A stretch of 64,000 nucleotides of DNA from Pseudomonadota bacterium (GTDB lineage Bacteria > Pseudomonadota > Gammaproteobacteria > Pseudomonadales > Moraxellaceae). Below the pieces are notes generated by a model. It saw nothing but the letters and a program-made list of their open reading frames with translations. It searched no databases and was not told the DNA's origin. Where the stretch lies: contig JAJXWR010000003.1 of the NCBI GenBank assembly GCA_021781515.1, forward strand, positions 3,370 through 67,369, written 5' to 3'. A program made the position numbers and the translations under genes. Shown here in pieces: positions 1 through 64,000 of the stretch; the stretch's first letter is position 1, and the number at the start of each line of letters is the position of its first letter.

Positions 1-2
1 AT

Positions 3-629
3 CTGGGTACTGCCATTCTGGTATTCAGTAGCGGATTTTTCTGCCTGTTTCTGGCAGGCTTATCGTGGTGGCTTATCGCAGCGGCGTTGGCATTCTCGAT
101 TCCAGCCGCCTGGTTTGCCTGGAAATTCATGATGCACGACTATCAACGCCAACGCATCATCACTTTATTTTCCCCAGAATCCGACCCCTTGGGAAACGGC
201 TGGAACATTATCCAGTCAAAAACAGCGATAGGATCCGGAGGCCTCTGGGGCAAAGGCTGGTTACACGGCTCACAATCGCATCTTGAATTTCTGCCTGAAG
301 GCCACACGGATTTTGTGATTGCCGCCTTCAGTGAAGAATTTGGCTTTGTGGGCGTTCTGTTTTTACTGTTTCTGTACAGTGTCATTTTAGGGCGTTGCCT
401 GCAGATCGCCAATACCACCCAGGATGGCTATGGTCGCTTGCTGGCCGGCTCACTGTCTCTGGCTTTTTTCGTCTACATCTTTGTTAATATGGGCATGGTC
501 AGTGGTATTCTGCCGGTTGTTGGCGTCCCCCTGCCCTTCATCAGTTATGGCGGCACGGCCGTGGTCTCTTTACTGGCCGGTTTTGGCATTATTATGTCGG
601 TCTATAGTCATCGTAAACTGATGGATTAA
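3..629 (+). CDS. rodA: Peptidoglycan glycosyltransferase RodA (SEDS family), C-terminal part; the 5' end lies outside the window
   Basis: The frame is open from base 3. The translation contains [36 protein letters not shown] and [14 protein letters not shown], typical of the RodA/FtsW C-terminus. Confidence 0.85.
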
Positions 630-675
630 TGCAACAAATGTTTCTTTTCCCAATAGTATCCAGGAAATTAACCCA

Positions 676-1680
676 ATGAAAAGCCACCTGTTCTGTATGT
701 TACTGGGATTTGCCTGTCCGCATCACTCGCTGTCACAAAGTGATCACGGATCCTTTACCGATTATCAGGAAGTGCAAGCCTTTATCACCGATGCCAGCAA
801 AGCGGGCCTCGGCTCGCCGCAGCAATTGCAGGCGCTGTTCAGCCAGGCCGAGTTTCAACCGGCGGTGTTGCAGGCCATGAGTGCACCGGCTGAACAATCA
901 GACTGGCGCAGTTATCAGAAAATTTTTCTGAACGACGAACGATTACAACGGGGGTTAGCCTTCTGGAATGCCCATCAAGCCGCCTTGCAACGTGCAGAAC
1001 ACCTCTATCAGGTGCCTGCCTCTATTATCGTAGCCATTCTCGGGGTAGAAACCCTTTATGGCCGCAAGACCGGTCATTACCGGGCACTGGACAGCCTGAG
1101 CACCCTGGCCTTCGATTATCCGCCGCGCAGTCGGTTTTTTCGTCTGGAACTGCTGGCATTTCTGCAACTGTGCCAACAACAACACCTCGAACCCGACAAG
1201 ATTACCGGCTCGTACGCCGGTGCCCTGGGCTACCCCCAGTTTATGCCCTCCTCTTGGCTGAACATGGCCGTCGATTTTGATCAGGATGGCCACATCGATT
1301 TGCTGAACGACGCAGACGATGCTATTGGCTCCATTGCCCACTACTTTCAGCAATCTGGCTGGAAAAGCGGTCCGGTGGCCATCAAGGCGACACTACAGGG
1401 AAACGATTATGACAAGGAATTAAATTCCACTCTGGCAGCCACTGCGCCTTTATCACACTGGGCGACCTTGGGACTGACACCGGCCACCCCCGGTTCGTTG
1501 CCTGCCAGTACCTTGGCCAATGTACTGCGCCTGCACGGGGACCATGGGAACGAGTATTGGTTTGCCTTTGGAAATTTCTATGCCATTACCCAATATAACC
1601 ATAGCGTTCTCTATGCCATGGCCGTATGGCAATTGAGTCAGGCCTTGGAAAATGCGGCTATTCATAAAAGCGGGTTGTAG
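676..1680 (+). CDS. mltB: Lytic murein transglycosylase B
   Basis: 334 aa with GVETLYGRKTG, GSYAGALGYPQFMPSSW and DFDQDGHIDL, which are MltB-family signatures. It sits directly after rodA. Confidence 0.85.
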   Translation: MKSHLFCMLLGFACPHHSLSQSDHGSFTDYQEVQAFITDASKAGLGSPQQLQALFSQAEFQPAVLQAMSAPAEQSDWRSYQKIFLNDERLQRGLAFWNAHQAALQRAEHLYQVPASIIVAILGVETLYGRKTGHYRALDSLSTLAFDYPPRSRFFRLELLAFLQLCQQQHLEPDKITGSYAGALGYPQFMPSSWLNMAVDFDQDGHIDLLNDADDAIGSIAHYFQQSGWKSGPVAIKATLQGNDYDKELNSTLAATAPLSHWATLGLTPATPGSLPASTLANVLRLHGDHGNEYWFAFGNFYAITQYNHSVLYAMAVWQLSQALENAAIHKSGL

Positions 1681-1684
1681 ATCA

Positions 1685-2401
1685 CTAAGAGTTGGCATCA
1701 GGACGATCAATCTCTCTATCACACACCCAGTCAAAAATCACGATTGCCAAGTGCGAACAAACGTCTATAACAGCTTGCCAGTCATGCCAACGAGGATTGA
1801 GTTGCTTGTATTCGCTAAGTTCGGTTTCTTCCAGGTCGAAGGGCAGCGCATTGGCAAGTTGCACCTGCAACTGCTGTAGCGGAGATTCTCCGTTGTCCTG
1901 CGGGTAGAGCCGGTCAAATGATTGCAATGCGTGGGCAACGCTCTCATCGCCCATGTGATCGGCCAAAGCCACAAAATCGAGGTAATCCCTCGTGGCATTG
2001 CGCTTGAGGATCAAGACGCCCTTGATGCGCAGAATCTCAGCTTCGGTCGGAACGGTAATGCGTGCACCCCGGTAGTTCACTACTGTCGTTTCCAGTGGTT
2101 CATCCCGGATTAGTTGACGAACGCCGGTCTCGATGCCGTCGAGACTCCCCAGGATTTGCACGGGCCGCTGCACGCGAGCCGTTTTCCAACCAGCGACTGA
2201 TTCTAGTTCCGCCAACACTGCATCGAAACGAGGGCGCAGGTCGGTCAGTACATGATCAGCGTCACGCGAGAAGCGATGTTCAGCATGAATTGCCGAGGCG
2301 GTCCCCTCCACCAGTACGGCCTCTGGCAAGAGGCGTTGGAGCCGTGCGGCAGAGGACAAGACGAGTTCCCAGTCAGGCAAGGGTGCGGTGTGCTTCGGCA
2401 T
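1685..2401 (-). CDS. Nucleotidyltransferase AbiEii/AbiGii-like toxin (DUF1814-like)
   Basis: The translation starting at MPKHTAPLPDWELV contains VLVEGTASAIHAEHRFSRDADHVL. This resembles the AbiEii N-terminal nucleotidyltransferase (NTase) motif (GGTAL...R.S.D.D). I chose the internal ATG at 2401 because the region upstream of it is occupied by the partner ORF. Confidence 0.6.
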   Translation of the reverse strand: MPKHTAPLPDWELVLSSAARLQRLLPEAVLVEGTASAIHAEHRFSRDADHVLTDLRPRFDAVLAELESVAGWKTARVQRPVQILGSLDGIETGVRQLIRDEPLETTVVNYRGARITVPTEAEILRIKGVLILKRNATRDYLDFVALADHMGDESVAHALQSFDRLYPQDNGESPLQQLQVQLANALPFDLEETELSEYKQLNPRWHDWQAVIDVCSHLAIVIFDWVCDREIDRPDANS

Positions 2402-2600
2402 AGTGCATCCAGAAATGATGGCGTTGAGCATAAGGATCAGAGGCGTAAGGGCGGCAAACGCACTCCACCTTGTCCAACAAGGTGCGGTCAGCCAAAGATG
2501 CCCGGCGCAGTTCCGCCCAGTCACACCACCGCCCGCGTGAAATCACATCGTCAATAGCGGCGAGCGTGTAGCGTTGATGATTGAGATGGCGATGCAGCAT
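2373..2600 (-). CDS. Small protein upstream of the AbiEii-like gene and overlapping it; putative cognate antitoxin
   Basis: 75-aa ORF whose last 29 nt overlap the ATG of the toxin gene (ATGCCGAAGCACACCGCACCCTTGCCTGA), a typical coupled toxin-antitoxin (TA) arrangement. I recognise no domain by eye and see no obvious Shine-Dalgarno (SD). Confidence 0.4.
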   Translation of the reverse strand: MLHRHLNHQRYTLAAIDDVISRGRWCDWAELRRASLADRTLLDKVECVCRPYASDPYAQRHHFWMHYAEAHRTLA

Positions 2601-2732
2601 GGCAAAAGATTTACTGTTACGACTATAGATCGCTACATCTTAGGTGAATGAAAGCCAAATGCAACACGGTTTTTTGATCGTGAGTCGCTGGCGCTTTTTT
2701 ATGAATCCCTGAAAATGCCTCACTCAAGCCTC

Positions 2733-2763
2733 TTGCATTCCCATGCCCACTTTCGCCTATAAT
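2733..2763 (+). promoter_or_regulatory. Possible sigma70 promoter for the patatin-GNAT operon
   Basis: TTGCAT (2733-2738), a 19-nt spacer, then a perfect TATAAT (2758-2763), about 37 nt upstream of the ATG at 2800. The spacer is longer than optimal. Confidence 0.3.
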
Positions 2764-2799
2764 CCATAGAGACTGATAACTTCTGTAAGGTGAAGTCCT

Positions 2800-4305
2800 A
2801 TGACGGCTGCGCATCTATCCTTGACACCCTGTACTCCGGATCTCGGAACTCTGGAGCAACAAATGCTGGGGGCGCATTCGTACCAGGAATGGCTCACACT
2901 GGCGGAACAGCACGACCAGTGTTCCGGAGCCCATCAGTGGCGTCAGACCGCAGAAACTTCGCTCTACGATTACCGGGAGATTCAGTACCGGTACGACAAA
3001 CTCAAACAGTACCTTAACAGCAATGCTTCCTCCGAACTTCTCTATGCCCTGAACGAAGGCGTCCATGGCAATATGGCCGGTATGGGAAAGCCCGTGCTTT
3101 ATCATCAGTCAAAATCCGGCACCAAATTCCTCATTGAAGATTACGTCAATAGCATTGCGGCGGCACTGGAATATATACACCGCTGCCCGGAATCTGAAAT
3201 CAGTGCCCCGGATAAATCGGACTTCTTCCGCCGGGCCAGTCACTGTTATGGCCGTTCCGCCCTGCTCTTGAGCGGTGGTGCCGGACTCGTCTATTTTCAT
3301 CACGGGATGGTTCAGGAACTGATCGACCATAATCTGCTGCCGCATGTTATTTCCGGTTCCAGCGCCGGTGCCATTGTTGCCGCCCAACTGGGAACACTGA
3401 CCGATGCGGAACTGAAATCTGGTTATTTCCTGAAAAAGCGCTACCAGGAACCGTTGCAAACCAGAATCCTGGATATCCTGCGCGGCCGTATCGATGACCC
3501 CGCCGCTAAAGCGGCACGTGAACGTTTTCTTGACGAAATAGTTCCCCGGGATTTGACCTTCCAGCAAGCTTATGAAAAAACCGGACGCTACATCAATATT
3601 TCAATTTCACCGGCAGAGCGACATCAATCCTCACGGCTGATGAATGCCATTTCCTCACCACACGTCTATGTCCGTTCAGCCTTGTCCGCCTCCATAGGTA
3701 TCCCAGGACTCATGCCCGCAGAACGTCTCTACGCACGGGGAATTGATGGGAAGCCCCGTCCCTATCTGGAAACTCGTCGATGGCTAGACGGTTCACTCTC
3801 CAGCGATCTGCCCGCCAAACGCATGGCAAGGCTGTATGGGGTCAACCATTTTATAGTCAGTCTGATTAACCCCATGGTACTGCCCTTTATCGACGATATT
3901 AAATCCCGTGATCATCGCGGGCTGTTGAGTGTGTTTTCTGAGTCCTCGGTACGCGTCATTGGTGAACTGTTAGTGGTGCTGGAGCGTGTACTGGCCACCC
4001 GAGGCCGTCAGGGCAGAGCCCTAGCCGGTCAACTGGCCTATCTGGTCGCCATGCTCGGACAGAACTATCTGGGCGATATCAACATTCTGCTACCCACCAG
4101 TGCGTTTCGCTGGCGCAATGCGCTCTTTGAGTTTCGCAGTGGGGAGATCGAACAGATGATCCAGACCGGCCGCCGCAGTACATGGCCAAAAATGGCGATG
4201 ATCCGTAATGCCGCCCTCATCTCGCAAACCTTGGATCGGATTCTGGAGGAATTGCAGCAGGAAGGGTTGCACGTCCAGAAAAACCGCCATATGCTATCGG
4301 TATAA
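2800..4305 (+). CDS. Patatin-like phospholipase with a DUF3336-type N-terminal extension
   Basis: Contains LLLSGGAGLVYFHHGMV (oxyanion G-G-x-G/R region), the GSSAG nucleophile elbow (GxSxG) and DGSLSSDLP (catalytic Asp of the Ser-Asp dyad). Confidence 0.8.
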   Translation: MTAAHLSLTPCTPDLGTLEQQMLGAHSYQEWLTLAEQHDQCSGAHQWRQTAETSLYDYREIQYRYDKLKQYLNSNASSELLYALNEGVHGNMAGMGKPVLYHQSKSGTKFLIEDYVNSIAAALEYIHRCPESEISAPDKSDFFRRASHCYGRSALLLSGGAGLVYFHHGMVQELIDHNLLPHVISGSSAGAIVAAQLGTLTDAELKSGYFLKKRYQEPLQTRILDILRGRIDDPAAKAARERFLDEIVPRDLTFQQAYEKTGRYINISISPAERHQSSRLMNAISSPHVYVRSALSASIGIPGLMPAERLYARGIDGKPRPYLETRRWLDGSLSSDLPAKRMARLYGVNHFIVSLINPMVLPFIDDIKSRDHRGLLSVFSESSVRVIGELLVVLERVLATRGRQGRALAGQLAYLVAMLGQNYLGDINILLPTSAFRWRNALFEFRSGEIEQMIQTGRRSTWPKMAMIRNAALISQTLDRILEELQQEGLHVQKNRHMLSV

Positions 4306-4308
4306 CCC

Positions 4309-4836
4309 ATGCTGACTGGCGAACATATTTACTTGGGGCCTCTGCTGCCACAGGATTTTAATACACTCATGGAATGGGCAGACGATATTGAGGCCGCCCA
4401 CTACAATGAGACCTACCGTCCTGCCTTGTGGAAACAACAGGAAGAGTTGTGGTTTCCCCGTAGCCATGATCCCAGCCGGGTGCTGTTTGCCGTCAGACGC
4501 ACACTTGAACCCCAGATTATCGGCTATGTGCAGATCTGGAATATTGACCCGGTGCATCACTCAGCGCTCCTCGGTCTGCGCATTGGATCTACAGAAGACC
4601 GCAACAGGGGCTACGGTCGGGAAGCCCTCAGGCTCACTATTCCCTACCTCTGGAATCAGCTACACCTGAGCCGGATCGGCCTCAGCGTCTTTTCCAGTAA
4701 CGCAGCGGCCTTGCATCTTTATGAAAAAGCAGGCTTTGTGCGGGAAGGGCAACTACGGCAAGCGGTGTTTATCAACGGCCACTGGCTGGATATCATCCTC
4801 ATGGGATTACTGCACCCCAGCCGAGAACTGCCCTGA
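4309..4836 (+). CDS. GNAT family N-acetyltransferase (RimJ/RimL-like)
   Basis: Contains RNRGYGREALRL and FSSNAAALHLYEKAGFVREG, an acetyl-CoA-binding motif A region. Its start lies 3 nt after the patatin stop. Confidence 0.75.
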   Translation: MLTGEHIYLGPLLPQDFNTLMEWADDIEAAHYNETYRPALWKQQEELWFPRSHDPSRVLFAVRRTLEPQIIGYVQIWNIDPVHHSALLGLRIGSTEDRNRGYGREALRLTIPYLWNQLHLSRIGLSVFSSNAAALHLYEKAGFVREGQLRQAVFINGHWLDIILMGLLHPSRELP

Positions 4837-4838
4837 AA

Positions 4839-4864
4839 CAACAACCGATCCTGCCGGGTTGTTG
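4839..4864. terminator. Stem-loop between the convergent GNAT and gmhA genes
   Basis: CAACAACC (4839-4846) pairs with GGTTGTTG (4857-4864) across a 10-nt loop. It is followed by ATCGTTTCTCTC, so there is only a weak T tract. Confidence 0.35.
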
Positions 4865-4883
4865 ATCGTTTCTCTCAAGTAGT

Positions 4884-5483
4884 TCAGCGCTTTGGCTGTT
4901 TCACGGCATCAAAAATAACCGACTCCACATAACCACAAATGATATGGCCGATCAGGATATGGCACTCCTGAATACGTGGTGTATGGGTCGAAGGCACGGA
5001 CAAGGAAAAATCGCACAGGGAGGCCAACTGACCGGCAGCACCGGTCAACGCCACGGTCACAATACCCATGGCCTTGGCTTCTGCCACCGCCAATACCACA
5101 TTTCTGGAGTTTCCTGAGGTCGAAATACCAATCAGGACATCCCCAGCCCGGCCTTGCGCCTGTACCTGACGTCGGAACACATGTTCATAACCATAGTCAT
5201 TGCCGATCGCCGTCAACATGGAGGTATCTGTATTCAGTGCCAGAGAAGGAATGCCCGGACGGTCAAAATCAAAACGACTGACAAATTCAGCGGCAATGTG
5301 CTGGGCATCGGCAGCAGAACCACCGTTTCCCGCCAACATCACCTTATTGCCCGAGCGAAAGGCCTGCACACAACGCTCCGCCACTGCCTGCACCGACTGC
5401 AGGAGTGAATGGTCATTGAATAACTTCTGTTTGGTTTCCAGCGACTGCTGCACACACTGTTGTATATAATCCATAGTACTCAT
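4884..5483 (-). CDS. gmhA: SIS-domain phosphoheptose isomerase (GmhA/DiaA family)
   Basis: Contains GNGGSAADAQHIAAEF, LTAIGNDYGYEHVF and GDVLIGISTSGNSRNV, characteristic of GmhA-type sedoheptulose-7-phosphate isomerases. Confidence 0.75.
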   Translation of the reverse strand: MSTMDYIQQCVQQSLETKQKLFNDHSLLQSVQAVAERCVQAFRSGNKVMLAGNGGSAADAQHIAAEFVSRFDFDRPGIPSLALNTDTSMLTAIGNDYGYEHVFRRQVQAQGRAGDVLIGISTSGNSRNVVLAVAEAKAMGIVTVALTGAAGQLASLCDFSLSVPSTHTPRIQECHILIGHIICGYVESVIFDAVKQPKR

Positions 5484-5502
5484 TGCGAAAACACCTCCCG
5501 GA

Positions 5503-6453
5503 TTAAATTTCCTGCACTGTAATTCTCAATTCTCTGGGCATGGAGAAGGTCATGGTCTCAGCTCTGCCGGCGATTTCCTCAACGGTCTGGCCGCCTAATT
5601 GCTGCAGCCGGGCCACCACTTCCTGTACCAGTACTTCAGGTGCAGAAGCCCCTGCCGTCACCCCCACGGAACCAATGCCCTGCAACCACGCTGGATCAAT
5701 GTCCACGGCCCCGTCAATCAACCGGGCCGTGCGATTCATACGTTCTGCCAGTTCGCGCAATCGGTTGCTGTTGGAAGAGTTGGGAGACCCCACCACCAGC
5801 ACCAGTTCACATTTTTCGGCCAAGAGCCGCACTGCATCCTGGCGATTTTGCGTGGCGTAACAGATATCATCCTTGCGTGGCCCCTGAATATGCGGAAAAC
5901 GACTGCGTAAGGCCGTTATGACCCGTGCCGTATCATCCACGGACAGGGTCGTTTGCGTCACAAACGCCAAACGGGAAGGATTAGTGACGGGCAAATCCTT
6001 GACATCGGATTCCTGTTCCACCAGATAAATGCGTCCCCCAGCCGTCGTATCGTATTGCCCCATCGTCCCTTCAACTTCCGGATGCCCGGCATGGCCGATG
6101 AGAATCGTTTCAATACCGGCACGGACATAGCGCAATACTTCCAGATGCACCTTGGTCACCAGTGGACAGGTCGCATCGAACACTTTAAGCTGCCGACGAT
6201 CCGCCTCGCTACGCACTTGCTGCGATACCCCGTGCGCACTGAAAATCACAATCCCCGCATCGGGCACTTCCTGCAGTTCGTCGACAAAAACCGCCCCACG
6301 GTGACGCAAGTCCTCGACTACAAAACGATTATGCACCACCTCATGGCGCACATAGACCGGAGGACCAAACACCTCCAATGCCCGGTTGACTATCTCAATG
6401 GCCCGGTCCACTCCTGCACAAAACCCCCGAGGGTTAGCCAGCCGAATAAGCAT
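5503..6453 (-). CDS. ispH: 4-hydroxy-3-methylbut-2-enyl diphosphate reductase
   Basis: 316 aa starting [19 protein letters not shown], with [12 protein letters not shown] and SSNSNRL. It holds the conserved position downstream of lspA-fkpB. Confidence 0.95.
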
Positions 6454-6976
6454 TCGCCCCCCCCTGTTCCATCGTTGGCACAGAAGTCAATTGCACAGGT
6501 TGTTCATCGTTTTCCAATAATCGCAGGATTTCCACCTCAAACAACAGGTCACGTCCGGCCAACGGATGATTGAAATCCACCTGCACCCATTGTTCATCCA
6601 GAGCCACCACGACGCCGGGAAGTTCGGCGTGCGACGGATCGGCAAAGGAAATGACCACACCAACAGCCAGCGGCATGTCCATGGTTTTTTGCAGCATCAC
6701 AAATTCTGTACGCAAAAAGCGCCGCACATGCTGCGCTGCGTGCAAGCCAAACGCCTGTGCTGCAGGCAACACACAAGAGCGACGGTCTCCGGCTTTTAAA
6801 CCCAGAATCACCTGTTCAAAACCTGTGGGCAGCGTCCCATCACCTACAATCAATACTGGGGCCGATTGATAATGCCGACTACTGTCAATGAGCGATCCTT
6901 CCAGCAAACTGATACTAAAATGCAACTGCACCCGACTGCCTTTCTGAATACGTTCTCCCTGAATACGTTCATCCAT
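6434..6976 (-). CDS. fkpB: FKBP-type peptidyl-prolyl cis-trans isomerase
   Basis: Contains [21 protein letters not shown] and [13 protein letters not shown], plus an insert-in-flap region. It lies between lspA and ispH as in E. coli. I chose the start at MDERIQ; it overlaps the lspA stop by a few nt. Confidence 0.8.
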
Positions 6977-7463
6977 GCCGATGCTCCTCAAAGAAAAACA
7001 TGTCAATCAACAGCAGTACCGTACCGACAGTAATTGCCGAATCAGCCAGATTAAAGGCGGGAAAATGCCAGTCTTTGTAATATACATGGACAAAATCAAC
7101 GACGTAAGACAGGCGTAATCGATCCAGAAGATTGCCCGTCGCACCTCCGAGGATCAGGCTGATTGCACCGGGTAACAACAGCAACTGCCGGGGAAGTCGC
7201 CACAACCACCACAGTAATCCTGTACTGACACCGATGGCGATAGTGGCAAACAACCAGCGTTGCCAACCGCCAGCACTGTATAGAAAACTAAACGCCGCCC
7301 CGGTATTATGCAACAGTGTAAAACTCAGACAGCCAGGAATCAGGATGCGCGACTGAAACAGCAACAGATGCTGACTGACCCAGTATTTGCTCCATTGATC
7401 CAGGCACAGTAACAGTGCCGACAGCAGCAACCAACGCCACGGCGATCCGTCATGACGACTCAT
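6969..7463 (-). CDS. lspA: Lipoprotein signal peptidase II
   Basis: 164 aa, multi-transmembrane (TM), with NTGAAFSF and FNLADSAI (the catalytic Asp motifs). It overlaps ileS by 4 nt. Confidence 0.92.
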
Positions 7464-10276
7464 ACAAATCTCCGTATTTCACCCATTTCCGACAGATTCT
7501 GCAGGCAACGGCCACACAACTCCGGGTGCTCGGGGTGCTGACCCACATCAGCCACATAATGCCAACAACGAATACATTTGGTATGGGTACTGGCGGACAC
7601 GACCACACTGGGCGAGTCTGTCTCACTGGAAAACACCTGAACCTCTGAGGTAATCAGCAAAAACCGCAACTCCTCACCCAGGCAACTTACTTTATCCCTC
7701 CAGGGCATCGGCAGGTACAAAGCAACGGAGGCCGATAGTCCTGAGCCGATTTCCTGACGCACCCGGGAATTTTCCAGTTGGCGATTAACCATGGATTTTA
7801 ATTCAATCATCGCTTCCCAAAAAGCAGAAGTCAACGTCGGCGATGGCGGATTGTCGGGCAAACGATGCAAGCCTTCATACCAGGATTCCAGATGCACGGA
7901 ATCTGAACGTCGCCCCGGTAAATACGACCATGCCTCATCCGCCGTAAAACCAAGAATCGGTGCCATCCACCGAATCATCGCCTCGGCAATATGCCATTGG
8001 GCAGTTTGCGCCGAACGTCGCGCCAGTGCACGTTTCGGCAAGGTATATTGCCGGTCTTTAATGATATCCAGATAGAAACTGCCCAGATCCACACTGCAAA
8101 AATTATGCAGACGATGATAAATTCCATGAAACTGATACGTTTCATAAGCCGCCACCATCTCTTCCTGTACCCGGGCACTCAGATCCACCACCCAGCGATC
8201 CAGTGCCAGCATCGACTCTGGGGGCACCGCATCTGTCGCTGGATCAAAGTCCCCGAGATTAGCTAACAGATAGCGTACCGTATTACGAATCCGCCGATAC
8301 GCCTCCGCCGTCCGGTTGAGAATTTCATCACTGACCGACATTTCTCCACGATAGTCCGTCGCCGCCACCCACAGGCGCAACACATCCGCCCCCATGCTAT
8401 CAATGATTTTCTGGGGAGCAATCACATTCCCCAGTGATTTGGCCATTTTACGCCCCTGACCATCTACCGTAAAACCATGGGTTAGAACCTGTTTATACGG
8501 CGCAGTCCCATGTATACCTACCGAGGTCAGCAATGAGGACTGGAACCAGCCTCGGTGTTGATCCGAGCCTTCCAGATAGAGATCCGCCGGTCGTTGCAGT
8601 TCTGTACGTCGTTCCAGCACCCCGACATGCGTCACCCCAGAATCAAACCAGACATCAAGGGTGTCCTGAATCCGCACATAGTGATGTTGATCTGCCTCAC
8701 TCAACCACATTGCATCAGCAGATGAAAACCAGGCATCAATACCCTGCGCTTCAATCGCCAGGGCTACTTTTTCCATGATCTGCAAGCTCTCTGGATGCAA
8801 TACCTGGGTCTGCCGATGGATAAACAACGGCATAGGCACGCCCCAGCTGCGTTGCCGGGAAATACACCAGTCGGGGCGTTGCTCAACCATCGCCTGAATA
8901 CGGGCTTTTCCCCATTCAGGCACCCACTGCACCTGTTCGATCGCTGCCAGCGCCTGGGCACGTAACTGCTGTTGATCCATGCGAACAAACCATTGCGGGG
9001 TCGCCCGAAAGATAATCGGTGTCTTGTGTCGCCAGCAGTGCGGATAGCTGTGCTCCAGCGGCCTATTAGCCAGTAACGCCCCCTGGCTGGCCAATAACTC
9101 CAGCAAAATCTCATTGGCCTTGAATACCGGCAACCCGGCGACAAAGGGGACGGTGGCCTGAAATACGCCTTCCGCATTTACTGGGTTATCCACCTCAAGA
9201 CCATAACGCAGTCCTACAATGTAGTCCTCCTGTCCATGCGCTGGTGCCGTATGCACACATCCGGTCCCCGCATCGGCCGTTACATGCTCACCCAGAATCA
9301 CCGGCACCTGCCGTTCCAGAAAAGGATGCTGCAAACTCAGTCCTTCCAGCACTCGCCCGGGGAACACTGCCAAAGGCATGACCTCCGTCAGGCCAATACG
9401 TCGCAGTGCGACAGCGGACAAAGGCTCAGCCACCACCAGGAATCCTGCGGCATAGGCCACTACCACGTAGTTCATCTCCGCATTCAGACAAACCGCCCGG
9501 TTGGCAGGTAATGTCCAGGGTGTGGTGGTCCAGATCACCAGGGCCACCGCTGCCTCTATCCCGGTCTGTGCGGCAACAGGCGGCACCGCCTGGCCAATCC
9601 GTTCCCAGAACTGCACCGCATCAACCACCGTAAACGCCACATCAACAGCCGGCGACACCCGATCCTCGTACTCCACTTCAGCCTCAGCCAAAGCAGAGGC
9701 ACATTGCGGACACCAGTGCACTGGTTTAAGCCCTTGCTCCACATGATTTTTTTCAACAAGTCGAGCCAATGCCCTGACGATGTCAGCTTCCTGTCGAAAA
9801 TTCATCGTCAGATAAGGATTCGTCCAGTCGCCCATCACCCCCAAGCGCTGGAAGTCCTTTGACTGCTGTTCCACCTGCGACGCTGCATAGGCCCGGCATA
9901 AACGCCGAAATTCAGTGGCTGATACCTTAACGCCCGGTTTACCCACCTTTTTTTCAACATTTAATTCAATCGGCAGCCCATGACAATCCCAGCCCGGCAC
10001 ATAAGGGGCATCCATTCCTCCCATGCTATGCGAGCGAACAATAATATCCTTGAGGATTTTGTTGACCGCATGGCCGATATGAATATTGCCATTGGCATAC
10101 GGCGGACCATCATGCAACACAAATTTTGGACGTCCAGCCCTGAGCTGCCGCAACTGGCCATAAATATTCAACGTCTGCCACCGGAGAAGCCGCTCAGGCT
10201 CACGCATCGCCAAAGACGCCTTCATGGGAAATCCAGTGTCAGGCAAGTTCAATGTCGCTTTATAATCTTGGCTCAT
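7460..10276 (-). CDS. ileS: Isoleucine--tRNA ligase
   Basis: 938 aa with [11 protein letters not shown] (HIGH motif), KMAKSLGN (KMSKS motif) and a C-terminal Cys zinc cluster (CIRCWHY...CGRC). Confidence 0.97.
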
Positions 10277-10413
10277 GCTGTTAGCACACCGCCCGACTCT
10301 CCCTGTGCACCGGTAATATGTCCGGACGACAGGCGAAACAGGCAGTGAGGTTCCTCCCTCTGGTCAACACACCATAAACGTAATTTTCTGTTGATTAAAA
10401 TCAAAAAACCAAC

Positions 10414-11352
10414 TCAACCCTCCAACGGCTGCGCACTAAACCACTCTCTGGCACACGCAATATCCAGAGCAATCGCCGCCTTCAGTTCCGCCAGTGAACC
10501 AAAACGTCGCTCTTCCCGCAATTTGTGAACAAATTCAACATACAGACGCTGTCCATAAATATCTTCGCTAAAATCAAACAAATGCACTTCGAGTCTGGGC
10601 TGGATTCCAGAGACAGTAGGTCGGGAACCAACATTAGCCACCCCCTGCAACGACCGACCCTGGCACAATACCCGCACGGCAAACACCCCCTGTAACGGCG
10701 ACACCTGGCGCTTGAGCAGAATATTAGCGGTCGGCACACCGAGCGTCCGCCCCAACTGATCCCCCTGCACCACTCGACCACTCATCCCATAGGCGTGTCC
10801 CAGGTATTGCTGTACCTGCAAGAACGCTCCTGTCTGCAAGGCATCACGCAACAAGGTACTGCTGACTCGTGCACCTGCCGCCTGCACCGAATCGGTGCTC
10901 ATGACCTGCATCCCCAGCGTCGGTCCTATCCGGCTTAAAAACGCATAATCGCCTTGCCGATCACAACCACAGTGAAAATCATCACCCACCAACAGCAGTT
11001 GCGTCTGCAGCGCCGACACCAGTACCGTGCGGACAAAATCTTCTGCCGTTAACTGACGTAAAGATTCCGCAAAACGCAGTACTACCACCTCGTCAATACC
11101 AAACTGACGCAAGGCCTCCCATTTGTCATGCCAGCGCATCAAACGAGCAGGCGCTTTTGCACCTAAAAAAAACTCCATGGGCTGCGGCTCAAAAATGATA
11201 ACCGCTGTCGCCCCCCCCAAACGCCGACCTTCACGCACCAGTCGCTGAAGAATTAACTGATGCCCTCGATGCACCCCATCGAAATTACCAACAGTCACCA
11301 CCCGACCGGCACTAGCGACCGGCACGTTATACAACCCCCGACATAAGCGCAT
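10414..11352 (-). CDS. ribF: Bifunctional riboflavin kinase / FMN adenylyltransferase
   Basis: 312 aa with GNFDGVHRGHQ, and PTANI...GVANVGSRPTV in the kinase half. It holds the conserved position upstream of ileS. Confidence 0.95.
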   Translation of the reverse strand: MRLCRGLYNVPVASAGRVVTVGNFDGVHRGHQLILQRLVREGRRLGGATAVIIFEPQPMEFFLGAKAPARLMRWHDKWEALRQFGIDEVVVLRFAESLRQLTAEDFVRTVLVSALQTQLLLVGDDFHCGCDRQGDYAFLSRIGPTLGMQVMSTDSVQAAGARVSSTLLRDALQTGAFLQVQQYLGHAYGMSGRVVQGDQLGRTLGVPTANILLKRQVSPLQGVFAVRVLCQGRSLQGVANVGSRPTVSGIQPRLEVHLFDFSEDIYGQRLYVEFVHKLREERRFGSLAELKAAIALDIACAREWFSAQPLEG

Positions 11353-11702
11353 AGGAAGGACTACAGCGTTTTAAAAATCAAACAGCGAGAACAGTATCCA
11401 CACACTCAGGCTCAATCCTTGTCGAACCCAACGACCATGACGCATCACACTGTCCCCCGTCCGCCACGCAAAAGCGCCGCTTGCCGCATCCGCTGAAAAA
11501 CAAAAAGCGTATGAAAAGTAAATCGTAGGACTCGGCATGGGATCACACCTGACTCCAGAACACCCACCCGTTCGAAAAAACGTAAAACCTGCCAGATCGC
11601 CAAGGCAGCACACCCAACACAGTATACCCAACGCAGTATACGTTGGAGTCTGCCTGAAATCAACGATTGCACGCCGCTGGCGGCGCAGCCAAACCCGTAA
11701 AG

Positions 11703-12182
11703 TCATGCGCAAATGTGCACCAGACACCCCACGTCAGCAAAGGCAAACACCTTCAGCAAAGCCGGATCATGCAGCCGGATACAACCATGCGAACGTGGCA
11801 CCCCCATCGGCTCCGTTGGGGGCGTGCCATGAATATAAATATAGCGTTGCATCGTATCACAATCCCCCCGCCGATTACGCCCCGGTTCATTGCCACAGAG
11901 CCAGAGAATCCGCGTTAAAATCCAGTCCCTCCCTTCATGACGTGCGGCCAGTTCTGGGGTCCAGATTTCTCCAGTGGGTCGCCTTCCGACAAAAACACTG
12001 CAAAGCGGCATCCCCTCGCCAATGCGTGCTCTCACGCGATGCCAGCCGCGGGGTGTCTGTTCACTGCCTTTCATCTCACCCACCCCCTTGACCGAGGTCG
12101 AACAGGCAAAACGCCCCATCTCCTGTTCATTTTCCAGCAGTGTTAATCGCTGTTCCGCAATATCTATACGAATCAGCCGCAT
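11703..12182 (-). CDS. L,D-transpeptidase (YkuD) family protein
   Basis: YIYIHGTPPTEPMGVPRSHGCIRLHD matches the YkuD catalytic HxxxxxxxxSxGCIR motif. Confidence 0.8.
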   Translation of the reverse strand: MRLIRIDIAEQRLTLLENEQEMGRFACSTSVKGVGEMKGSEQTPRGWHRVRARIGEGMPLCSVFVGRRPTGEIWTPELAARHEGRDWILTRILWLCGNEPGRNRRGDCDTMQRYIYIHGTPPTEPMGVPRSHGCIRLHDPALLKVFAFADVGCLVHICA

Positions 12183-12184
12183 TC

Positions 12185-12841
12185 CTATTCTTCCTCCACC
12201 GGATGCTGACTGACATAACGCATAATTAGTTTCAGTGCTTCTTCTGGGGTATCAACGATCTGCATCAATTGCAAATCCTGCTCATCAATGCAGCCCATGG
12301 CCAGTACCTCCTGGCGCAACCAGGCAAACAACCCTTGCCAGTAGGCAGATCCCACCAAAACCACTGGAAAACGTTCGATTTTACGCGTCTGAATCAGGGT
12401 AATAGCCTCAAACAGTTCATCCAGTGTGCCAAACCCCCCTGGGAAGATGACAAATGCCACCGCATGTTTGATAAACATGAATTTACGCACAAAAAAATAG
12501 CGAAAACTCAGGTGGATATCCTGAAAATCATTGGGTTGTTGTTCCATGGGCAAAGTGATATTCAGTCCGATCGAAAACTTTCCGAACCCGTAAGCTCCTT
12601 TATTGCCCGCTTCCATAATACCCGGGCCACCGCCGGTGATGACCGGAATTCCTGTGTCCGCCAACAGTGCCGCCAGTCGTTCGGCCGATTTATAATAGAC
12701 ACTGTCCGGTTTTAACCGCGCACTACCAAAAATAGTGACAGCCGCTCCTACCTTAGCCAGATGCTCTATCCCATCCACCAGTTCCGACTGAATACGCAGC
12801 ACCCGCCAAGCCTCAGGCATTTTTTTGTCGAACATACACAC
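12185..12841 (-). CDS. LOG family / TIGR00730 Rossmann-fold nucleotide-binding protein (cytokinin riboside 5'-monophosphate phosphoribohydrolase-like)
   Basis: Contains the PGGFGTLDELFEAITLIQT motif and GGGPGIMEAGNKGA. Confidence 0.85.
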   Translation of the reverse strand: MCMFDKKMPEAWRVLRIQSELVDGIEHLAKVGAAVTIFGSARLKPDSVYYKSAERLAALLADTGIPVITGGGPGIMEAGNKGAYGFGKFSIGLNITLPMEQQPNDFQDIHLSFRYFFVRKFMFIKHAVAFVIFPGGFGTLDELFEAITLIQTRKIERFPVVLVGSAYWQGLFAWLRQEVLAMGCIDEQDLQLMQIVDTPEEALKLIMRYVSQHPVEEE

Positions 12842-13037
12842 CCCTGCTTATCTCTGAAATTCCCTACAGTATAGCGGGTAATACTTGCTTCACTACGTTG
12901 CAATGACTCCGACAAATTGCACATAAGCACTTGCTATTTATCGGTTTTTGCAAAATTCCGCCCTGTTTTTCAGCAAATTCCCATAAATGACTCCACAACT
13001 TGTTAGTCACGGTCTGTTTGCTCGCTGAGGGACTGCC

Positions 13038-13343
13038 ATGCACCGCCTATTTCAACTTTTTCGCCTGTTTCCTAGCCTGAGTCTCTCTGGAATCGGCCTG
13101 CCGCCTGCTTTTGCTGACACAGCAGGTGATGCTAACTCTCCTTTACTGCATTTTTCCGGATTTGGTACCGTAGGTATCAATGAGAGTGGGGAGCGCAATG
13201 CCGACTGGCGCGCCACTAATGAAGAACTGAGCGGTGTTGGCCGCAGTACAGATCGCAGTGCCGCTCCGGATTCGCTCTTTGCCGTCCCGCATGACCATCC
13301 ATTTGCCGGATGTCTCTTTGACCAATTCCATCAGCAATATTAA
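13038..13343 (+). pseudogene. N-terminal fragment of an outer-membrane (porin-like) protein gene, truncated
   Basis: A signal-like N-terminus followed by LLHFSGFGTVGINESGERNADW resembles the start of beta-barrel OMP families. The ORF degenerates after about 85 codons and runs into the IS remnant. Confidence 0.35.
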
Positions 13344-13504
13344 TGGGGGAGATGTCACCTACCGGCTTAGTGTGCATGAGATTTTGTTCCGGCTGAATAT
13401 TGATGCAGGCAATAGCAGTCTGCGGCTCCCCTTTGGCACGGCACACTTTGGTCAGTAATTCCGTCCTGAATGCCAGCAAATGGGACAACCTTAATGAGCA
13501 CCGT

Positions 13505-13706
13505 GCGAAATCAGTTTGGGATAATTTCAACCTGCGCCACCATCAACGAATTACCTTTCACTTTACACCGATTCATGCCAGTTGGGTCAATCAGATCGAA
13601 TGTGGTTTGGCATTTTCAGTCGCAAGGTCTTACGCCAGTCACAGTGGCCATCACACGGAACCTTTACTTCCAGCATAAAAACAACACGAAAATTTGTGCA
13701 GGATAA
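13505..13706 (+). mobile_element. IS630-family transposase remnant (C-terminal DDE_3 end, frameshifted)
   Basis: VWDNFNLRHHQRITFHFTPIHASWVNQIECG matches the conserved IS630 C-terminal block (DN...H......HFTP..ASW.NQ.E). The tail continues in another frame (...ITRNLYFQHKNNTK). There is no intact N-terminal transposase part. Confidence 0.6.
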
Positions 13707-13936
13707 AACTGATGGTCAGCTTATTCTCATGAAAATAAATAAACCTAATTAAGGGATGCTGCCATAGTGCTGAAAAGTCCCAACCTGCTGGGTTATATTG
13801 ACAGGGCACATGTCACGCCCTCCGTGAAAATTTTATTAAATCTGGCCTGATCAGCGGTTGCTTTGCCACAACGTCCTTGCATGTCTCTGAAGGCTTATTT
13901 AGACTGTTGGCACCGTCGGTTCCGGACGAAAAATCC

Positions 13937-14611
13937 ATGCAAAATCTTTCCCAAGTGTGGTGCACTCTGGCCCTGCTCTGCCTGAGCGGGATACTTGGAG
14001 GCTGCGCAGCGTTTCCTCAATATCAGGTTCCGGTCAGGGACGTGCATGAGCGAAATGATTACCCAGCCAACGAATTAGCCTACGTGGATCTGCGCTTTTA
14101 CGAAGGCAACCCCGAGGACCCTCACCCTGATGACCTGGAATACAGCAGCATGACAGGTATTGCCCGTCAGGCTTTTATCGACAGTGGCCGCTACCAGGAT
14201 GTTACCTTTCAGCGTCCCTCGTTGCATTCGTCTGTGCCTCGCTACCGTCTGTCCATTTACGACGAAACGCCACTCACCGTTCCGGCGTTGACCGGTCTGC
14301 TGTGCGTACTCACCTACGACCTGTTTCCCATGATTGCCTCGCAACACTTCTACGTCTCACTCCAGCAACTGGATCCACAAACTGGTGCCGTACTGCAGGA
14401 ATCCCATAACACCGATACCATCCACGCCTATTTTGGCTGGCTGGCAATACCTGCCTGGGCTCTGGGTCATACCCACCACCGTGCCATCAATGACACACTG
14501 GAAAACCAGATCAAAGGACTGCTGCAAAAAAAAGCGGGCTACAATGCAGACTACAATGCGGACTACAATGACGATTCATCTGAATTCCGAGACTCAGACA
14601 GAAAACGATGA
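13937..14611 (+). CDS. Hypothetical lipoprotein with a C-terminal YNAD repeat
   Basis: The start at [23 protein letters not shown] gives a lipobox (LGGC). The C-terminus [12 protein letters not shown] is encoded by a 12-nt x3 repeat (14537-14572). I recognise no family. Confidence 0.55.
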
Positions 14612-14983
14612 ACCACAGCCACAGGTGGTCTGTGCATTCGGGTTCTTGACAATAAAACGCGACCCTTGCAATCCTTCACTATAATCCACCTGCGAACCCG
14701 CCAAGTACTGAAAGCTCAGTGGGTCCACCACCATGCGCACATCACCGTTACAAAATTCAGAGTCACCTTCTTTCACCATCTCATCAAAGGTAAATCCATA
14801 GGAGAAGCCAGCACAGCCACCGCCCGTAATATAGACACGTAACAAAAGCTCCTGGTTTTCTTCCGAGGATCTTAACCTGCGGATTTTCTCTGCCGCCGCA
14901 TCCGTCAGACTCATCGCCGGCTCTGAAGAGGTCATTGAAGTGGTCATCGGTGAAGACATCAATATGCTGCGAGAACTCCTCAT
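14594..14983 (-). CDS. erpA: Iron-sulfur cluster insertion protein ErpA (A-type carrier)
   Basis: Contains [20 protein letters not shown] and [16 protein letters not shown], conserved ErpA/IscA signatures. The true start may be one of the internal Met codons (14959 or 14947). Confidence 0.9.
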
Positions 14984-15170
14984 TACTGAAAGAGTCGGGA
15001 TAGCGCCTGTCTTGTAAACAGCCTGTTCTCGCTTCCTCCGTTACGTCATGCTATCTTCGTTCAACATAAAACCCGCAACACGCACGCAACGCACCTTGCG
15101 GCAGAGGCGGCACTCTTTGTTTGTAGCCTATCAAAATTCCGCAATAATTCCTAGTATATTAGTCGGATTT

Positions 15171-15198
15171 AATTCAGAAAACATGAATTCAGAAAACA
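15171..15198. repeat. Direct repeat AATTCAGAAAACA x2 (15-bp period) in the erpA upstream region
   Basis: Identical 13-mers at 15171-15183 and 15186-15198, read directly from the sequence. Confidence 0.85.
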
Positions 15199-15203
15199 GG
15201 CGC

Positions 15204-16124
15204 TCAGGAAATTTGACACCAGGCCACACAATGACCGTACAGGCTGCCAATATACAGACGCCCCTCCTGTTCACACACGCCGGTGGCTTGATTTAAGTCA
15301 TTATTTTTCCAGCAAAAATCATGACAAAGGCGCCCATGCTGATCATAAGCCTGTACCCATAGCCAGCGATCTGCCGACGGTGACAAAGCCGGTGGCAAGC
15401 GCCCCAACCACTGTCGGCTTTGCCGAGGCAATGACCACAGCAGCCGCAATGCCGCAGGCGGTGTAGTCACCAAGGCCACCCAGATCAGGCCGTCCGTGCC
15501 CAACGCCATGTTGTCCGGCATGGCCGGCAGGGATTTCCACACCTCCTGCTGTCCTTGCTGCGGCCCGCCTAGCCAATAACGCCGCAAGCGCAATGCTGCC
15601 GTTTCAGCCACGATCAGGGAATTTTCTTCAGCATCCAGTACCAGTCCATTGGCGAAGGCCAACCCATCCATTAACAGCGTCAATTGTCCCTGAACGTTTA
15701 AGGAATACACCGCCCCCGTTGGAATATTCTCCACAATATCCCGATGGAACTGCTGTACAGGATAGCGTCGACTCGACGTACTGAAATACACCGTGCCTGA
15801 ACGACCCACCACCACATTGCTGCAAAACGGCAAAGGTTCCCCAAAAGCCCGGTTAATAACGACGTTCAGTGTATGGTGCTTCGGGTGCAGGTACAGCAAT
15901 CCTTGCGGGCTATCACAGACCCAAAGCCCACCATCGGCAGCCATGGCCAGCCCCAAAGGCCGCCCCCCCGTCCGGCTCAGCGTTCTGATCGCACCAGAGC
16001 GGGGATTGATGCTCAACAGACGCCCATCCGCCAGGCCAGTGCGCACATTGCCCTGAAAATCCATCACTACATCTTCAGGCCCTGAACCTGGTAAGGCAAT
16101 TTGCTGCAATTTTGGCAATACCAT
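15204..16124 (-). CDS. SMP-30/gluconolactonase/strictosidine-synthase-like beta-propeller protein
   Basis: Contains GRPLGLAMAADGGLWVCDS, GTVYFSTSS, ANGLVLD and PDNMALGTDGLIWVAL, repeats typical of the SGL/strictosidine synthase fold. I chose the start at MVLPKLQ (16124) to avoid overlapping the upstream acyl-CoA dehydrogenase (ACAD) gene. Confidence 0.7.
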   Translation of the reverse strand: MVLPKLQQIALPGSGPEDVVMDFQGNVRTGLADGRLLSINPRSGAIRTLSRTGGRPLGLAMAADGGLWVCDSPQGLLYLHPKHHTLNVVINRAFGEPLPFCSNVVVGRSGTVYFSTSSRRYPVQQFHRDIVENIPTGAVYSLNVQGQLTLLMDGLAFANGLVLDAEENSLIVAETAALRLRRYWLGGPQQGQQEVWKSLPAMPDNMALGTDGLIWVALVTTPPAALRLLWSLPRQSRQWLGRLPPALSPSADRWLWVQAYDQHGRLCHDFCWKNNDLNQATGVCEQEGRLYIGSLYGHCVAWCQIS

Positions 16125-16177
16125 CGTATCTCTGCCTGTTGCCTGTTTTGTGTGCCTGCGTCCGTACTGCAGCAGAT

Positions 16178-17947
16178 TCAGAAATAATCCGCTGCAAAGG
16201 ACATCAGCAGTGCCGCACCACTGCGTATTGCCGCCAGTCGTCCATGAATCTCGGGCAACATACGCTGCATAAAAAAGGCACCCAATTGCAGTTTGTTCCG
16301 ATAAAACTCCTCCGAGCGTCCTACCGATGCCCGGGCCATAAGCGACCACATATGCGCATAGCAGGTCAGGCCAAAGAGATGCAAATAATCGACTGCCGCT
16401 GAATTGGCAAACTCAGCATCCCCCCGACTGTTGTCGATCAATAGCTGTGTGGCAGTCTCCAACGTGTTGGCAGCCTCCCGCAGCCCTTCTGTGCAAAATT
16501 GCAGTTCAGGGGGCAGTTCATCGGCAACACGACGTATTTCCTCCAGATAATTCATCACTGAGGCACCCTGGCCACGCACAACTTTACGCCCCGCCAGATC
16601 CATGGCCTGAACGCCATTGGTGCCCTCATAAATCTGCGCAATACGCGTATCGCGCACCCACTGTTCCATGCCCCACTCACGGATATAGCCATGCCCACCA
16701 AATACCTGTTGAGCCAGCACACAGGCATCAAACCCGCGATCGGTCAAAAATGCCTTGGCAATCGGGGTCAGCAAGGCCACCCGGTCTTTGGCCTGATTGC
16801 GCACTTGCGCATCGGTGGCATATCGACTATTATCAAGCGCTTCAGAGACATACATGGCAAAACACCGGGCAGCCTCATTGTGGGCACGGATGGTCAGCAA
16901 CATTCTCCGGATATCCGGATGCACCAGCAACGGATCAGCCACCTTATCCGGACAGGCGGCCCCCCGCGCTGAACGTCCCTGCAACCGATCATGCGCATAG
17001 GCGGCTGCATTCTGATACGCTGATTCTGAAGCACCCAGTCCCTGAATTCCCATCGACAGCCGTTCGTAGTTCATCATGACAAACATGGCCGCCAGACCTT
17101 CATTCGGCTTACCCACCAGCCAACCTTTGGCCGCATCAAAATTCATGACGCAGGTGGCCGATCCCTTGATGCCCATTTTATGTTCAATGGAGCCAACACT
17201 AACGGCATTGCGCGCCCCCAGTGATCCATCCGGGTTGACCAGGTATTTAGGGACGAGAAACAGTGAAATTCCTTTAGAGCCGGCCGGGGCACCCGGTAGT
17301 TTTGCCAACACCAGATGCACAATATTTTCCACCAGATCATGCTCACCGCCGGTAATAAAAATTTTTGTGCCAGAGATTGCATAGGACTCATCGCCCAAAG
17401 GTTCCGCCCTGGTGCGAATAATCCCCAGATCAGTACCCGCATGTGGTTCCGTCAGGCACATGGTACCCGACCAGATACCTTCATATATTTTTGGCAGATA
17501 AAGCTGGTTAATCACGGGGTCTGCATGTTGCGACATGGCCAGTGCAGCACCAATACCTAATTGGGGATACAGTGCAAAAGAAGGGTTGCAGGCATAAAGT
17601 ATCTCATCGGTCATGACAGTGACCATTTTAGGAAATCCCTGGCCTCCGTACGCTTTGTCCGCACCCAGACCAATCCACCCCCCTTGGGCATATTGCCGGA
17701 ATGCCTCCTTAAACCCGCTGGGAGTGACCACCTCATCCCCCACCATCTTACAACCTTCTTCATCGCCACTGCGATTCAAGGGAAAGATGACCTGCGCATT
17801 AAAACGTGCACTTTCCTCTAGGATGGCATCCACAATTTCCCGATCCACCTCAGCAAATGCCGGGTTAGCGGCCCAGCGTCTGTCCGCCTGAAACACTTCG
17901 AATGCCACAAACCGCATATCCCGTAAAGGAGCTTTGTACACCGGCAT
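16178..17947 (-). CDS. Large acyl-CoA dehydrogenase (N- and C-terminal extension type)
   Basis: 589 aa with MPVYKAPLRDMRFV, GTMCLTEPHAGTDLG, GIKGSATC and QVFGGHGYIREWGMEQ. Confidence 0.9.
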   Translation of the reverse strand: MPVYKAPLRDMRFVAFEVFQADRRWAANPAFAEVDREIVDAILEESARFNAQVIFPLNRSGDEEGCKMVGDEVVTPSGFKEAFRQYAQGGWIGLGADKAYGGQGFPKMVTVMTDEILYACNPSFALYPQLGIGAALAMSQHADPVINQLYLPKIYEGIWSGTMCLTEPHAGTDLGIIRTRAEPLGDESYAISGTKIFITGGEHDLVENIVHLVLAKLPGAPAGSKGISLFLVPKYLVNPDGSLGARNAVSVGSIEHKMGIKGSATCVMNFDAAKGWLVGKPNEGLAAMFVMMNYERLSMGIQGLGASESAYQNAAAYAHDRLQGRSARGAACPDKVADPLLVHPDIRRMLLTIRAHNEAARCFAMYVSEALDNSRYATDAQVRNQAKDRVALLTPIAKAFLTDRGFDACVLAQQVFGGHGYIREWGMEQWVRDTRIAQIYEGTNGVQAMDLAGRKVVRGQGASVMNYLEEIRRVADELPPELQFCTEGLREAANTLETATQLLIDNSRGDAEFANSAAVDYLHLFGLTCYAHMWSLMARASVGRSEEFYRNKLQLGAFFMQRMLPEIHGRLAAIRSGAALLMSFAADYF

Positions 17948-18047
17948 GATTATTCCTCAATCAGAAAGACCACTTTAACAACCCGACAAGACGGCGAAAC
18001 TGCAACCGCCTCGCTACCCCCGCTTGCCCCGTTGGGGCATCAGTAAT

Positions 18048-18074
18048 ACAAAAGCCCGTGAACCGGGCTTTTGT
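18048..18074 (-). terminator. Intrinsic-terminator-like hairpin after the upstream ACAD gene
   Basis: ACAAAAGCCCG (18048-18058) pairs perfectly with CGGGCTTTTGT (18064-18074) across a 5-nt loop, 29 nt beyond the stop of the 18103..19902 gene. The U-rich stretch is partly inside the stem. Confidence 0.5.
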
Positions 18075-18102
18075 GCTGCAACTATTGTAAACGGACTGCC
18101 AG

Positions 18103-19902
18103 CTAAAACGCCATATGTTCTGCATCAATCTGCATCAGTACTTCCATGCCACTTTCAATCACGGCACGATGCAGTTGTGTACGTGGCAGGATTCTTTTGA
18201 AGTAAAACCTTGCCGTTTGCAGTTTGGCCTGATAAAACGCCACATCTTCAGTACCTGCGGCGATTTTTTCCTGTGCCGCCAGTGCCATCCAGGCCCAGAG
18301 ATAACCCATGGTGACATAGCCGGAATACATCATGTAATCCACAGCGGCAGCCCCAACTTCATCCGGATTCTGCATGGCTTTCATACCAATACCGGTCGTC
18401 ATGTCAGCCCATTCCTGATTCAGACGGGTCAACTCCGTAACAAACTCCGCCATTGCCGGGTTTGCTTCTTGCGCCTTACAGAATTTATGCACTATTTTAG
18501 TAAACTGCCGCAACATGGCTCCTTGCGTCTGCAGCACCTTGCGTCCCAGCAAATCCAACGCCTGGATCTGCGTGGTTCCTTCATACAACAAGGCAATCCG
18601 GGTATCACGAACGATCTGTTCCATTCCCCATTCACGGATAAACCCGTGCCCGCCATACACCTGCACCCCGTGATTCGCAGCTTCAAAACCCACTTCCGTG
18701 AGAAACGCCTTACCAATAGGCGTCAGGAAGCTCATCATGTCATCCGCCGCCTTGCGCTCTTCCTCGGTCTGCCCTTTCAGAACAATATCGGTAAAGGTAG
18801 ACAACCAGTACACCATGGCGCGGCCACCTTCAGCGAAGGCTTTTTGGGTCATCAGCATCTGCCGGACGGACGGGTGAACGATAATCGGATCCGCTTCCTT
18901 GTCCGGTGCCTTAACCCCTGACAACGAACGCATCGCCAGACGATCCCGTGCATAGGCCAGCGCCCCCTGGAAAGATCCTTCTGCCGCACAAACCCCTTGC
19001 AGTGCCGTACCGATTCGCGCCGTATTCATGAACGTGAACATACAGTTCAGGCCACGATTTGGTGGCCCGATCAAAAATCCAGTCGCTCCATCAAAATTCA
19101 TTACACAGGTGGCCGATCCTTTAATACCCATCTTGTGTTCAATAGACCCACATTTCACCTGATTACGCACACCGACACTGCCATCGGCTTTCGGCAGAAA
19201 TTTCGGCACAATAAACAGGGAAATCCCCTTGGTGCCTTTGGGCGCATCCGGTAACCGTGCCAGCACAACATGGATAATATTTTCTGCCATATCATGTTCA
19301 CCCGCCGAAATGAAAATCTTCGTGCCGGTGACCCGGTAACTGCCATCCTCCTGGGGTTCTGCACGGGTGCGAATAATACCCAGATCAGATCCCGCCTGTG
19401 CCTCGGTCAGGCACATCGTCCCGGTCCATTGTCCAGTAATCAGTTTATTCAGGTAGGTCGTTTTCTGTTCCTCAGAACCATGCGCTTCAATGGTGTTGAC
19501 CGCACCATGCGACAGCCCCGGATACATCGCCCACGACCAGTTGGCCGTGCCATTCATCTCACTGACGACAATACCCAGCGAAGCCGGCAACCCTTGCCCC
19601 CCGTATTCAGGCTCGGCATTGAGCGCCCCATAGCCCAGTTCCACGAATTTCTTATAGGCTTCCTTGAAACCTTTGGGGGTCGTAACCACACCGTCTGCAA
19701 AATGACAACCTTCCTCATCACCATTACGGTTGATCGGGGATAACTCGTTTTCCGAAAACTGGGCTCCTGCCTCGATAATACTGTCAACCAGTTCCCGGTC
19801 CGTTTCGGCATAGCCGGGAATACTTGCATAGTGTTGCCCTACCTTGAGTACATCATGCAACACAAACTGAATATCACGCAGAGGAGCCTTGTATTGAGTC
19901 AT
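18103..19902 (-). CDS. Large acyl-CoA dehydrogenase, tandem paralogue
   Basis: 599 aa with MTQYKAPLRDIQFV, GTMCLTEAQAGSDLG, GIKGSATC and QVYGGHGFIREWGMEQ. It is colinear with the 16178..17947 product. Confidence 0.9.
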   Translation of the reverse strand: MTQYKAPLRDIQFVLHDVLKVGQHYASIPGYAETDRELVDSIIEAGAQFSENELSPINRNGDEEGCHFADGVVTTPKGFKEAYKKFVELGYGALNAEPEYGGQGLPASLGIVVSEMNGTANWSWAMYPGLSHGAVNTIEAHGSEEQKTTYLNKLITGQWTGTMCLTEAQAGSDLGIIRTRAEPQEDGSYRVTGTKIFISAGEHDMAENIIHVVLARLPDAPKGTKGISLFIVPKFLPKADGSVGVRNQVKCGSIEHKMGIKGSATCVMNFDGATGFLIGPPNRGLNCMFTFMNTARIGTALQGVCAAEGSFQGALAYARDRLAMRSLSGVKAPDKEADPIIVHPSVRQMLMTQKAFAEGGRAMVYWLSTFTDIVLKGQTEEERKAADDMMSFLTPIGKAFLTEVGFEAANHGVQVYGGHGFIREWGMEQIVRDTRIALLYEGTTQIQALDLLGRKVLQTQGAMLRQFTKIVHKFCKAQEANPAMAEFVTELTRLNQEWADMTTGIGMKAMQNPDEVGAAAVDYMMYSGYVTMGYLWAWMALAAQEKIAAGTEDVAFYQAKLQTARFYFKRILPRTQLHRAVIESGMEVLMQIDAEHMAF

Positions 19903-20106
19903 ACCTGTTTACCCTCAGATCATTACCATAAAACACAGTCAGTCATCATCGACCCGATCAACCCGATCGATCAGATCACCCCTCCAATGCAAACACCGGT
20001 TCGTCCGTTTGCATCACTATCGCAGAAATATTCTGGAAGTATGCTCGATTCTAGTTCAGAATCCCATTATCCTGTAGTAGAATTTATGACTCATGGGTTT
20101 TTCCTG

Positions 20107-20179
20107 CTCACCACCGTTCTACTACCTCACCACCGTTCTACTACCTCACCACCGTTCTACTACCTCACCACCGTTCTAC
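20107..20179. repeat. 19-bp tandem repeat, about 3.8 copies (CTCACCACCGTTCTACTAC)
   Basis: Units at 20107-20125, 20126-20144 and 20145-20163, plus a partial unit at 20164-20179. The last copy contains the stop codon and final codons of the helicase gene. Confidence 0.95.
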
Positions 20180-23059
20180 CGCCGCACGCAATGGTGGCAT
20201 TATCCTGTCACGTACATCACCGCCTAGCCCCCCTTCGGTCATCAGCGTTTGCATTACTTTGTCTACAAGAAAGGTGCTGCTCTTCTGAATCACAAATTCA
20301 TTGATCAATGGCAAATTAAGTGCCTTGAACACCGGTACCCAGATTTCTTGCTCTCCCTGTCCCCAACGCACCTGAAGTTTCGGATCCAGGTGATAACATC
20401 CCCGCAGGGTACGCAAGAATAAAAACCGGTTATACGCATAATCCCGGTTCCGTTCATTGCGCGACAACACCGCCGAAATACTCTGCCGTGTATTGCGCTT
20501 GACTGAAACCACCCGAGCCGACAGATGCTTCCACGCCGCTTCTATGGATTGCGCCTCGATTGCATGACAGGGCAATTCGTTAAAACTGGTTTTCGTTAGC
20601 ACCCAGAGGGTCTGAAAAATCATATACTCCGCCAGGTGGCGATCTATACGCCGCAATCGGCCGTTACTCAGCACATCGACAGCGGCAGGGGCCAATAATT
20701 CGTAGAGTTCCGGAAATAGTTTGCGCGCAAAATTCTTCTCTGAAAACGCTTCACGCATTGCCCAATGCAGCGCATTCCAACCATAATGATCCACCGCCGT
20801 CTGACTGGCACCCCGTTCCAACAGTGCTTCCACCAGAGGGATATTGCCGGCTGCCGCCGCCGCCATCAATGGGGTCTGATTCATTGGCAACCGGTGATCC
20901 ACACCAAACTGATCACACTGCCTGAGCACCTCTTTGAGGTTTTTATTAAAATAATGCACATAGCTCTTGCGTCCCAACGTCGTGTTTTTCTGCCGGTATC
21001 CCACCGCATAATTCACGATGTACTGCCCTGTCAGCCCCAACTCCAGGGCAGGCTCTGCATGGCAGGCCGCATACTCCTGCAACTGACGTTTGAGTTTTTG
21101 CCCAGGTGCCGGTGCTTTAAACACTTTGACCATGGTGTCCTTGATTCTTTCTGCATCAAAAACCGGCCAAGGGGGCAACTGTTGCTTCAGGATGGTTTTA
21201 CGAATCGCATCCGCCTGTTCCTGCTTCCCCTGCAATTCAAGTTTATGCGCTTCCCGTTGCCATTCCTCCAGCGTCGAGGTTTGGGCTTCCACCTGCACTT
21301 TTCCCGACTTCGTCAGTCCTAGCAATTCCAGCAACGGGTGCCGGGCATCCGATTCCAGAATATAAAGATTACTAACCGCACGGGTGATGGCCACATAAAG
21401 CGCATTAACAAAGAACTTGTATATTTCCAGTGACTTGTCGTTCTTGTCCCGGGCACGATGGTAACTCAACTCCTCCATGGACTCCAGGTCAGCCCGGTTC
21501 ACCCCTTCGGCAATCGAGGCAAATTCTGCCCGGTGATCCGAAACAAAGCGAAACAGCACAATATTTTCGTATTCCAGACCCTTGGCCTCGTGAATGGAGA
21601 ACAGCAGCGGCGTAGAAAAATATTTTCTTGCCTCCGTCTTGTCCTCATCGCGCATCACCAGCACCGCATATTGCGTTGACTGACGGATCTGTTTGTCCAT
21701 ATCCCGCCGGATAACCTCCGTATCCGCCAACAACAACACCTGACCGGCAGCACCACCCACCGAATTCACCAGAAAATTACTTTCCCGGTCAATTGAACCA
21801 AAACGCAAATATTTAATTTTCAGTAATTGGTTGGCAACCCGGGTCGCCTCTGTGCCATTACGAAAATTTGCCGTCAGAATATTCAACTGATGCTGATCGG
21901 CCAGATTTTCATTTTTCCAGAACAGGGTTTTAATCTGCGCCCAGGAAAAAAAATTGGGATGCACAATCTGATTAGAATCACCGCATAATAAAAAACGTCC
22001 CGGTTGCTTCAGTGCTTTCAATACCAGTGCCAACTGCACGACCGTCAAATCCTGAACTTCATCCACGACCACAAAATCATATTCAGACTGGACCACGGAC
22101 TGCCAGCGGTACGCCACCCTGTTAATATCATAAAGGTGCGCTTCATCCATCCAGGCGGTATAACGCTCAAAGCAATCATATAAATGATGCCGTTGTTCCA
22201 AAGGAAAAATAGACTGACGCACCCCCAGTTCCAGATAATGCGCACGCGACAGAGTTCCTGTCTCCGATGCCGTGATTACCCCGCGAAACTCCTCGAACAC
22301 CTGATGGGCATCCAGTTCCCTGAACGCTATGCGCATCCGGGCAAACCAGGCCGAAAAATCCCGCCATAGGACTTCCCTGCCCTCAGGCACCTGAATCGAT
22401 TCAACAAATTCACGAAATGACAAAAAGACAGATTCTTGTTGAAAATTTTCATAACCCAGAGAAAAATACAGATCACTGGCATTCTTTGCCAGATACGCCG
22501 AGTGCGTGACATACAGCACCTTGCCCTCGATCTGCTTGAGCTTTTCCAGCGTCAATGCGGTTTTTCCACTTCCGGCACTGCCGATGATAATCAGCGGCGG
22601 CGACTGGCGGTAAATCACTTCCTGCCGATCATCAAAGGAAATGGGCTTATCCAGTATATGAATCCGCTTGCATTCGGGATGCAGGTAGCGCATTGGCAGT
22701 GATTCATGCAAAGCATCCTGGAGAGCCTCCTGCAAACTGGCTTCAGGAATCTTGCTCTCATCCACCAGCGCTCCTCGCAAAAAACGCGAGCTTCCATAAT
22801 CATGCTGATAAATTATTTCCAGCATCAATGCAACCACCTGATCCGCATGACGAATCAGACAAAACAACAAGCGATCCGCATCATTCAGTCGGGCACGATA
22901 GAAATTGATCTTGCCCACCTTGTGCATTTTTTTTACCTGCGCCGCACGAAAATCATCACGCAAAATAGCGGCTACCACTTTGTCATAAGCGGCCTGCACT
23001 GGTTCTGTTTTTAACCCTTCATAGATCAATACTTGCAAGATACCCTCGCTACGGTGCAA
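20165..23059 (-). CDS. Multidomain protein: RelE/ParE-like N-terminal region + UvrD/REP-type SF1 helicase/ATPase + ankyrin repeats + C-terminal region of unknown function
   Basis: Walker A is IIGSAGSGKT; DExx-like is VVVDEVQDL. LLCGDSNQ, FSIHEAKGLEYENIVLF and YVAITRA are UvrD_C-type motifs. The ankyrin signature is TPLMAAAAAGNIPLVEALLERGASQTAVDHYGWNALHWA. The N-terminus has INFYRARLNDADRLLF...LEIIYQHDY. The first codon in the track is TTG, so the exact start is uncertain. Confidence 0.8.
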   Translation of the reverse strand: MHRSEGILQVLIYEGLKTEPVQAAYDKVVAAILRDDFRAAQVKKMHKVGKINFYRARLNDADRLLFCLIRHADQVVALMLEIIYQHDYGSSRFLRGALVDESKIPEASLQEALQDALHESLPMRYLHPECKRIHILDKPISFDDRQEVIYRQSPPLIIIGSAGSGKTALTLEKLKQIEGKVLYVTHSAYLAKNASDLYFSLGYENFQQESVFLSFREFVESIQVPEGREVLWRDFSAWFARMRIAFRELDAHQVFEEFRGVITASETGTLSRAHYLELGVRQSIFPLEQRHHLYDCFERYTAWMDEAHLYDINRVAYRWQSVVQSEYDFVVVDEVQDLTVVQLALVLKALKQPGRFLLCGDSNQIVHPNFFSWAQIKTLFWKNENLADQHQLNILTANFRNGTEATRVANQLLKIKYLRFGSIDRESNFLVNSVGGAAGQVLLLADTEVIRRDMDKQIRQSTQYAVLVMRDEDKTEARKYFSTPLLFSIHEAKGLEYENIVLFRFVSDHRAEFASIAEGVNRADLESMEELSYHRARDKNDKSLEIYKFFVNALYVAITRAVSNLYILESDARHPLLELLGLTKSGKVQVEAQTSTLEEWQREAHKLELQGKQEQADAIRKTILKQQLPPWPVFDAERIKDTMVKVFKAPAPGQKLKRQLQEYAACHAEPALELGLTGQYIVNYAVGYRQKNTTLGRKSYVHYFNKNLKEVLRQCDQFGVDHRLPMNQTPLMAAAAAGNIPLVEALLERGASQTAVDHYGWNALHWAMREAFSEKNFARKLFPELYELLAPAAVDVLSNGRLRRIDRHLAEYMIFQTLWVLTKTSFNELPCHAIEAQSIEAAWKHLSARVVSVKRNTRQSISAVLSRNERNRDYAYNRFLFLRTLRGCYHLDPKLQVRWGQGEQEIWVPVFKALNLPLINEFVIQKSSTFLVDKVMQTLMTEGGLGGDVRDRIMPPLRAAVERW

Positions 23060-23616
23060 TAAAAAAAAGCGTCAGAGAAACCAGATGATAACCCGTTACT
23101 TCATGTACCTGACCGTGTTGCCACAAGACAAGGCACCCCCGTTCACCTTGGCTACCAGCTTTGAATGCTTCCATCCGGTATTATATAATCAGTTCTTCTG
23201 ATATTTCACAGAACAAGCGCAATTATCTGCAGCATTGACCGCTCATGAAACCTCAGGAAGACAGCCCAACGGCCAGCACACCCACTGGATCGGAAGCAAT
23301 ACACCGCATTGATGTTCTGCATAAGATGCTTTCCAGACCTCTCGTAAATCGCAGCAATCAATACTGCATAATCATCCGTTACCTGATGCAAGCAAGGCCA
23401 AGATAGTTTTAGACGCAATCTAATAAACATTATTCTTATTATTAAATAATATATAAATCTCGCTGATAGTCATCAGCACCACAAGTTCATCCCCAATCTC
23501 TATTATTTATTTAAATAGTGACCTACGTCATTTATATTACAATTTTTTGCGCACAGACTAAAGCAATTTCAGTGAGAAACAGGAACCGTTTTTCTTTTTT
23601 TCATTATGGAGGCATC

Positions 23617-25857
23617 GTGATAGAAAACAGGATCGCTAATTTTTTAGCGTTGCTTTTCATCGGATTAATTACGTTGAGTCTAGTAAGTTGTGGCGGTGGT
23701 GGCAATGGAAACAGTACCAGCAACACAACGGCCTCCGTTGCCCGTTTTGCAGGCAATTACAGTGGCACTTATTCCGGTTCTGGAGTATCGGGAACCTGGA
23801 GCGCAACAGTGGATAATCAGGGGAACATTACCGGAACCGCCGGCGACAGTTCCGGTTCAATCCATCTGACAGGTAACGTCACTGCGACCGGTCAACTGAG
23901 CATGACTTCTCCCGATGCCTCTTTCGGTGGTTCAGCCAGCGGCAGTATTGATGCCAACGGAAATTTTAACGCCAACTGGACTACCGCTACCCCACCAGGG
24001 AACACCATCACAATTTCCGGAACCAGAGCATCCTCAGTGGCCACCTCAACCCTTACCGGAACCGTTTTGGTCAATAAAAGCACGGCGGTCAGTAAGGCTG
24101 CCGTGGTGTTGTGGGCCTCCGATCCTCAGCAAGGTGCCGTCGCCATCGGTAAGTCCACCTCGGACAGCAACGGTCAGTTTACGATCAGCTATTCGAATCC
24201 TGCCAATAGCGATGTCCTCTATGTCACCGCCTATCAGGGCAACGTTGGATCCGCCAGTAATAATACAGCACTGCAGCTGGCAGCCAGTGTAGGCGTCGCC
24301 TCTTCTTTGGCGACCACCACCGACATCACACTCAACGAGTTATCCACCGTCGCCTTTGCTCAGGTCTTTGGTCGCTCGTACACCGCCAACGGCTTGCAAA
24401 ATGCCACGGCCACTCAGGCCAGTACCGTTCGTGCGTTAGTGAACACCAATGGCCAGATGCAAACGCAAGACGGTACCATGATCCCCTCCCTGAACTGGCA
24501 GGCAGATATTCTGGCGTCCTGTTCGCTGTCCGTCAGTAATTGCACCACCTTGCAAACAGCCAGTTCTGCTTCCGATGTATTCCTTTCGCTGGTTAGTTGG
24601 GCGATTGCCAATAATTCAGTGGACTGGAAAACCTTGGGTACACTGGTCAGCTCCACCCCTCCTTACGACAGCACTACCTTTCCGGTCGCCACTTCATTGC
24701 ATGGTTTTGCACAACCACTGACCATTACATTGAACAATAGTACGCTGAATAAGGCATTGAGTCAGCCACAGGGAATCGCCATCGACACGCAATGCAATGT
24801 GTGGGTAGGCAGCAATGCCAACCCTGGCTATGTCAGTGAAATCAATTTGGCCTCGCAAAAGGTCGTGGGTCTGGTGTCAGGCACACTGGGACAACCCATG
24901 TCCTTTAATAAGCCCAACACCCTGGCCAGCGATAGCCAGGGAAATGTCTGGATTCTTGATGGCAACCAAAATGTCGCTTTATATTCACAAAATGCGGTGC
25001 AGACACCATGGAGTACTGGGCCATACTCCACCATTGCGTCTGTCCAAGGATCCGGTGCCATCGGCATCTGGGGAACAACACCAGGTTCGCCTGCTCAACT
25101 CGTCAATAATCAGGCGGCGGCGCCATTCAATCCCAGTCTCTCTATTAAAACGCTTGGGGTAAGCATTGCCGCTGATACCTCGGGCAAATTTGTCTATGTG
25201 GCAGACAACGATAAATCCATCAGCCAATACTCGACCAATCCCTTGGCACTTGTTTCTTCGTATAATACACTTCCTTCTGCTACAGGCGTCATTACCGTCG
25301 ATTCCAATGACCATGTCTGGGGCTTGATGGCAAGTTCAAGCACCATGTTTTACCTCGATTTTTCTGCATCCTCTACTCCATCCAGTTTTTATGCCTCTGT
25401 TCCCCTGCCCAATTCCATGAAAACATTGACTGCATCCACCGAACAGGTGTCCATGGCCATTGATGGTAACAATAACGTCTGGTTTGTCGATTCGGCATTC
25501 GATAATGTCTTCGAGTACCTGCCTTCCAGTAAAAACTGGTCTGTTTTTAATCTTCCCTCAGGCAGCGGCCCGGTTAACCTGGCCATTGATGTCTGGGGGG
25601 ACGTGTGGGTAGTCGATAATAATAGTAATGCAGTCACGGTTATGCCCGGTGCAGCGGTACCTGTGGGCTCTTGCAAGCCTACAGGCGTCACTACGGCATT
25701 GGGCGGCAGTGTTTCCGTGCCCACCCAGGACGTCAACTGGAATCCAGCCAGCACCCAAAACCTGACTCCGGTGTCGAACAGTTCATCCACCGCAACGCCT
25801 ACCGGGAACACCAATAATTACTGGTATTGGTGGGGCTGGAATTTCATGTTGAGCTAA
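23617..25857 (+). CDS. Large lipoprotein with NHL/Vgb-like beta-propeller repeats
   Basis: A GTG at 23617 lies 4 nt after a GGAGG SD. The signal ends in the lipobox LSLVSC followed by GGGGNGN. Recurrent D(S/T/G)xxNVW(V/I/F)xD blades are present (DTQCNVWVGS, DSQGNVWILD, DSNDHVWGL, DGNNNVWFVD, DVWGDVWVVD). The protein is Thr/Ser-rich and has a Trp-rich C-terminal tail (NNYWYWWGWNFMLS). Confidence 0.7.
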   Translation: MIENRIANFLALLFIGLITLSLVSCGGGGNGNSTSNTTASVARFAGNYSGTYSGSGVSGTWSATVDNQGNITGTAGDSSGSIHLTGNVTATGQLSMTSPDASFGGSASGSIDANGNFNANWTTATPPGNTITISGTRASSVATSTLTGTVLVNKSTAVSKAAVVLWASDPQQGAVAIGKSTSDSNGQFTISYSNPANSDVLYVTAYQGNVGSASNNTALQLAASVGVASSLATTTDITLNELSTVAFAQVFGRSYTANGLQNATATQASTVRALVNTNGQMQTQDGTMIPSLNWQADILASCSLSVSNCTTLQTASSASDVFLSLVSWAIANNSVDWKTLGTLVSSTPPYDSTTFPVATSLHGFAQPLTITLNNSTLNKALSQPQGIAIDTQCNVWVGSNANPGYVSEINLASQKVVGLVSGTLGQPMSFNKPNTLASDSQGNVWILDGNQNVALYSQNAVQTPWSTGPYSTIASVQGSGAIGIWGTTPGSPAQLVNNQAAAPFNPSLSIKTLGVSIAADTSGKFVYVADNDKSISQYSTNPLALVSSYNTLPSATGVITVDSNDHVWGLMASSSTMFYLDFSASSTPSSFYASVPLPNSMKTLTASTEQVSMAIDGNNNVWFVDSAFDNVFEYLPSSKNWSVFNLPSGSGPVNLAIDVWGDVWVVDNNSNAVTVMPGAAVPVGSCKPTGVTTALGGSVSVPTQDVNWNPASTQNLTPVSNSSSTATPTGNTNNYWYWWGWNFMLS

Positions 25858-25956
25858 ACGATGCTCTATAACAGCGCCTGCAATGGAAGATGGCGGGCGC
25901 TGTTGCTGTTCACAAAATCCACGACACGGAACACCCGGAAATGCGGCTGTCCTTCG

Positions 25957-26736
25957 CTATCTCTTCTGCAAACACAACCATAACACTTGGTATTGCAATA
26001 AAAACCCGTCCGACTCACTCAATTCATTCCAGAATTTCAGCGCACCTGCATAGGCACTGCGGCCCAACAGCCCTTTTCTCGGTTGCGTCTGCGCACTGGC
26101 TCCTGAAATGCTCAGCATCGACAGTGCCTCTTTCGCCTGCGACCGACGCACACACAAGCTGCCTTGCTGTAATGCCTCCGTTTTTAATTCAGGCACCTCT
26201 ATAGCGTCCAACCATTCTTCAGCAGCCGGCAGCCGGTTCACCGGATCCTGCAACCCTGCCGCCTGCCAGGCGCTACTCAGTTCCTGCAACGACCCAGCGA
26301 CCGGCATCGCCAGTGCCAGCCAGCCACCGGGACGCATGACCCGTACCATTTCCTGCACAATCCGGCCAGGATCAGTACACCACTGCACAGCGAAATTACT
26401 AATCAGCAAGCCAATGCTGGCGGTTTGCAGTGGCAAATGATGCATATCAGCCTGCAGAAGTAGCGTATTGCCTTTTTGTCGGGCCACCTGCAGCATGGGG
26501 GCAGCCCAGTCGAGAAGCAGTGGTTCAGGACAGTGCTTTGTACGGCAATGCGTCTGCAGCAAGGCACCGAGTTCCCCCGTACCTCCACCCACATCCAGAC
26601 ACAGGGATTCATTGAAGCCCGCCACAGGGATCAACGGTAGCAACCGCTGCAAGGATTGCCGCTGCAAAAATGCCACCTGATCATAGGTTGCCGCTGCATG
26701 GGCAAAAGAACGACAGATACGTTCTGGATAATGCAT
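25957..26736 (-). CDS. bioC: Malonyl-[acyl-carrier protein] O-methyltransferase
   Basis: The start at MHYPERICRSFAHAAATYD lies 4 nt after the bioH stop. It has the SAM motif LDVGGGTGELG and is the last gene of the bio operon. Confidence 0.8.
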   Translation of the reverse strand: MHYPERICRSFAHAAATYDQVAFLQRQSLQRLLPLIPVAGFNESLCLDVGGGTGELGALLQTHCRTKHCPEPLLLDWAAPMLQVARQKGNTLLLQADMHHLPLQTASIGLLISNFAVQWCTDPGRIVQEMVRVMRPGGWLALAMPVAGSLQELSSAWQAAGLQDPVNRLPAAEEWLDAIEVPELKTEALQQGSLCVRRSQAKEALSMLSISGASAQTQPRKGLLGRSAYAGALKFWNELSESDGFLLQYQVLWLCLQKR

Positions 26737-26740
26737 GAAT

Positions 26741-27484
26741 CTAGTACTCCATTCCCAGTATAGAAGGTAACAGTGCATCCCACAATCGCGTAAAATGCCA
26801 GGGAATGAGATGTCCTGTGGCCGGCCAGACCCGGACATGGCAGTTCAATGCCCGGTAATACTCCGCCAATGCCTGCGGAACCAACTGATCCTCTGCGCCA
26901 AGAATGACGTTGATTTTGCGGCATGACGCAGCGGCCACTCGCCGCAGTTCGTCCCGGTAATCTGACTGTAACCACTGCAGTTGCGCTGCCAAAGGATAAG
27001 CAGCCGCCGATAATAAACCGTCAGGCAGTGATTTCAGTGTGCTATATAAATGCCGCCACTGCGCTTCCCCTTCACATTGCAAGCGCAGAAATGCCTGCAT
27101 CTGCCGTACTGGATGCTGTTGCAGCCCCGTCTGCAGTTGCTGACCCTGGCACTGCGCAACACCGGGCCAGTGAACATCCGTATAAAAACAGGGATTGCAC
27201 GCCAGCAGGCTCAGACTGAGCACTTTTTCTGGAAAATCATGCGCCAGACGCAGTGCCACTATTCCCCCTGCAGACCAGCCCACCAGATGCACCGGTGAAG
27301 TCCAGTCTGCGGTTATGCGTTGAAGCTGCAGTTCCAGCGTCGCTTCGGTGAGTTGCAGCACCTGACAGCGCAGCCGCTGTTGCGAAGCCGACTGCCAGTC
27401 AGGCTCAGCACATTTCCCGATCTGCCAGATTCCCGCTCCCCAGCCCCATCCGGAAAGCAACCAGCAAGGCGCTGCCTCAGGCAT
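26741..27484 (-). CDS. bioH: Pimeloyl-ACP methyl ester esterase-like alpha/beta hydrolase
   Basis: Nucleophile elbow VHLVGWSAGG; a late His in PATGHLIPW. Its start ATGCCTGA overlaps the bioF stop by 8 nt. It holds the position between bioF and bioC. Confidence 0.7.
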   Translation of the reverse strand: MPEAAPCWLLSGWGWGAGIWQIGKCAEPDWQSASQQRLRCQVLQLTEATLELQLQRITADWTSPVHLVGWSAGGIVALRLAHDFPEKVLSLSLLACNPCFYTDVHWPGVAQCQGQQLQTGLQQHPVRQMQAFLRLQCEGEAQWRHLYSTLKSLPDGLLSAAAYPLAAQLQWLQSDYRDELRRVAAASCRKINVILGAEDQLVPQALAEYYRALNCHVRVWPATGHLIPWHFTRLWDALLPSILGMEY

Positions 27485-28670
27485 CAGCAGCATCGCCTTC
27501 AGAACCCGCTGCATCGTCTGGCGGCCACACAGCTGCCAGTGCCGTAAGCAAACGATCAATATCCTGCAGGGTATGCGCCACACTCAGGGTGATTCGCAGC
27601 CGTGATGTTCCGGCAGGCACCGTGGGTGGCCGTATGGCCGTGACCCATATCCCTTGCTGCAATAAACGATGACTGATTTCCTGTGCTTTTGCCGCCGCAC
27701 CGATCAGCAGAGGCTGTATGGCCGTCGCACTCTTTTGCAACGGCAAACCGAGCGCCGCAGCGCCGGTACGAAAATAACGAATCCGTTCCTGCAAGGCGCT
27801 ACGCCGCCAGTGGTCCTGTTGTGCCCGCTGTGCCGACTCCAGCGTCGCTGCCGCTAATGCGGGCGACAGTGCCGTGGTATAAATATACGGTCGGGCACTT
27901 TGAGTCAACCAGTCTATCATTTCCTCACTTCCCAACACACAGGCCCCCTGGGTTCCCAGTGCCTTGCCAAAGGTCAGCACCAGCAACGGCACTTCCTCCT
28001 GGCTGAAACCTGCCCCCCATCCTTGCCCCTGATCGCCCAAGACGCCGATACCGTGGGCATCATCCACCGCCAGCAGTGCGGCATGTGTCGAGGCCAATGC
28101 GGACAATGCCGCTAACGGAGCCTGATCTCCATCCATGCTGAATACGGCATCAGTAATCAGTAATCTGGTTTTTCGCCGTTCTAACTGCCGCTGCGCCGCT
28201 GCACTGTCCGCATGCGCATAACGCCGTAAAGAGGCATTGGCCATCGCCACCGCATCGAGTAATGACGCATGATTCAGTCGATCCTGCAATACCACCTCGC
28301 CTTTACCTGTCAGCCCGGCGACGACCGCCAGATTCGCCAGCCAACCACTGGAAAACAGCAGCGCCCGTTGTCTTCCGGTCCACTGGCAGAGAAAATTTTC
28401 CAGTTCTGCATGAATCTGTTGATGCCCACAGACCAGGTGCGATGACCCCGCCCCCACCCCGTAACGCTGCGCCCCTGCACACAGTGCCGCAATGACAGCC
28501 GGATCTGCGGCCAATCCCAAATAATCATTACTACAAAAATTCAGGTACATCCGCCCATCTGCAGTGCTCAGTTCCCGGCCCTGGGCACCCCGGTGCATTG
28601 CCTGCTGACGATACAGCCCGGCCGCCTGACGTTGCTGCAGCCGCTCACTCCACTCAGACATCCTGCCCAA
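27477..28670 (-). CDS. bioF: 8-amino-7-oxononanoate synthase
   Basis: 397 aa. [24 protein letters not shown] and TFGKALG (PLP lysine) are typical of BioF/alpha-oxoamine synthases. Confidence 0.9.
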
Positions 28671-29688
28671 GCTCCACCGTTCTCACCGATTGCCGAGACA
28701 CCGCCATGGCATCGTAATAAAGCGGTTCAGGCTGCGAATCCACCGCCACCTTGGCCCAGCGCATCCCTGTACGTTGCAGTAACGCCTGATCCCGATCCAC
28801 GGCCGCATTGGGCGTAGTCAATAATTTACATCCCAGAAACAGTGAATTGGCTCCAGCCATAAAACACAACAGTTGCAAACTGTCCGACATGGACTCCCGT
28901 CCGGCCGATAAACGCACCCATGACTTAGGCATCAACAAACGCGCCACGGCAATGGTCCGGACAAATTCCAGTTCATCAATCGGCGGTGCCTCTGCTAACG
29001 GAGTTCCGGGAACCGGCACCAACCGGTTTATCGGCACCGATTCCGGATGTTGCGGCAGATTGGCCAACTGCTGCAACAGGCTCACCCGATCCTCCCGGAC
29101 TTCCCCCATGCCCATAATTCCCCCGGCACACACTTTTACCCCTGCATTACGCACATGCGTCAGGGTGTCCAGTCGGTCGGCATACCGCCGGGTACTAATG
29201 ATTTTTTCATAGAATTCCGGTGACGTATCCAGATTATGGTTATAGTAATCCAGCCCCGCCGCCGCCAGTGCGTCCGCCTGACTGGCGCTTAACATACCTA
29301 AGGTCATACAGGTTTCCATCCCCAGCGCTTTCACCTGCCGCACCATCTCCAGAACCACCGGCATATCCCGTTCATGCGGTGAGCGCCAGGCGGCCCCCAT
29401 ACAAAACCGGCTGGCTCCCTGCGCTCGGGCGACACGCGCCGCCTCAACCACTTCCTCAACATTCAGCAGTTTTTCCCGTTCCAGTCCTGTTTGATAACGA
29501 CTGGCCTGGGCACAATACTGACAGTCTTCAGGACAGGCTCCGGTTTTGATAGACAGCAGGGTTGATGCCTGAATTTCCAGTGGATCAAAATGCTGTCGAT
29601 GTACAGCTTGGGCCTGAAACAATAATTCTGGCAACGGTTGCGCAAACAGCGCCGCAATTTCAGCCAATGCCCAGTCGTGGCGTAGCAT
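28654..29688 (-). CDS. bioB: Biotin synthase (radical SAM)
   Basis: Contains [12 protein letters not shown] (the CxxxCxxC radical-SAM cluster), [12 protein letters not shown] and GGIMGMGE. Confidence 0.95.
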
Positions 29689-29696
29689 ACCTACCT

Positions 29697-29726
29697 CGTA
29701 AACTAATTATAAGTTTTTAGTTTACG
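29697..29726. promoter_or_regulatory. BirA-operator-like (bioO) inverted repeat upstream of bioB
   Basis: CGTAAACTAA (29697-29706) and TTAGTTTACG (29717-29726) form a perfect 10-bp inverted repeat with a 10-bp AT-rich spacer, immediately upstream of the bioB SD/ATG. The half-site GTAAAC/GTTTAC is the core of the E. coli bioO half-sites (TGTAAACC). A third TAAACT half-site lies at 29730-29735. Confidence 0.5.
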
Positions 29727-29825
29727 AGCTAAACTGAGTTTTGGCAACCCAACCCAGACGCATTGGCCTGCCACTGCAGCACCGAACATGAGACACATGA
29801 AGCACATGAAAAAATGGAGAGATCT

Positions 29826-30995
29826 ATGAGCAAAAATCCTGCCGTAACAATGAACTGGATGATTCCTCGCACGTTGTTCGGCCCAGAACATACGGATTTT
29901 CGTACCACAGTACGGCGTTTTTTTGCAGAAGAAGTTACACCGCATCGTGAACGCTTTGAGACACAACAACATGTAGACCGCGAACTCTGGCGCAAAGCCG
30001 GTGCGCTTGGGTTGCTGTGCCCGACAATGCCCGAGTCCTATGGTGGCTCAGGGGTGGATCGCCGTTTCAGCATGATTCTCATGGAAGAACAGGCCTATGC
30101 CGGGGACTCTGGATGTGGCTTTGCCTTACACTCTGATATTGTCGCGAATTATATCCAGCATTTTGGTACGCCAGCACAAAAAGAGCACTGGCTTCCCCGA
30201 ATGGCCTCCGGTGACACCATTACTGCCATTGCCATGACTGAACCAGGAACCGGTTCAGATCTACAAAATGTCCAGACCCGTGCTCACCGGCACGGCGATC
30301 ATTACATCCTGAATGGCTCGAAAATTTTCATTACCAATGGCTACCTCAGTGATCTGGTTATCGTTGTGGCACGCACGGAAGATGCCTCCGGTGCGGCGGC
30401 ATTGTCTCTGTTGCTGGTTGAATCCGGTTCCCCGGGGTTTAGCAAAGGCATGCCACTGAAAAAGATAGGAATGAAAGCCCAAGACACCTGTGAACTTTTT
30501 TTCCAGGACGTCTCGGTGCCGGTAACCAGTCGCCTGGGAGAAGAGGGCATGGGGTTTATCATGCTGATGCAGGAACTGGCCTGGGAACGCCTGATGATCG
30601 CCATCATGTGCATGGCCGGAGCGGAGTATGCACTGGCAGAAACGCTGGCCTACGTTCAGCAGCGAAAAGTCTTTGGAAAACCGGTGGCCAGTTTTCAAAA
30701 TACCCGCTTCACCCTGGCAGAACTGAAAACTGAAATCCAGATCGGTCGGGTATTTGTCGATCGCTGTATGGAACAACTCCTGGAAAGTACCCTGCAAATC
30801 GATGCGGCCGCCGCTGCCAAATACTGGTGCTCCGATCTGTTGAGCAAGGTAGTGGATGCATGTGTACAACTGCACGGCGGTTACGGGTATATGCTGGATT
30901 ATCCGATCGCCCGAGCCTGGATTGATATGCGTGCCAATCGCATCTATGGAGGTACCAATGAGATCATGAAAGAAATCATCAGCCGTACACTGTAG
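29826..30995 (+). CDS. Acyl-CoA dehydrogenase (classical ~390-aa type)
   Basis: The start at MSKNPAVTMNW follows a GGAGAG SD. Contains AIAMTEPGTGSDL, ITNG and QLHGGYGYMLDYPIARAW. Confidence 0.9.
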   Translation: MSKNPAVTMNWMIPRTLFGPEHTDFRTTVRRFFAEEVTPHRERFETQQHVDRELWRKAGALGLLCPTMPESYGGSGVDRRFSMILMEEQAYAGDSGCGFALHSDIVANYIQHFGTPAQKEHWLPRMASGDTITAIAMTEPGTGSDLQNVQTRAHRHGDHYILNGSKIFITNGYLSDLVIVVARTEDASGAAALSLLLVESGSPGFSKGMPLKKIGMKAQDTCELFFQDVSVPVTSRLGEEGMGFIMLMQELAWERLMIAIMCMAGAEYALAETLAYVQQRKVFGKPVASFQNTRFTLAELKTEIQIGRVFVDRCMEQLLESTLQIDAAAAAKYWCSDLLSKVVDACVQLHGGYGYMLDYPIARAWIDMRANRIYGGTNEIMKEIISRTL

Positions 30996-31007
30996 CTGAC
31001 CAGGCAC

Positions 31008-32462
31008 TCAGGTGCCGAACAGCCGGTGCCATATTTTTTTGATCCCCTGTTTGACCGAAGTGTTGTGTGCATGCTGAGCATGCCCTCGATGATTACGAGG
31101 GCTGGCATGCTCCGACGTTCTGCGCACCTGACTGAGTTCCCAATTGTCCTTCTTATGCCTTAATTCCTGATACAATACCGGCAGTTGAGTGTCTCCCGGC
31201 CGGATCATAAACGCCTTGTCCAGCAACTGATGCGCCAATACCCAGTCGTGCCGGGCTTCGGCGCGGCCGGCCAGTTGCAGAAAATCCCGCTCAATCCACA
31301 ACAATCCCTGCAATGCCTCTGGGTTCGCCGGAGCCACTTGCAGTACCCGGCGATACCAGTCCAGCGCACTATCCCCCGCCGGAGTCATCAAAAAGCCGGC
31401 CTGCCCCCGGGCATGTGCCACCCTCAACCAATGCCGTACCTGACTCGCCCGGAACCATTGTTCACCGAGGAACACGAGACTGATCGCCAACAACAAAACG
31501 CCGGGATAAACCATGATCCGCCGAATCCGTTGCAAACGGCCACGCCACACGGACGGCACGGGCGTCAGAGCGGCGATGCCCACTAATGTTACATCCACGT
31601 CCTGCGCCTGTAACTCTCTGGCCTGAATAGCATCGGCCAGTTCCTGCATTCCAGGAAACCGTTGTTCCGGTGATTTAGCCAACAACCTGTCCACCACCGG
31701 CTGCCAACCCTGTCGCTGCACAGGCAGTTGCGGTGCCGGCATCTGCAACTGGTTGATCAGTGTCGTCGCATACTGCTCAGCCCGATAAGGATTATGCCCC
31801 AACAGCAATTCCAGCAGAACAATGCCAACACTGTACTGATCGCTGCGCACATCCACTGCCGCCGCCATGACCTGCTCCGGACTGCTATAAGCAGGACTGC
31901 CAACGACGGTACCGGTCTGGGTCAACTCCAGATTGACATCATGGCGTCTGGCAATACCAAAGTCACTCAATACCAGCGACTCATCTTCACGAAAAAGAAT
32001 ATTGGCGGGTTTAATATCCCGATGCACGATGCCTTCTGCATGAATGGCACGCAGTGCTTCCACCAGTTGTAACATCCATTGACTGATGAGTGAATCGGAC
32101 AATCCGGCTTTTATACGGGTACGCAAATCACCACCGGCCAATCGCTCCATCGTAATATAGGGCCGACCATCATCTAGCACCCCCACATCATGAATCGTCA
32201 CGACATGGCGATGATTGATGGCCGCCAACAGACGGGCTTCCTGGAGAAAGCGCTGAATCAGCGCCGTATCCCCTTCCTTCATGACCTTGACCGCCACCGG
32301 TCGTTCCAGTCCTTGTTGTACAGCGGCATAAACCACCGCCATCCCCCCTTCAGCAATCACCCCCTCAATATGACACCCAGGAACCAGCAACTGATCATAT
32401 GTATTTTCTGTATTGATTTGGTCTTTCTGAGGCACTATCGGATAACGCTGCTTGTCCCCCAT
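31008..32462 (-). CDS. Ser/Thr protein kinase with a TM segment and a C-terminal TPR-like region
   Basis: Hanks motifs: GGMAVVY, AVKV, HRDIKPANILF, DFGIA, SPAYSSPEQ. A hydrophobic segment (VYPGVLLLAISLVFL) is followed by a helical repeat region. I prefer the ATG at 32462; the GTG at 32471 is also possible. Confidence 0.85.
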   Translation of the reverse strand: MGDKQRYPIVPQKDQINTENTYDQLLVPGCHIEGVIAEGGMAVVYAAVQQGLERPVAVKVMKEGDTALIQRFLQEARLLAAINHRHVVTIHDVGVLDDGRPYITMERLAGGDLRTRIKAGLSDSLISQWMLQLVEALRAIHAEGIVHRDIKPANILFREDESLVLSDFGIARRHDVNLELTQTGTVVGSPAYSSPEQVMAAAVDVRSDQYSVGIVLLELLLGHNPYRAEQYATTLINQLQMPAPQLPVQRQGWQPVVDRLLAKSPEQRFPGMQELADAIQARELQAQDVDVTLVGIAALTPVPSVWRGRLQRIRRIMVYPGVLLLAISLVFLGEQWFRASQVRHWLRVAHARGQAGFLMTPAGDSALDWYRRVLQVAPANPEALQGLLWIERDFLQLAGRAEARHDWVLAHQLLDKAFMIRPGDTQLPVLYQELRHKKDNWELSQVRRTSEHASPRNHRGHAQHAHNTSVKQGIKKIWHRLFGT

Positions 32463-32574
32463 CCTGATCACACTCCATCGGGTCTTGCCAAGCGGCTATT
32501 TTACGCTCAGAATCGCCATGAATACAGATACAATACTGAAGCTTTACCAAAAGCCATTGAGAACAGGATTTCCC

Positions 32575-33465
32575 ATGCAAACTGCTCAACCTGCCATTTG
32601 TGCACCACTGCCTTTACACGCCAGGGTACTGCTCTTTGATCTGCAATTCTCCAACCGGCAAACTGCGAATTTGACAACCGCCTTGCGGCATTTACAGGAT
32701 CTAATCAATGGAAAAGACCGGGCGGCGGGATTGGGCTGGCCAGTACTCAGTGCACTGAATGCCCGGCTGGACGGCCTACAGCCCTTCCCGCAACCGCTGA
32801 GTCCTGCATTCATCCCCGCTACACCTTATGCCTTGTGGATATGGATCCGCGGCGATGAAGCCGGAGAGATATTTCACCAGTCCCGTCAGTGCATCAACCG
32901 TCTGGCCCCGACATTTCGCCTACGTGCCGTGCGGGAACTGGCACTGTATGCAGAAGGTCGTGACCTGACCGGGTACCGGGATGGTACCGAGAACCCCAGC
33001 GGGGACGCCATCAGCGACACGGCCTTCCTGCACGAAGGATCCCCCGGAATGCGTGGTTCCAGTTTTCTGGCGCTGCAAACCTGGCAACACGACTGGAATG
33101 CGCTGGATCAGTTGAATGAAGCCAGCAGGAACCTGATCATTGGCAGAACGCAGCGCGATGATCATGAAATAGCAGAAGCACCGGCCACCGCCCATATTCG
33201 TCGAACCGCTCAAGAAGACTTTCAACCAGAGGCCTTTCTCTGGCGCCGTTCCATGCCCTGGATTCACGTCATGGACGCCGGATTACTGTTTCAGGCTTTT
33301 GCAGCCTCTGTCACTGCCTTTGCTGCTCAGATCCACCGCATGTCAGGCCAGGAAGATGGCCTGGTTGATGAATTATTTCGTATCAGCACCCCCATTGACG
33401 GGGCTTACTTCTGGTGCCCGCCCATGCACCATGGCGCACTGGATTTGCGCCAGTTGGCGATTTGA
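32575..33465 (+). CDS. Dye-decolorizing (Dyp-type) peroxidase
   Basis: GYRDGTENP matches the Dyp GxxDG motif, with a ferredoxin-like two-domain length. The start is uncertain: ATG 32575 has an AGGA upstream, and ATG 32518 is also in frame. Confidence 0.75.
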   Translation: MQTAQPAICAPLPLHARVLLFDLQFSNRQTANLTTALRHLQDLINGKDRAAGLGWPVLSALNARLDGLQPFPQPLSPAFIPATPYALWIWIRGDEAGEIFHQSRQCINRLAPTFRLRAVRELALYAEGRDLTGYRDGTENPSGDAISDTAFLHEGSPGMRGSSFLALQTWQHDWNALDQLNEASRNLIIGRTQRDDHEIAEAPATAHIRRTAQEDFQPEAFLWRRSMPWIHVMDAGLLFQAFAASVTAFAAQIHRMSGQEDGLVDELFRISTPIDGAYFWCPPMHHGALDLRQLAI

Positions 33466-33488
33466 TGACCACCCTTGGCTGCTAACGC

Positions 33489-35087
33489 ATGAGTCACTGG
33501 GATCTGCTTTATCACTGGTTGAACCTGCACGCCTATCTCGTGCCCTTGTTCATATTTTTGAGTGCGACACTAGAAGCCCTGGCCGTGGTGGGTATTGTCA
33601 TTCCGGGTATTGCACTGCTCTTTGCTCTGACCTTGATTGCCGGACGCAATGACCTGAACTTTTATCTGATCGCCGCCTCGGGTATGGGAGGTGCCATGAC
33701 TGGAGATGGCATCAGTTTCTGGCTAGGCAAATATTTTCAAAAACGCACCGAGGCACTTTGGCCCTTCCGCAGTCACCCACAATGGCTGGCCCAGGGAGAA
33801 GCTTTTTTTTACAAGTACGGCGGCGCCAGTATCATCATCGGCCGTTTTGTCGGTCCATTACGCACATTTGTACCACTTTGTGCCGGTATCCTGAACATGC
33901 CAGGCTGGCGCTTCACCGCCATGAATCTGCTCTCGGCGCTGGCCTGGGCTCCTTTCCATATCCTTCCAGGGTATTTGCTGGGATCGGCGTTTGATGACCC
34001 ATTGATGCCCGGTAAACATCAGATCTGGTTTCTGATCGGGTTGAGCCTGCTGATTTTCTTATCAATCAAAATCATGTTGTTATTACACCGCACTGGACAA
34101 CCCTTACTCCGCCAACTCAGCACCCAACTACCAGACATCCGACTGCTGTTCAGCCCCAACCTTCCTCTGCAGGGAACCCAGTTAGGCCCCCTGCTCCTGG
34201 CCCTGTTTTTTTTCAGCAGCTACCTGTTATTAAGTCTGAGCCTGCACACGCACTGTATACACTGGCTCAATGCGGCAGTCAGTACGCAACTCGACGGCCT
34301 CAAACAACCCTTTCTGGATTACCTGTTTGTGGCGCTTTCGGTGTTAGGGAACCACAAACCCATGGTGGCCATGAGTGGATTCCTGATTTTTTACTGGATC
34401 GGCCGAGGTGCCTATGGTACAGCAAGCATTGGTGCTCTGGCTAACCTGCTGGGTCTGTGGCTGATTCCGTGGCTGATCAACACCTTTGGGCCACTCACCC
34501 CCATCACCACCCTCATCGCCTTCCCCAGTCCCGAAGCCTTGACCACGGTGCTGATCTGGGGATTTACCGGTGTCGTCATGGCACGGACACTGGCACCGCA
34601 GCAACACGGTCGTCCCCTCGCCCTGGTCACCACGTTAAGCACACTGGCCCTGGCTTCAGGTCTTTATCTGCACCATTACACCTTTGCCGCCGTTCTTGGC
34701 GGCCTGTTGTTGGGTGCTGGCATTCTGACACTGCTGCGTTATCTGTATTACCACCTGTGTCATCAAGCACTGACCGCCCGGGAAATGACTATCATTGTGC
34801 TGGCGGCATTGATTCTGATCAGCCTGAGCATGGTACTGCCGGAGATGCAGGAAGCCATTGGCTCCTATGCGCCACTGCAACCCCCCCTCGCTCAGCACCG
34901 TGCCATGAGAATCAGTCACCACCGCCATGACCATATCCGCCGCAGGCCCGCTGCACCTCCCGTGCAGTGCGCAACACCGGTGCCCGTTCCGCTGCGGGGG
35001 CTAAAATCTGTGCCTGTACCAGCCACTGCTGAACCTCCGGCTGACAAGAACGCCCCTCCAGGTGCCATAAATCGGCCAAATTATTAA
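33489..35087 (+). CDS. DedA-family membrane protein fused to a degenerate PAP2-like membrane domain
   Basis: The N-terminal half has GDGISFWLGKYF and IIIGRFVGPLRTFVPLCAG (DedA/SNARE-associated). The C-terminal half is polytopic with AFPSPEA and LYLHHYTFAAVLGG at the positions of the PAP2 PSGH and SR..H...D motifs. The last ~60 codons are low-complexity and overlap the convergent gene. Confidence 0.7.
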   Translation: MSHWDLLYHWLNLHAYLVPLFIFLSATLEALAVVGIVIPGIALLFALTLIAGRNDLNFYLIAASGMGGAMTGDGISFWLGKYFQKRTEALWPFRSHPQWLAQGEAFFYKYGGASIIIGRFVGPLRTFVPLCAGILNMPGWRFTAMNLLSALAWAPFHILPGYLLGSAFDDPLMPGKHQIWFLIGLSLLIFLSIKIMLLLHRTGQPLLRQLSTQLPDIRLLFSPNLPLQGTQLGPLLLALFFFSSYLLLSLSLHTHCIHWLNAAVSTQLDGLKQPFLDYLFVALSVLGNHKPMVAMSGFLIFYWIGRGAYGTASIGALANLLGLWLIPWLINTFGPLTPITTLIAFPSPEALTTVLIWGFTGVVMARTLAPQQHGRPLALVTTLSTLALASGLYLHHYTFAAVLGGLLLGAGILTLLRYLYYHLCHQALTAREMTIIVLAALILISLSMVLPEMQEAIGSYAPLQPPLAQHRAMRISHHRHDHIRRRPAAPPVQCATPVPVPLRGLKSVPVPATAEPPADKNAPPGAINRPNY

Positions 35088-35880
35088 ACCCTCGCCAGTC
35101 TTTTGGAAAAAAACCGATGGACGCCCGATAGGCTTGCTCCGCCCGCCCCCAGTCTTTAGCCTCCCGCCAGGCATTCCCTTCCAGCAGCAACAGACGGGGA
35201 TCATGTACCTCACGCTGCGCCAGCGCCGCATAGGCCAGCGCCGCCCTGTCTGGACGCACCCGCTCCAGATCCAAAGCAGCATTCAATAACACTGAAACCT
35301 GCAGGTCACCGCCTTGTGTGTTCAAACGCAACGGATCGACCAAGACAATCCCCCACCCACCGGCACGTATCCAGAGACGCTCCAGTAGAGGCAATGGCCA
35401 ACGTACCGGATGATCTTGCCCTGCATTGACCCACCAGGATTGTTCATTGGCAGAAAACCCCGTAACCACCACATAATGCCACCGCGGCCACCAGGAATAC
35501 GCCAGATTGACTAACAATAGCGGCACCCGCCCGTGGTGCAGTGCCGTCCATAACTCCGGTAAACGCCCATCCAACTGAATCACCAGCATCCCCTGAAGCC
35601 GGGCAGCCGCTGCCATTTCCACCTGCAGGGTTCCCTGTTTTTCCGGGAGATACAGCGCCTCTGTCAAATCAGCGGGCTGCTTGCTAACCCCCATACAGGT
35701 CAGCACCATCGCCAACGCCGTCGGACCGCATAAATGCCCCGAGTCCACATAAGCAGGCACTGACAATCGCAGGTTCTGCTGCAATATCGGCGCATGCACC
35801 TGACGCAACTGCCCGGTTTGCGGTGGCAAACAGCCCGACAGCGCCAAAAGTACCGCCAGCACCCCAATCCGGCGGTACAT
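34912..35880 (-). CDS. C39-like cysteine peptidase with TPR repeats (PA2778-family-like)
   Basis: The start at MYRRIGVLAVLLALSGC gives a lipobox. HLCGPTALAMVL is the papain-like catalytic Cys context of C39-type peptidase domains, with HYVVVTG later. The C-terminal part has TPR-like helices. Confidence 0.65.
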   Translation of the reverse strand: MYRRIGVLAVLLALSGCLPPQTGQLRQVHAPILQQNLRLSVPAYVDSGHLCGPTALAMVLTCMGVSKQPADLTEALYLPEKQGTLQVEMAAAARLQGMLVIQLDGRLPELWTALHHGRVPLLLVNLAYSWWPRWHYVVVTGFSANEQSWWVNAGQDHPVRWPLPLLERLWIRAGGWGIVLVDPLRLNTQGGDLQVSVLLNAALDLERVRPDRAALAYAALAQREVHDPRLLLLEGNAWREAKDWGRAEQAYRASIGFFPKDWRGFNNLADLWHLEGRSCQPEVQQWLVQAQILAPAAERAPVLRTAREVQRACGGYGHGGGD

Positions 35881-35893
35881 TAGGCAGCAACGC

Positions 35894-36280
35894 TCAGCGA
35901 CGAATGGATCGGGTAAACGGAAATACTTTGGTAAATCCAAGGATATCGGTAATTAACAACAGCACGAAAATAAATACCAAGGTCCCAATAATATCCATTC
36001 CCCCCGCAGGAACCGACTGAACATGCGTATAGACCTGATGCACTTCCGCATCACTCAATGCAGCCACCCGCGCAGTCGCCCGCTCAGGAGAAACCCCCCA
36101 TTGCCGCAAATGCGCCGCCACTTCCTGCCGTGCCAAAAATGCCGCAACCGCCTGACGTTCCTGTAGCGCCGCCGGAGCGCTCTCAGGATGCACAATCTGC
36201 TCACTGGCCACCCAATCCGCCCGGGCCGGCACCCACACCGACAGCAACACCAGCAATAAAACCCGGCTGACTCCTTTCAT
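35894..36280 (-). CDS. Small secreted/anchored protein (PA2779-family-like)
   Basis: The start at MKGVSRVLLLVLLSVWVPARA gives a signal peptide. Contains AAFLARQEVAAHLRQWGVSPERATARVAALSDAEV, PAGG and a C-terminal TM (IIGTLVFIFVLLLI). It ends 13 nt before the peptidase start. Confidence 0.6.
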   Translation of the reverse strand: MKGVSRVLLLVLLSVWVPARADWVASEQIVHPESAPAALQERQAVAAFLARQEVAAHLRQWGVSPERATARVAALSDAEVHQVYTHVQSVPAGGMDIIGTLVFIFVLLLITDILGFTKVFPFTRSIRR

Positions 36281-36484
36281 CCAAACAAGACGTTTCTGCT
36301 GCACAATAAGTTGACTCCAAAAAATAAAAAAACAGAAAAACAGAAAAACAGCAACACCAGCACAACAAATATACCGGTCTGCACCGCAGGAATCCAGCAA
36401 CCAACAATTAAAAAAAAATTGAATGTGATACCGTTCACATTCCGGCAACCCGGACACTGACCCCGAGGCCACGGTACCTGGTGC

Positions 36485-37086
36485 TCAGGGCAATGCCGAC
36501 TTTGGTCTGAAGCTGCGCACGACGTCCGGGTGCGTTGTCACATGCGGCCCCTCCAACAATTCAATACAATAAGGTACCGCCGCAAAAATACCGGGAACCA
36601 GAGAGTTCCCCTCGGCATCACGCACCCCCTTCCAGCGTTTCCTGTATCGCTTTAGGCTGCCCGGGCAAGTTAAGAATCAAGGTATTGCGCCGGATTACCC
36701 CCAGTTGCCGGGACAACAGCGCTGTGGGCACAAAATGCAGACTGATCTGCCGCATCTGCTCACCAAAACCCGGCATCAATCGATCCGCCACCGCCATCGT
36801 GGCCTCAGGCGTTACATCCCGCCGCGCAGGCCCAGTACCTCCAGTGGTCAACACCAGATGACAACCTTGTTGATCCACCAGATCGAGCAACGTCGCCGCA
36901 ATCTGTTCCTGTTCATCCGCCACGAGGCATTTAACCAGCACATACGGACTGGCCAGTGCCCGAGCCAACCATGCTTCCAGTGCCGGCAAACCAGCATCGG
37001 GATACACCCCCTGCGAAGCACGATCCGATACCGAAATCCGCCTATCTTAACTTAGAATCGCCAGCTTTCAACAAATACCGAGGCAT
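36485..37086 (-). pseudogene. mogA: Molybdopterin adenylyltransferase MogA, disrupted by three frameshifts
   Basis: The central frame (ORF 36618..37007) matches E. coli MogA closely (CHLVLTTGGTGPARRDVTPEAT...MPGFGEQMRQISLHFVPTA...LILNLPGQPKAIQETLEG). The conserved continuation VRDAEGN...GIFAAVPYCIELLEGP...FRPKS is in another frame after a C5 run (36625-36629). The N-terminal KLR / IGG / ISVSDRAS segment is split over three frames around 37035-37047. Confidence 0.7.
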
Positions 37087-37392
37087 CACACCAGAGCACC
37101 ACTGACTTATCCGCAGACAAATCGACGGCCACGCAGATGAAAACTTCGGTATAGGAATGATCGGTTTCATACAATAAAGCGCAATTACGCTGAGGACCGG
37201 ATTATCTTTTGCTAACATGAACACCGCCCCCTGATGCACAGAAAGCGGATGTATATTGATTTTTATAAAAATCACAGAACACCAAACTCATCCCCCCCGC
37301 CGTCAATCTGGAGATTTTCAGCGGGGTTTTGTGCACCACCTGACTGACCTACAACCCCCTCCCCTTCAACCAATCAAGATGAGGGAGAAATC

Positions 37393-39099
37393 TCAGTTCG
37401 GCTCTCCCGTCGCTGTGTTCAGAATCAGTGCCTGCGTATTTGGTGCCTGACTGAAATTGAACATATTATTGATTGAACCTGCCTGATTATCGAATGAGCC
37501 TGGAATGCGTTGCCCGCTTAACCAGTTATCTTCTACAAAGCGGATAACCGAAGACTGATCCGTGAGTGTATGATCCACATAATTGGTTTTTGCATAGGGG
37601 GAAATCACCAGGAACGGCTGCCGGGTGCCATGCCCGCAACGCCCCTGCACCACACCCGCCGCATTACTCAACTGCGCTCCAACGCTTATACAATCCGCCA
37701 GACGGTCATAATTCGACAACCCCACTTTGCTCAGATCCGACCCATTGACAATATTGGATTTGTTGTAAGCATGGTCGTACCAGCCGTCTGAATCATCATA
37801 AAGAATGACAATGGCCGTTTCATTCCAGTTCGGTGATTGCATGACATTATTCACCACAGTCACTAAAAACTGCTGCTCATCCAGTGGATCGGAATAGCCC
37901 GCATGTCCTTGGCCAATGCGCGGTGCCTTGACAAAAGAAACCGCCGGCAGGTTATTGGCACTCAATGCGGCATAAAAATCATTCAGATCATACTGGTGAT
38001 TCGCACCGCCATCATTCGATGTACCAATGACCGCCACAGAAGTAGGACGTGTATGATTCAGGTTCTGTGTCGATTTGTAATACTGGAACGCTTCATGATG
38101 CGGCACATAATCCTTCGAGGTCGAGTTAGTCACCACCGAGAAAGTAGACCGGGCACACCCTGTGGTGCCATTAACATTGGACGCCGTCAGATCGAATCCG
38201 CCCTGGAACCAGCCCCAGGTAACATTGCTCTTGTTCAACAGATCACCGATATTGGTACCGTTCATGCTGAAAGTAAAACTACCGCTACCGGAAGACGAGC
38301 AGGCATCGCCGACCGGATCATCATCATCCACATCGGTGAAGCCTTTCTGCCCGTCCGGCACCAGTGTGGCCGCCAGATTACCATTCGCATCCTTATATTC
38401 ATCATAACTGCCATCTGCTGCAGGGACAGCACCCGTGGCCGGTACTGCGCCATTGGTATTCCCTGATACCAGATTCAGTGCCCCCACCGTCGACGGCCCG
38501 AATGTCGTACTGTAGGAATTGTCACTCATGGCAAAATGCTGCGCATAATTCCACAGTGCGGTTACTGTATTCCCGTCATAGTAGCCCATGACCAGATTAG
38601 TCGGTGACTGTGTCGTTGGGTTAACGGAACCTGTAAAGAACGGAAACAGATCCATCGCCCCATTATCAAAAGCCCCCTGCTCGGCCGGATACGCATGATT
38701 CTGATCTGGAGTGGCCGCCTGGCTGAAAATGCGATCCAGGCGGAACGGATTATTCGGTCCCGTTCCATTTTTGGCATTCTGGCTGTTCGGATTATTCACC
38801 AGCAAACTGGCGGTCAGACCATTGACTACCGGCGTTCCTGCCGCTGCCGTAAACGTCGGTTCACCAACGGGATTCAAGGCATTCGGGTAGGTGGCAAAAT
38901 AATGATCAAAGGAAACATTTTCCTGAAACACCACCACCAGGTGCTTGATCGGCGTTGAAGTCTGGAATTGATCCGCCGGCGATACCACGGCGGTGGAGGC
39001 AGCACCGGACGAACCACCGGAATGACAGCCACACAGGGCCAATCCAAACAGACTGATGCCAGCCACAGGGCCAGCGACTGCTTTCATGCGTTTATTCAT
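37393..39099 (-). CDS. Phosphoesterase-family protein (AcpA acid phosphatase / non-haemolytic phospholipase C family), lipoprotein
   Basis: The start at MNKRMKAVAGPVAGISLFGLALCGC gives a lipobox. IKHLVVVFQENVSFDHYFATYP is the hallmark N-terminal block of the Phosphoesterase (PF04185-type) family. Confidence 0.8.
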   Translation of the reverse strand: MNKRMKAVAGPVAGISLFGLALCGCHSGGSSGAASTAVVSPADQFQTSTPIKHLVVVFQENVSFDHYFATYPNALNPVGEPTFTAAAGTPVVNGLTASLLVNNPNSQNAKNGTGPNNPFRLDRIFSQAATPDQNHAYPAEQGAFDNGAMDLFPFFTGSVNPTTQSPTNLVMGYYDGNTVTALWNYAQHFAMSDNSYSTTFGPSTVGALNLVSGNTNGAVPATGAVPAADGSYDEYKDANGNLAATLVPDGQKGFTDVDDDDPVGDACSSSGSGSFTFSMNGTNIGDLLNKSNVTWGWFQGGFDLTASNVNGTTGCARSTFSVVTNSTSKDYVPHHEAFQYYKSTQNLNHTRPTSVAVIGTSNDGGANHQYDLNDFYAALSANNLPAVSFVKAPRIGQGHAGYSDPLDEQQFLVTVVNNVMQSPNWNETAIVILYDDSDGWYDHAYNKSNIVNGSDLSKVGLSNYDRLADCISVGAQLSNAAGVVQGRCGHGTRQPFLVISPYAKTNYVDHTLTDQSSVIRFVEDNWLSGQRIPGSFDNQAGSINNMFNFSQAPNTQALILNTATGEPN

Positions 39100-39209
39100 A
39101 AGCCTATTCTTCCAACAGTTCAATGGATTTTCAGATGTCCTTGCCGTGTAATCCCGAGCAAAACCACAGTGGATTGCAGCCAAAGCCGATCTGAGGCTAA
39201 CTGATCCAT

Positions 39210-39227
39210 ATGACTCATTGATGACAA
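39210..39227 (-). promoter_or_regulatory. Pho-box-like direct repeat upstream of the AcpA-like gene
   Basis: The minus strand reads TTGTCAT-CAAT-GAGTCAT: two 7-mers at 11-bp phasing. The E. coli consensus is CTGTCAT-AWAW-CTGTCAY. The site lies about 110 nt upstream of the start codon. Confidence 0.35.
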
Positions 39228-39361
39228 TTAGCGGCCAGTTTCACGACTGTCTTTTTTCAGCCAATCCTTTACAATACCCCGTTGCTGTAGCGAAAATAAC
39301 GCTCACTCAGCCGTCTCCGTCTGGGCTTTTCTCTGGAACTTTCTGGAATCTTGCATCCATC

Positions 39362-42061
39362 ATGTCAAACCTGTTTGCTGCTGCGGATCTTTCTGCCCAT
39401 ACCCCGATGATGCAACAATACCTGCGCATCAAATGCGAACACCCGCAGTCTCTGGTTTTTTATCGGATGGGCGATTTTTACGAACTTTTTTTTGCCGATG
39501 CTGAAAAAGCCTCGCGTATACTCGATATCACCCTGACCAGCCGTGGTAAAAGTGCCGGGTTGACTATTCCCATGGCGGGCGTTCCGTTTCATGCGGCCGA
39601 GTCTTACCTGTCCCGCCTGCTCAACGCCGGAGAATCCGTAGTCATCTGCGAGCAGACTGGCGATCCGGCCGCTGGCAAGGGGCCGATGGAACGTAAAGTC
39701 GTGCGGATCATGACCCCGGGTACAGTCAGTGATGAATTTCTGCTGGACGAACGCCGTGATAATTACCTGGCAGCTATTTATCTGCAACCACAGCGTCCCC
39801 CTAAGCAAACAGCCCACCCCTTGCCCGATACTACCGTCCCTTGCGGTTTAGCCTGGCTCGATATTATTAGCGGCCAACTCATGGTCGCTGAATATGCGGA
39901 CCTGCCCGATCTGCTCACTGAAATGGGGCGATTGCAGCCCAGTGAAACGTTGATCGACGATAATTTATCGAGTGCCCACCCTTTGTTCACCGCAATCCCC
40001 ACGGGCATCCAGCGCCGTCCGGTGTGGGATTTTGATGCCGCCAGCGCACGCCAAACCATTTGCAGCCTGTTCTCTGTGCAGAATCTGGACAGTTTCACCA
40101 ACGATCCACTGCCGTTGGGTCTGCCCGCTTTAGGTGCGCTGCTCAACTATGTCCGGGAAACGCAGCGAGGAAAGTTACCGCATTTACGACCGCCAAAAAT
40201 ACTGCAGAACACCGACCATGTCGTGCTGGACCCGGCCACCCGCCGCAATCTTGAAATCAGTCTGACGCTGGATGGGCAGACGGAACCGACCCTGGCCTGG
40301 GTGCTGGATAAAACCGCTACCGCCATGGGTTCCCGTCTGCTGCGCCGCTGGCTGCATCAACCGCTACGCCAGTTAAAGCCGCTTCTGGAACGTCAGGAAG
40401 CCGTCAAGTCACTGCAATATCAGCTGCACCATTCGGCCCTTGCAGCGCTACTGCAACAGGTGGCGGATCTGGAGCGTATCAGTGGTCGTATCGCCTTGCG
40501 CAGCGCTACTCCGCGGGATCTGGAGCGTTTGCGTCAGACACTCAACGTCCTGCCTGAACTGCACCCACTGACACAGCAACTGCCGGGCCCTCGCTGGAAT
40601 GAACTCTGTCGGCACCTGCAACCACAACCACAATTACTGGCAACGCTGCAACGGGCGCTCGTCCCTGACCCCCCCTTGAATCTGCGCGAAGGCGGTGTCA
40701 TTGCCGAGGGTTTTGATGCAGAACTGGATGGCTTACGTGCACTGGAAACCGATGCCGGCACCTTTTTACAGGACATTGAAGAACGGGAACGGCAACTCAG
40801 TGGACTGCCCCACCTAAAAGTCGGCTATAATCGGGTCAGTGGTTATTTTATTGAATTGTCCCGGGCACAGGCAGCACTGGCTCCGGCGCATTTTATTCGT
40901 CGGCAAACCTTGAAAAATGCCGAACGTTTCATTACCCCGGAACTCAAAGCTTTTGAAGACCGGGCGTTATCCGCCAGTTCCCGGGCACTTGCCCGGGAAA
41001 AAGAACTCTATGAACAACTGCTGAACAGAATCAACCAGGACTTGACGTCGCTGCAAGCCTGTGCTGAAGCCCTGGCTGAATCCGATGTGTTAAGCACCCT
41101 GGCGGCGCATGCCGATACCCCGGGATGGATATTCCCTACCCTGAAAACCGAACCAGGGATACGCATCGTCGAAGGCCGACATCCCGTCGTTGAAGCCGTT
41201 ATCAAAGAAGCATTTATCCCCAATAGCCTTGAACTTCAACCAGAAACCCGGCATTTACTGATCATCACCGGCCCCAACATGGGGGGCAAATCGACATTGA
41301 TGCGGCAGACTGCACTGATCGTGCTGCTGGCACAGATTGGCAGCCCGGTACCCGCTTCAGCCGCAGACATCGGCCTGGTCGACCGGATATTTACCCGCAT
41401 TGGTTCCGCCGACGATCTGGCAGGCGGACGCTCAACCTTCATGGTCGAGATGACTGAAACAGCCACCATTCTTAATAATGCGACACGCAACAGCCTGGTT
41501 TTAATGGACGAAATCGGCCGAGGAACCAGTACTTTTGATGGCCTCAGCCTCGCCTGGTCCAGTGCCTGCTATCTGGCGGAGACCCTGAATGCGCTCACGC
41601 TGTTTGCTACCCATTATTTTGAGTTGACGCATTTAGCCGATCAATTGCCCGGCATTGCCAATATCCACGTCAGTGCCGTTGAACATGGCGAAAAGATTGT
41701 TTTCCTGCATAACGTGCAGGAAGGCCCGGCCAGTCGTAGTTATGGGCTGGCCGTTGCCCAACTGGCAGGAATCCCCAAAGCCGTTATTCAAGCCGCCCGA
41801 ACTAAATTAAACGAACTGGAAAGTCTTGGCCCGAATCTGCCCGGCAACGTCTTGCCCGCACCAACATCGCCCACAGAAAACCCCTTGACTACACCAGAAG
41901 ATCACCCACACGCCGGGGACTACAGCCAGTACACACCGCTGGTGCAGGCACTGACTGCACTAAATCCCGACGAGTTAAGTCCTAAAGCAGCCCTCGAACA
42001 GATTTACCACTTAAAAAAGTGCTTAGCCTCAGTGGATTCCAGCCCCGCTGGCAAATTATAG
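39362..42061 (+). CDS. mutS: DNA mismatch repair protein MutS
   Basis: The start at [24 protein letters not shown] is the canonical MutS N-terminus. Walker A is GPNMGGKST, followed by [12 protein letters not shown] and a C-terminal helix. Confidence 0.97.
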
Positions 42062-42157
42062 TCCTGTTCTGGGTTCCCCCCTTGGAGTCAAGAAGGTGCT
42101 GTGCCATAATGCGACACTGTATTTACGAATAACCATGTTTCTCTGGAGCCCACGTCC

Positions 42158-42481
42158 ATGACTTTTGTTGTCACCGAAAACTGCATCAAGTGCAAATATC
42201 AGGATTGCGTCGAAGTGTGTCCTGTGGACTGTTTTTATGAAGGCCCGAATTTCCTGGTCATTCACCCTGACGAATGCATTGACTGCGCACTTTGTGAACC
42301 AGAATGCCCTGCCAATGCCATTTTCTCAGAAGATGAAATCCCTGCGGATCAAAAAGACTTCCTGAAAATCAATGCCGACTTGGCACAAGTCTGGCCCAAC
42401 ATCACGGAAAAAGGCAAACAACCGGCCGATGCTGCTGAATGGGATGGCAAACCGAATAAACGCCCGCTGCTAGAACGTTAA
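42158..42481 (+). CDS. fdxA: 7Fe ferredoxin (3Fe-4S/4Fe-4S), FdxA type
   Basis: [29 protein letters not shown]...[12 protein letters not shown] has the diagnostic Cys spacing. mutS-fdxA adjacency is common in proteobacteria. Confidence 0.92.
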
Positions 42482-42500
42482 CACGGAAGCCTGCAACAAC

Positions 42501-43040
42501 TCACGGCGCCGTCTGTTGCAGTGCCGGCAAGGCATACAACGCATAGACAACGTCAGCACGAACCTTCGTACCCTCATCATCACCGACCTGTAAATGCGAA
42601 ATGATACGTGTCTTGTGGTGCCGTTGCAGTTTGTCTCGCAACTGTGCACACCCATAAACATCTGGTAAATGTGCCTCCACGGTAAAATCCGACACCACCG
42701 GATGCTGATAGCGAATCCTGCATTCGGTGGCGGCCACCGCAAACCCCATACCCAGTTCCTGATTCAGCCAGTTGCGCCACAATTCCCACCCCGCAACTTG
42801 CAACAATGCCGACAGACTCCCCGCAAAAGCCGTTCCTTTGTCATTGTGATTGACAGACAACGGGGCTCGCAGAATCACTGAGCGCTCCCCAGCCTCTATC
42901 CACTGAATCTGCATCAGTTGGGTCAGAGGAATCAACCGATACAGTTGCAACAAACGCAATGACACAGATCCCTCAATCAAGGCCACGAACTCCAGAAGCG
43001 TTGTACCTCCGGTAACACCACCACCCGAGGCGTACGGCAA
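42501..43040 (-). CDS. YiiD C-terminal-domain-like thioesterase (hotdog fold)
   Basis: IPLTQLMQIQWIE...ILRAPLSVNHNDKGTAFAGSLSAL resembles the TIGR02447 yiiD_Cterm family. The listed start is TTG and overlaps the upstream gene by 64 nt; the GTG at 42986 is a plausible alternative. Confidence 0.6.
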   Translation of the reverse strand: MPYASGGGVTGGTTLLEFVALIEGSVSLRLLQLYRLIPLTQLMQIQWIEAGERSVILRAPLSVNHNDKGTAFAGSLSALLQVAGWELWRNWLNQELGMGFAVAATECRIRYQHPVVSDFTVEAHLPDVYGCAQLRDKLQRHHKTRIISHLQVGDDEGTKVRADVVYALYALPALQQTAP

Positions 43041-43531
43041 GTGCCTACGTAAATAATGCCGGCAATACGCTCAGAAGCAGCCAGCCCCAATGCGGTGCCT
43101 ACCCCCGGATCAACAGCCATGGCTCCGGTGCGCCAGATAGCAGCAAAGCCATGAGCATGCAGTGCCAGCAAAAAATTCTGCACCGATGCCCCCATACTCA
43201 ATACCTGCTCTGCCTCCGGCACCACTGACTCCAAACGCAATACCTGCACCGCAATAACCAGCATCGGTGCCCGTAATGGCTGAGCACGCAAGCGCTGCAA
43301 CTCTTCTTCACTACGTTCAGGAAACAGGTGCCGTTGTGAAGCACAGAACACCTCCGCCAGACGCTCACGTCCATTGCCCTGCACCACCACATAGCGCCAT
43401 GGCTGCAAAGCACGATGATCCGGTGCCCGTAAAGCCGCCAAAAAGCATTTTTCCAACACATCGATCCCAGGTGCCGGTGCAATCAGCACTGCCTGTGAGG
43501 TACGACTGATCAATCCCAGATAGAGTTCCAT
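42977..43531 (-). CDS. NAD(P)H nitroreductase family protein (YdjA-like)
   Basis: 184 aa with APDHRALQPWRYVVV and GASVQNFLLALHAHGFAAIW, as in the nitroreductase fold. Confidence 0.8.
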   Translation of the reverse strand: MELYLGLISRTSQAVLIAPAPGIDVLEKCFLAALRAPDHRALQPWRYVVVQGNGRERLAEVFCASQRHLFPERSEEELQRLRAQPLRAPMLVIAVQVLRLESVVPEAEQVLSMGASVQNFLLALHAHGFAAIWRTGAMAVDPGVGTALGLAASERIAGIIYVGTCRTPRVVVLPEVQRFWSSWP

Positions 43532-43670
43532 AGTCCCTCAAACGGACACAAAGTGAAATATTTTGTTGCAATGTCATAAATTTTACATACAATTTGCTAC
43601 AGATCAATTGCAAATCCAGTTTTGCGTTGATAATAAAGCGACCCACACAACCGTTCACAGGTGTATTACT

Positions 43671-45080
43671 ATGAACAACAAGTTACTCTCGCCATCATGG
43701 CGTTTGCTTTGTCTCCCGCTGGTCGGCGGCTTTATGGTGCAGACTGCCCACGCTGTGCCCAGTTTTGCTCGTCAAACCGGTCTGGCTTGTGAAGCATGTC
43801 ACTCCATGTACCCTGAATTAACCCCTTTTGGCCGTCAATTCAAGTTGAACGGTTACACCATGACGGGTATAAAGCAGGTGGAGTCCAAGGAAACTGACAG
43901 TTCAGCGGGTATGCGCATGAACCAGATACCACCGTTATCTGTCATGGTTCAGACACAGATTACCAGCGTAAGAGGTGAAAACAGATCGGCGGCCGCTATT
44001 CCCGGTAATCCAAGCGGTTCGTTTACGCAGCCCAATGCAACCCAAGACAACATATCCTTCCCGCGCCAGTTCAGCCTCTTCTATGCTGGGGAAATATCTT
44101 CCCACATGGGAGCCATGTTACAGGTAACTGGAGATAATGGAGGAAGTATATCGCAAGACAACTCGGAAATTCGCTACGCCAGTCAGTTTATGACTGGCGG
44201 AACAGGGATTGCCTACGGAATCACATTGAATAACAACGTTGGCATGGAGGATCTGTGGCAAGATACCCCAACCTGGGGATTCCCATTTATTCACCCCAGT
44301 GGTACTCCTGTAGGGGGCACTGCCGCTGGAAGCGGTTATCTGGCGGCTAATCTCGGGCAAAATGTGGCGGGAATCGGTGCCTACACTATGATCGATAACC
44401 ACTACTACGCTGACTTCACACTTTATCGTACTGACGTGGTGGGCAATAACAAATACAAGGCAGGAACTGACTATGGCACTGCGATGATTGATGGTCTGGC
44501 TCCCTATCTGCGTTTGGCCTACCAGACTGACATTGGTGATGGTAGTCTGGAAGTTGGCGTATGGGGTATGTCTGCTAATCAGTTGCCGTATAACACCAAC
44601 TTCATTATAGGTTCCAATACGTACGCAGCTACGACTAATATTGGTGGTCCGTCAGATCATATCGTTGACAAAGCTATTGACAGTCAATTTGAGTTACCTC
44701 TTGGCAACAATGAGTTGGTAATGCATGGAACCTATGTTCGTGAATCCGACGACGAGAGGTCTTCGTCTCCGGGGAATTATGCCGACCTGAATACGTTGAA
44801 GCTCAGTGGCTCTATGCATTTTAATAACCGCCAATCGTTCTCACTAATGTACACACACAGTTCAGGAACTACTAACTCTGTGTATTTTGGCGACACGACT
44901 ACGCCTCCACAGGATTCGGCATGGATGGTGCAGTATGAGTATTTGCCGTGGGAAAACGTGCAGTTAGGAGCTCAGTACTGGATGTTTACACGGTACAATG
45001 GCCCATCGACGTACAATACTGCGGGAACATCGCCGCATGCCAACGACACAGCCATGCTATATGGTTGGTTTATGTTCTGA
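43671..45080 (+). CDS. Cyc2-like fused monohaem cytochrome c / outer-membrane beta-barrel protein
   Basis: A signal peptide (MNNKLLSPSWRLLCLPLVGGFMVQTAHA) is followed by PSFARQTGLACEACHSMYPELTPFGRQFKLNGY with a single CxxCH (nt 43788-43802). Then come about 400 G/T/N/Y-rich residues ending in YGWFMF, an aromatic C-terminal OMP signal. Confidence 0.65.
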   Translation: MNNKLLSPSWRLLCLPLVGGFMVQTAHAVPSFARQTGLACEACHSMYPELTPFGRQFKLNGYTMTGIKQVESKETDSSAGMRMNQIPPLSVMVQTQITSVRGENRSAAAIPGNPSGSFTQPNATQDNISFPRQFSLFYAGEISSHMGAMLQVTGDNGGSISQDNSEIRYASQFMTGGTGIAYGITLNNNVGMEDLWQDTPTWGFPFIHPSGTPVGGTAAGSGYLAANLGQNVAGIGAYTMIDNHYYADFTLYRTDVVGNNKYKAGTDYGTAMIDGLAPYLRLAYQTDIGDGSLEVGVWGMSANQLPYNTNFIIGSNTYAATTNIGGPSDHIVDKAIDSQFELPLGNNELVMHGTYVRESDDERSSSPGNYADLNTLKLSGSMHFNNRQSFSLMYTHSSGTTNSVYFGDTTTPPQDSAWMVQYEYLPWENVQLGAQYWMFTRYNGPSTYNTAGTSPHANDTAMLYGWFMF

Positions 45081-45114
45081 TCGAATGCATGTTTGATAGT
45101 GTTTATATCCTGGA

Positions 45115-45141
45115 GAAGGGGCTTGATGCCCCTTCTTTTTT
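45115..45141 (+). terminator. Rho-independent terminator after the Cyc2-like gene
   Basis: GAAGGGGC (45115-45122), loop TTGAT, GCCCCTTC (45128-45135), then TTTTTT (45136-45141). Confidence 0.8.
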
Positions 45142-45363
45142 GGTAGCCGTTCAGACTCTATGGGATGAGCGATTAATAAAAGACAAATCAATCCGATAAG
45201 GTTTTTATCAAAGAATGAGGGGAAAATAGCGCAATCGCACTGAATTAATTGGCTATTAATAATTACAAAGATGCGTTAGTATCCTGTTTGAGGTCTTTTA
45301 AACCAGTCTGTTCAACGTAGATGTTTGTCATATCATTCGTCGCAACCTCCGGTTGATTTAAAC

Positions 45364-45792
45364 ATGAGAATTTTTAGTAGCACATCTGTTAGTATTTTCA
45401 ACGTATTATTGTGGAGTATGTTGTCAACTATTGCCCATGCCGACTCAACAACACCCTCTAGAAGTGAATTTGATGCCCTTGAAAAAAGAGTTGAACTTCT
45501 AGAGAAAACCATCAACACCCCGACATCAGCTACAACAGCCAATGCAAACAACAACGACCATGCGCATGGCCATTGGGTAACGGATGCACCTGCCGATCAA
45601 TACAAAAACTGGAGTTCCATTAAAGCCGGCATGAGTTCTAACGATGTTAAGGCACTAATCGGTAGTCCTACGAATATAATAAAGATAAACTGGCAAAACA
45701 TTTGGTTTTACCAGACAAATTCAGGTAATGGTTCAGTCGTATTTGCGAATAATGGAAGTGTAAGCCAGATCCAGATACCTCCACTACACTGA
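45364..45792 (+). CDS. Secreted protein with a coiled-coil segment and a BamE/SmpA_OmlA-like C-terminal domain
   Basis: The signal is MRIFSSTSVSIFNVLLWSMLSTIAHA. SEFDALEKRVELLEKTIN is coiled-coil. SSIKAGMSSNDVKALIGSPTNI...WFYQ resembles the BamE-type fold signature (G.t..qV...lG.P). Confidence 0.5.
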   Translation: MRIFSSTSVSIFNVLLWSMLSTIAHADSTTPSRSEFDALEKRVELLEKTINTPTSATTANANNNDHAHGHWVTDAPADQYKNWSSIKAGMSSNDVKALIGSPTNIIKINWQNIWFYQTNSGNGSVVFANNGSVSQIQIPPLH

Positions 45793-45823
45793 ATAACCTC
45801 AATATTATTTCTGGAGCATACTC

Positions 45824-46363
45824 ATGGGACACCACAATGATACCGCATTTATCCCCTTGTCCATTGCCGTTTTAACCATTTCAGATACCCGCACGACTGA
45901 AACCGACACCTCGGGAGCCTATCTGCATGAAGCGCTACTGCATGCCGGGCACCATGCATTTGGCCGCATGCTGATAAAAGATGATATTTATGCCTTGCGC
46001 GCTCAGGTATCGCAATGGATCGCCCAACCGGATGTTCAGGTCATTCTCTGTACCGGTGGAACGGGATTCAGTGATCGGGATTCTACGCCTGAAGCACTGT
46101 CGCCGCTGTTTGATAAACATATTGATGGTTTTGGGGAACTGTTCCGTCATTACTCGTTGCTGGAAATTGGCACGTCTACGTTACAGTCGCGGGCATTGGC
46201 GGGAGTGGCCAATCGTACCCTGGTGTTCTGTATGCCCGGTTCAACGGGTGCCTGCAAAACCGCCTGGCAGCATATTCTGCGGGAGCAACTGGACAATCGC
46301 ACTCGCCCCTGTAATTTTGTGGCGCTGATCAACGACAGACACTGCCGCACTAATCGTTCCTGA
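45824..46363 (+). CDS. moaB: Molybdenum cofactor biosynthesis protein B
   Basis: Contains [31 protein letters not shown] and [14 protein letters not shown], the MoaB/MogA-fold signatures in the MoaB arrangement. Confidence 0.85.
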
Positions 46364-46417
46364 TGTGCGTTCCTGATTTCTCATAGCCCTTAAAACCCCA
46401 GCCCGGTGTTGTAATCG

Positions 46418-48157
46418 CTACTTGATCCTGTTTTTCAGTTCACGCCAGAGTGAACGTCCAACCATGCGTACCTGAGTACTACGGTTAAGGCGTTTCAGAT
46501 TGGTCTTGAGCACCCCTTGGGTAAAATACGTGGGCCGGCTGTAATCAATGGCAATGTCCAGAATGACGGGCACCCCTTCCTGTGCCTTGGCCAAGGCCTG
46601 CGTTAGTGCTTCTGCAATGACCGCATCCGACTCCATTCGCACATAATGTGCCCCTAATGCCTGTGCCAGTGCCTGGCGATTGATCGTGGGTAACCGGGTA
46701 CAGGTGCGCCGACGGTAAGGAGCCTCTTGTGCCTGCGCAATCTGTGCAAGTTCTCCATCGGCAAATACGGCGATGACCACCCCGAGTTGTTCCTGAACAG
46801 CAGTCAACAGTTCCATGCAGGTCATGTTAAACGCACCATCTCCAACAATCGCCACCACCGGTTCCGATTGATGCAGAAGTTTGACGCCGATGGCGGCGGG
46901 TACGGCATAACCCATGCAATTAAAATCCGTGGGCGAGATAAAATGTCTAGCCTTGCGGATAGGTAACAACTCGGCGGTCAAGAAGGTATGATTACCATCA
47001 TCGGCCACGATATAGGTGTCTGCATCGGTCTGGCGGTACAACTCCATAAAAAAACGGCAGGGATTGACCCGTCCTGTATCCGGATGACCCAGCCATGCCT
47101 GTTGCATGAGTGTGCGGCCCTGGCTAATCTGCTGGCGAACATGAAAGGCATCCAGTCTGGGTGGCACTTCCATCTGTTCCAGCTGTTCAAGCAACAGGGG
47201 CAGCACCGCCTGACTGTCCCCATGAATTGTTACGGTTGCCGGAAAGTTCACATGAAACACCTGGGCATTGATGTCCACATGGATCAATAACTTAGGGACG
47301 GGCATCCCGTAACTTCCGGTAGCGATCTCACCAAAGCGGGTTCCTACTGCAAGCAGTACATCACAGTTCTCCATGACCTTGGCCGCAGGCACCGCATGGG
47401 GCCCGAAACTCATACCAACCGACAGTGGATGATCCCCTGGAAAAGCGGATAATCCCTGCAAAGTTGTCGCTACCGGAGCCATCAGCTTTTCAGCAATAGC
47501 CACGGCGGCGTCCCGGGCCGCAACGGCCCCCCACCCCAACAAGATAGCCGGTCGTTTGGCCTTTTTTAACAGTTCTGCCGCCTTGTGTACCCCATGCCGA
47601 TCCAATTTGGAGGAGCCTGAGGCGGTATATACCGGTAAATCCGGCACATCCCCCTCATCCAGTTGAATATTCACCGGCACTTCTATATATACCGGCCCTG
47701 GCTCCCCACTATGGGCCAGGGCATAGGCACGAAACAAGGTCTCAATAATTTCAGCATGCCTGGAAATCTTGTAAGTCGCCTTACAAAAAGAACCAATAAA
47801 GGCATGTCCATCCACTTCATGCAACTGATAGCGATAGCGGGAATCCGAACGGATACCTCCGGAAATCACCAACAAGGGAACACCATCCAGAAAGGCCTCG
47901 CCTATACCGCTGGCGGCGTGGCTTAACCCCGCCGCCGGGACAATCAACAGCGTTCCCGTCTGATCACTGGTGCGTGAAATGGCATCGGCCATAAACGCCC
48001 CCCCGCCTTCATGGGTAACCAACATCGGCGTAATCTGGGTAGATGCCCGCAGTTCATCATACAATTCGGTGTTATGTACCCCGGGAATTCCAAAAGTATA
48101 GCGAATCCCCAACTGTTCCAAGGCATACCGCACCAGCCATGCACCGGACTTTTTCAC
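46418..48157 (-). CDS. Thiamine-diphosphate-dependent enzyme (acetolactate synthase large-subunit-like); substrate unknown
   Basis: 579 aa with GIPGVHNTELYDEL (N-terminal pyrimidine-binding (PYR) domain) and IVGDGAFNMTCMEL (ThDP GDG...N motif). Its GTG start overlaps the upstream stop (GTGA). Confidence 0.85.
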   Translation of the reverse strand: MKKSGAWLVRYALEQLGIRYTFGIPGVHNTELYDELRASTQITPMLVTHEGGGAFMADAISRTSDQTGTLLIVPAAGLSHAASGIGEAFLDGVPLLVISGGIRSDSRYRYQLHEVDGHAFIGSFCKATYKISRHAEIIETLFRAYALAHSGEPGPVYIEVPVNIQLDEGDVPDLPVYTASGSSKLDRHGVHKAAELLKKAKRPAILLGWGAVAARDAAVAIAEKLMAPVATTLQGLSAFPGDHPLSVGMSFGPHAVPAAKVMENCDVLLAVGTRFGEIATGSYGMPVPKLLIHVDINAQVFHVNFPATVTIHGDSQAVLPLLLEQLEQMEVPPRLDAFHVRQQISQGRTLMQQAWLGHPDTGRVNPCRFFMELYRQTDADTYIVADDGNHTFLTAELLPIRKARHFISPTDFNCMGYAVPAAIGVKLLHQSEPVVAIVGDGAFNMTCMELLTAVQEQLGVVIAVFADGELAQIAQAQEAPYRRRTCTRLPTINRQALAQALGAHYVRMESDAVIAEALTQALAKAQEGVPVILDIAIDYSRPTYFTQGVLKTNLKRLNRSTQVRMVGRSLWRELKNRIK

Positions 48158-49758
48158 GTTGCTCTCCCCAGATGCCGGGCCATCTGTAAGGCAGTTAAAT
48201 GACAGCCCGCAATAAAAGTTCCTTCCAGGCTGCGGCGGCCACAGGCCCCCCCTCCGCCAAACCCGGAAAATTCGCCCACTGCGTACAGATGCTCAATCGG
48301 AGCCAGTTCCCGATCCAGTACCCGGGCATGCAGATCGGTCACGATCCCTCCCAGGCTCTTGCGGGTAATCAAGCGCAGCCGCATGGCCACCAGGGGGCCG
48401 TGTCCGGCCTGTCGCAATACTGCCGGTGCACAGGTACGTAACCGTTCCGTACGCCACTGGCGCAACTGGGTGATTTTGCGTAACTGATCATCATTCCAGA
48501 ACACCGGCGCCCGACTAACCTGGTCATCCCACTGTTGCACCGCCTGTTCCACCCAGTCCAACTGCACGGGGACCGCGTCATGGATCTGATTGATATGATT
48601 GACCTGATTCATTTTATCCACCAGTTCCGGCAGCGTCTCCGCCACCACCACATCCGGAGACTGTCGCACCTGAGTGTACAACCATTGATTGCCGAAAAGC
48701 ACATTTTTTGCAAACGCCAAGCGTTTACAGTCCCGGATTTCCGGGTTATGTTCCGCCCCGGAAACAGCCAGTTCCTTGAGCAGAATCCGGCGATTCAGCA
48801 CCTGCCAGGTCCAGGGCACCTCCAATGCCGCCATACGCTGGCACAACGCATGCGTATCAAAACCGGCAACCCAGGGTTCTGGCCCCAGGCGCTGGCCTTG
48901 TGCATTCAGCCATAACGCCGATTTTGGCGGAATCAGACTCAACCCATGCCCCGGAAAATCCGGATGGGGATGCGCAATCCCGGCCGCATAGTTCCACATG
49001 TCCTGTGGATGCGCCGCCGCTGCCCCAGTGGCCGCCAGCTGATCCTGCAACGCCCCGTCACAATAGGGGTGCGAACCGTTGAGTATATCCGTAGGGGCCT
49101 GTGGCCAGCGTCGCTGCACTTGTTCCAGACTACCTGTCCACCCCCCGGCGGCCATGACCAGAATGTGCGTTTCCAGCGTCAGCAAGGAGTCCTGCCAGCG
49201 CACACTCAACTGCCAGCCTCCACCGGTGTGCAAGATTGCCATTACATGCGCCTGCCAGAGACAGCGCAGACGCTGCTGCGCCAGATAAGGCTGTAATTCA
49301 CGCATCAACGCCAGCACCAGACCCTGACCGGTGCCCCACAACACATGGTAACGCGGCAACGAGTTACCCGGCTGGTACAGTCCACGTTCTACCCAGTTGA
49401 CCGCAGGCATAAAGCTCAGTCCGAGCTTTTTGACATCTTCATAAACATCCGCCACGCAACGCTCAACATAATGTTCCGCCCAACGCTTAGACCAATGCTC
49501 AGTCGCCGTAAAGTTGGCAAAGCCTAACCAGTCCTGCAACATCAACTCTGGCGAGTCATGGATATTCCACAGCCGCTGTTCCTGCGTACCATGCAATGCC
49601 ATCCCTCCAAAAGCCAGACGCCCCAAGCCTCCAGCCCGTTCCTCCGGGTGCCGGTCCACCAGTGTGACCTGCCACCCCTGCCGCAGGAGTTCCAGTGCCG
49701 TACGTAATCCGGCAATACCAGCACCTACTATCGTGATCTCGGCACGTTCCCTGTTCAC
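48154..49758 (-). CDS. FAD-binding dehydrogenase (COG3573-like / KstD-fumarate-reductase fold)
   Basis: The N-terminal dinucleotide fold is ITIVGAGIAGLRTALELLRQGWQVTLVD. The C-terminal GEFSGFGGGG is typical of FAD_binding_2 enzymes. Confidence 0.8.
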   Translation of the reverse strand: MNRERAEITIVGAGIAGLRTALELLRQGWQVTLVDRHPEERAGGLGRLAFGGMALHGTQEQRLWNIHDSPELMLQDWLGFANFTATEHWSKRWAEHYVERCVADVYEDVKKLGLSFMPAVNWVERGLYQPGNSLPRYHVLWGTGQGLVLALMRELQPYLAQQRLRCLWQAHVMAILHTGGGWQLSVRWQDSLLTLETHILVMAAGGWTGSLEQVQRRWPQAPTDILNGSHPYCDGALQDQLAATGAAAAHPQDMWNYAAGIAHPHPDFPGHGLSLIPPKSALWLNAQGQRLGPEPWVAGFDTHALCQRMAALEVPWTWQVLNRRILLKELAVSGAEHNPEIRDCKRLAFAKNVLFGNQWLYTQVRQSPDVVVAETLPELVDKMNQVNHINQIHDAVPVQLDWVEQAVQQWDDQVSRAPVFWNDDQLRKITQLRQWRTERLRTCAPAVLRQAGHGPLVAMRLRLITRKSLGGIVTDLHARVLDRELAPIEHLYAVGEFSGFGGGGACGRRSLEGTFIAGCHLTALQMARHLGRAT

Positions 49759-49798
49759 TTGCGTTTCTCCTCATAGCAACCCTGCAAAAACTGGATTT

Positions 49799-50248
49799 TT
49801 AAGGATTCAGTTGGCCTAGTGCCCGATCATAAATCAGATTCAGTATCCTTGAACAGATCTGTAGTTCCTCTTGTGGAATACCCGCCAGCAATTCTTCCCG
49901 AAACCTGTCCGCCACATGCTGCACCCGAGAGGCAATACCATGCGCCTGTTCGGTTAAAGCAATCCTTTTCGTTCGGCGGTCCTTATTATCAAGCATGCGT
50001 TGAATCCATCCCCGCTGTTCCATACGATCCAGCAGCCGCACCAACGTAGCCGCTTCAATTCCCAGGCGAAGTGCCAGATCACTCTGCGACAGCGCCCGCT
50101 CGGCACGCTTCAGTTCCAGCAGACATAACCATTGCGCCTGTGTCAATCCCAAGGGACGAAAACGGGCATCCAGCGCCTGCCGCCAGATTTTGCTGGTCAA
50201 TGTTAACTGCGGCCCTAATGAGTTACGTTGCACGACAGTCATATTCAC
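49799..50248 (-). CDS. MarR family transcriptional regulator
   Basis: 149 aa with LGLTQAQWLCLLEL, LALRLGIEAATLVRLLDRMEQRGWIQR and DRRTKRIALT (winged HTH). It is the first gene of a three-gene same-strand cluster. Confidence 0.85.
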   Translation of the reverse strand: MNMTVVQRNSLGPQLTLTSKIWRQALDARFRPLGLTQAQWLCLLELKRAERALSQSDLALRLGIEAATLVRLLDRMEQRGWIQRMLDNKDRRTKRIALTEQAHGIASRVQHVADRFREELLAGIPQEELQICSRILNLIYDRALGQLNP

Positions 50249-50645
50249 CCCTGCTCAGTTAGCCACCTCAGTGACCTGGAAAATTCTTTTTAACAGCATT
50301 CAATTGTTTTTTTGTTTTTGTTTTTCCAGAACCACCTTGTTTATACACACACTGGTTTTTACTGCGGTACGGCAAGAACACTCTACGTACCGGCCAGTTT
50401 TCAATGTGCTTCAGCTCAAGTTTCAGTATCCACCTGCAAACAGGCACAAACCCTGACCGGAATCAGCATTTCAGATTGTCTTACTTTACCAGAGTGTATA
50501 TCATCGGCCAACGCTTTATTTGAAGCGACTGGTGATTGTGCAGTTCTGCGATCTTTCCCTTGCGAACAGACAGGCTGGTTGCTGTTGGGCACGCCGCCAT
50601 AATGCGAACTATACTCACCCCACCTGTCCACTCTGGGAGCCACTG

Positions 50646-51146
50646 ATGCGCCAACTGCTGTTAACTAGCCTCTGCTTAGGCGCATGCCTGACTCTCCAAA
50701 GCATTCTGCCGGTTCACGCCGACGGCAGTGGCGGTTTTGATCCGGGACTCATTCCCGGCACCCTGTTTTCAGCAGGACGCACCGACACCACGCGTAGTGG
50801 TGGTTTGGGATCCGGGTATTTTCTTGACACCAATTACACCCGCAGTTTTGTCAACGCCGGCGTTGACTACAAAAACATGGGAACGGAATCCACAGGCAAT
50901 GTGTATGCGGGAATCGGCATCGCCAATATTCTTCAGCTTCAGGCGGGATATGGCAGCAAAGGCGCCGTGCAACGGTTGCGGCACGACTTTAACATGACCC
51001 AGGTCTATGATTTCCTCACAGACAACCACCGTTCTCCTTATAACATGACTATCGAAAACCGTATCACCTTTACCTTTGCCATAGAGCGCTACAATCAGCA
51101 TCAGGAACTGGATAATGCGTCTATCGGCCTAGGCCTCCTGTTTTAG
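50646..51146 (+). CDS. Small hypothetical outer-membrane/secreted protein
   Basis: The signal is MRQLLLTSLCLGACLTLQSILPVHA. The protein is G/Y/N-rich and ends in GLGLLF (C-terminal Phe), suggesting a small beta-barrel. Confidence 0.45.
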   Translation: MRQLLLTSLCLGACLTLQSILPVHADGSGGFDPGLIPGTLFSAGRTDTTRSGGLGSGYFLDTNYTRSFVNAGVDYKNMGTESTGNVYAGIGIANILQLQAGYGSKGAVQRLRHDFNMTQVYDFLTDNHRSPYNMTIENRITFTFAIERYNQHQELDNASIGLGLLF

Positions 51147-51158
51147 CCTGCTCAACCA

Positions 51159-52208
51159 ATGACTGAGCGCCTGTCTGCCTTTCAGATCCAGGATGCTATT
51201 GCGGCACTGATTGAACCGGTGCACAGCCGGGTGCAACTAACCACCGTAGGCTATGTAGAACACAAAAACCAGATTTACCCCCTCCCCCTCGTCTGCATGG
51301 GCAGTGCTGACCCTGCGGCCCCGGCAGTCGCCTATGTTGGTGGTGTCCATGGCCTTGAACGGATCGGCACTGAAGTAGTGCTGGCTTTTCTACGCTCACT
51401 GGTGGGGCGCATGCTCTGGGATAAAAGCCTTAATTTGTTGCTGGAACAGGTACATGTCGTTTTTATGCCCATGGTCAACCCGGTAGGACTGCAACAACGC
51501 CGCCGCAGTAATGGTAACGGCGTTGATCTGATGCGCAACGCCCCAGTGGACGCACTCAGTCGGGTTCCCTGGTTAATTGGCGGGCACCGGATTTCACCGC
51601 ATTTGCCCTGGTACCGGGGGGCGGCACACCGCCCTATGGAAACCGAAGCACAATCGCTCTGCCAGACCATGCAGGAGCAATTGTTTGGCCGACCGCTGGC
51701 TATTGCCATCGACTGTCATTCCGGATTTGGCCTACTCGACCGGATCTGGTTCCCTTTTGCCAGCCAGCATGCCCCGGCACCGCATCTGGCAGAAGCCTTT
51801 GCCTTGCGTAAACTGTTCAATGATACCTATCCGCAGCATAGCTTCTACCGGATGGAACCTCAATCGGTCATTTATTGTACCCATGGCGATCTGTGGGATT
51901 ACCTGTACCAACAGCATCTGCAACAACATCTGCAACCGCAGCAGGCTACTTTTCTGCCTTTCACCCTGGAAATGGGATCTTGGACATGGGTGCAGAAAAA
52001 CCCCAGTCAACTGTTTAGTTTATTTGGTCATTTTAACCCGGTACTGCCGCACCGACTGGAACGGGTACTGCGTCGACATCTGACACTGCTCAATTTCTTA
52101 CTGCAGGCCGCCGCCGCTGGCCCGGCCTGGCTGCCCGATGGACCCATGCGCACCCGCTATACCCTGGCGGCACTTGAGCGCTGGTATCCAGATCACCGTG
52201 GTTTTTGA
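51159..52208 (+). CDS. M14-family zinc carboxypeptidase-like protein (DUF2817-like)
   Basis: Contains VGGVHGLERIG (Zn-binding HxxE), FMPMVNPVG and NGVDLMRN. No signal peptide is evident. Confidence 0.65.
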   Translation: MTERLSAFQIQDAIAALIEPVHSRVQLTTVGYVEHKNQIYPLPLVCMGSADPAAPAVAYVGGVHGLERIGTEVVLAFLRSLVGRMLWDKSLNLLLEQVHVVFMPMVNPVGLQQRRRSNGNGVDLMRNAPVDALSRVPWLIGGHRISPHLPWYRGAAHRPMETEAQSLCQTMQEQLFGRPLAIAIDCHSGFGLLDRIWFPFASQHAPAPHLAEAFALRKLFNDTYPQHSFYRMEPQSVIYCTHGDLWDYLYQQHLQQHLQPQQATFLPFTLEMGSWTWVQKNPSQLFSLFGHFNPVLPHRLERVLRRHLTLLNFLLQAAAAGPAWLPDGPMRTRYTLAALERWYPDHRGF

Positions 52209-52246
52209 CACCCGACACACCCCTGAATAATCCCTTGGTCGTGCAA

Positions 52247-52275
52247 TTGTCATAAATATGTAGTCATTTTGTCAC
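52247..52275 (+). promoter_or_regulatory. Pho-box-like array upstream of the TonB-dependent receptor operon
   Basis: TTGTCAT-AAAT-ATGTAGT-CATT-TTGTCAC: three 7-mers at exact 11-bp phasing. The consensus is CTGTCAT-AWAW-CTGTCAY. A TACATT -10-like hexamer (52287-52292) lies 11 nt downstream, and no -35 is evident, as expected for PhoB-type promoters. Confidence 0.4.
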
Positions 52276-52342
52276 AATATTTCGCTACATTTCTGCGGCT
52301 TTTGCACCTTCGTATTGATGTAGGTCATTTTATTTTTTTACA

Positions 52343-52378
52343 TCACTTTTTTGGGGAATCTCACTTTTTTGGGGAATC
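52343..52378. repeat. Perfect 18-bp tandem duplication (TCACTTTTTTGGGGAATC x2) in the receptor leader
   Basis: Units at 52343-52360 and 52361-52378, ending 1 nt before the AAGGAG SD of the receptor gene. Confidence 0.95.
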
Positions 52379-52391
52379 AAGGAGCTTCAAG

Positions 52392-54641
52392 ATGTCAACC
52401 AGCCACTATCGCCTGCAATTTTTCGTCAGGATGGCGTTATCAGGCCTAATCAGCCTCAGCGCACAGACTTACGCTGATTCCAATCCCTCTGTGGATCTGG
52501 GCACTGTACAAAACGATGCCGGTGACATGAATAACCATGCGACCGAAGATACACACAGCGAATCAGCCCCGGCTCAGGCCCCAACGCAGGCATCGCTCTC
52601 GGAAACCGAGCCGGCCTCCATTATCTCCCGGCATTATATTGAAGAAAACGCCGGACCCGGTTCAAACTACACGGATATTGTCAGTATTGCACCCAGCGTC
52701 TGGAACGTTGACCCCAATGGCAATGGCCTGATGGAATCGCAAGGTCTGAGCATCCGCGGATTTCAGGACGGGCAGTACAATGTGACGTTTGATGGCATTC
52801 CCATTGGCGACTCCAATGATTTTACCCACCATTCGACCTCGTATTTTATGCCGCAGGATTTGGGAGCCATTACCGTGGACCGAGGTCCTGGCAGTGCGGC
52901 GACCATTGGTGACGCCACTTTTGGCGGGACGATTGCCAATACCACCAAAGATCCTTCAGCCGTCGCTGGCCTCAGTCCCTATCTAAGTTACGGCAGTTTC
53001 AATACGCGTCTGATTGGTGGTGAGTTTGATTCCGGTACCTTACAAAACTGGGGGGATGCCTCCGCCTACATGGACGTCAAACAGTTGAGCTCCGATGGCT
53101 ATCTGAGCAACTCCAATCAACGTCGTACCAATGCGTTGTTCAAGCTGCTCAAACCCCTGAATGACAGCACCGTGCTGACGCTCATGGGCATGTACAACGA
53201 TCTGAACCAGAATGTTCCGCTCGGTGCCACACTGACACAGATGGCGGCCTACGGCAATAATTTCGGACTGTCCAGCAACCCGAACAGCCAGACCTTCTCC
53301 GGCTACAACATGGACAAAATCAGTGGGGATATGTCGTACATCGGCATTAACACCGTACAGAATTCTTGGACAATTGATAACAAACTCTACACTTTTGGCT
53401 ATCGGCATCATGGTTATAACGGCAATGACCTGAGTCAGACCTTTGCCATGGAATCCACTGGCCCTAACAAAGATCTGGGAACCACCTGGGGCGCTACTGA
53501 TGTTCCCGGGCAAGCGATGACCATGATGTACCGCTCCGTCGGCGATACCCTGCGAGCCTCTGATCATCTGGCTGCCGGTGATCTGAACGTTGGCCTCTGG
53601 TACGATCATCAAGACAACAGTCGTTCGCAGTTTGAAGTGGATTACACCCTGGGACAGGCGCTGAACCCCGGTGGGTCAGCCAGTGCGCCCAATCCTTTAT
53701 CGGCGGCAACGGATCGTCTGATGACCGACACGCTGGACACCCTGCAGCCGTATGCCGAGTTCGCCTGGAAAGCCACCGAGGCGTTGACAATACGTCCTGG
53801 CCTGAAATACGTTTCCTTCACCCGGCATGTCAATGCCCCGGTGGACCAGGGCACCAAACAGTCGCTGGACTACAGCCACACCTGGTCACAGGCGCTGCCT
53901 TCCCTGGATATACATTATCAACTGACTCGCCACTGGATTACCTATGCACAAGCCTCCGAAGGCTTTTTAGCACCTAACCTGAATACGTTTTATACGGCCA
54001 CTCCTGGATCCAGTGACTTGAAGGCTCAAAGTACGCAGAACTATCAGTGGGGAACGGTCTATAAAACCCAGCGATTCACCGGTGATTTTGATCTGTATTA
54101 TATTCGTTTTGCGAACCAGATACTGAGTCAGAACAATAATTCCAATCCAAACAACATCATTTTTTATAACTCCAATGGAGCAACCCATTACAAAGGTGTA
54201 GAAGCTGAAGGAACCTATTATCTGGGCAGTGGATTCAGTCTGTACAGCAACGGCTCAGTCAACAGTGCCCACGATAGCGCTGGCAACTGGCTACCCAATG
54301 CCCCGATCCGAACCATGGCTAACGGCCTGACCTATGACCGCAATGGCCTTTACCTGTCGCTGCTGGACAAGTTTATCGGCCAGATTCACAGCCCGGATAC
54401 CGGAACACTTTACCCGAACGGCGCTAATTTTAGCGGCACCCTTGGGGGATTCTCGACCGCCAGCCTGACGACCAGCTACAGTTTCGGTAAAGATCAGGCG
54501 ACCCGAGTCAGTGTTCAGGTGGATAATCTGTTCAATCATTCCGGATTGTATATGACCAATGGCACTGGTACTAACGGCGACGTCATTTTCTGGAGTATCC
54601 CAGGGCGCGCATTAACGCTGTCGATGAATACAAAAATCTAA
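52392..54641 (+). CDS. TonB-dependent outer-membrane receptor
   Basis: The ATG at 52392 follows an AAGGAG SD. The signal is MSTSHYRLQFFVRMALSGLISLSAQTYA. Plug motifs are LSIRGFQDGQYNVTFDGIPIGD, followed by a long beta-barrel with HYKGVEAEG. Confidence 0.9.
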   Translation: MSTSHYRLQFFVRMALSGLISLSAQTYADSNPSVDLGTVQNDAGDMNNHATEDTHSESAPAQAPTQASLSETEPASIISRHYIEENAGPGSNYTDIVSIAPSVWNVDPNGNGLMESQGLSIRGFQDGQYNVTFDGIPIGDSNDFTHHSTSYFMPQDLGAITVDRGPGSAATIGDATFGGTIANTTKDPSAVAGLSPYLSYGSFNTRLIGGEFDSGTLQNWGDASAYMDVKQLSSDGYLSNSNQRRTNALFKLLKPLNDSTVLTLMGMYNDLNQNVPLGATLTQMAAYGNNFGLSSNPNSQTFSGYNMDKISGDMSYIGINTVQNSWTIDNKLYTFGYRHHGYNGNDLSQTFAMESTGPNKDLGTTWGATDVPGQAMTMMYRSVGDTLRASDHLAAGDLNVGLWYDHQDNSRSQFEVDYTLGQALNPGGSASAPNPLSAATDRLMTDTLDTLQPYAEFAWKATEALTIRPGLKYVSFTRHVNAPVDQGTKQSLDYSHTWSQALPSLDIHYQLTRHWITYAQASEGFLAPNLNTFYTATPGSSDLKAQSTQNYQWGTVYKTQRFTGDFDLYYIRFANQILSQNNNSNPNNIIFYNSNGATHYKGVEAEGTYYLGSGFSLYSNGSVNSAHDSAGNWLPNAPIRTMANGLTYDRNGLYLSLLDKFIGQIHSPDTGTLYPNGANFSGTLGGFSTASLTTSYSFGKDQATRVSVQVDNLFNHSGLYMTNGTGTNGDVIFWSIPGRALTLSMNTKI

Positions 54642-54660
54642 CTAAGTACAATATGTTATA

Positions 54661-54689
54661 CAGATTGCCCACCTTGCGTGGGCAATCTG
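54661..54689 (+). other. Perfect 12-bp stem-loop between the receptor gene and exbB
   Basis: CAGATTGCCCAC (54661-54672), loop CTTGC, GTGGGCAATCTG (54678-54689). No clear U-tract follows, so it may be an attenuator or mRNA-stabilising element rather than a full terminator. Confidence 0.5.
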
Positions 54690-54732
54690 GATTCTGGCAA
54701 GCGTATTATTTCATTTAATTAAGGAACACTTC

Positions 54733-55398
54733 ATGACACTTATGCACCTTAAGCATTTAGCCGAGGCCTCCGGCGGCATTTTATACCTCATGGCCATCCT
54801 GTTGTTGATTGCGCTGACTGTCGTTATTGAACGTAGCTGGTACCTGTACCAAGCGCTGCATGCCGGTCAGGCGTTGATGTTGTCTCTGGATGAATCTCAC
54901 ACTGCCAGTGTGCAATCCCTGCAACAACTCAGCTTAAGTTATCAAGGCATGCCACATGAACGTCTGCTGAAAACCGCCATTATCTTGAGGCAGGAACCTG
55001 ATGCCGAACACGAGGACGCCCGTATGGAAGAATCCATCATGCGGGAGATTCCCCATATCGATCGTTTTCTCTGGATGCTCGACACCATTGTCACCCTGGC
55101 ACCACTGCTCGGTCTCCTGGGAACCATCATTGGCATGTTCAGTGCGTTTTCAGTACTGGCCGATGCCAACAATGCGCCGACGCAAGTCACGGGTGGAGTG
55201 GCGGAAGCCCTGATTGCAACGGCCTGTGGCCTGTTCATTGCCATTCTGGGTCTGGTCGCCTTTAACGGCCTGAATAATCGGGTACGGGTCATCATGCACC
55301 AGTTGGAAACCGTCAAACTGATGTTACTCAACCGGGTCAAACAACCAAAACGCAACCGCCAGTCCGACAACGAAAAGATGGCCGCCGAGGTGTTCTGA
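54733..55398 (+). CDS. exbB: MotA/TolQ/ExbB proton-channel protein
   Basis: 221 aa with three TM segments and LGLLGTIIGMF...GGVAEALIATACGL, the ExbB/TolQ signature. Confidence 0.9.
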   Translation: MTLMHLKHLAEASGGILYLMAILLLIALTVVIERSWYLYQALHAGQALMLSLDESHTASVQSLQQLSLSYQGMPHERLLKTAIILRQEPDAEHEDARMEESIMREIPHIDRFLWMLDTIVTLAPLLGLLGTIIGMFSAFSVLADANNAPTQVTGGVAEALIATACGLFIAILGLVAFNGLNNRVRVIMHQLETVKLMLLNRVKQPKRNRQSDNEKMAAEVF

Positions 55399-55401
55399 AC
55401 C

Positions 55402-55803
55402 ATGCGCTATTTTGAAGTACGCAAAGCCCGCATTGAAATTATTCCAATGATAGATATCATGTTTTTTTTGCTGATATTTTTCATTATGTTTACTCTGCAC
55501 ATGATTCCTTCCAAAGGACTCAGTTCCAGTCTGGCCAGCAGTTCCACCACAACGGCTTTGCCACATCCGCAGGTTATTGTCAGCCTGAATACGCAAGGAC
55601 TCATTGAGGTCAATAATCAATCGCTGAGTCCGCTGCAATTAACCCAGTATCTGCAACGGGGGCCGGGAAATCCTCGGGATACTATTGTCACCATTGCTGG
55701 AGCCCGTGATACCTCTTTACAACATCTGATGACAGTCATGGATGCCTGTCGCCAGGCCGGAGTTACCCAAATTGGTCTTGCCGCCCGTGAAATCCATCCT
55801 TAA
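55402..55803 (+). CDS. exbD: Biopolymer transport protein ExbD/TolR
   Basis: 133 aa with IEIIPMIDIMFFLLIFF (N-terminal TM with the conserved Asp) and a periplasmic domain. Confidence 0.9.
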   Translation: MRYFEVRKARIEIIPMIDIMFFLLIFFIMFTLHMIPSKGLSSSLASSSTTTALPHPQVIVSLNTQGLIEVNNQSLSPLQLTQYLQRGPGNPRDTIVTIAGARDTSLQHLMTVMDACRQAGVTQIGLAAREIHP

Positions 55804-56479
55804 AGCAAATCTGTCCCGGGCCGCCTTACTGGCCTGCATGATTGAAGCCGGAATGCTGGCCGGGTTAGTCTGGGCCATGGCGCAGGCACACCCCCACACA
55901 GAACCACCGACCATCAAAGTCATGCTCAGTTTTCCGGTACTGCCAACACCGGTAAAACCAGAAACTCCGCCGCCACCCAAACCGGTGATCCGGCATGCGG
56001 TGCATCCGGCAATACAGCCGCAGCAAGCGCAACCCCGACCACAACCACTACTGCCACCGCTACCGCAGGACCCCACTCCCGTCAGCCAGCCCAAACCCCC
56101 GCCGGTCACAGCAGCGCCTGTCTCGACCCCACAAGTGACGGCCCCTGTGACCCCGCCTGCACCGGTGCAACCCGATCCCCATCTGCTGGCAACGTTTAAC
56201 GAGCAGGTACTGGGAGCCATTCAGTCCGCAGTAAACTATCCGCTGGCAGCGCGGATGGCACATATGCACGGCCGCACCCGGGTTGGTTTCACCTATCTCG
56301 ATGGAGTGGTCAGCAATGTCACCGTCATTACGACCTCGGGCTATCGCTTACTGGATGATGCCGCCATTCAGGCGGTGATGACGGCGCACTACCCGACCCC
56401 CCCCGCAAACCTGCGATCCAGACCCTTACCCTTCAGCCTCTGGGTCAACCATGAATTACGTAATGAGGAAGATGATTAG
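55787..56479 (+). CDS. tonB: Energy transducer TonB
   Basis: A GTG start (VKSILKANLSRAALLAC..., TM anchor) overlaps the exbD end. It has a long Pro-rich spacer (PVKPETPPPPKPV...) and a C-terminal TonB_C block (YPLAARMAHMHGRTRVGFTY...GYRLLDDAAIQAV). Confidence 0.8.
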   Translation: MKSILKANLSRAALLACMIEAGMLAGLVWAMAQAHPHTEPPTIKVMLSFPVLPTPVKPETPPPPKPVIRHAVHPAIQPQQAQPRPQPLLPPLPQDPTPVSQPKPPPVTAAPVSTPQVTAPVTPPAPVQPDPHLLATFNEQVLGAIQSAVNYPLAARMAHMHGRTRVGFTYLDGVVSNVTVITTSGYRLLDDAAIQAVMTAHYPTPPANLRSRPLPFSLWVNHELRNEEDD

Positions 56480-57985
56480 ATGTTTTTTATATTTTTACAC
56501 CGTTGGCAAGATCAACCGTTGCACCGCCTGCGCAGTGCATTTTACGCCACTCTCCTGAGCATATTCAGCACAGGCTTTGCGCTTGCTGCCCCATTCCAGC
56601 ACGTACTTCTGCTCAGTGTTGATGGTCTGCATGCAGAAGATCTACAATGGGTACTGCAACAGCAACCGCACTCCCAACTGGCGCAATGGGCGGCGCAAGG
56701 CACAGTGTTCAGTGAAGCCCGTACACCGGTCCCGGCCGATTCATTTCCCGGTCTGGCCGCCTTGCTAACTGGCGCACCGCCTGCAGTGACTGGCCTCTGG
56801 TACGATGTTGCTTATGACCGGCAGTTATCTCCCCCGGGTTCTGACTGTACAACGCACGGCACTATTGTCCGTTATGATGAAACCATTGACGGCGCCAATG
56901 GCGGACTCAATCCAGAATTATTGCCCCGTGACCCGGCTCAGCACTGCCAACCGGTATTTCCGCATCAGTTTCTTCTGGTCAATTCTGTATTCGATGTTTT
57001 GCATCAGCAGCATTTACCAACGGCGTGGATGGACAAACACCCCGCTTATGAATTTGTATCAGGGCATCAGGGAAATGCAGTGGATGACCTGTATACACCG
57101 GAAATTGGGGCCAATTATGAAGGCAAGACCACACTGAACAATCAGATCGCCCGTTCACTCGATAAGACAGAGCAGTATGATGCCGACAAAATCCACGCAT
57201 TAATGCAACAACTGCAAGGTCAAGGACATGACGGCCAGCACCCGGGCCCCGTACCGGCCCTGCTGGGTCTCAACCTGCAGGCAGTCAGCGTAGCCCAGAA
57301 ATTATATGGTTACCTACCACATCGCCTTCCCTCGCCGGCACTGGCACAAGCATTATTGGCTACAGACGCCTTACTGAGGCAACTACAGGACACGTTGAGT
57401 GCCCAACACCTGGATGCAGCGACCCTGATCATTGTCACCGCCAAACACGGCAACAGCCCCATCAATAGCCAGAAAATCCGCCACATTGAGGAAAAACAGT
57501 TAAGGGCTGCCATAGAAAGTGCCGCTCCTGGCGCACTGGTTCACCTGATCGCCGATGATGGAGCCCTGATCTGGCTCAAATCAGCAACGGCCAGACCCGC
57601 CGTCATGCAGTACCTGAAACAGCACCACCAACAGCTCGGTATTCACCGGGTACTGGACAGCCAAGGGACTGTTTTACATTGGCCTGCCAACAATCGCACC
57701 CCTGATCTGGTGCTTGAAGCCGATTACGGGGTTATTTATGGGGCCGCACACACCCGGAAAAAAGCCGAACATGGCGGCTTCAACGACGAAGACCGCCATG
57801 TGGCGCTACTGATCCGGGACGGCTACCCTGCGCAACAAATCCACCAATCGGTCAGCACACTACAAGTCGCACCCACCATCCTGAGCGCCTTGGGGCTTAA
57901 TCCTGAAGCGCTAGATTCGGTGCAGCAGCACCTCTGTCGAAATTTACCTGCACTGCACTGGATACCCCCTGCGAGAATCGACTAG
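56480..57985 (+). CDS. Alkaline-phosphatase-superfamily protein (nucleotide pyrophosphatase/phosphodiesterase-like), secreted
   Basis: The ATG directly abuts the tonB stop (TAGATG). After a signal-like segment come VLLLSVDGLHAEDL and PADSFPGLAALLTGAPPAVTG (metal/nucleophile region of the NPP/AP fold), and later TAKHGNSP and EHGGF. Confidence 0.7.
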   Translation: MFFIFLHRWQDQPLHRLRSAFYATLLSIFSTGFALAAPFQHVLLLSVDGLHAEDLQWVLQQQPHSQLAQWAAQGTVFSEARTPVPADSFPGLAALLTGAPPAVTGLWYDVAYDRQLSPPGSDCTTHGTIVRYDETIDGANGGLNPELLPRDPAQHCQPVFPHQFLLVNSVFDVLHQQHLPTAWMDKHPAYEFVSGHQGNAVDDLYTPEIGANYEGKTTLNNQIARSLDKTEQYDADKIHALMQQLQGQGHDGQHPGPVPALLGLNLQAVSVAQKLYGYLPHRLPSPALAQALLATDALLRQLQDTLSAQHLDAATLIIVTAKHGNSPINSQKIRHIEEKQLRAAIESAAPGALVHLIADDGALIWLKSATARPAVMQYLKQHHQQLGIHRVLDSQGTVLHWPANNRTPDLVLEADYGVIYGAAHTRKKAEHGGFNDEDRHVALLIRDGYPAQQIHQSVSTLQVAPTILSALGLNPEALDSVQQHLCRNLPALHWIPPARID

Positions 57986-57998
57986 ACCCTATGCCGCA

Positions 57999-58436
57999 TC
58001 AAGGTAAAGACAACACGACCTTCACCGAACTATCGACACTGGCTTTGTCCACATACCCCAGGGTATTCGGATTTTTACTGACAACTTCGATCATTTCCTT
58101 ATCAGAAAGCAGTTGCTTAGGCGGCTGCCATAAGTCATGCGCTATTGCATGAGACCAGAGATGCCGCATTTTCTTCAACGATTTTTTAGCCACTTTTCCG
58201 TAAAAAACCGCCTCGGTTTTTTCACTGTTATCCAGGGGAATAACCGTCACGCCTTTCGCCGTCTGTGTCATTTTTCCTAAATAAAGATCTTTCACCTGCT
58301 GCATGTTGACTTCACCAATATCACTTTGTGCGCCAGTGATAACTACCAGTTCCGCTCGGGCAACCGCACTGGTTGCCCACAGTGCCCCAATCAATGCGCT
58401 CATGACCCATGTACGTTGCATGCAAAAATTCCTCAT
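57999..58436 (-). CDS. Short PstS-like periplasmic binding-domain protein
   Basis: 145 aa with a signal peptide (MSALIGALWATSAVARA). LVVITGAQSDIGEVNMQQVKDLYLGK...IPLD...NPNTLGYVD resembles the short PBP-like proteins annotated as phosphate-binding. Confidence 0.6.
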   Translation of the reverse strand: MRNFCMQRTWVMSALIGALWATSAVARAELVVITGAQSDIGEVNMQQVKDLYLGKMTQTAKGVTVIPLDNSEKTEAVFYGKVAKKSLKKMRHLWSHAIAHDLWQPPKQLLSDKEMIEVVSKNPNTLGYVDKASVDSSVKVVLSLP

Positions 58437-58506
58437 TCAGCAATAGTTGGTGTACTTTTATACCGATTGGTAATTCAAAGTTCATTGTAGTTCAATTCCC
58501 GGGAAA

Positions 58507-59247
58507 TTAGCAAAGTGATGCTGATAAACTGCTCAGTAAACTGGCCAGCGCCCACTCCACTCGCAGAATGCGCGGGCCCAGTCCGAGCGGATGGACCCCC
58601 TGTGCGGCCAACAGGGCCAGTTCAAAAGGCACCCATCCTCCTTCCGGGCCGATACAAATCAAGCTTTTCTGTAATTGCGTACCTTGCTGAGCAGGTGGAA
58701 ACATCCGGCAAGGGGCCGCTTTGGGATCGGCCACCCAGGCCGTGCGATCACCCAGTAATGCCGGCAATTCATCCTCGACAAAGGGACGAAAGCGCCGACG
58801 TAGTTCTACACTGGGCAGCACGGTGTCGCGTACCTGCGACAGTCCCTCCACCAACTGGTCATAAATTGCGGTTGGTTCCAGCCACGGAGTGGACCAAAAA
58901 CTTTTCTCTACCCGCGCCGAATGAATCAGGTAGAGTGATTTAACCCCGAATCCTGCCGTCATCTGCAGCACCCGTTTCAACAATTTTGGCCGGGGCAAGG
59001 CCAGTACCAGGATCACCGGTAATGCGGGTGGGGGCAGACTATCCAGAGAAAAGTCCAGTTCGTATTGCTGTCCTGCGACACAGGCACGGATCCGTGCCGT
59101 ACCCATCAGGCCATTGATCTGCCCCACCCGCAAGTGGTCACCGCATTGCAGGCGCAATACATCGCCGATATGCTGCGCTCGTTTGCCAGTAATGACCGCC
59201 TTTTGAGGCGCTATACAGTCGGCCTCACTAAACAGCAGCAGATTCAC
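58507..59247 (-). CDS. rsmE: 16S rRNA (uracil1498-N3)-methyltransferase
   Basis: 246 aa with a PUA-like N-terminus (HIGDVLRLQCGDHLRV) and a SPOUT C-terminus (ICIGPEGGWVPFE...LGPRILRVE). Confidence 0.88.
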   Translation of the reverse strand: MNLLLFSEADCIAPQKAVITGKRAQHIGDVLRLQCGDHLRVGQINGLMGTARIRACVAGQQYELDFSLDSLPPPALPVILVLALPRPKLLKRVLQMTAGFGVKSLYLIHSARVEKSFWSTPWLEPTAIYDQLVEGLSQVRDTVLPSVELRRRFRPFVEDELPALLGDRTAWVADPKAAPCRMFPPAQQGTQLQKSLICIGPEGGWVPFELALLAAQGVHPLGLGPRILRVEWALASLLSSLSASLC

Positions 59248-59256
59248 ACCAATGCC

Positions 59257-60678
59257 TCAACTGCGAATCTTGTTTACTACGGCCGTCGTCGATACCCCGG
59301 GAACCAGCCCCAGTACTTTTACGGTGCCACCATACGCCCGAACAATGTCTGCACCCACAACGCCTTCTACCCCATAATCTCCGCCTTTCACCAACACATC
59401 GGGTTTTAATCGTTGCAGCAGCGATTCCGGAGTGTCTTCGCTGAACGGCACGACCCAGTCCACTGCTTTCAACCCTGCCAGTACGGCCATGCGCCGCGAC
59501 AACGGATTGACGGGCCGACCGACGCCCTTTAACCGGGTAATCGAGGCATCCGCATTCACCGCAACGATGAGTCGATCGCCCTCTGCCCGGGCCTGTTGCA
59601 GATAATGCACATGCCCCGCATGCAGGATATCAAAACAGCCATTGGTCATTACGATCCGTTCTCCACGCTGACGAGCTTTGGCTAGCGCCTGCTGCAATTG
59701 TTCCTGAGACAACACACCATCTTCTGGCCGTTCCATGGGCACCAGTTCTGCAGCCAGTTCTTCGGCACTGATCGCATAGGTTCCCAGTTTGCCCACCACC
59801 ACACCGGCAGCGATGTTCGCCAGGGCAACGGCCTGAGGCAGTGCCTCACCCGCCGCCAGCGCCGCCGCCACCACGGAAATCACCGTATCACCAGCACCGG
59901 TCACATCAAATACTTCCCGGGCCTGAGCGGGTAAGTGCAAGGCGTCCTGCCCGGACTGTAACAGGGTCATCCCCTGCTCGCTACGGGTAACCAGCAAGGC
60001 CGGCATCTCCAGTTGCTGCATCAAGGCCAGCCCTTTTTCCTGAAGTTCTGCCTCATGCTGCACTTCCCCAGCCACCAGTTCAAATTCATGCATATTCGGG
60101 GTCATCAGCGTCGCACCCCGATATTTGACAAAATCAGCCCCTTTGGGATCAATCAACACAGGAATATGCTGTTGCCTGGCCCGTTGGATCAATGGAGCAC
60201 ACAACATCAACGTTCCTTTATTGTAATCCGACAAAACCACCACCTGCATTTCAGCCAACAGGTTGACAAAATGGGGTTCCAGAACAGCGGCATCTTCTAG
60301 GGCAAAGCGTTGCTCGAAATCCAGGCGGAGCAACTGCTGGTGCCGGCTAAGTACCCGAAGTTTAGTGATGGTCGGTTTATTGGGCACCGTCAGAAAATGG
60401 CAGTCCACGCCGGCAGCCGTCAGTTTGTTACGTAACAACTCGGCATTTTCGTCCGCCCCCGTCAGTCCCAGCAACGACACCTGCACACCCAGTGCCGCCA
60501 TGTTCAGGGCCACATTGGCCGCTCCTCCCGGACGGTCTTCACATTCTGCAACAGAAACCACCGGTACTGGAGCCTCAGGCGAAATCCTGCCGGTTGATCC
60601 GCTCCAGTAACGATCCAACATCACATCCCCAACCACAAGCACCCGAGTTCTTGAAAACACTGGAATAACTGGTTTCAT
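59257..60678 (-). CDS. hldE: Bifunctional D-beta-D-heptose 7-phosphate kinase / D-beta-D-heptose 1-phosphate adenylyltransferase
   Basis: The start is at [25 protein letters not shown]. The kinase half has DVTGAGDTV; the cytidylyltransferase half has [16 protein letters not shown]. Confidence 0.95.
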
Positions 60679-60845
60679 CGCGCTACATTCCCCGCCAGGC
60701 AACACACTTTGGGCAGCGACCCTGTGCCGGGCCACCGGATTACTGGCACAAACAGCACAGGCAGTGCTAGGATTAGCACACCGCCTTGCACGGCACCGTG
60801 TGAAGGCGCAAGGGTTCGGTTGCTGGCAAGCATCAAGGCTGTCTT

Positions 60846-61952
60846 ATGACTCAGGCTGATTTTAGCAGGATTAATCGGGTTCTCATCATCAAATTAAGGC
60901 ATCATGGCGATGTTTTACTAACATCCCCGCTGCCGACGCTGCTCAAAACCTATCACCCGCATATCGAGACCGATGTACTGGTCTATGCCGATACCCGCTT
61001 TCTCCTGGAGCAGCATCCCGCTATTGCGCAGATTCATGTCATAGATCGGTCCTGGAAAAAACGGGGCCTCCTGTATCAACTACGGGCAGAGATGGAACTG
61101 CTGCAGACGTTGCGTCGGCGTCACTACGACCTGGTTCTACACTTAACCGAATCCTGGCGCGGAGCGCTGCTGGCCCGCTGGATTCGTCCGCCACTGGCCA
61201 TTGTGGCAGACTATGTGCGCCGTCGCCACAGCAGGTACTGGCGCAACAGTTTCAGTCATCATTATCCCGTCCCCGGACGGCTGCGCCACACAGTGGAAAA
61301 ACATATTGATGCCTTGCGTGTTCTGGGCTTGCACCCAAAAACAGAAGAGCGGCGGCTGTTTCTGGGCATTTCTGCGCCTGCCCGCCAAAAAATTCAGTCG
61401 CTGCTGTCCGAACACCCCTGGGCTTCTCAGGGGTTTATCCTGATTCACCCGACTTCGCGTTGGTCTTTTAAAAGCTGGAACCCGGAAAAAACCGCCAGAG
61501 TCATGGAGACCCTGTTGCTGCAAGGCCATCGGGTAATATTGAGTGCCAGTCCTGACCCGGAAGAAATGGCGATGATCAACACCATTGTAGGCTATTCCTC
61601 CCATCCCCCCTCGTTAAATCTGGCCGGACGCCTGAGCCTGGACGAACTGGCGGCATTGATTGAGCGATCACAGTTGTTTTTCGGTATGGATTCTGCGCCC
61701 ATGCACATGGCGGCGGCACTAAACATCCCCAGCGTCGTGCTGTTCGGTCCAAGCGGTGACCGGGAGTGGGGGCCGTGGATGCCTGATGAGCGGCACCGGG
61801 TCATCACTGCCGACCCTGAACATTTTCCCTGTCGCCCCTGTGGACTGGCCGGATGCGCTGACAGCCAGATAGCCGACTGCCTGGAAACGATCCCGGTTCC
61901 ACGAGTACTACAAGCCATCCAGGAGATGTTATCATGCCCCGCCTTGCCCTGA
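60846..61952 (+). CDS. Glycosyltransferase family 9 (LPS heptosyltransferase, type III-like)
   Basis: Contains RVLIIKLRHHGDVLLTSP, ILIHPTSRW..KSW and FGMDSAPMHMAAAL, GT9 heptosyltransferase blocks. Confidence 0.85.
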   Translation: MTQADFSRINRVLIIKLRHHGDVLLTSPLPTLLKTYHPHIETDVLVYADTRFLLEQHPAIAQIHVIDRSWKKRGLLYQLRAEMELLQTLRRRHYDLVLHLTESWRGALLARWIRPPLAIVADYVRRRHSRYWRNSFSHHYPVPGRLRHTVEKHIDALRVLGLHPKTEERRLFLGISAPARQKIQSLLSEHPWASQGFILIHPTSRWSFKSWNPEKTARVMETLLLQGHRVILSASPDPEEMAMINTIVGYSSHPPSLNLAGRLSLDELAALIERSQLFFGMDSAPMHMAAALNIPSVVLFGPSGDREWGPWMPDERHRVITADPEHFPCRPCGLAGCADSQIADCLETIPVPRVLQAIQEMLSCPALP

Positions 61953-63088
61953 TTCGTCAGCAATACCGCCCGGACGGTGGTGCGGAGCGATTTGTCAGCC
62001 GTGCCCTGGAAGCATTGAGTCACAGCGGCATTGAGCTGTCTCTGATCACCCGGCATTGGCAACAACAGGGCCCCTTCCGGGTGCTGACCTGTAACCCCCC
62101 CATCTGGGGGCGTATTTCCCGGGAACGCAATTTCGCTGAAGCCGCCATGAAACGCTGTGCCGAGGAAAATTTCGACCTGGTACAGTCGCACGAACGTATT
62201 CCTGGCTGTTCGGTCTACCGGGCAGGCGATGGCGTTCACCGGCAATGGCTAAACATCCGCCGGGAATTCTTACCGCACTGGAAATCCTGGTGGCAGGAAC
62301 ATAGCCGTTACCATCAGTATGTTCTGCAGGCAGAATCTGCCATGTTTCAGCACCCGGCGCTTAAAGCCATCATTTGCAACTCTGAAATGGTACGCTCGGA
62401 GATCATCCGCCATTTTCAAATCCCTGGGGAGAACATTCATGTCATTTACAATGGTATAGACAGTTCGCAGTTTCATCCTCGGCAAAAAATACAAAGTTCC
62501 ATCATGCGCGAGCAGTTGGGAATCCCGCAGGCGGCCCGGCTGTTCCTGTTTGTCGGATCCGGATTTGAACGGAAAAACCTGAGCACCGTACTGCAGGCCA
62601 TGCAACCCTTGGGTATGGAGGCTCACCTGGCCATCATCGGCCGCGATAGCCACAGCGAACGTTACCAACGACAAGCCCGAAAACTGGGCATTGAGGCACG
62701 CTGCCACTTTCTGGGAATCCGCCACGACCTTCCTGCACTTTACGGAATGGCCGATGCATTGGTACTGCCCACGTATTACGATCCTTTCCCCAACGTCATT
62801 CTCGAAGCCATGGCCAGCGGCCTGCCGATCATTACCAGCACACAGTGTGGTGGTGCTGAACTGGTGGCCAATGGAGCCGGTTTTGTCTGTTCCCCTGCCG
62901 ACCATGCCACCCTAACCGGTTTCATGCAGCAACTGTGCGACCCGGAACTGGCAGACACCTTGGGCCTTGAAGCCAGACATCGCATCGAACCGCTGTCACT
63001 GGAAGCCATGAGCCAGCAACTGCTGCAACTTTATGGAATGCTGCTGGACATACCCTCCCAGAATCCGACCCTCCCAGAATCCGGTTAA
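61934..63088 (+). CDS. Glycosyltransferase family 4 (WaaG-like LPS core glycosyltransferase)
   Basis: An N-terminal YRPDGGAERF plus a C-terminal GT-B block PTYYDPFPNVILEAMASGLPIITS (E-x7-E region). It overlaps the GT9 gene by 19 nt. Confidence 0.8.
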   Translation: MPRLALIRQQYRPDGGAERFVSRALEALSHSGIELSLITRHWQQQGPFRVLTCNPPIWGRISRERNFAEAAMKRCAEENFDLVQSHERIPGCSVYRAGDGVHRQWLNIRREFLPHWKSWWQEHSRYHQYVLQAESAMFQHPALKAIICNSEMVRSEIIRHFQIPGENIHVIYNGIDSSQFHPRQKIQSSIMREQLGIPQAARLFLFVGSGFERKNLSTVLQAMQPLGMEAHLAIIGRDSHSERYQRQARKLGIEARCHFLGIRHDLPALYGMADALVLPTYYDPFPNVILEAMASGLPIITSTQCGGAELVANGAGFVCSPADHATLTGFMQQLCDPELADTLGLEARHRIEPLSLEAMSQQLLQLYGMLLDIPSQNPTLPESG

Positions 63089-63197
63089 AAATTGACCTGT
63101 AGCACGTCATTTTTGCAAGGCTTATGCTAACATCGAGCACAGAACCCCAGTGAATTATCTTATTAACCTTTGGACTTGAATGCCTTAAATGTCACCT

Positions 63198-64000
63198 ATG
63201 CGTCTTTTTCTGCGTTGCCTGTGTATTTCCGGGTTGATCCTCGGATTGTCCGCCTGTGTAACCAACAGCATTCTGGTGCCCTATACAGCAAAAGCGCAGA
63301 ACTTGCGCAATGCGCTGAACAGCGGCGCTGTTGCCGCAGAGAAAAAAACACTGACCGAAGCGGCAGACGGTCAGGATAAAATTCTGTATCTGATGGAACT
63401 GGGGCGCCTTAACCTGTTGACGCAAAACCCCAAGGACAGCCTGCAGAATTTCTCCGAGGTGACGCAACGCTGGGATGAATTGCGCTTGCGTGCACGCATT
63501 TCCTTAAGCCATACCGCCAGCGAGGGGGCCAGTTTACTCACTAACGACAATGCGCTGCCTTATGAAGGCCGTCCCTTTGAGAAAATATTCTTGCACGAAT
63601 ACCAGGCACTCAACTATCTGGCCACCGGCAAACCAACCGATGCCCTGGTTGAAGTGCGTAATGCTGAATTTGAACAACGTCAGGTGCTCCTCGCCAATGA
63701 CTCCAAAGTCTACGCTGCTACCCGTTCGGCGCAGCAACAAGGATTCAATCCAAACGCTTACACCAACGCTGATTTTTTCAGCGGCATGAATGCCGCCGCC
63801 GGCCGGGTAAAAAATGCCTTTCAGAATGCCTATGCCTTTTACATCTCAGCACTGATCTATGAGGCTGCCGGTCAATTGAACGACGCCTATATCGACGACA
63901 AGAAAGCCCTGGAAATCTGGCCGGATAATCCAACCGTACGGCGGGATGTACTACGTATCGGTACTCTGTCCGGCATGTCGGAAGTCGCCCAGGCGGCCAA
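63198..64000 (+). CDS. Lipoprotein with TPR-like helices (COG3014-like), 3' end outside the window
   Basis: The ATG at 63198 opens MRLFLRCLCISGLILGLSAC, giving a lipobox. I translated this frame by hand and it stays open to the window end. It is absent from the ORF track because it has no stop codon. Confidence 0.6.
   Translation, partial: MRLFLRCLCISGLILGLSACVTNSILVPYTAKAQNLRNALNSGAVAAEKKTLTEAADGQDKILYLMELGRLNLLTQNPKDSLQNFSEVTQRWDELRLRARISLSHTASEGASLLTNDNALPYEGRPFEKIFLHEYQALNYLATGKPTDALVEVRNAEFEQRQVLLANDSKVYAATRSAQQQGFNPNAYTNADFFSGMNAAAGRVKNAFQNAYAFYISALIYEAAGQLNDAYIDDKKALEIWPDNPTVRRDVLRIGTLSGMSEVAQAA

Follow-up and report, generated by a model that had tools for sequence, protein, structure and literature searches.

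A Cyc2-family monohaem cytochrome-porin gene in an uncultured gammaproteobacterium

Introduction

Does a lone gene for a fused cytochrome-porin indicate that its host lives by oxidizing iron? As a marker of microbial iron oxidation, no gene is used more widely than cyc2. Its homologues number in the thousands, most of them from organisms never shown to oxidize iron, and function outside Cluster 1 of the family is an acknowledged question. Cluster 1 is the only cluster for which Fe(II) oxidation can be confidently generalized, and function in Clusters 2 and 3 has been called uncertain by Keffer et al. (PMC8406198). The gene considered here lies in a 64-kb stretch of DNA, referred to below as the window. 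It is a further homologue of this sort, found in an uncultured gammaproteobacterium that has no close relatives in culture, and alone it adds little. A first-pass annotation had described it as a stand-alone Cyc2-like fusion and had taken it as a hint at the physiology of the host. We have followed up both proposals.

Results and Discussion

A monohaem cytochrome fused to a porin

The gene runs from an ATG at 43671 to a TGA at 45078-45080 (Table 1). A 505-aa version beginning at an in-frame TTG (43563) was rejected; homologues and the gene callers of four public assemblies use the ATG, and the extension would cross the conserved promoter block. The 469-aa product contains the parts that the first-pass annotation had listed, namely a signal peptide, the block PSFARQTGLACEACHSMYPELTPFGRQFKLNGY exactly as written there, a single CxxCH, a porin-sized region and the C-terminal sequence YGWFMF.

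Table 1. Coordinates of the cyc2-like gene and of the features within and around it
Feature	Position	Strand	Description
Conserved upstream block (promoter/operator region)	43563..43609	+	Between the divergent nitroreductase gene and the cyc2-like gene
FNR/ANR-type box	43594..43607	+	TTGCTACAGATCAA; one mismatch to TTGAT-N4-ATCAA
Predicted -10 hexamer ATAATA	43630..43635	+	GATAAT from 43629; 29.5 nt past the box centre; invariant in alignment A4
Shine-Dalgarno-like AGGTG	43659..43663	+	8 nt 5′ of the ATG; read off the sequence; kept in L001 and L003
cyc2-like gene	43671..45080	+	469 aa; monohaem cytochrome c fused to porin
Signal peptide, residues 1-28	43671..43754	+	MNNKLLSPSWRLLCLPLVGGFMVQTAHA; predicted cleavage AHA/VP, from sequence features
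Haem-binding segment, residues 29-88	43755..43934	+	Fits the Cyc2 consensus of Keffer et al. (PMC8406198)
16-strand β-barrel porin domain, residues 89-469	43935..45077	+	DSSP on AlphaFold2 model; Foldseek
Intrinsic terminator	45112..45144	+	GGAGAAGGGGC-UUGAU-GCCCCUUCUUU, then a U run; 11-bp stem at 45112-45138
Conserved downstream gene, 142 aa	45364..45792	+	Signal peptide, predicted trimeric coiled coil, linker, BamE-like C-terminal domain

On inspection, the first 28 residues have a Sec-type look, with a basic N-terminus, a hydrophobic core and AHA before V. When 36 homologues are aligned, A28 is invariant and closes a variable hydrophobic N-terminus. A lipoprotein signal at Cys14 was considered and rejected, there being no lipobox and no conservation of that cysteine. 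The haem segment carries four motifs: AVPSFARQT (residues 28-36), CEACH (40-44), PEL (48-50) and FGRQFKLNGY (53-62). The single CxxCH consists of Cys40, Cys43 and His44 (nucleotides 43788-43802), and the mature protein has no other cysteines. AVPSFARQT ends three residues before Cys40, and P48 is the fourth residue past His44. The mature part as a whole is rich in G, T, S, A, N and Y.

The porin-like region was folded in silico with AlphaFold2 (pLDDT 70.7, pTM 0.74), and the model contains 16 long strands across residues 89-468, in line with the β-barrel that had been anticipated. The haem segment is of low confidence in this model, as expected where no haem is modelled. Foldseek returned 16-strand porins as the best PDB matches (OmpT/OmpU, OmpF, PorB and OprP 2o4v; E values of 3e-10 to 1e-7), and OprP 2o4v is the same template that was found by Keffer et al. 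(PMC8406198). The barrel fold thus resembles that of general porins (OmpF/OmpC, OmpU/OmpT, PorB, OprP/OprO), with TM-scores, normalized to the target, of 0.53-0.64. These porins are only ∼10-14% identical to the window protein and lack a haem segment, whereas the window protein has an additional, conserved N-terminal cytochrome motif.

Conservation is strongest around the haem site, the ∼35 residues flanking CxxCH being the most conserved stretch of the protein. Across the 36-sequence alignment, the invariant positions are A28, P30, S31, A33, R34, Q35, T36, G37, C40, C43 and H44, followed by P48, L50, F53, G54, F57, K58 and Y62. All 120 homologues listed have exactly one CxxCH, as the first-pass annotation required of true orthologues, and 113 of the 120 have the full AxPxFAR[Q/K][T/Y]-type haem motif at the same spacing. 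Every one of these 120 ends in W, F or Y. The family is large, comprising 5458 representatives of 50%-identity clusters, and is without a model in Pfam, NCBIfam or PDB, where sequence searches with the 469-aa protein gave no match.

Membership in the Cyc2 family

Cyc2 proteins are recognized (Keffer et al. 2021, PMC8406198; FeGenie) by a signal peptide; one N-terminal CxxCH, with AxPxFAR[Q/K][T/Y] upstream and PxL downstream; a C-terminal porin of 16 strands; a minimum length of 365 aa (375 in the publication on FeGenie); and blastp similarity at E ≤1e-5. The AxPxFAR[Q/K][T/Y] motif just upstream of CxxCH has been described as unique to Cyc2 (PMC8406198). Each of the published sequence and structure features is present in the window protein. 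BLASTP against Cyc2 of Mariprofundus ferrinatatus CP-8, a Cluster 1 reference in Fig. S7 of Keffer et al. (PMC8406198), gave 59% over 27 aa (E = 5e-8), a match that covers only the haem motif.

A more extensive comparison was made at the level of profiles. Zetaproteobacterial Cyc2 sequences were recovered via the published mass-spectrometry peptides of M. ferrooxydans PV-1 Cyc2; the exact PV-1 protein was not recovered by its peptides, which returned close Zetaproteobacterial Cluster 1 Cyc2, including those of the isolates M. ferrinatatus CP-8, M. aestuarium and M. micogutta. When the profile of the window family was aligned with 26 of these Cluster 1 sequences by hhalign, a match with a probability of 99.6% was obtained (E = 1.7e-24, 374 columns) at 18% identity. 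Positions of the barrel common to the two groups include G140, G147, G183, R281, G296, D337, Y424, N429 and Y436. The window protein is thus almost certainly a Cyc2-family member, and the identification as a Cyc2-like monohaem cytochrome-porin fusion, for which a significant Cyc2 profile match had been named as one test, is borne out. The gene is a further member of a family already known.

It is, at the same time, outside Cluster 1. Homology over 374 columns at an identity of only 18% places the window protein in the Cyc2 family but not in this cluster, within which identities range from 25 to 53% (Keffer Fig. S7, PMC8406198). The spacing between the haem-binding H and PxL is three residues in the window protein versus four in Cluster 1 Cyc2, and in a neighbor-joining tree the Cluster 1 sequences fall outside the window family, as an outgroup. 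Clues to a more precise placement conflict. Full-length identities of 28-32% to homologues from Burkholderiales and Acidiphilium, which a sequence-similarity-network study tied to AfCyc2, point towards Cluster 2. However, a homologue in a Zetaproteobacteria metagenome-assembled genome (MAG; L019) is 38% identical to the window protein and, as only Cluster 1 and Cluster 3 genes have been reported from Zetaproteobacteria (McAllister et al.), points towards Cluster 3. Acidiferrobacter-type relatives (P0111, P0055) were considered as rus-operon cyc2 genes, which would have provided a Cluster 2 anchor, and were rejected, being without a rus operon.

Comparison with known systems gives a similar picture. 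Cluster 1 Cyc2, the neutrophilic Fe(II) oxidase of M. ferrooxydans PV-1, other Zetaproteobacteria, Gallionellaceae and Chlorobium (PMC8406198), has in common with the window protein the signal peptide, AxPxFARQT, one CxxCH, PxL, FGRxFK, a 16-strand OprP/PorB-like barrel and an aromatic C-terminus. The window protein is ∼50 residues longer, and its gene, unlike those of Cluster 1, has no cyc1 or cbb3 context within the 64 kb. AfCyc2 of Acidithiobacillus ferrooxidans, likened here by its description in the literature, has the same fused architecture and belongs to the same family. The arrangement of its operon (cyc2, then cyc1, cup, coxBACD and rus) is absent from the window, as are a cupredoxin and an aa3 oxidase. 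Again by description, the family architecture is shared by Cyt572 of Leptospirillum, which has an unusual haem and sits on a very long branch, and by other Cluster 3 homologues, carried by some Zetaproteobacteria, Geobacter, Nitrospira, Ca. Manganitrophus and Tenderia. MtoAB, PioAB and MtrCAB likewise combine an outer-membrane barrel with c-type haem to exchange electrons with iron outside the cell. These systems consist of separate proteins, with a 26-strand barrel and a decahaem wire, whereas the window protein is one polypeptide with 16 strands and one haem.

Gene neighbourhood

The cyc2-like gene is the sole CxxCH-encoding ORF among those of at least 80 aa in the 64-kb window, and neither a cytochrome nor a cupredoxin or haem-copper oxidase turned up when ∼50 of the ORFs there were scanned with Pfam. 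This agrees with the earlier observation that cyc1, rusticyanin, cox and other cytochrome genes are missing from the window. Nor does it contain a carbon-fixation gene, an electron-transfer partner, a tRNA or an rRNA. Moraxellaceae MAGs are among the members of the 90%-identity cluster of its ferredoxin; its IleS, however, has identities of 60-61% to Paraperlucidibaca, Agitococcus and Moraxellaceae and of 59-60% to Methylococcales and Thiotrichales, values too close together to point to one family. The remaining visible genes are of housekeeping or heterotroph type, such as those for acyl-CoA dehydrogenases, TonB uptake and biotin synthesis. Given that the protein is not of Cluster 1, that no electron-transfer partner is encoded nearby and that the rest of the 64 kb is of this character, the suggestion that the gene hints at the physiology of its host is weak. 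The window gene alone does not show that the host has an iron-based life.

Elsewhere in the family, the neighbourhood is more telling. A c-type cytochrome gene adjoins the cyc2-like gene on the same strand in 43 of 79 cases, which supports a role in electron transfer. Among these neighbours are genes for dihaem c4-like proteins (204-229 aa), for monohaem proteins (140-165 aa) and for Rieske plus cytochrome b/c fusions. A Caballeronia plasmid has a HiPIP gene, then the cyc2-like gene, then a c-type cytochrome gene, and on pACRY03 of Acidiphilium cryptum a c-type cytochrome gene lies 3′ of the cyc2-like gene. No neighbouring c-type cytochrome gene is seen in the lineage of the window. There, the order fdxA, yiiD-like gene, nitroreductase gene, cyc2, small gene, mogA-like gene and TPP enzyme gene is kept in two related loci (L001 and L003), which we read as vertical retention.

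A predicted promoter and a terminator

The first-pass annotation noted an AT-rich leader upstream of the gene and a strong terminator behind it. The 139-bp leader is indeed AT-rich (36% GC, compared to 53% for the window), but it is more than that, containing a conserved regulatory block with an FNR/ANR-type box. This block is nearly invariant in the window, L001 and L003 (alignment A4), although the encoded proteins are just 44-62% identical. In class II FNR promoters, the centre of the box lies ∼41.5 nt before the transcription start, and the -10 hexamer ∼29-30 nt past the centre. The position of ATAATA relative to the box corresponds to this spacing, and hence the transcription start is predicted near 43642. 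Assignment of the hexamer and start is our inference from these alignments. A -10-like TAnnnT hexamer is found at the same offset in five other loci (L025, L048, L018, L017 and L024). A σ70 match, TTGCAA-16-TACAAT, was given no weight, as the consensus scan yielded 3 sites versus 5.2 expected.

FNR-type boxes were then counted across the family. They occur upstream of 12 of 67 family genes, compared to 4.4% of 771 control genes from the same loci (Fisher P = 1e-4, or 0.004 when the window clade is counted once). Ten of 13 boxes lie 160-192 nt 5′ of the FARQ codon. Over the window as a whole, such boxes are only marginally above chance (6 versus 2.7 expected). A predicted promoter of the gene's own, with a conserved putative class II FNR/ANR-type site, suggests that the cyc2-like gene may be induced at low oxygen, and induction under oxygen limitation is thus predicted.

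At the 3′ end, the terminator has a folding energy of -20.5 kcal/mol (z = -3.5), and none of 200 shuffled sequences folds equally well, consistent with the strength attributed to it. With this terminator, monocistronic transcription of the cyc2-like gene remains plausible. The description of the gene as stand-alone needs qualification, however, in that a conserved BamE-like gene lies downstream (45364-45792).

Proposed function and its alternatives

We think it probable that the window gene encodes a Cyc2-family outer-membrane protein, a monohaem cytochrome c joined to a 16-strand porin, working in the following way. Judging from its N-terminal features, the precursor would be exported by Sec and cleaved after AHA28. 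The invariant CxxCH suggests that haem would be attached covalently at Cys40 and Cys43, with His44 as axial ligand, by a periplasmic cytochrome c maturation system, genes for which are absent from the 64-kb window. The aromatic C-terminus would direct insertion of the barrel by BAM. By homology to the model of Keffer et al., the haem segment of ∼60 residues would lie in the pore or at its periplasmic opening; a soluble reductant, with Fe2+ the most likely one, would enter from outside and be oxidized at the haem; and the electron would pass to a periplasmic carrier (HiPIP, or a cytochrome c with one or two haems), which would hand it on to an oxidase or a complex of bc type. As no carrier gene adjoins the cyc2-like gene, the carrier must be encoded elsewhere in the genome. 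The individual elements of this proposal differ in strength. A role as an outer-membrane electron-transfer protein is likely. That Fe2+ is the physiological substrate is plausible, if slightly doubtful, and Fe(II) oxidation as the energy metabolism of this particular host seems rather unlikely. Fe(II) oxidation is still the likeliest candidate function.

One alternative, an ordinary diffusion porin in which CxxCH is incidental or does not bind haem, would account for the matches of the barrel to general porins and for the failure to detect any Pfam, NCBIfam or PDB sequence family. It is nonetheless highly improbable, because no other part of the protein is as well conserved as the motif around CxxCH, which is invariant in the 36 aligned sequences, with CxxCH in all 120 homologues listed; the same haem motif occurs in biochemically validated Cyc2, and its two cysteines are the sole ones in the mature protein. 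Another alternative retains the protein type and changes its substrate or direction: Mn(II), another extracellular donor, or outward flow of electrons, e.g. to reduce Fe(III) under anoxia. We regard this as a minor but serious possibility. In Ca. Manganitrophus, a Cluster 3 homologue of Cyc2 has been proposed to oxidize Mn(II); Nitrospira have Cluster 3 genes without an assigned role; and the electrode oxidizer Tenderia electrophaga has a Cyc2 homologue. The predicted FNR-type control, moreover, would suit anaerobic respiration as well as microaerobic iron oxidation. On the other hand, all three family members that have been tested biochemically oxidize Fe(II), a single haem behind a narrow pore has been argued to limit the substrate to small dissolved ions, and no alternative substrate has positive evidence in the lineage of the window.

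It is also conceivable, though unlikely, that Fe2+ is oxidized for protection or iron homeostasis in an organotroph, so that Fe(II) does not enter the periplasm when oxygen is low, and not for energy. If so, the gene would tell little of the energy physiology of its host. The surroundings of the gene, of housekeeping or heterotroph type and without respiratory partners over 64 kb, speak for this explanation, and so do homologues carried by common heterotrophs and by pathogens of plants (Ralstonia solanacearum megaplasmids, Caballeronia, Paraburkholderia, Acidiphilium). Keffer et al. dropped many sequences of Burkholderia, Ralstonia and Xanthomonas from their tree as over-sampled (PMC8406198). 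A low-oxygen regulatory signal fits the conditions under which Fe2+ persists. Against this, the genes of most relatives lie with those for cytochromes or bc-type complexes, which supply a respiratory chain, and the 64 kb in view are part of a genome in which partners may be encoded elsewhere.

For the wider family, comparison of loci provides two handles on function. Neighbours differ by subclade, being a dihaem c4, a monohaem cytochrome plus Rieske/cytochrome b, a HiPIP or a BamE-like coiled-coil protein; and FNR-type boxes recur at a fixed distance upstream. Both lead to testable predictions, on partners and on low-oxygen induction.

A conserved BamE-like gene downstream

Homologues of the 142-aa gene lie directly 3′ of the cyc2-like gene in L001, L003, L008, L019, L022, L023, L027, L038 and L039. 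Altogether, a BamE-like gene accompanies the cyc2-like gene in 10 of 79 cases, from Gamma-, Zeta- and Deltaproteobacteria and Binatia. The C-terminal domain follows the pattern W..IK.GM....V..L.G.P......W.Y....G.GSV.F...G.V...Q.PP. All 10 aligned members match Pfam BamE (PF04355) below threshold (best member, E = 1e-5), the window protein scoring 18.2 bits against a gathering cut-off of 23.2. For its N-terminal part, the PDB matches were trimeric coiled coils and Lpp. Prediction from the single sequence by AlphaFold2 gave a model too poor for use (pLDDT 42).

We take the BamE-like protein, from its sequence and position, to be a putative accessory of the Cyc2 subclade to which the window gene belongs, acting in assembly or docking at the periplasmic face. 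A bolder reading, which we put forward tentatively and consider improbable, is that there is a distinct Cyc2 subclade in which the cytochrome-porin is paired with a dedicated secreted coiled-coil/BamE-like partner and induced at low oxygen through an FNR/ANR-type site. Its members would come from the uncultured gammaproteobacterial lineage, Sulfuricaulis, Thiohalophilus, the Zetaproteobacteria MAG, Deltaproteobacteria and Binatia. If this were true, the partner could bind a trimeric porin from the periplasmic side, as a cap or by docking, and a two-gene outer-membrane redox module induced by oxygen limitation would be previously undescribed. Such a module could be a sign of cryptic Fe(II) oxidation, at low oxygen or dependent on nitrate, in organisms not counted as iron oxidizers, or else of another form of extracellular electron uptake in them. 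The 142-aa gene is also called in a public assembly (L084), and a block of low GC content (GC 0.41) spans both it and the cyc2-like gene.

Features of the cyc2-like gene

The first-pass annotation had called a Cyc2-like fusion of a cytochrome to a porin, and that observation is confirmed. The 469-aa product contains each of the parts attributed to it: a signal peptide, the block AVPSFARQTGLACEACHSMYPELTPFGRQFKLNGY with the sole CxxCH of the protein, a following region rich in G, T, N and Y (and also in S and A), and the C-terminus YGWFMF. The mature protein has two cysteines in total, both in the CxxCH. A longer in-frame reading is possible from TTG 43563, but this start is contradicted by the homologues and by four independent public gene calls, all of which start at ATG 43671. 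The AT-rich leader (139 bp, 36% GC versus 53% for the window) and the strong terminator were likewise found as described.

Coordinates of features in the window and of related features at homologous loci (L numbers) in other genomes
Feature	Position	Strand	Details
cyc2-like gene	ATG 43671, stop 45078-45080	+	469 aa
AGGTG	8 nt before ATG 43671	+	
Signal peptide	residues 1-28	+	Sec-type, ends AHA
Terminator	45112-45144	+	fold -20.5 kcal/mol, z = -3.5
Promoter block incl. -10 hexamer	43563-43635		near-invariant across three lineages
FNR/ANR-type box TTGCTACAGATCAA	43594-43607		one mismatch to consensus
Small secreted partner gene	45364-45792	+	142 aa
Partner homologue	L001 4436-4882		
Partner homologue	L003 5168-5608		
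Partner homologue	L008 2445-2999		Sulfuricaulis
Partner homologue	L019 3850-4347		Zetaproteobacteria
Partner homologue	L022 11322-11789		Deltaproteobacteria
Partner homologue	L023 11403-11900		Thiohalophilus
Partner homologue	L027 8254-8889		Sulfuricaulis
Partner homologue	L038 11396-12058		Deltaproteobacteria
Partner homologue	L039 5654-6193		Binatia
Rieske/cytochrome b loci	L054 11266-14540; L031 12727-14697; L064; L072; L078		
UvrD/superfamily-1 helicase-like, ankyrin repeats	20165-23059	-	964 aa
ORF	23518-25857	+	779 aa, zero Pfam matches
Ser/Thr protein kinase	31008-32471	-	eukaryote-type
Uptake cluster	52269-57985	+	TonB-dependent receptor, ExbB, ExbD, TonB, then type I phosphodiesterase/sulfatase-like protein

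Searches of Pfam, NCBIfam and PDB sequences with the window protein gave no family matches. A word-indexed search returned >2,479 homologues of 410-510 aa, nearly all unnamed and a few named 'cytochrome C', and an exhaustive HMMER run using the family profile yielded 5,458 cluster representatives (50% identity) at E ≤1e-3 (2,654 at E ≤1e-10). The N-terminal motif is invariant across 36 aligned homologues. The CxxCH, whose conservation among orthologues had been in question, is kept: among the matches listed, exactly one is present in 120/120 homologues, the full motif has identical spacing in 113 of these 120, and the last residue is W, F or Y in all of them. The proposed β-barrel is also borne out. 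An AlphaFold2 model of the window protein, with a homologue alignment as input (pLDDT 70.7, pTM 0.74), has 16 long strands spanning residues 89-468, and its Foldseek matches are 16-strand porins (OmpT/OmpU, OmpF, PorB, OprP 2o4v). The N-terminal 60 residues are poorly defined, as expected because haem is absent from the model.

Relation to the Cyc2 clusters

Keffer et al. (PMC8406198) characterize Cyc2 by a signal peptide, a single CxxCH, a length of at least 365 aa, the motifs AxPxFAR[Q/K][T/Y] (stated to be unique to the family) and PxL, and an OprP/OprO-like porin fold of 16 strands. Every one of these is present in the window protein, which belongs to this already known kind. For Cluster 1, the branch of neutrophilic iron oxidisers, a reference set was retrieved with published mass-spectrometry peptides of Cyc2PV-1 (Mariprofundus ferrooxydans PV-1); it includes the Cyc2 of Mariprofundus ferrinatatus CP-8, a Cluster 1 member in Keffer Fig. 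S7. In a collection of 5.8 billion sequences, the same peptide query returned no identical protein; the best match had 84% identity along the longest stretch of peptide, and the PV-1 protein seems either to be absent from the collection or to have escaped the word filter.

BLASTP of the window protein against CP-8 Cyc2 aligned the haem motif alone (59% over 27 aa, E 5e-8). Profile-profile comparison of the window family with Cluster 1 Cyc2 covered 374 columns (probability 99.6%, E 1.7e-24, identity 18%), and barrel positions too are common to both. The window protein is thus homologous to validated Cyc2 over its full length. An identity of 18% matches the between-cluster values in Keffer's table (17-23%) and lies under the within-cluster range, and the spacing from H to PxL is 3 residues, compared to 4 in Cluster 1. 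The window protein is not a member of Cluster 1.

Indirect clues to Cluster 2 versus Cluster 3 conflict. Full-length plasmid homologues of 28-32% identity were found by tblastn in Caballeronia, Ralstonia megaplasmids, Paraburkholderia and Acidiphilium, taxa that a sequence-similarity-network study ties to A. ferrooxidans Cyc2. In contrast, a homologue 38% identical to the window protein occurs in a Zetaproteobacteria MAG (L019), a class from which Cluster 1 and Cluster 3 genes alone are reported. The function of Clusters 2 and 3 is described as uncertain, and a Mn(II) oxidase role has been proposed for a Cluster 3 homologue. Acidiferrobacter-type relatives of the window protein were considered as a rus-operon gene, which proved not to be so. 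Match statistics against the window protein are identical for CP084173.1, a plasmid record labelled Acidithiobacillus ferrooxidans, and NC_009469.1 (Acidiphilium cryptum pACRY03), suggesting that both contain the same plasmid segment, via transfer or mixed culture.

Gene neighbourhoods, electron transfer and host

We called ORFs and classified neighbours at 80 loci from species-representative genomes, giving 79 family genes (78 there plus the window's own). A c-type cytochrome gene is adjacent on the same strand in 43/79. At proteobacterial loci this is mostly a dihaem c4-like gene (204-229 aa). Loci of Bacteroidota and Ignavibacteriota carry a monohaem cytochrome gene, after which genes for Rieske and cytochrome b/c fusion proteins often come, and those of Acidobacteriota a Rieske gene and one for a cytochrome b of ∼890 aa with four c-type domains fused to it. 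On a Caballeronia plasmid (L089 3939-6956) the cyc2-like gene sits between genes for HiPIP and a c-type cytochrome, in that order, and in pACRY03 a c-type cytochrome follows the cyc2-like gene. The recurrence of this linkage provides good comparative evidence for electron transfer from the family to periplasmic carriers, and the electron-acceptor module seems to be particular to each subclade. Among Acidobacteriota and Bacteroidota relatives, the cytochrome b encoded after the cyc2-like and Rieske genes has two to four fused c-type domains.

The protein is most likely a monohaem cytochrome-porin of the outer membrane. By analogy with the Cyc2PV-1 model, a small dissolved reductant would enter the pore and be oxidised by the protein, which would pass the electron on to a periplasmic carrier. 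Fe2+ is the likeliest such reductant, since it is oxidised by all three family members tested.

The absence of other cytochromes from the window, as first reported, was upheld: there is no other CxxCH among its ORFs of ≥80 aa (64 kb), and Pfam scans of ∼50 ORFs gave no cytochrome, cupredoxin or haem-copper oxidase. No cytochrome lies near the cyc2-like gene in the window or at its two syntenic loci, L001 and L003. The suggestion that the gene reveals host physiology fared less well; since the protein lies outside Cluster 1 and respiratory genes are not linked, the gene gives no evidence for an iron-oxidising lithotroph.

The host is an uncultured gammaproteobacterium, and neither rRNA nor tRNA genes lie in the window. 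MAG GCA_027441375.1 and three further assemblies carry the exact window protein, and the 90%-identity cluster of the ferredoxin includes Moraxellaceae MAGs. IleS shows no identity above 68%, and its values for Moraxellaceae, Methylococcales and Thiotrichales are similar (59-61%). Visible genes are housekeeping and heterotroph-like (acyl-CoA dehydrogenases, biotin synthesis, TonB receptor with ExbBD-TonB, LPS core glycosyltransferases). The TonB uptake cluster lies ∼7 kb from the cyc2-like gene, and no link of this cluster to iron was found. The set of helicase-ankyrin protein, 779-aa ORF and kinase is unusual for a free-living gammaproteobacterium.

A candidate partner gene with a BamE-like domain

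Only two features go beyond the ordinary, namely a partner gene and a predicted FNR-type promoter. The partner lies immediately 3' of the cyc2-like gene in 10/79 family genes, from several phyla, and in several loci overlaps it or begins within 70 nt. In all ten partners, a signal peptide is followed by heptad repeats, whose PDB matches include trimeric coiled coils and Lpp, then by a linker of low complexity and a conserved C-terminal domain with a sub-threshold Pfam match to BamE (10/10). Their Cyc2 proteins fall in adjacent sub-branches of a rough NJ tree. We know of no prior description of this pairing.

The gene had been described as stand-alone and monocistronic. Given the conserved downstream gene, the former holds only in part. 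The terminator and a 283-nt gap before the partner suggest separate or attenuated transcription of the two in the window. A low-GC block is common to both (0.41-0.49, or 0.40-0.50 over 43500-45800, versus 0.53-0.59 in the flanks), as would suit a single unit that differs in origin or composition. L001 and L003 (62% and 44% identical to the window protein, respectively) have the same gene order (fdxA, yiiD-like thioesterase, nitroreductase, cyc2, small gene, mogA-like, TPP enzyme), and this synteny shows that the unit is old in the lineage.

A conserved, predicted FNR-type promoter

The block 43563-43609 is almost invariant in the window, L001 and L003, even though the proteins are 44-62% identical. 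It contains an FNR/ANR-type box (consensus TTGAT-N4-ATCAA), and a conserved ATAATA begins 29.5 nt past the box centre, which is class II geometry. Boxes with ≤1 mismatch lie upstream of 12/67 family genes, compared to 4.4% of 771 control genes from the same loci (p = 1e-4; p = 0.004 with the window clade collapsed). Of 13 boxes, ten sit 160-192 nt ahead of the FARQ codon, and a TAnnnT hexamer recurs at the same offset in several cases. From these patterns we predict that the cyc2-like gene is induced at low oxygen. A literature search found no paper linking cyc2 homologues to FNR.

In other classes, too, comparable boxes are enriched at a set distance upstream of family genes. Of the conserved block, the upstream half reads TTGTTGCAATGTCATAAATTTTACAT. 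Elsewhere in the window, a perfect FNR-type palindrome, TTGATTAAAATCAA, is located at 10391-10404, in the short gap that separates ribF (10414-11352, -) from ileS (7460-10276, -).
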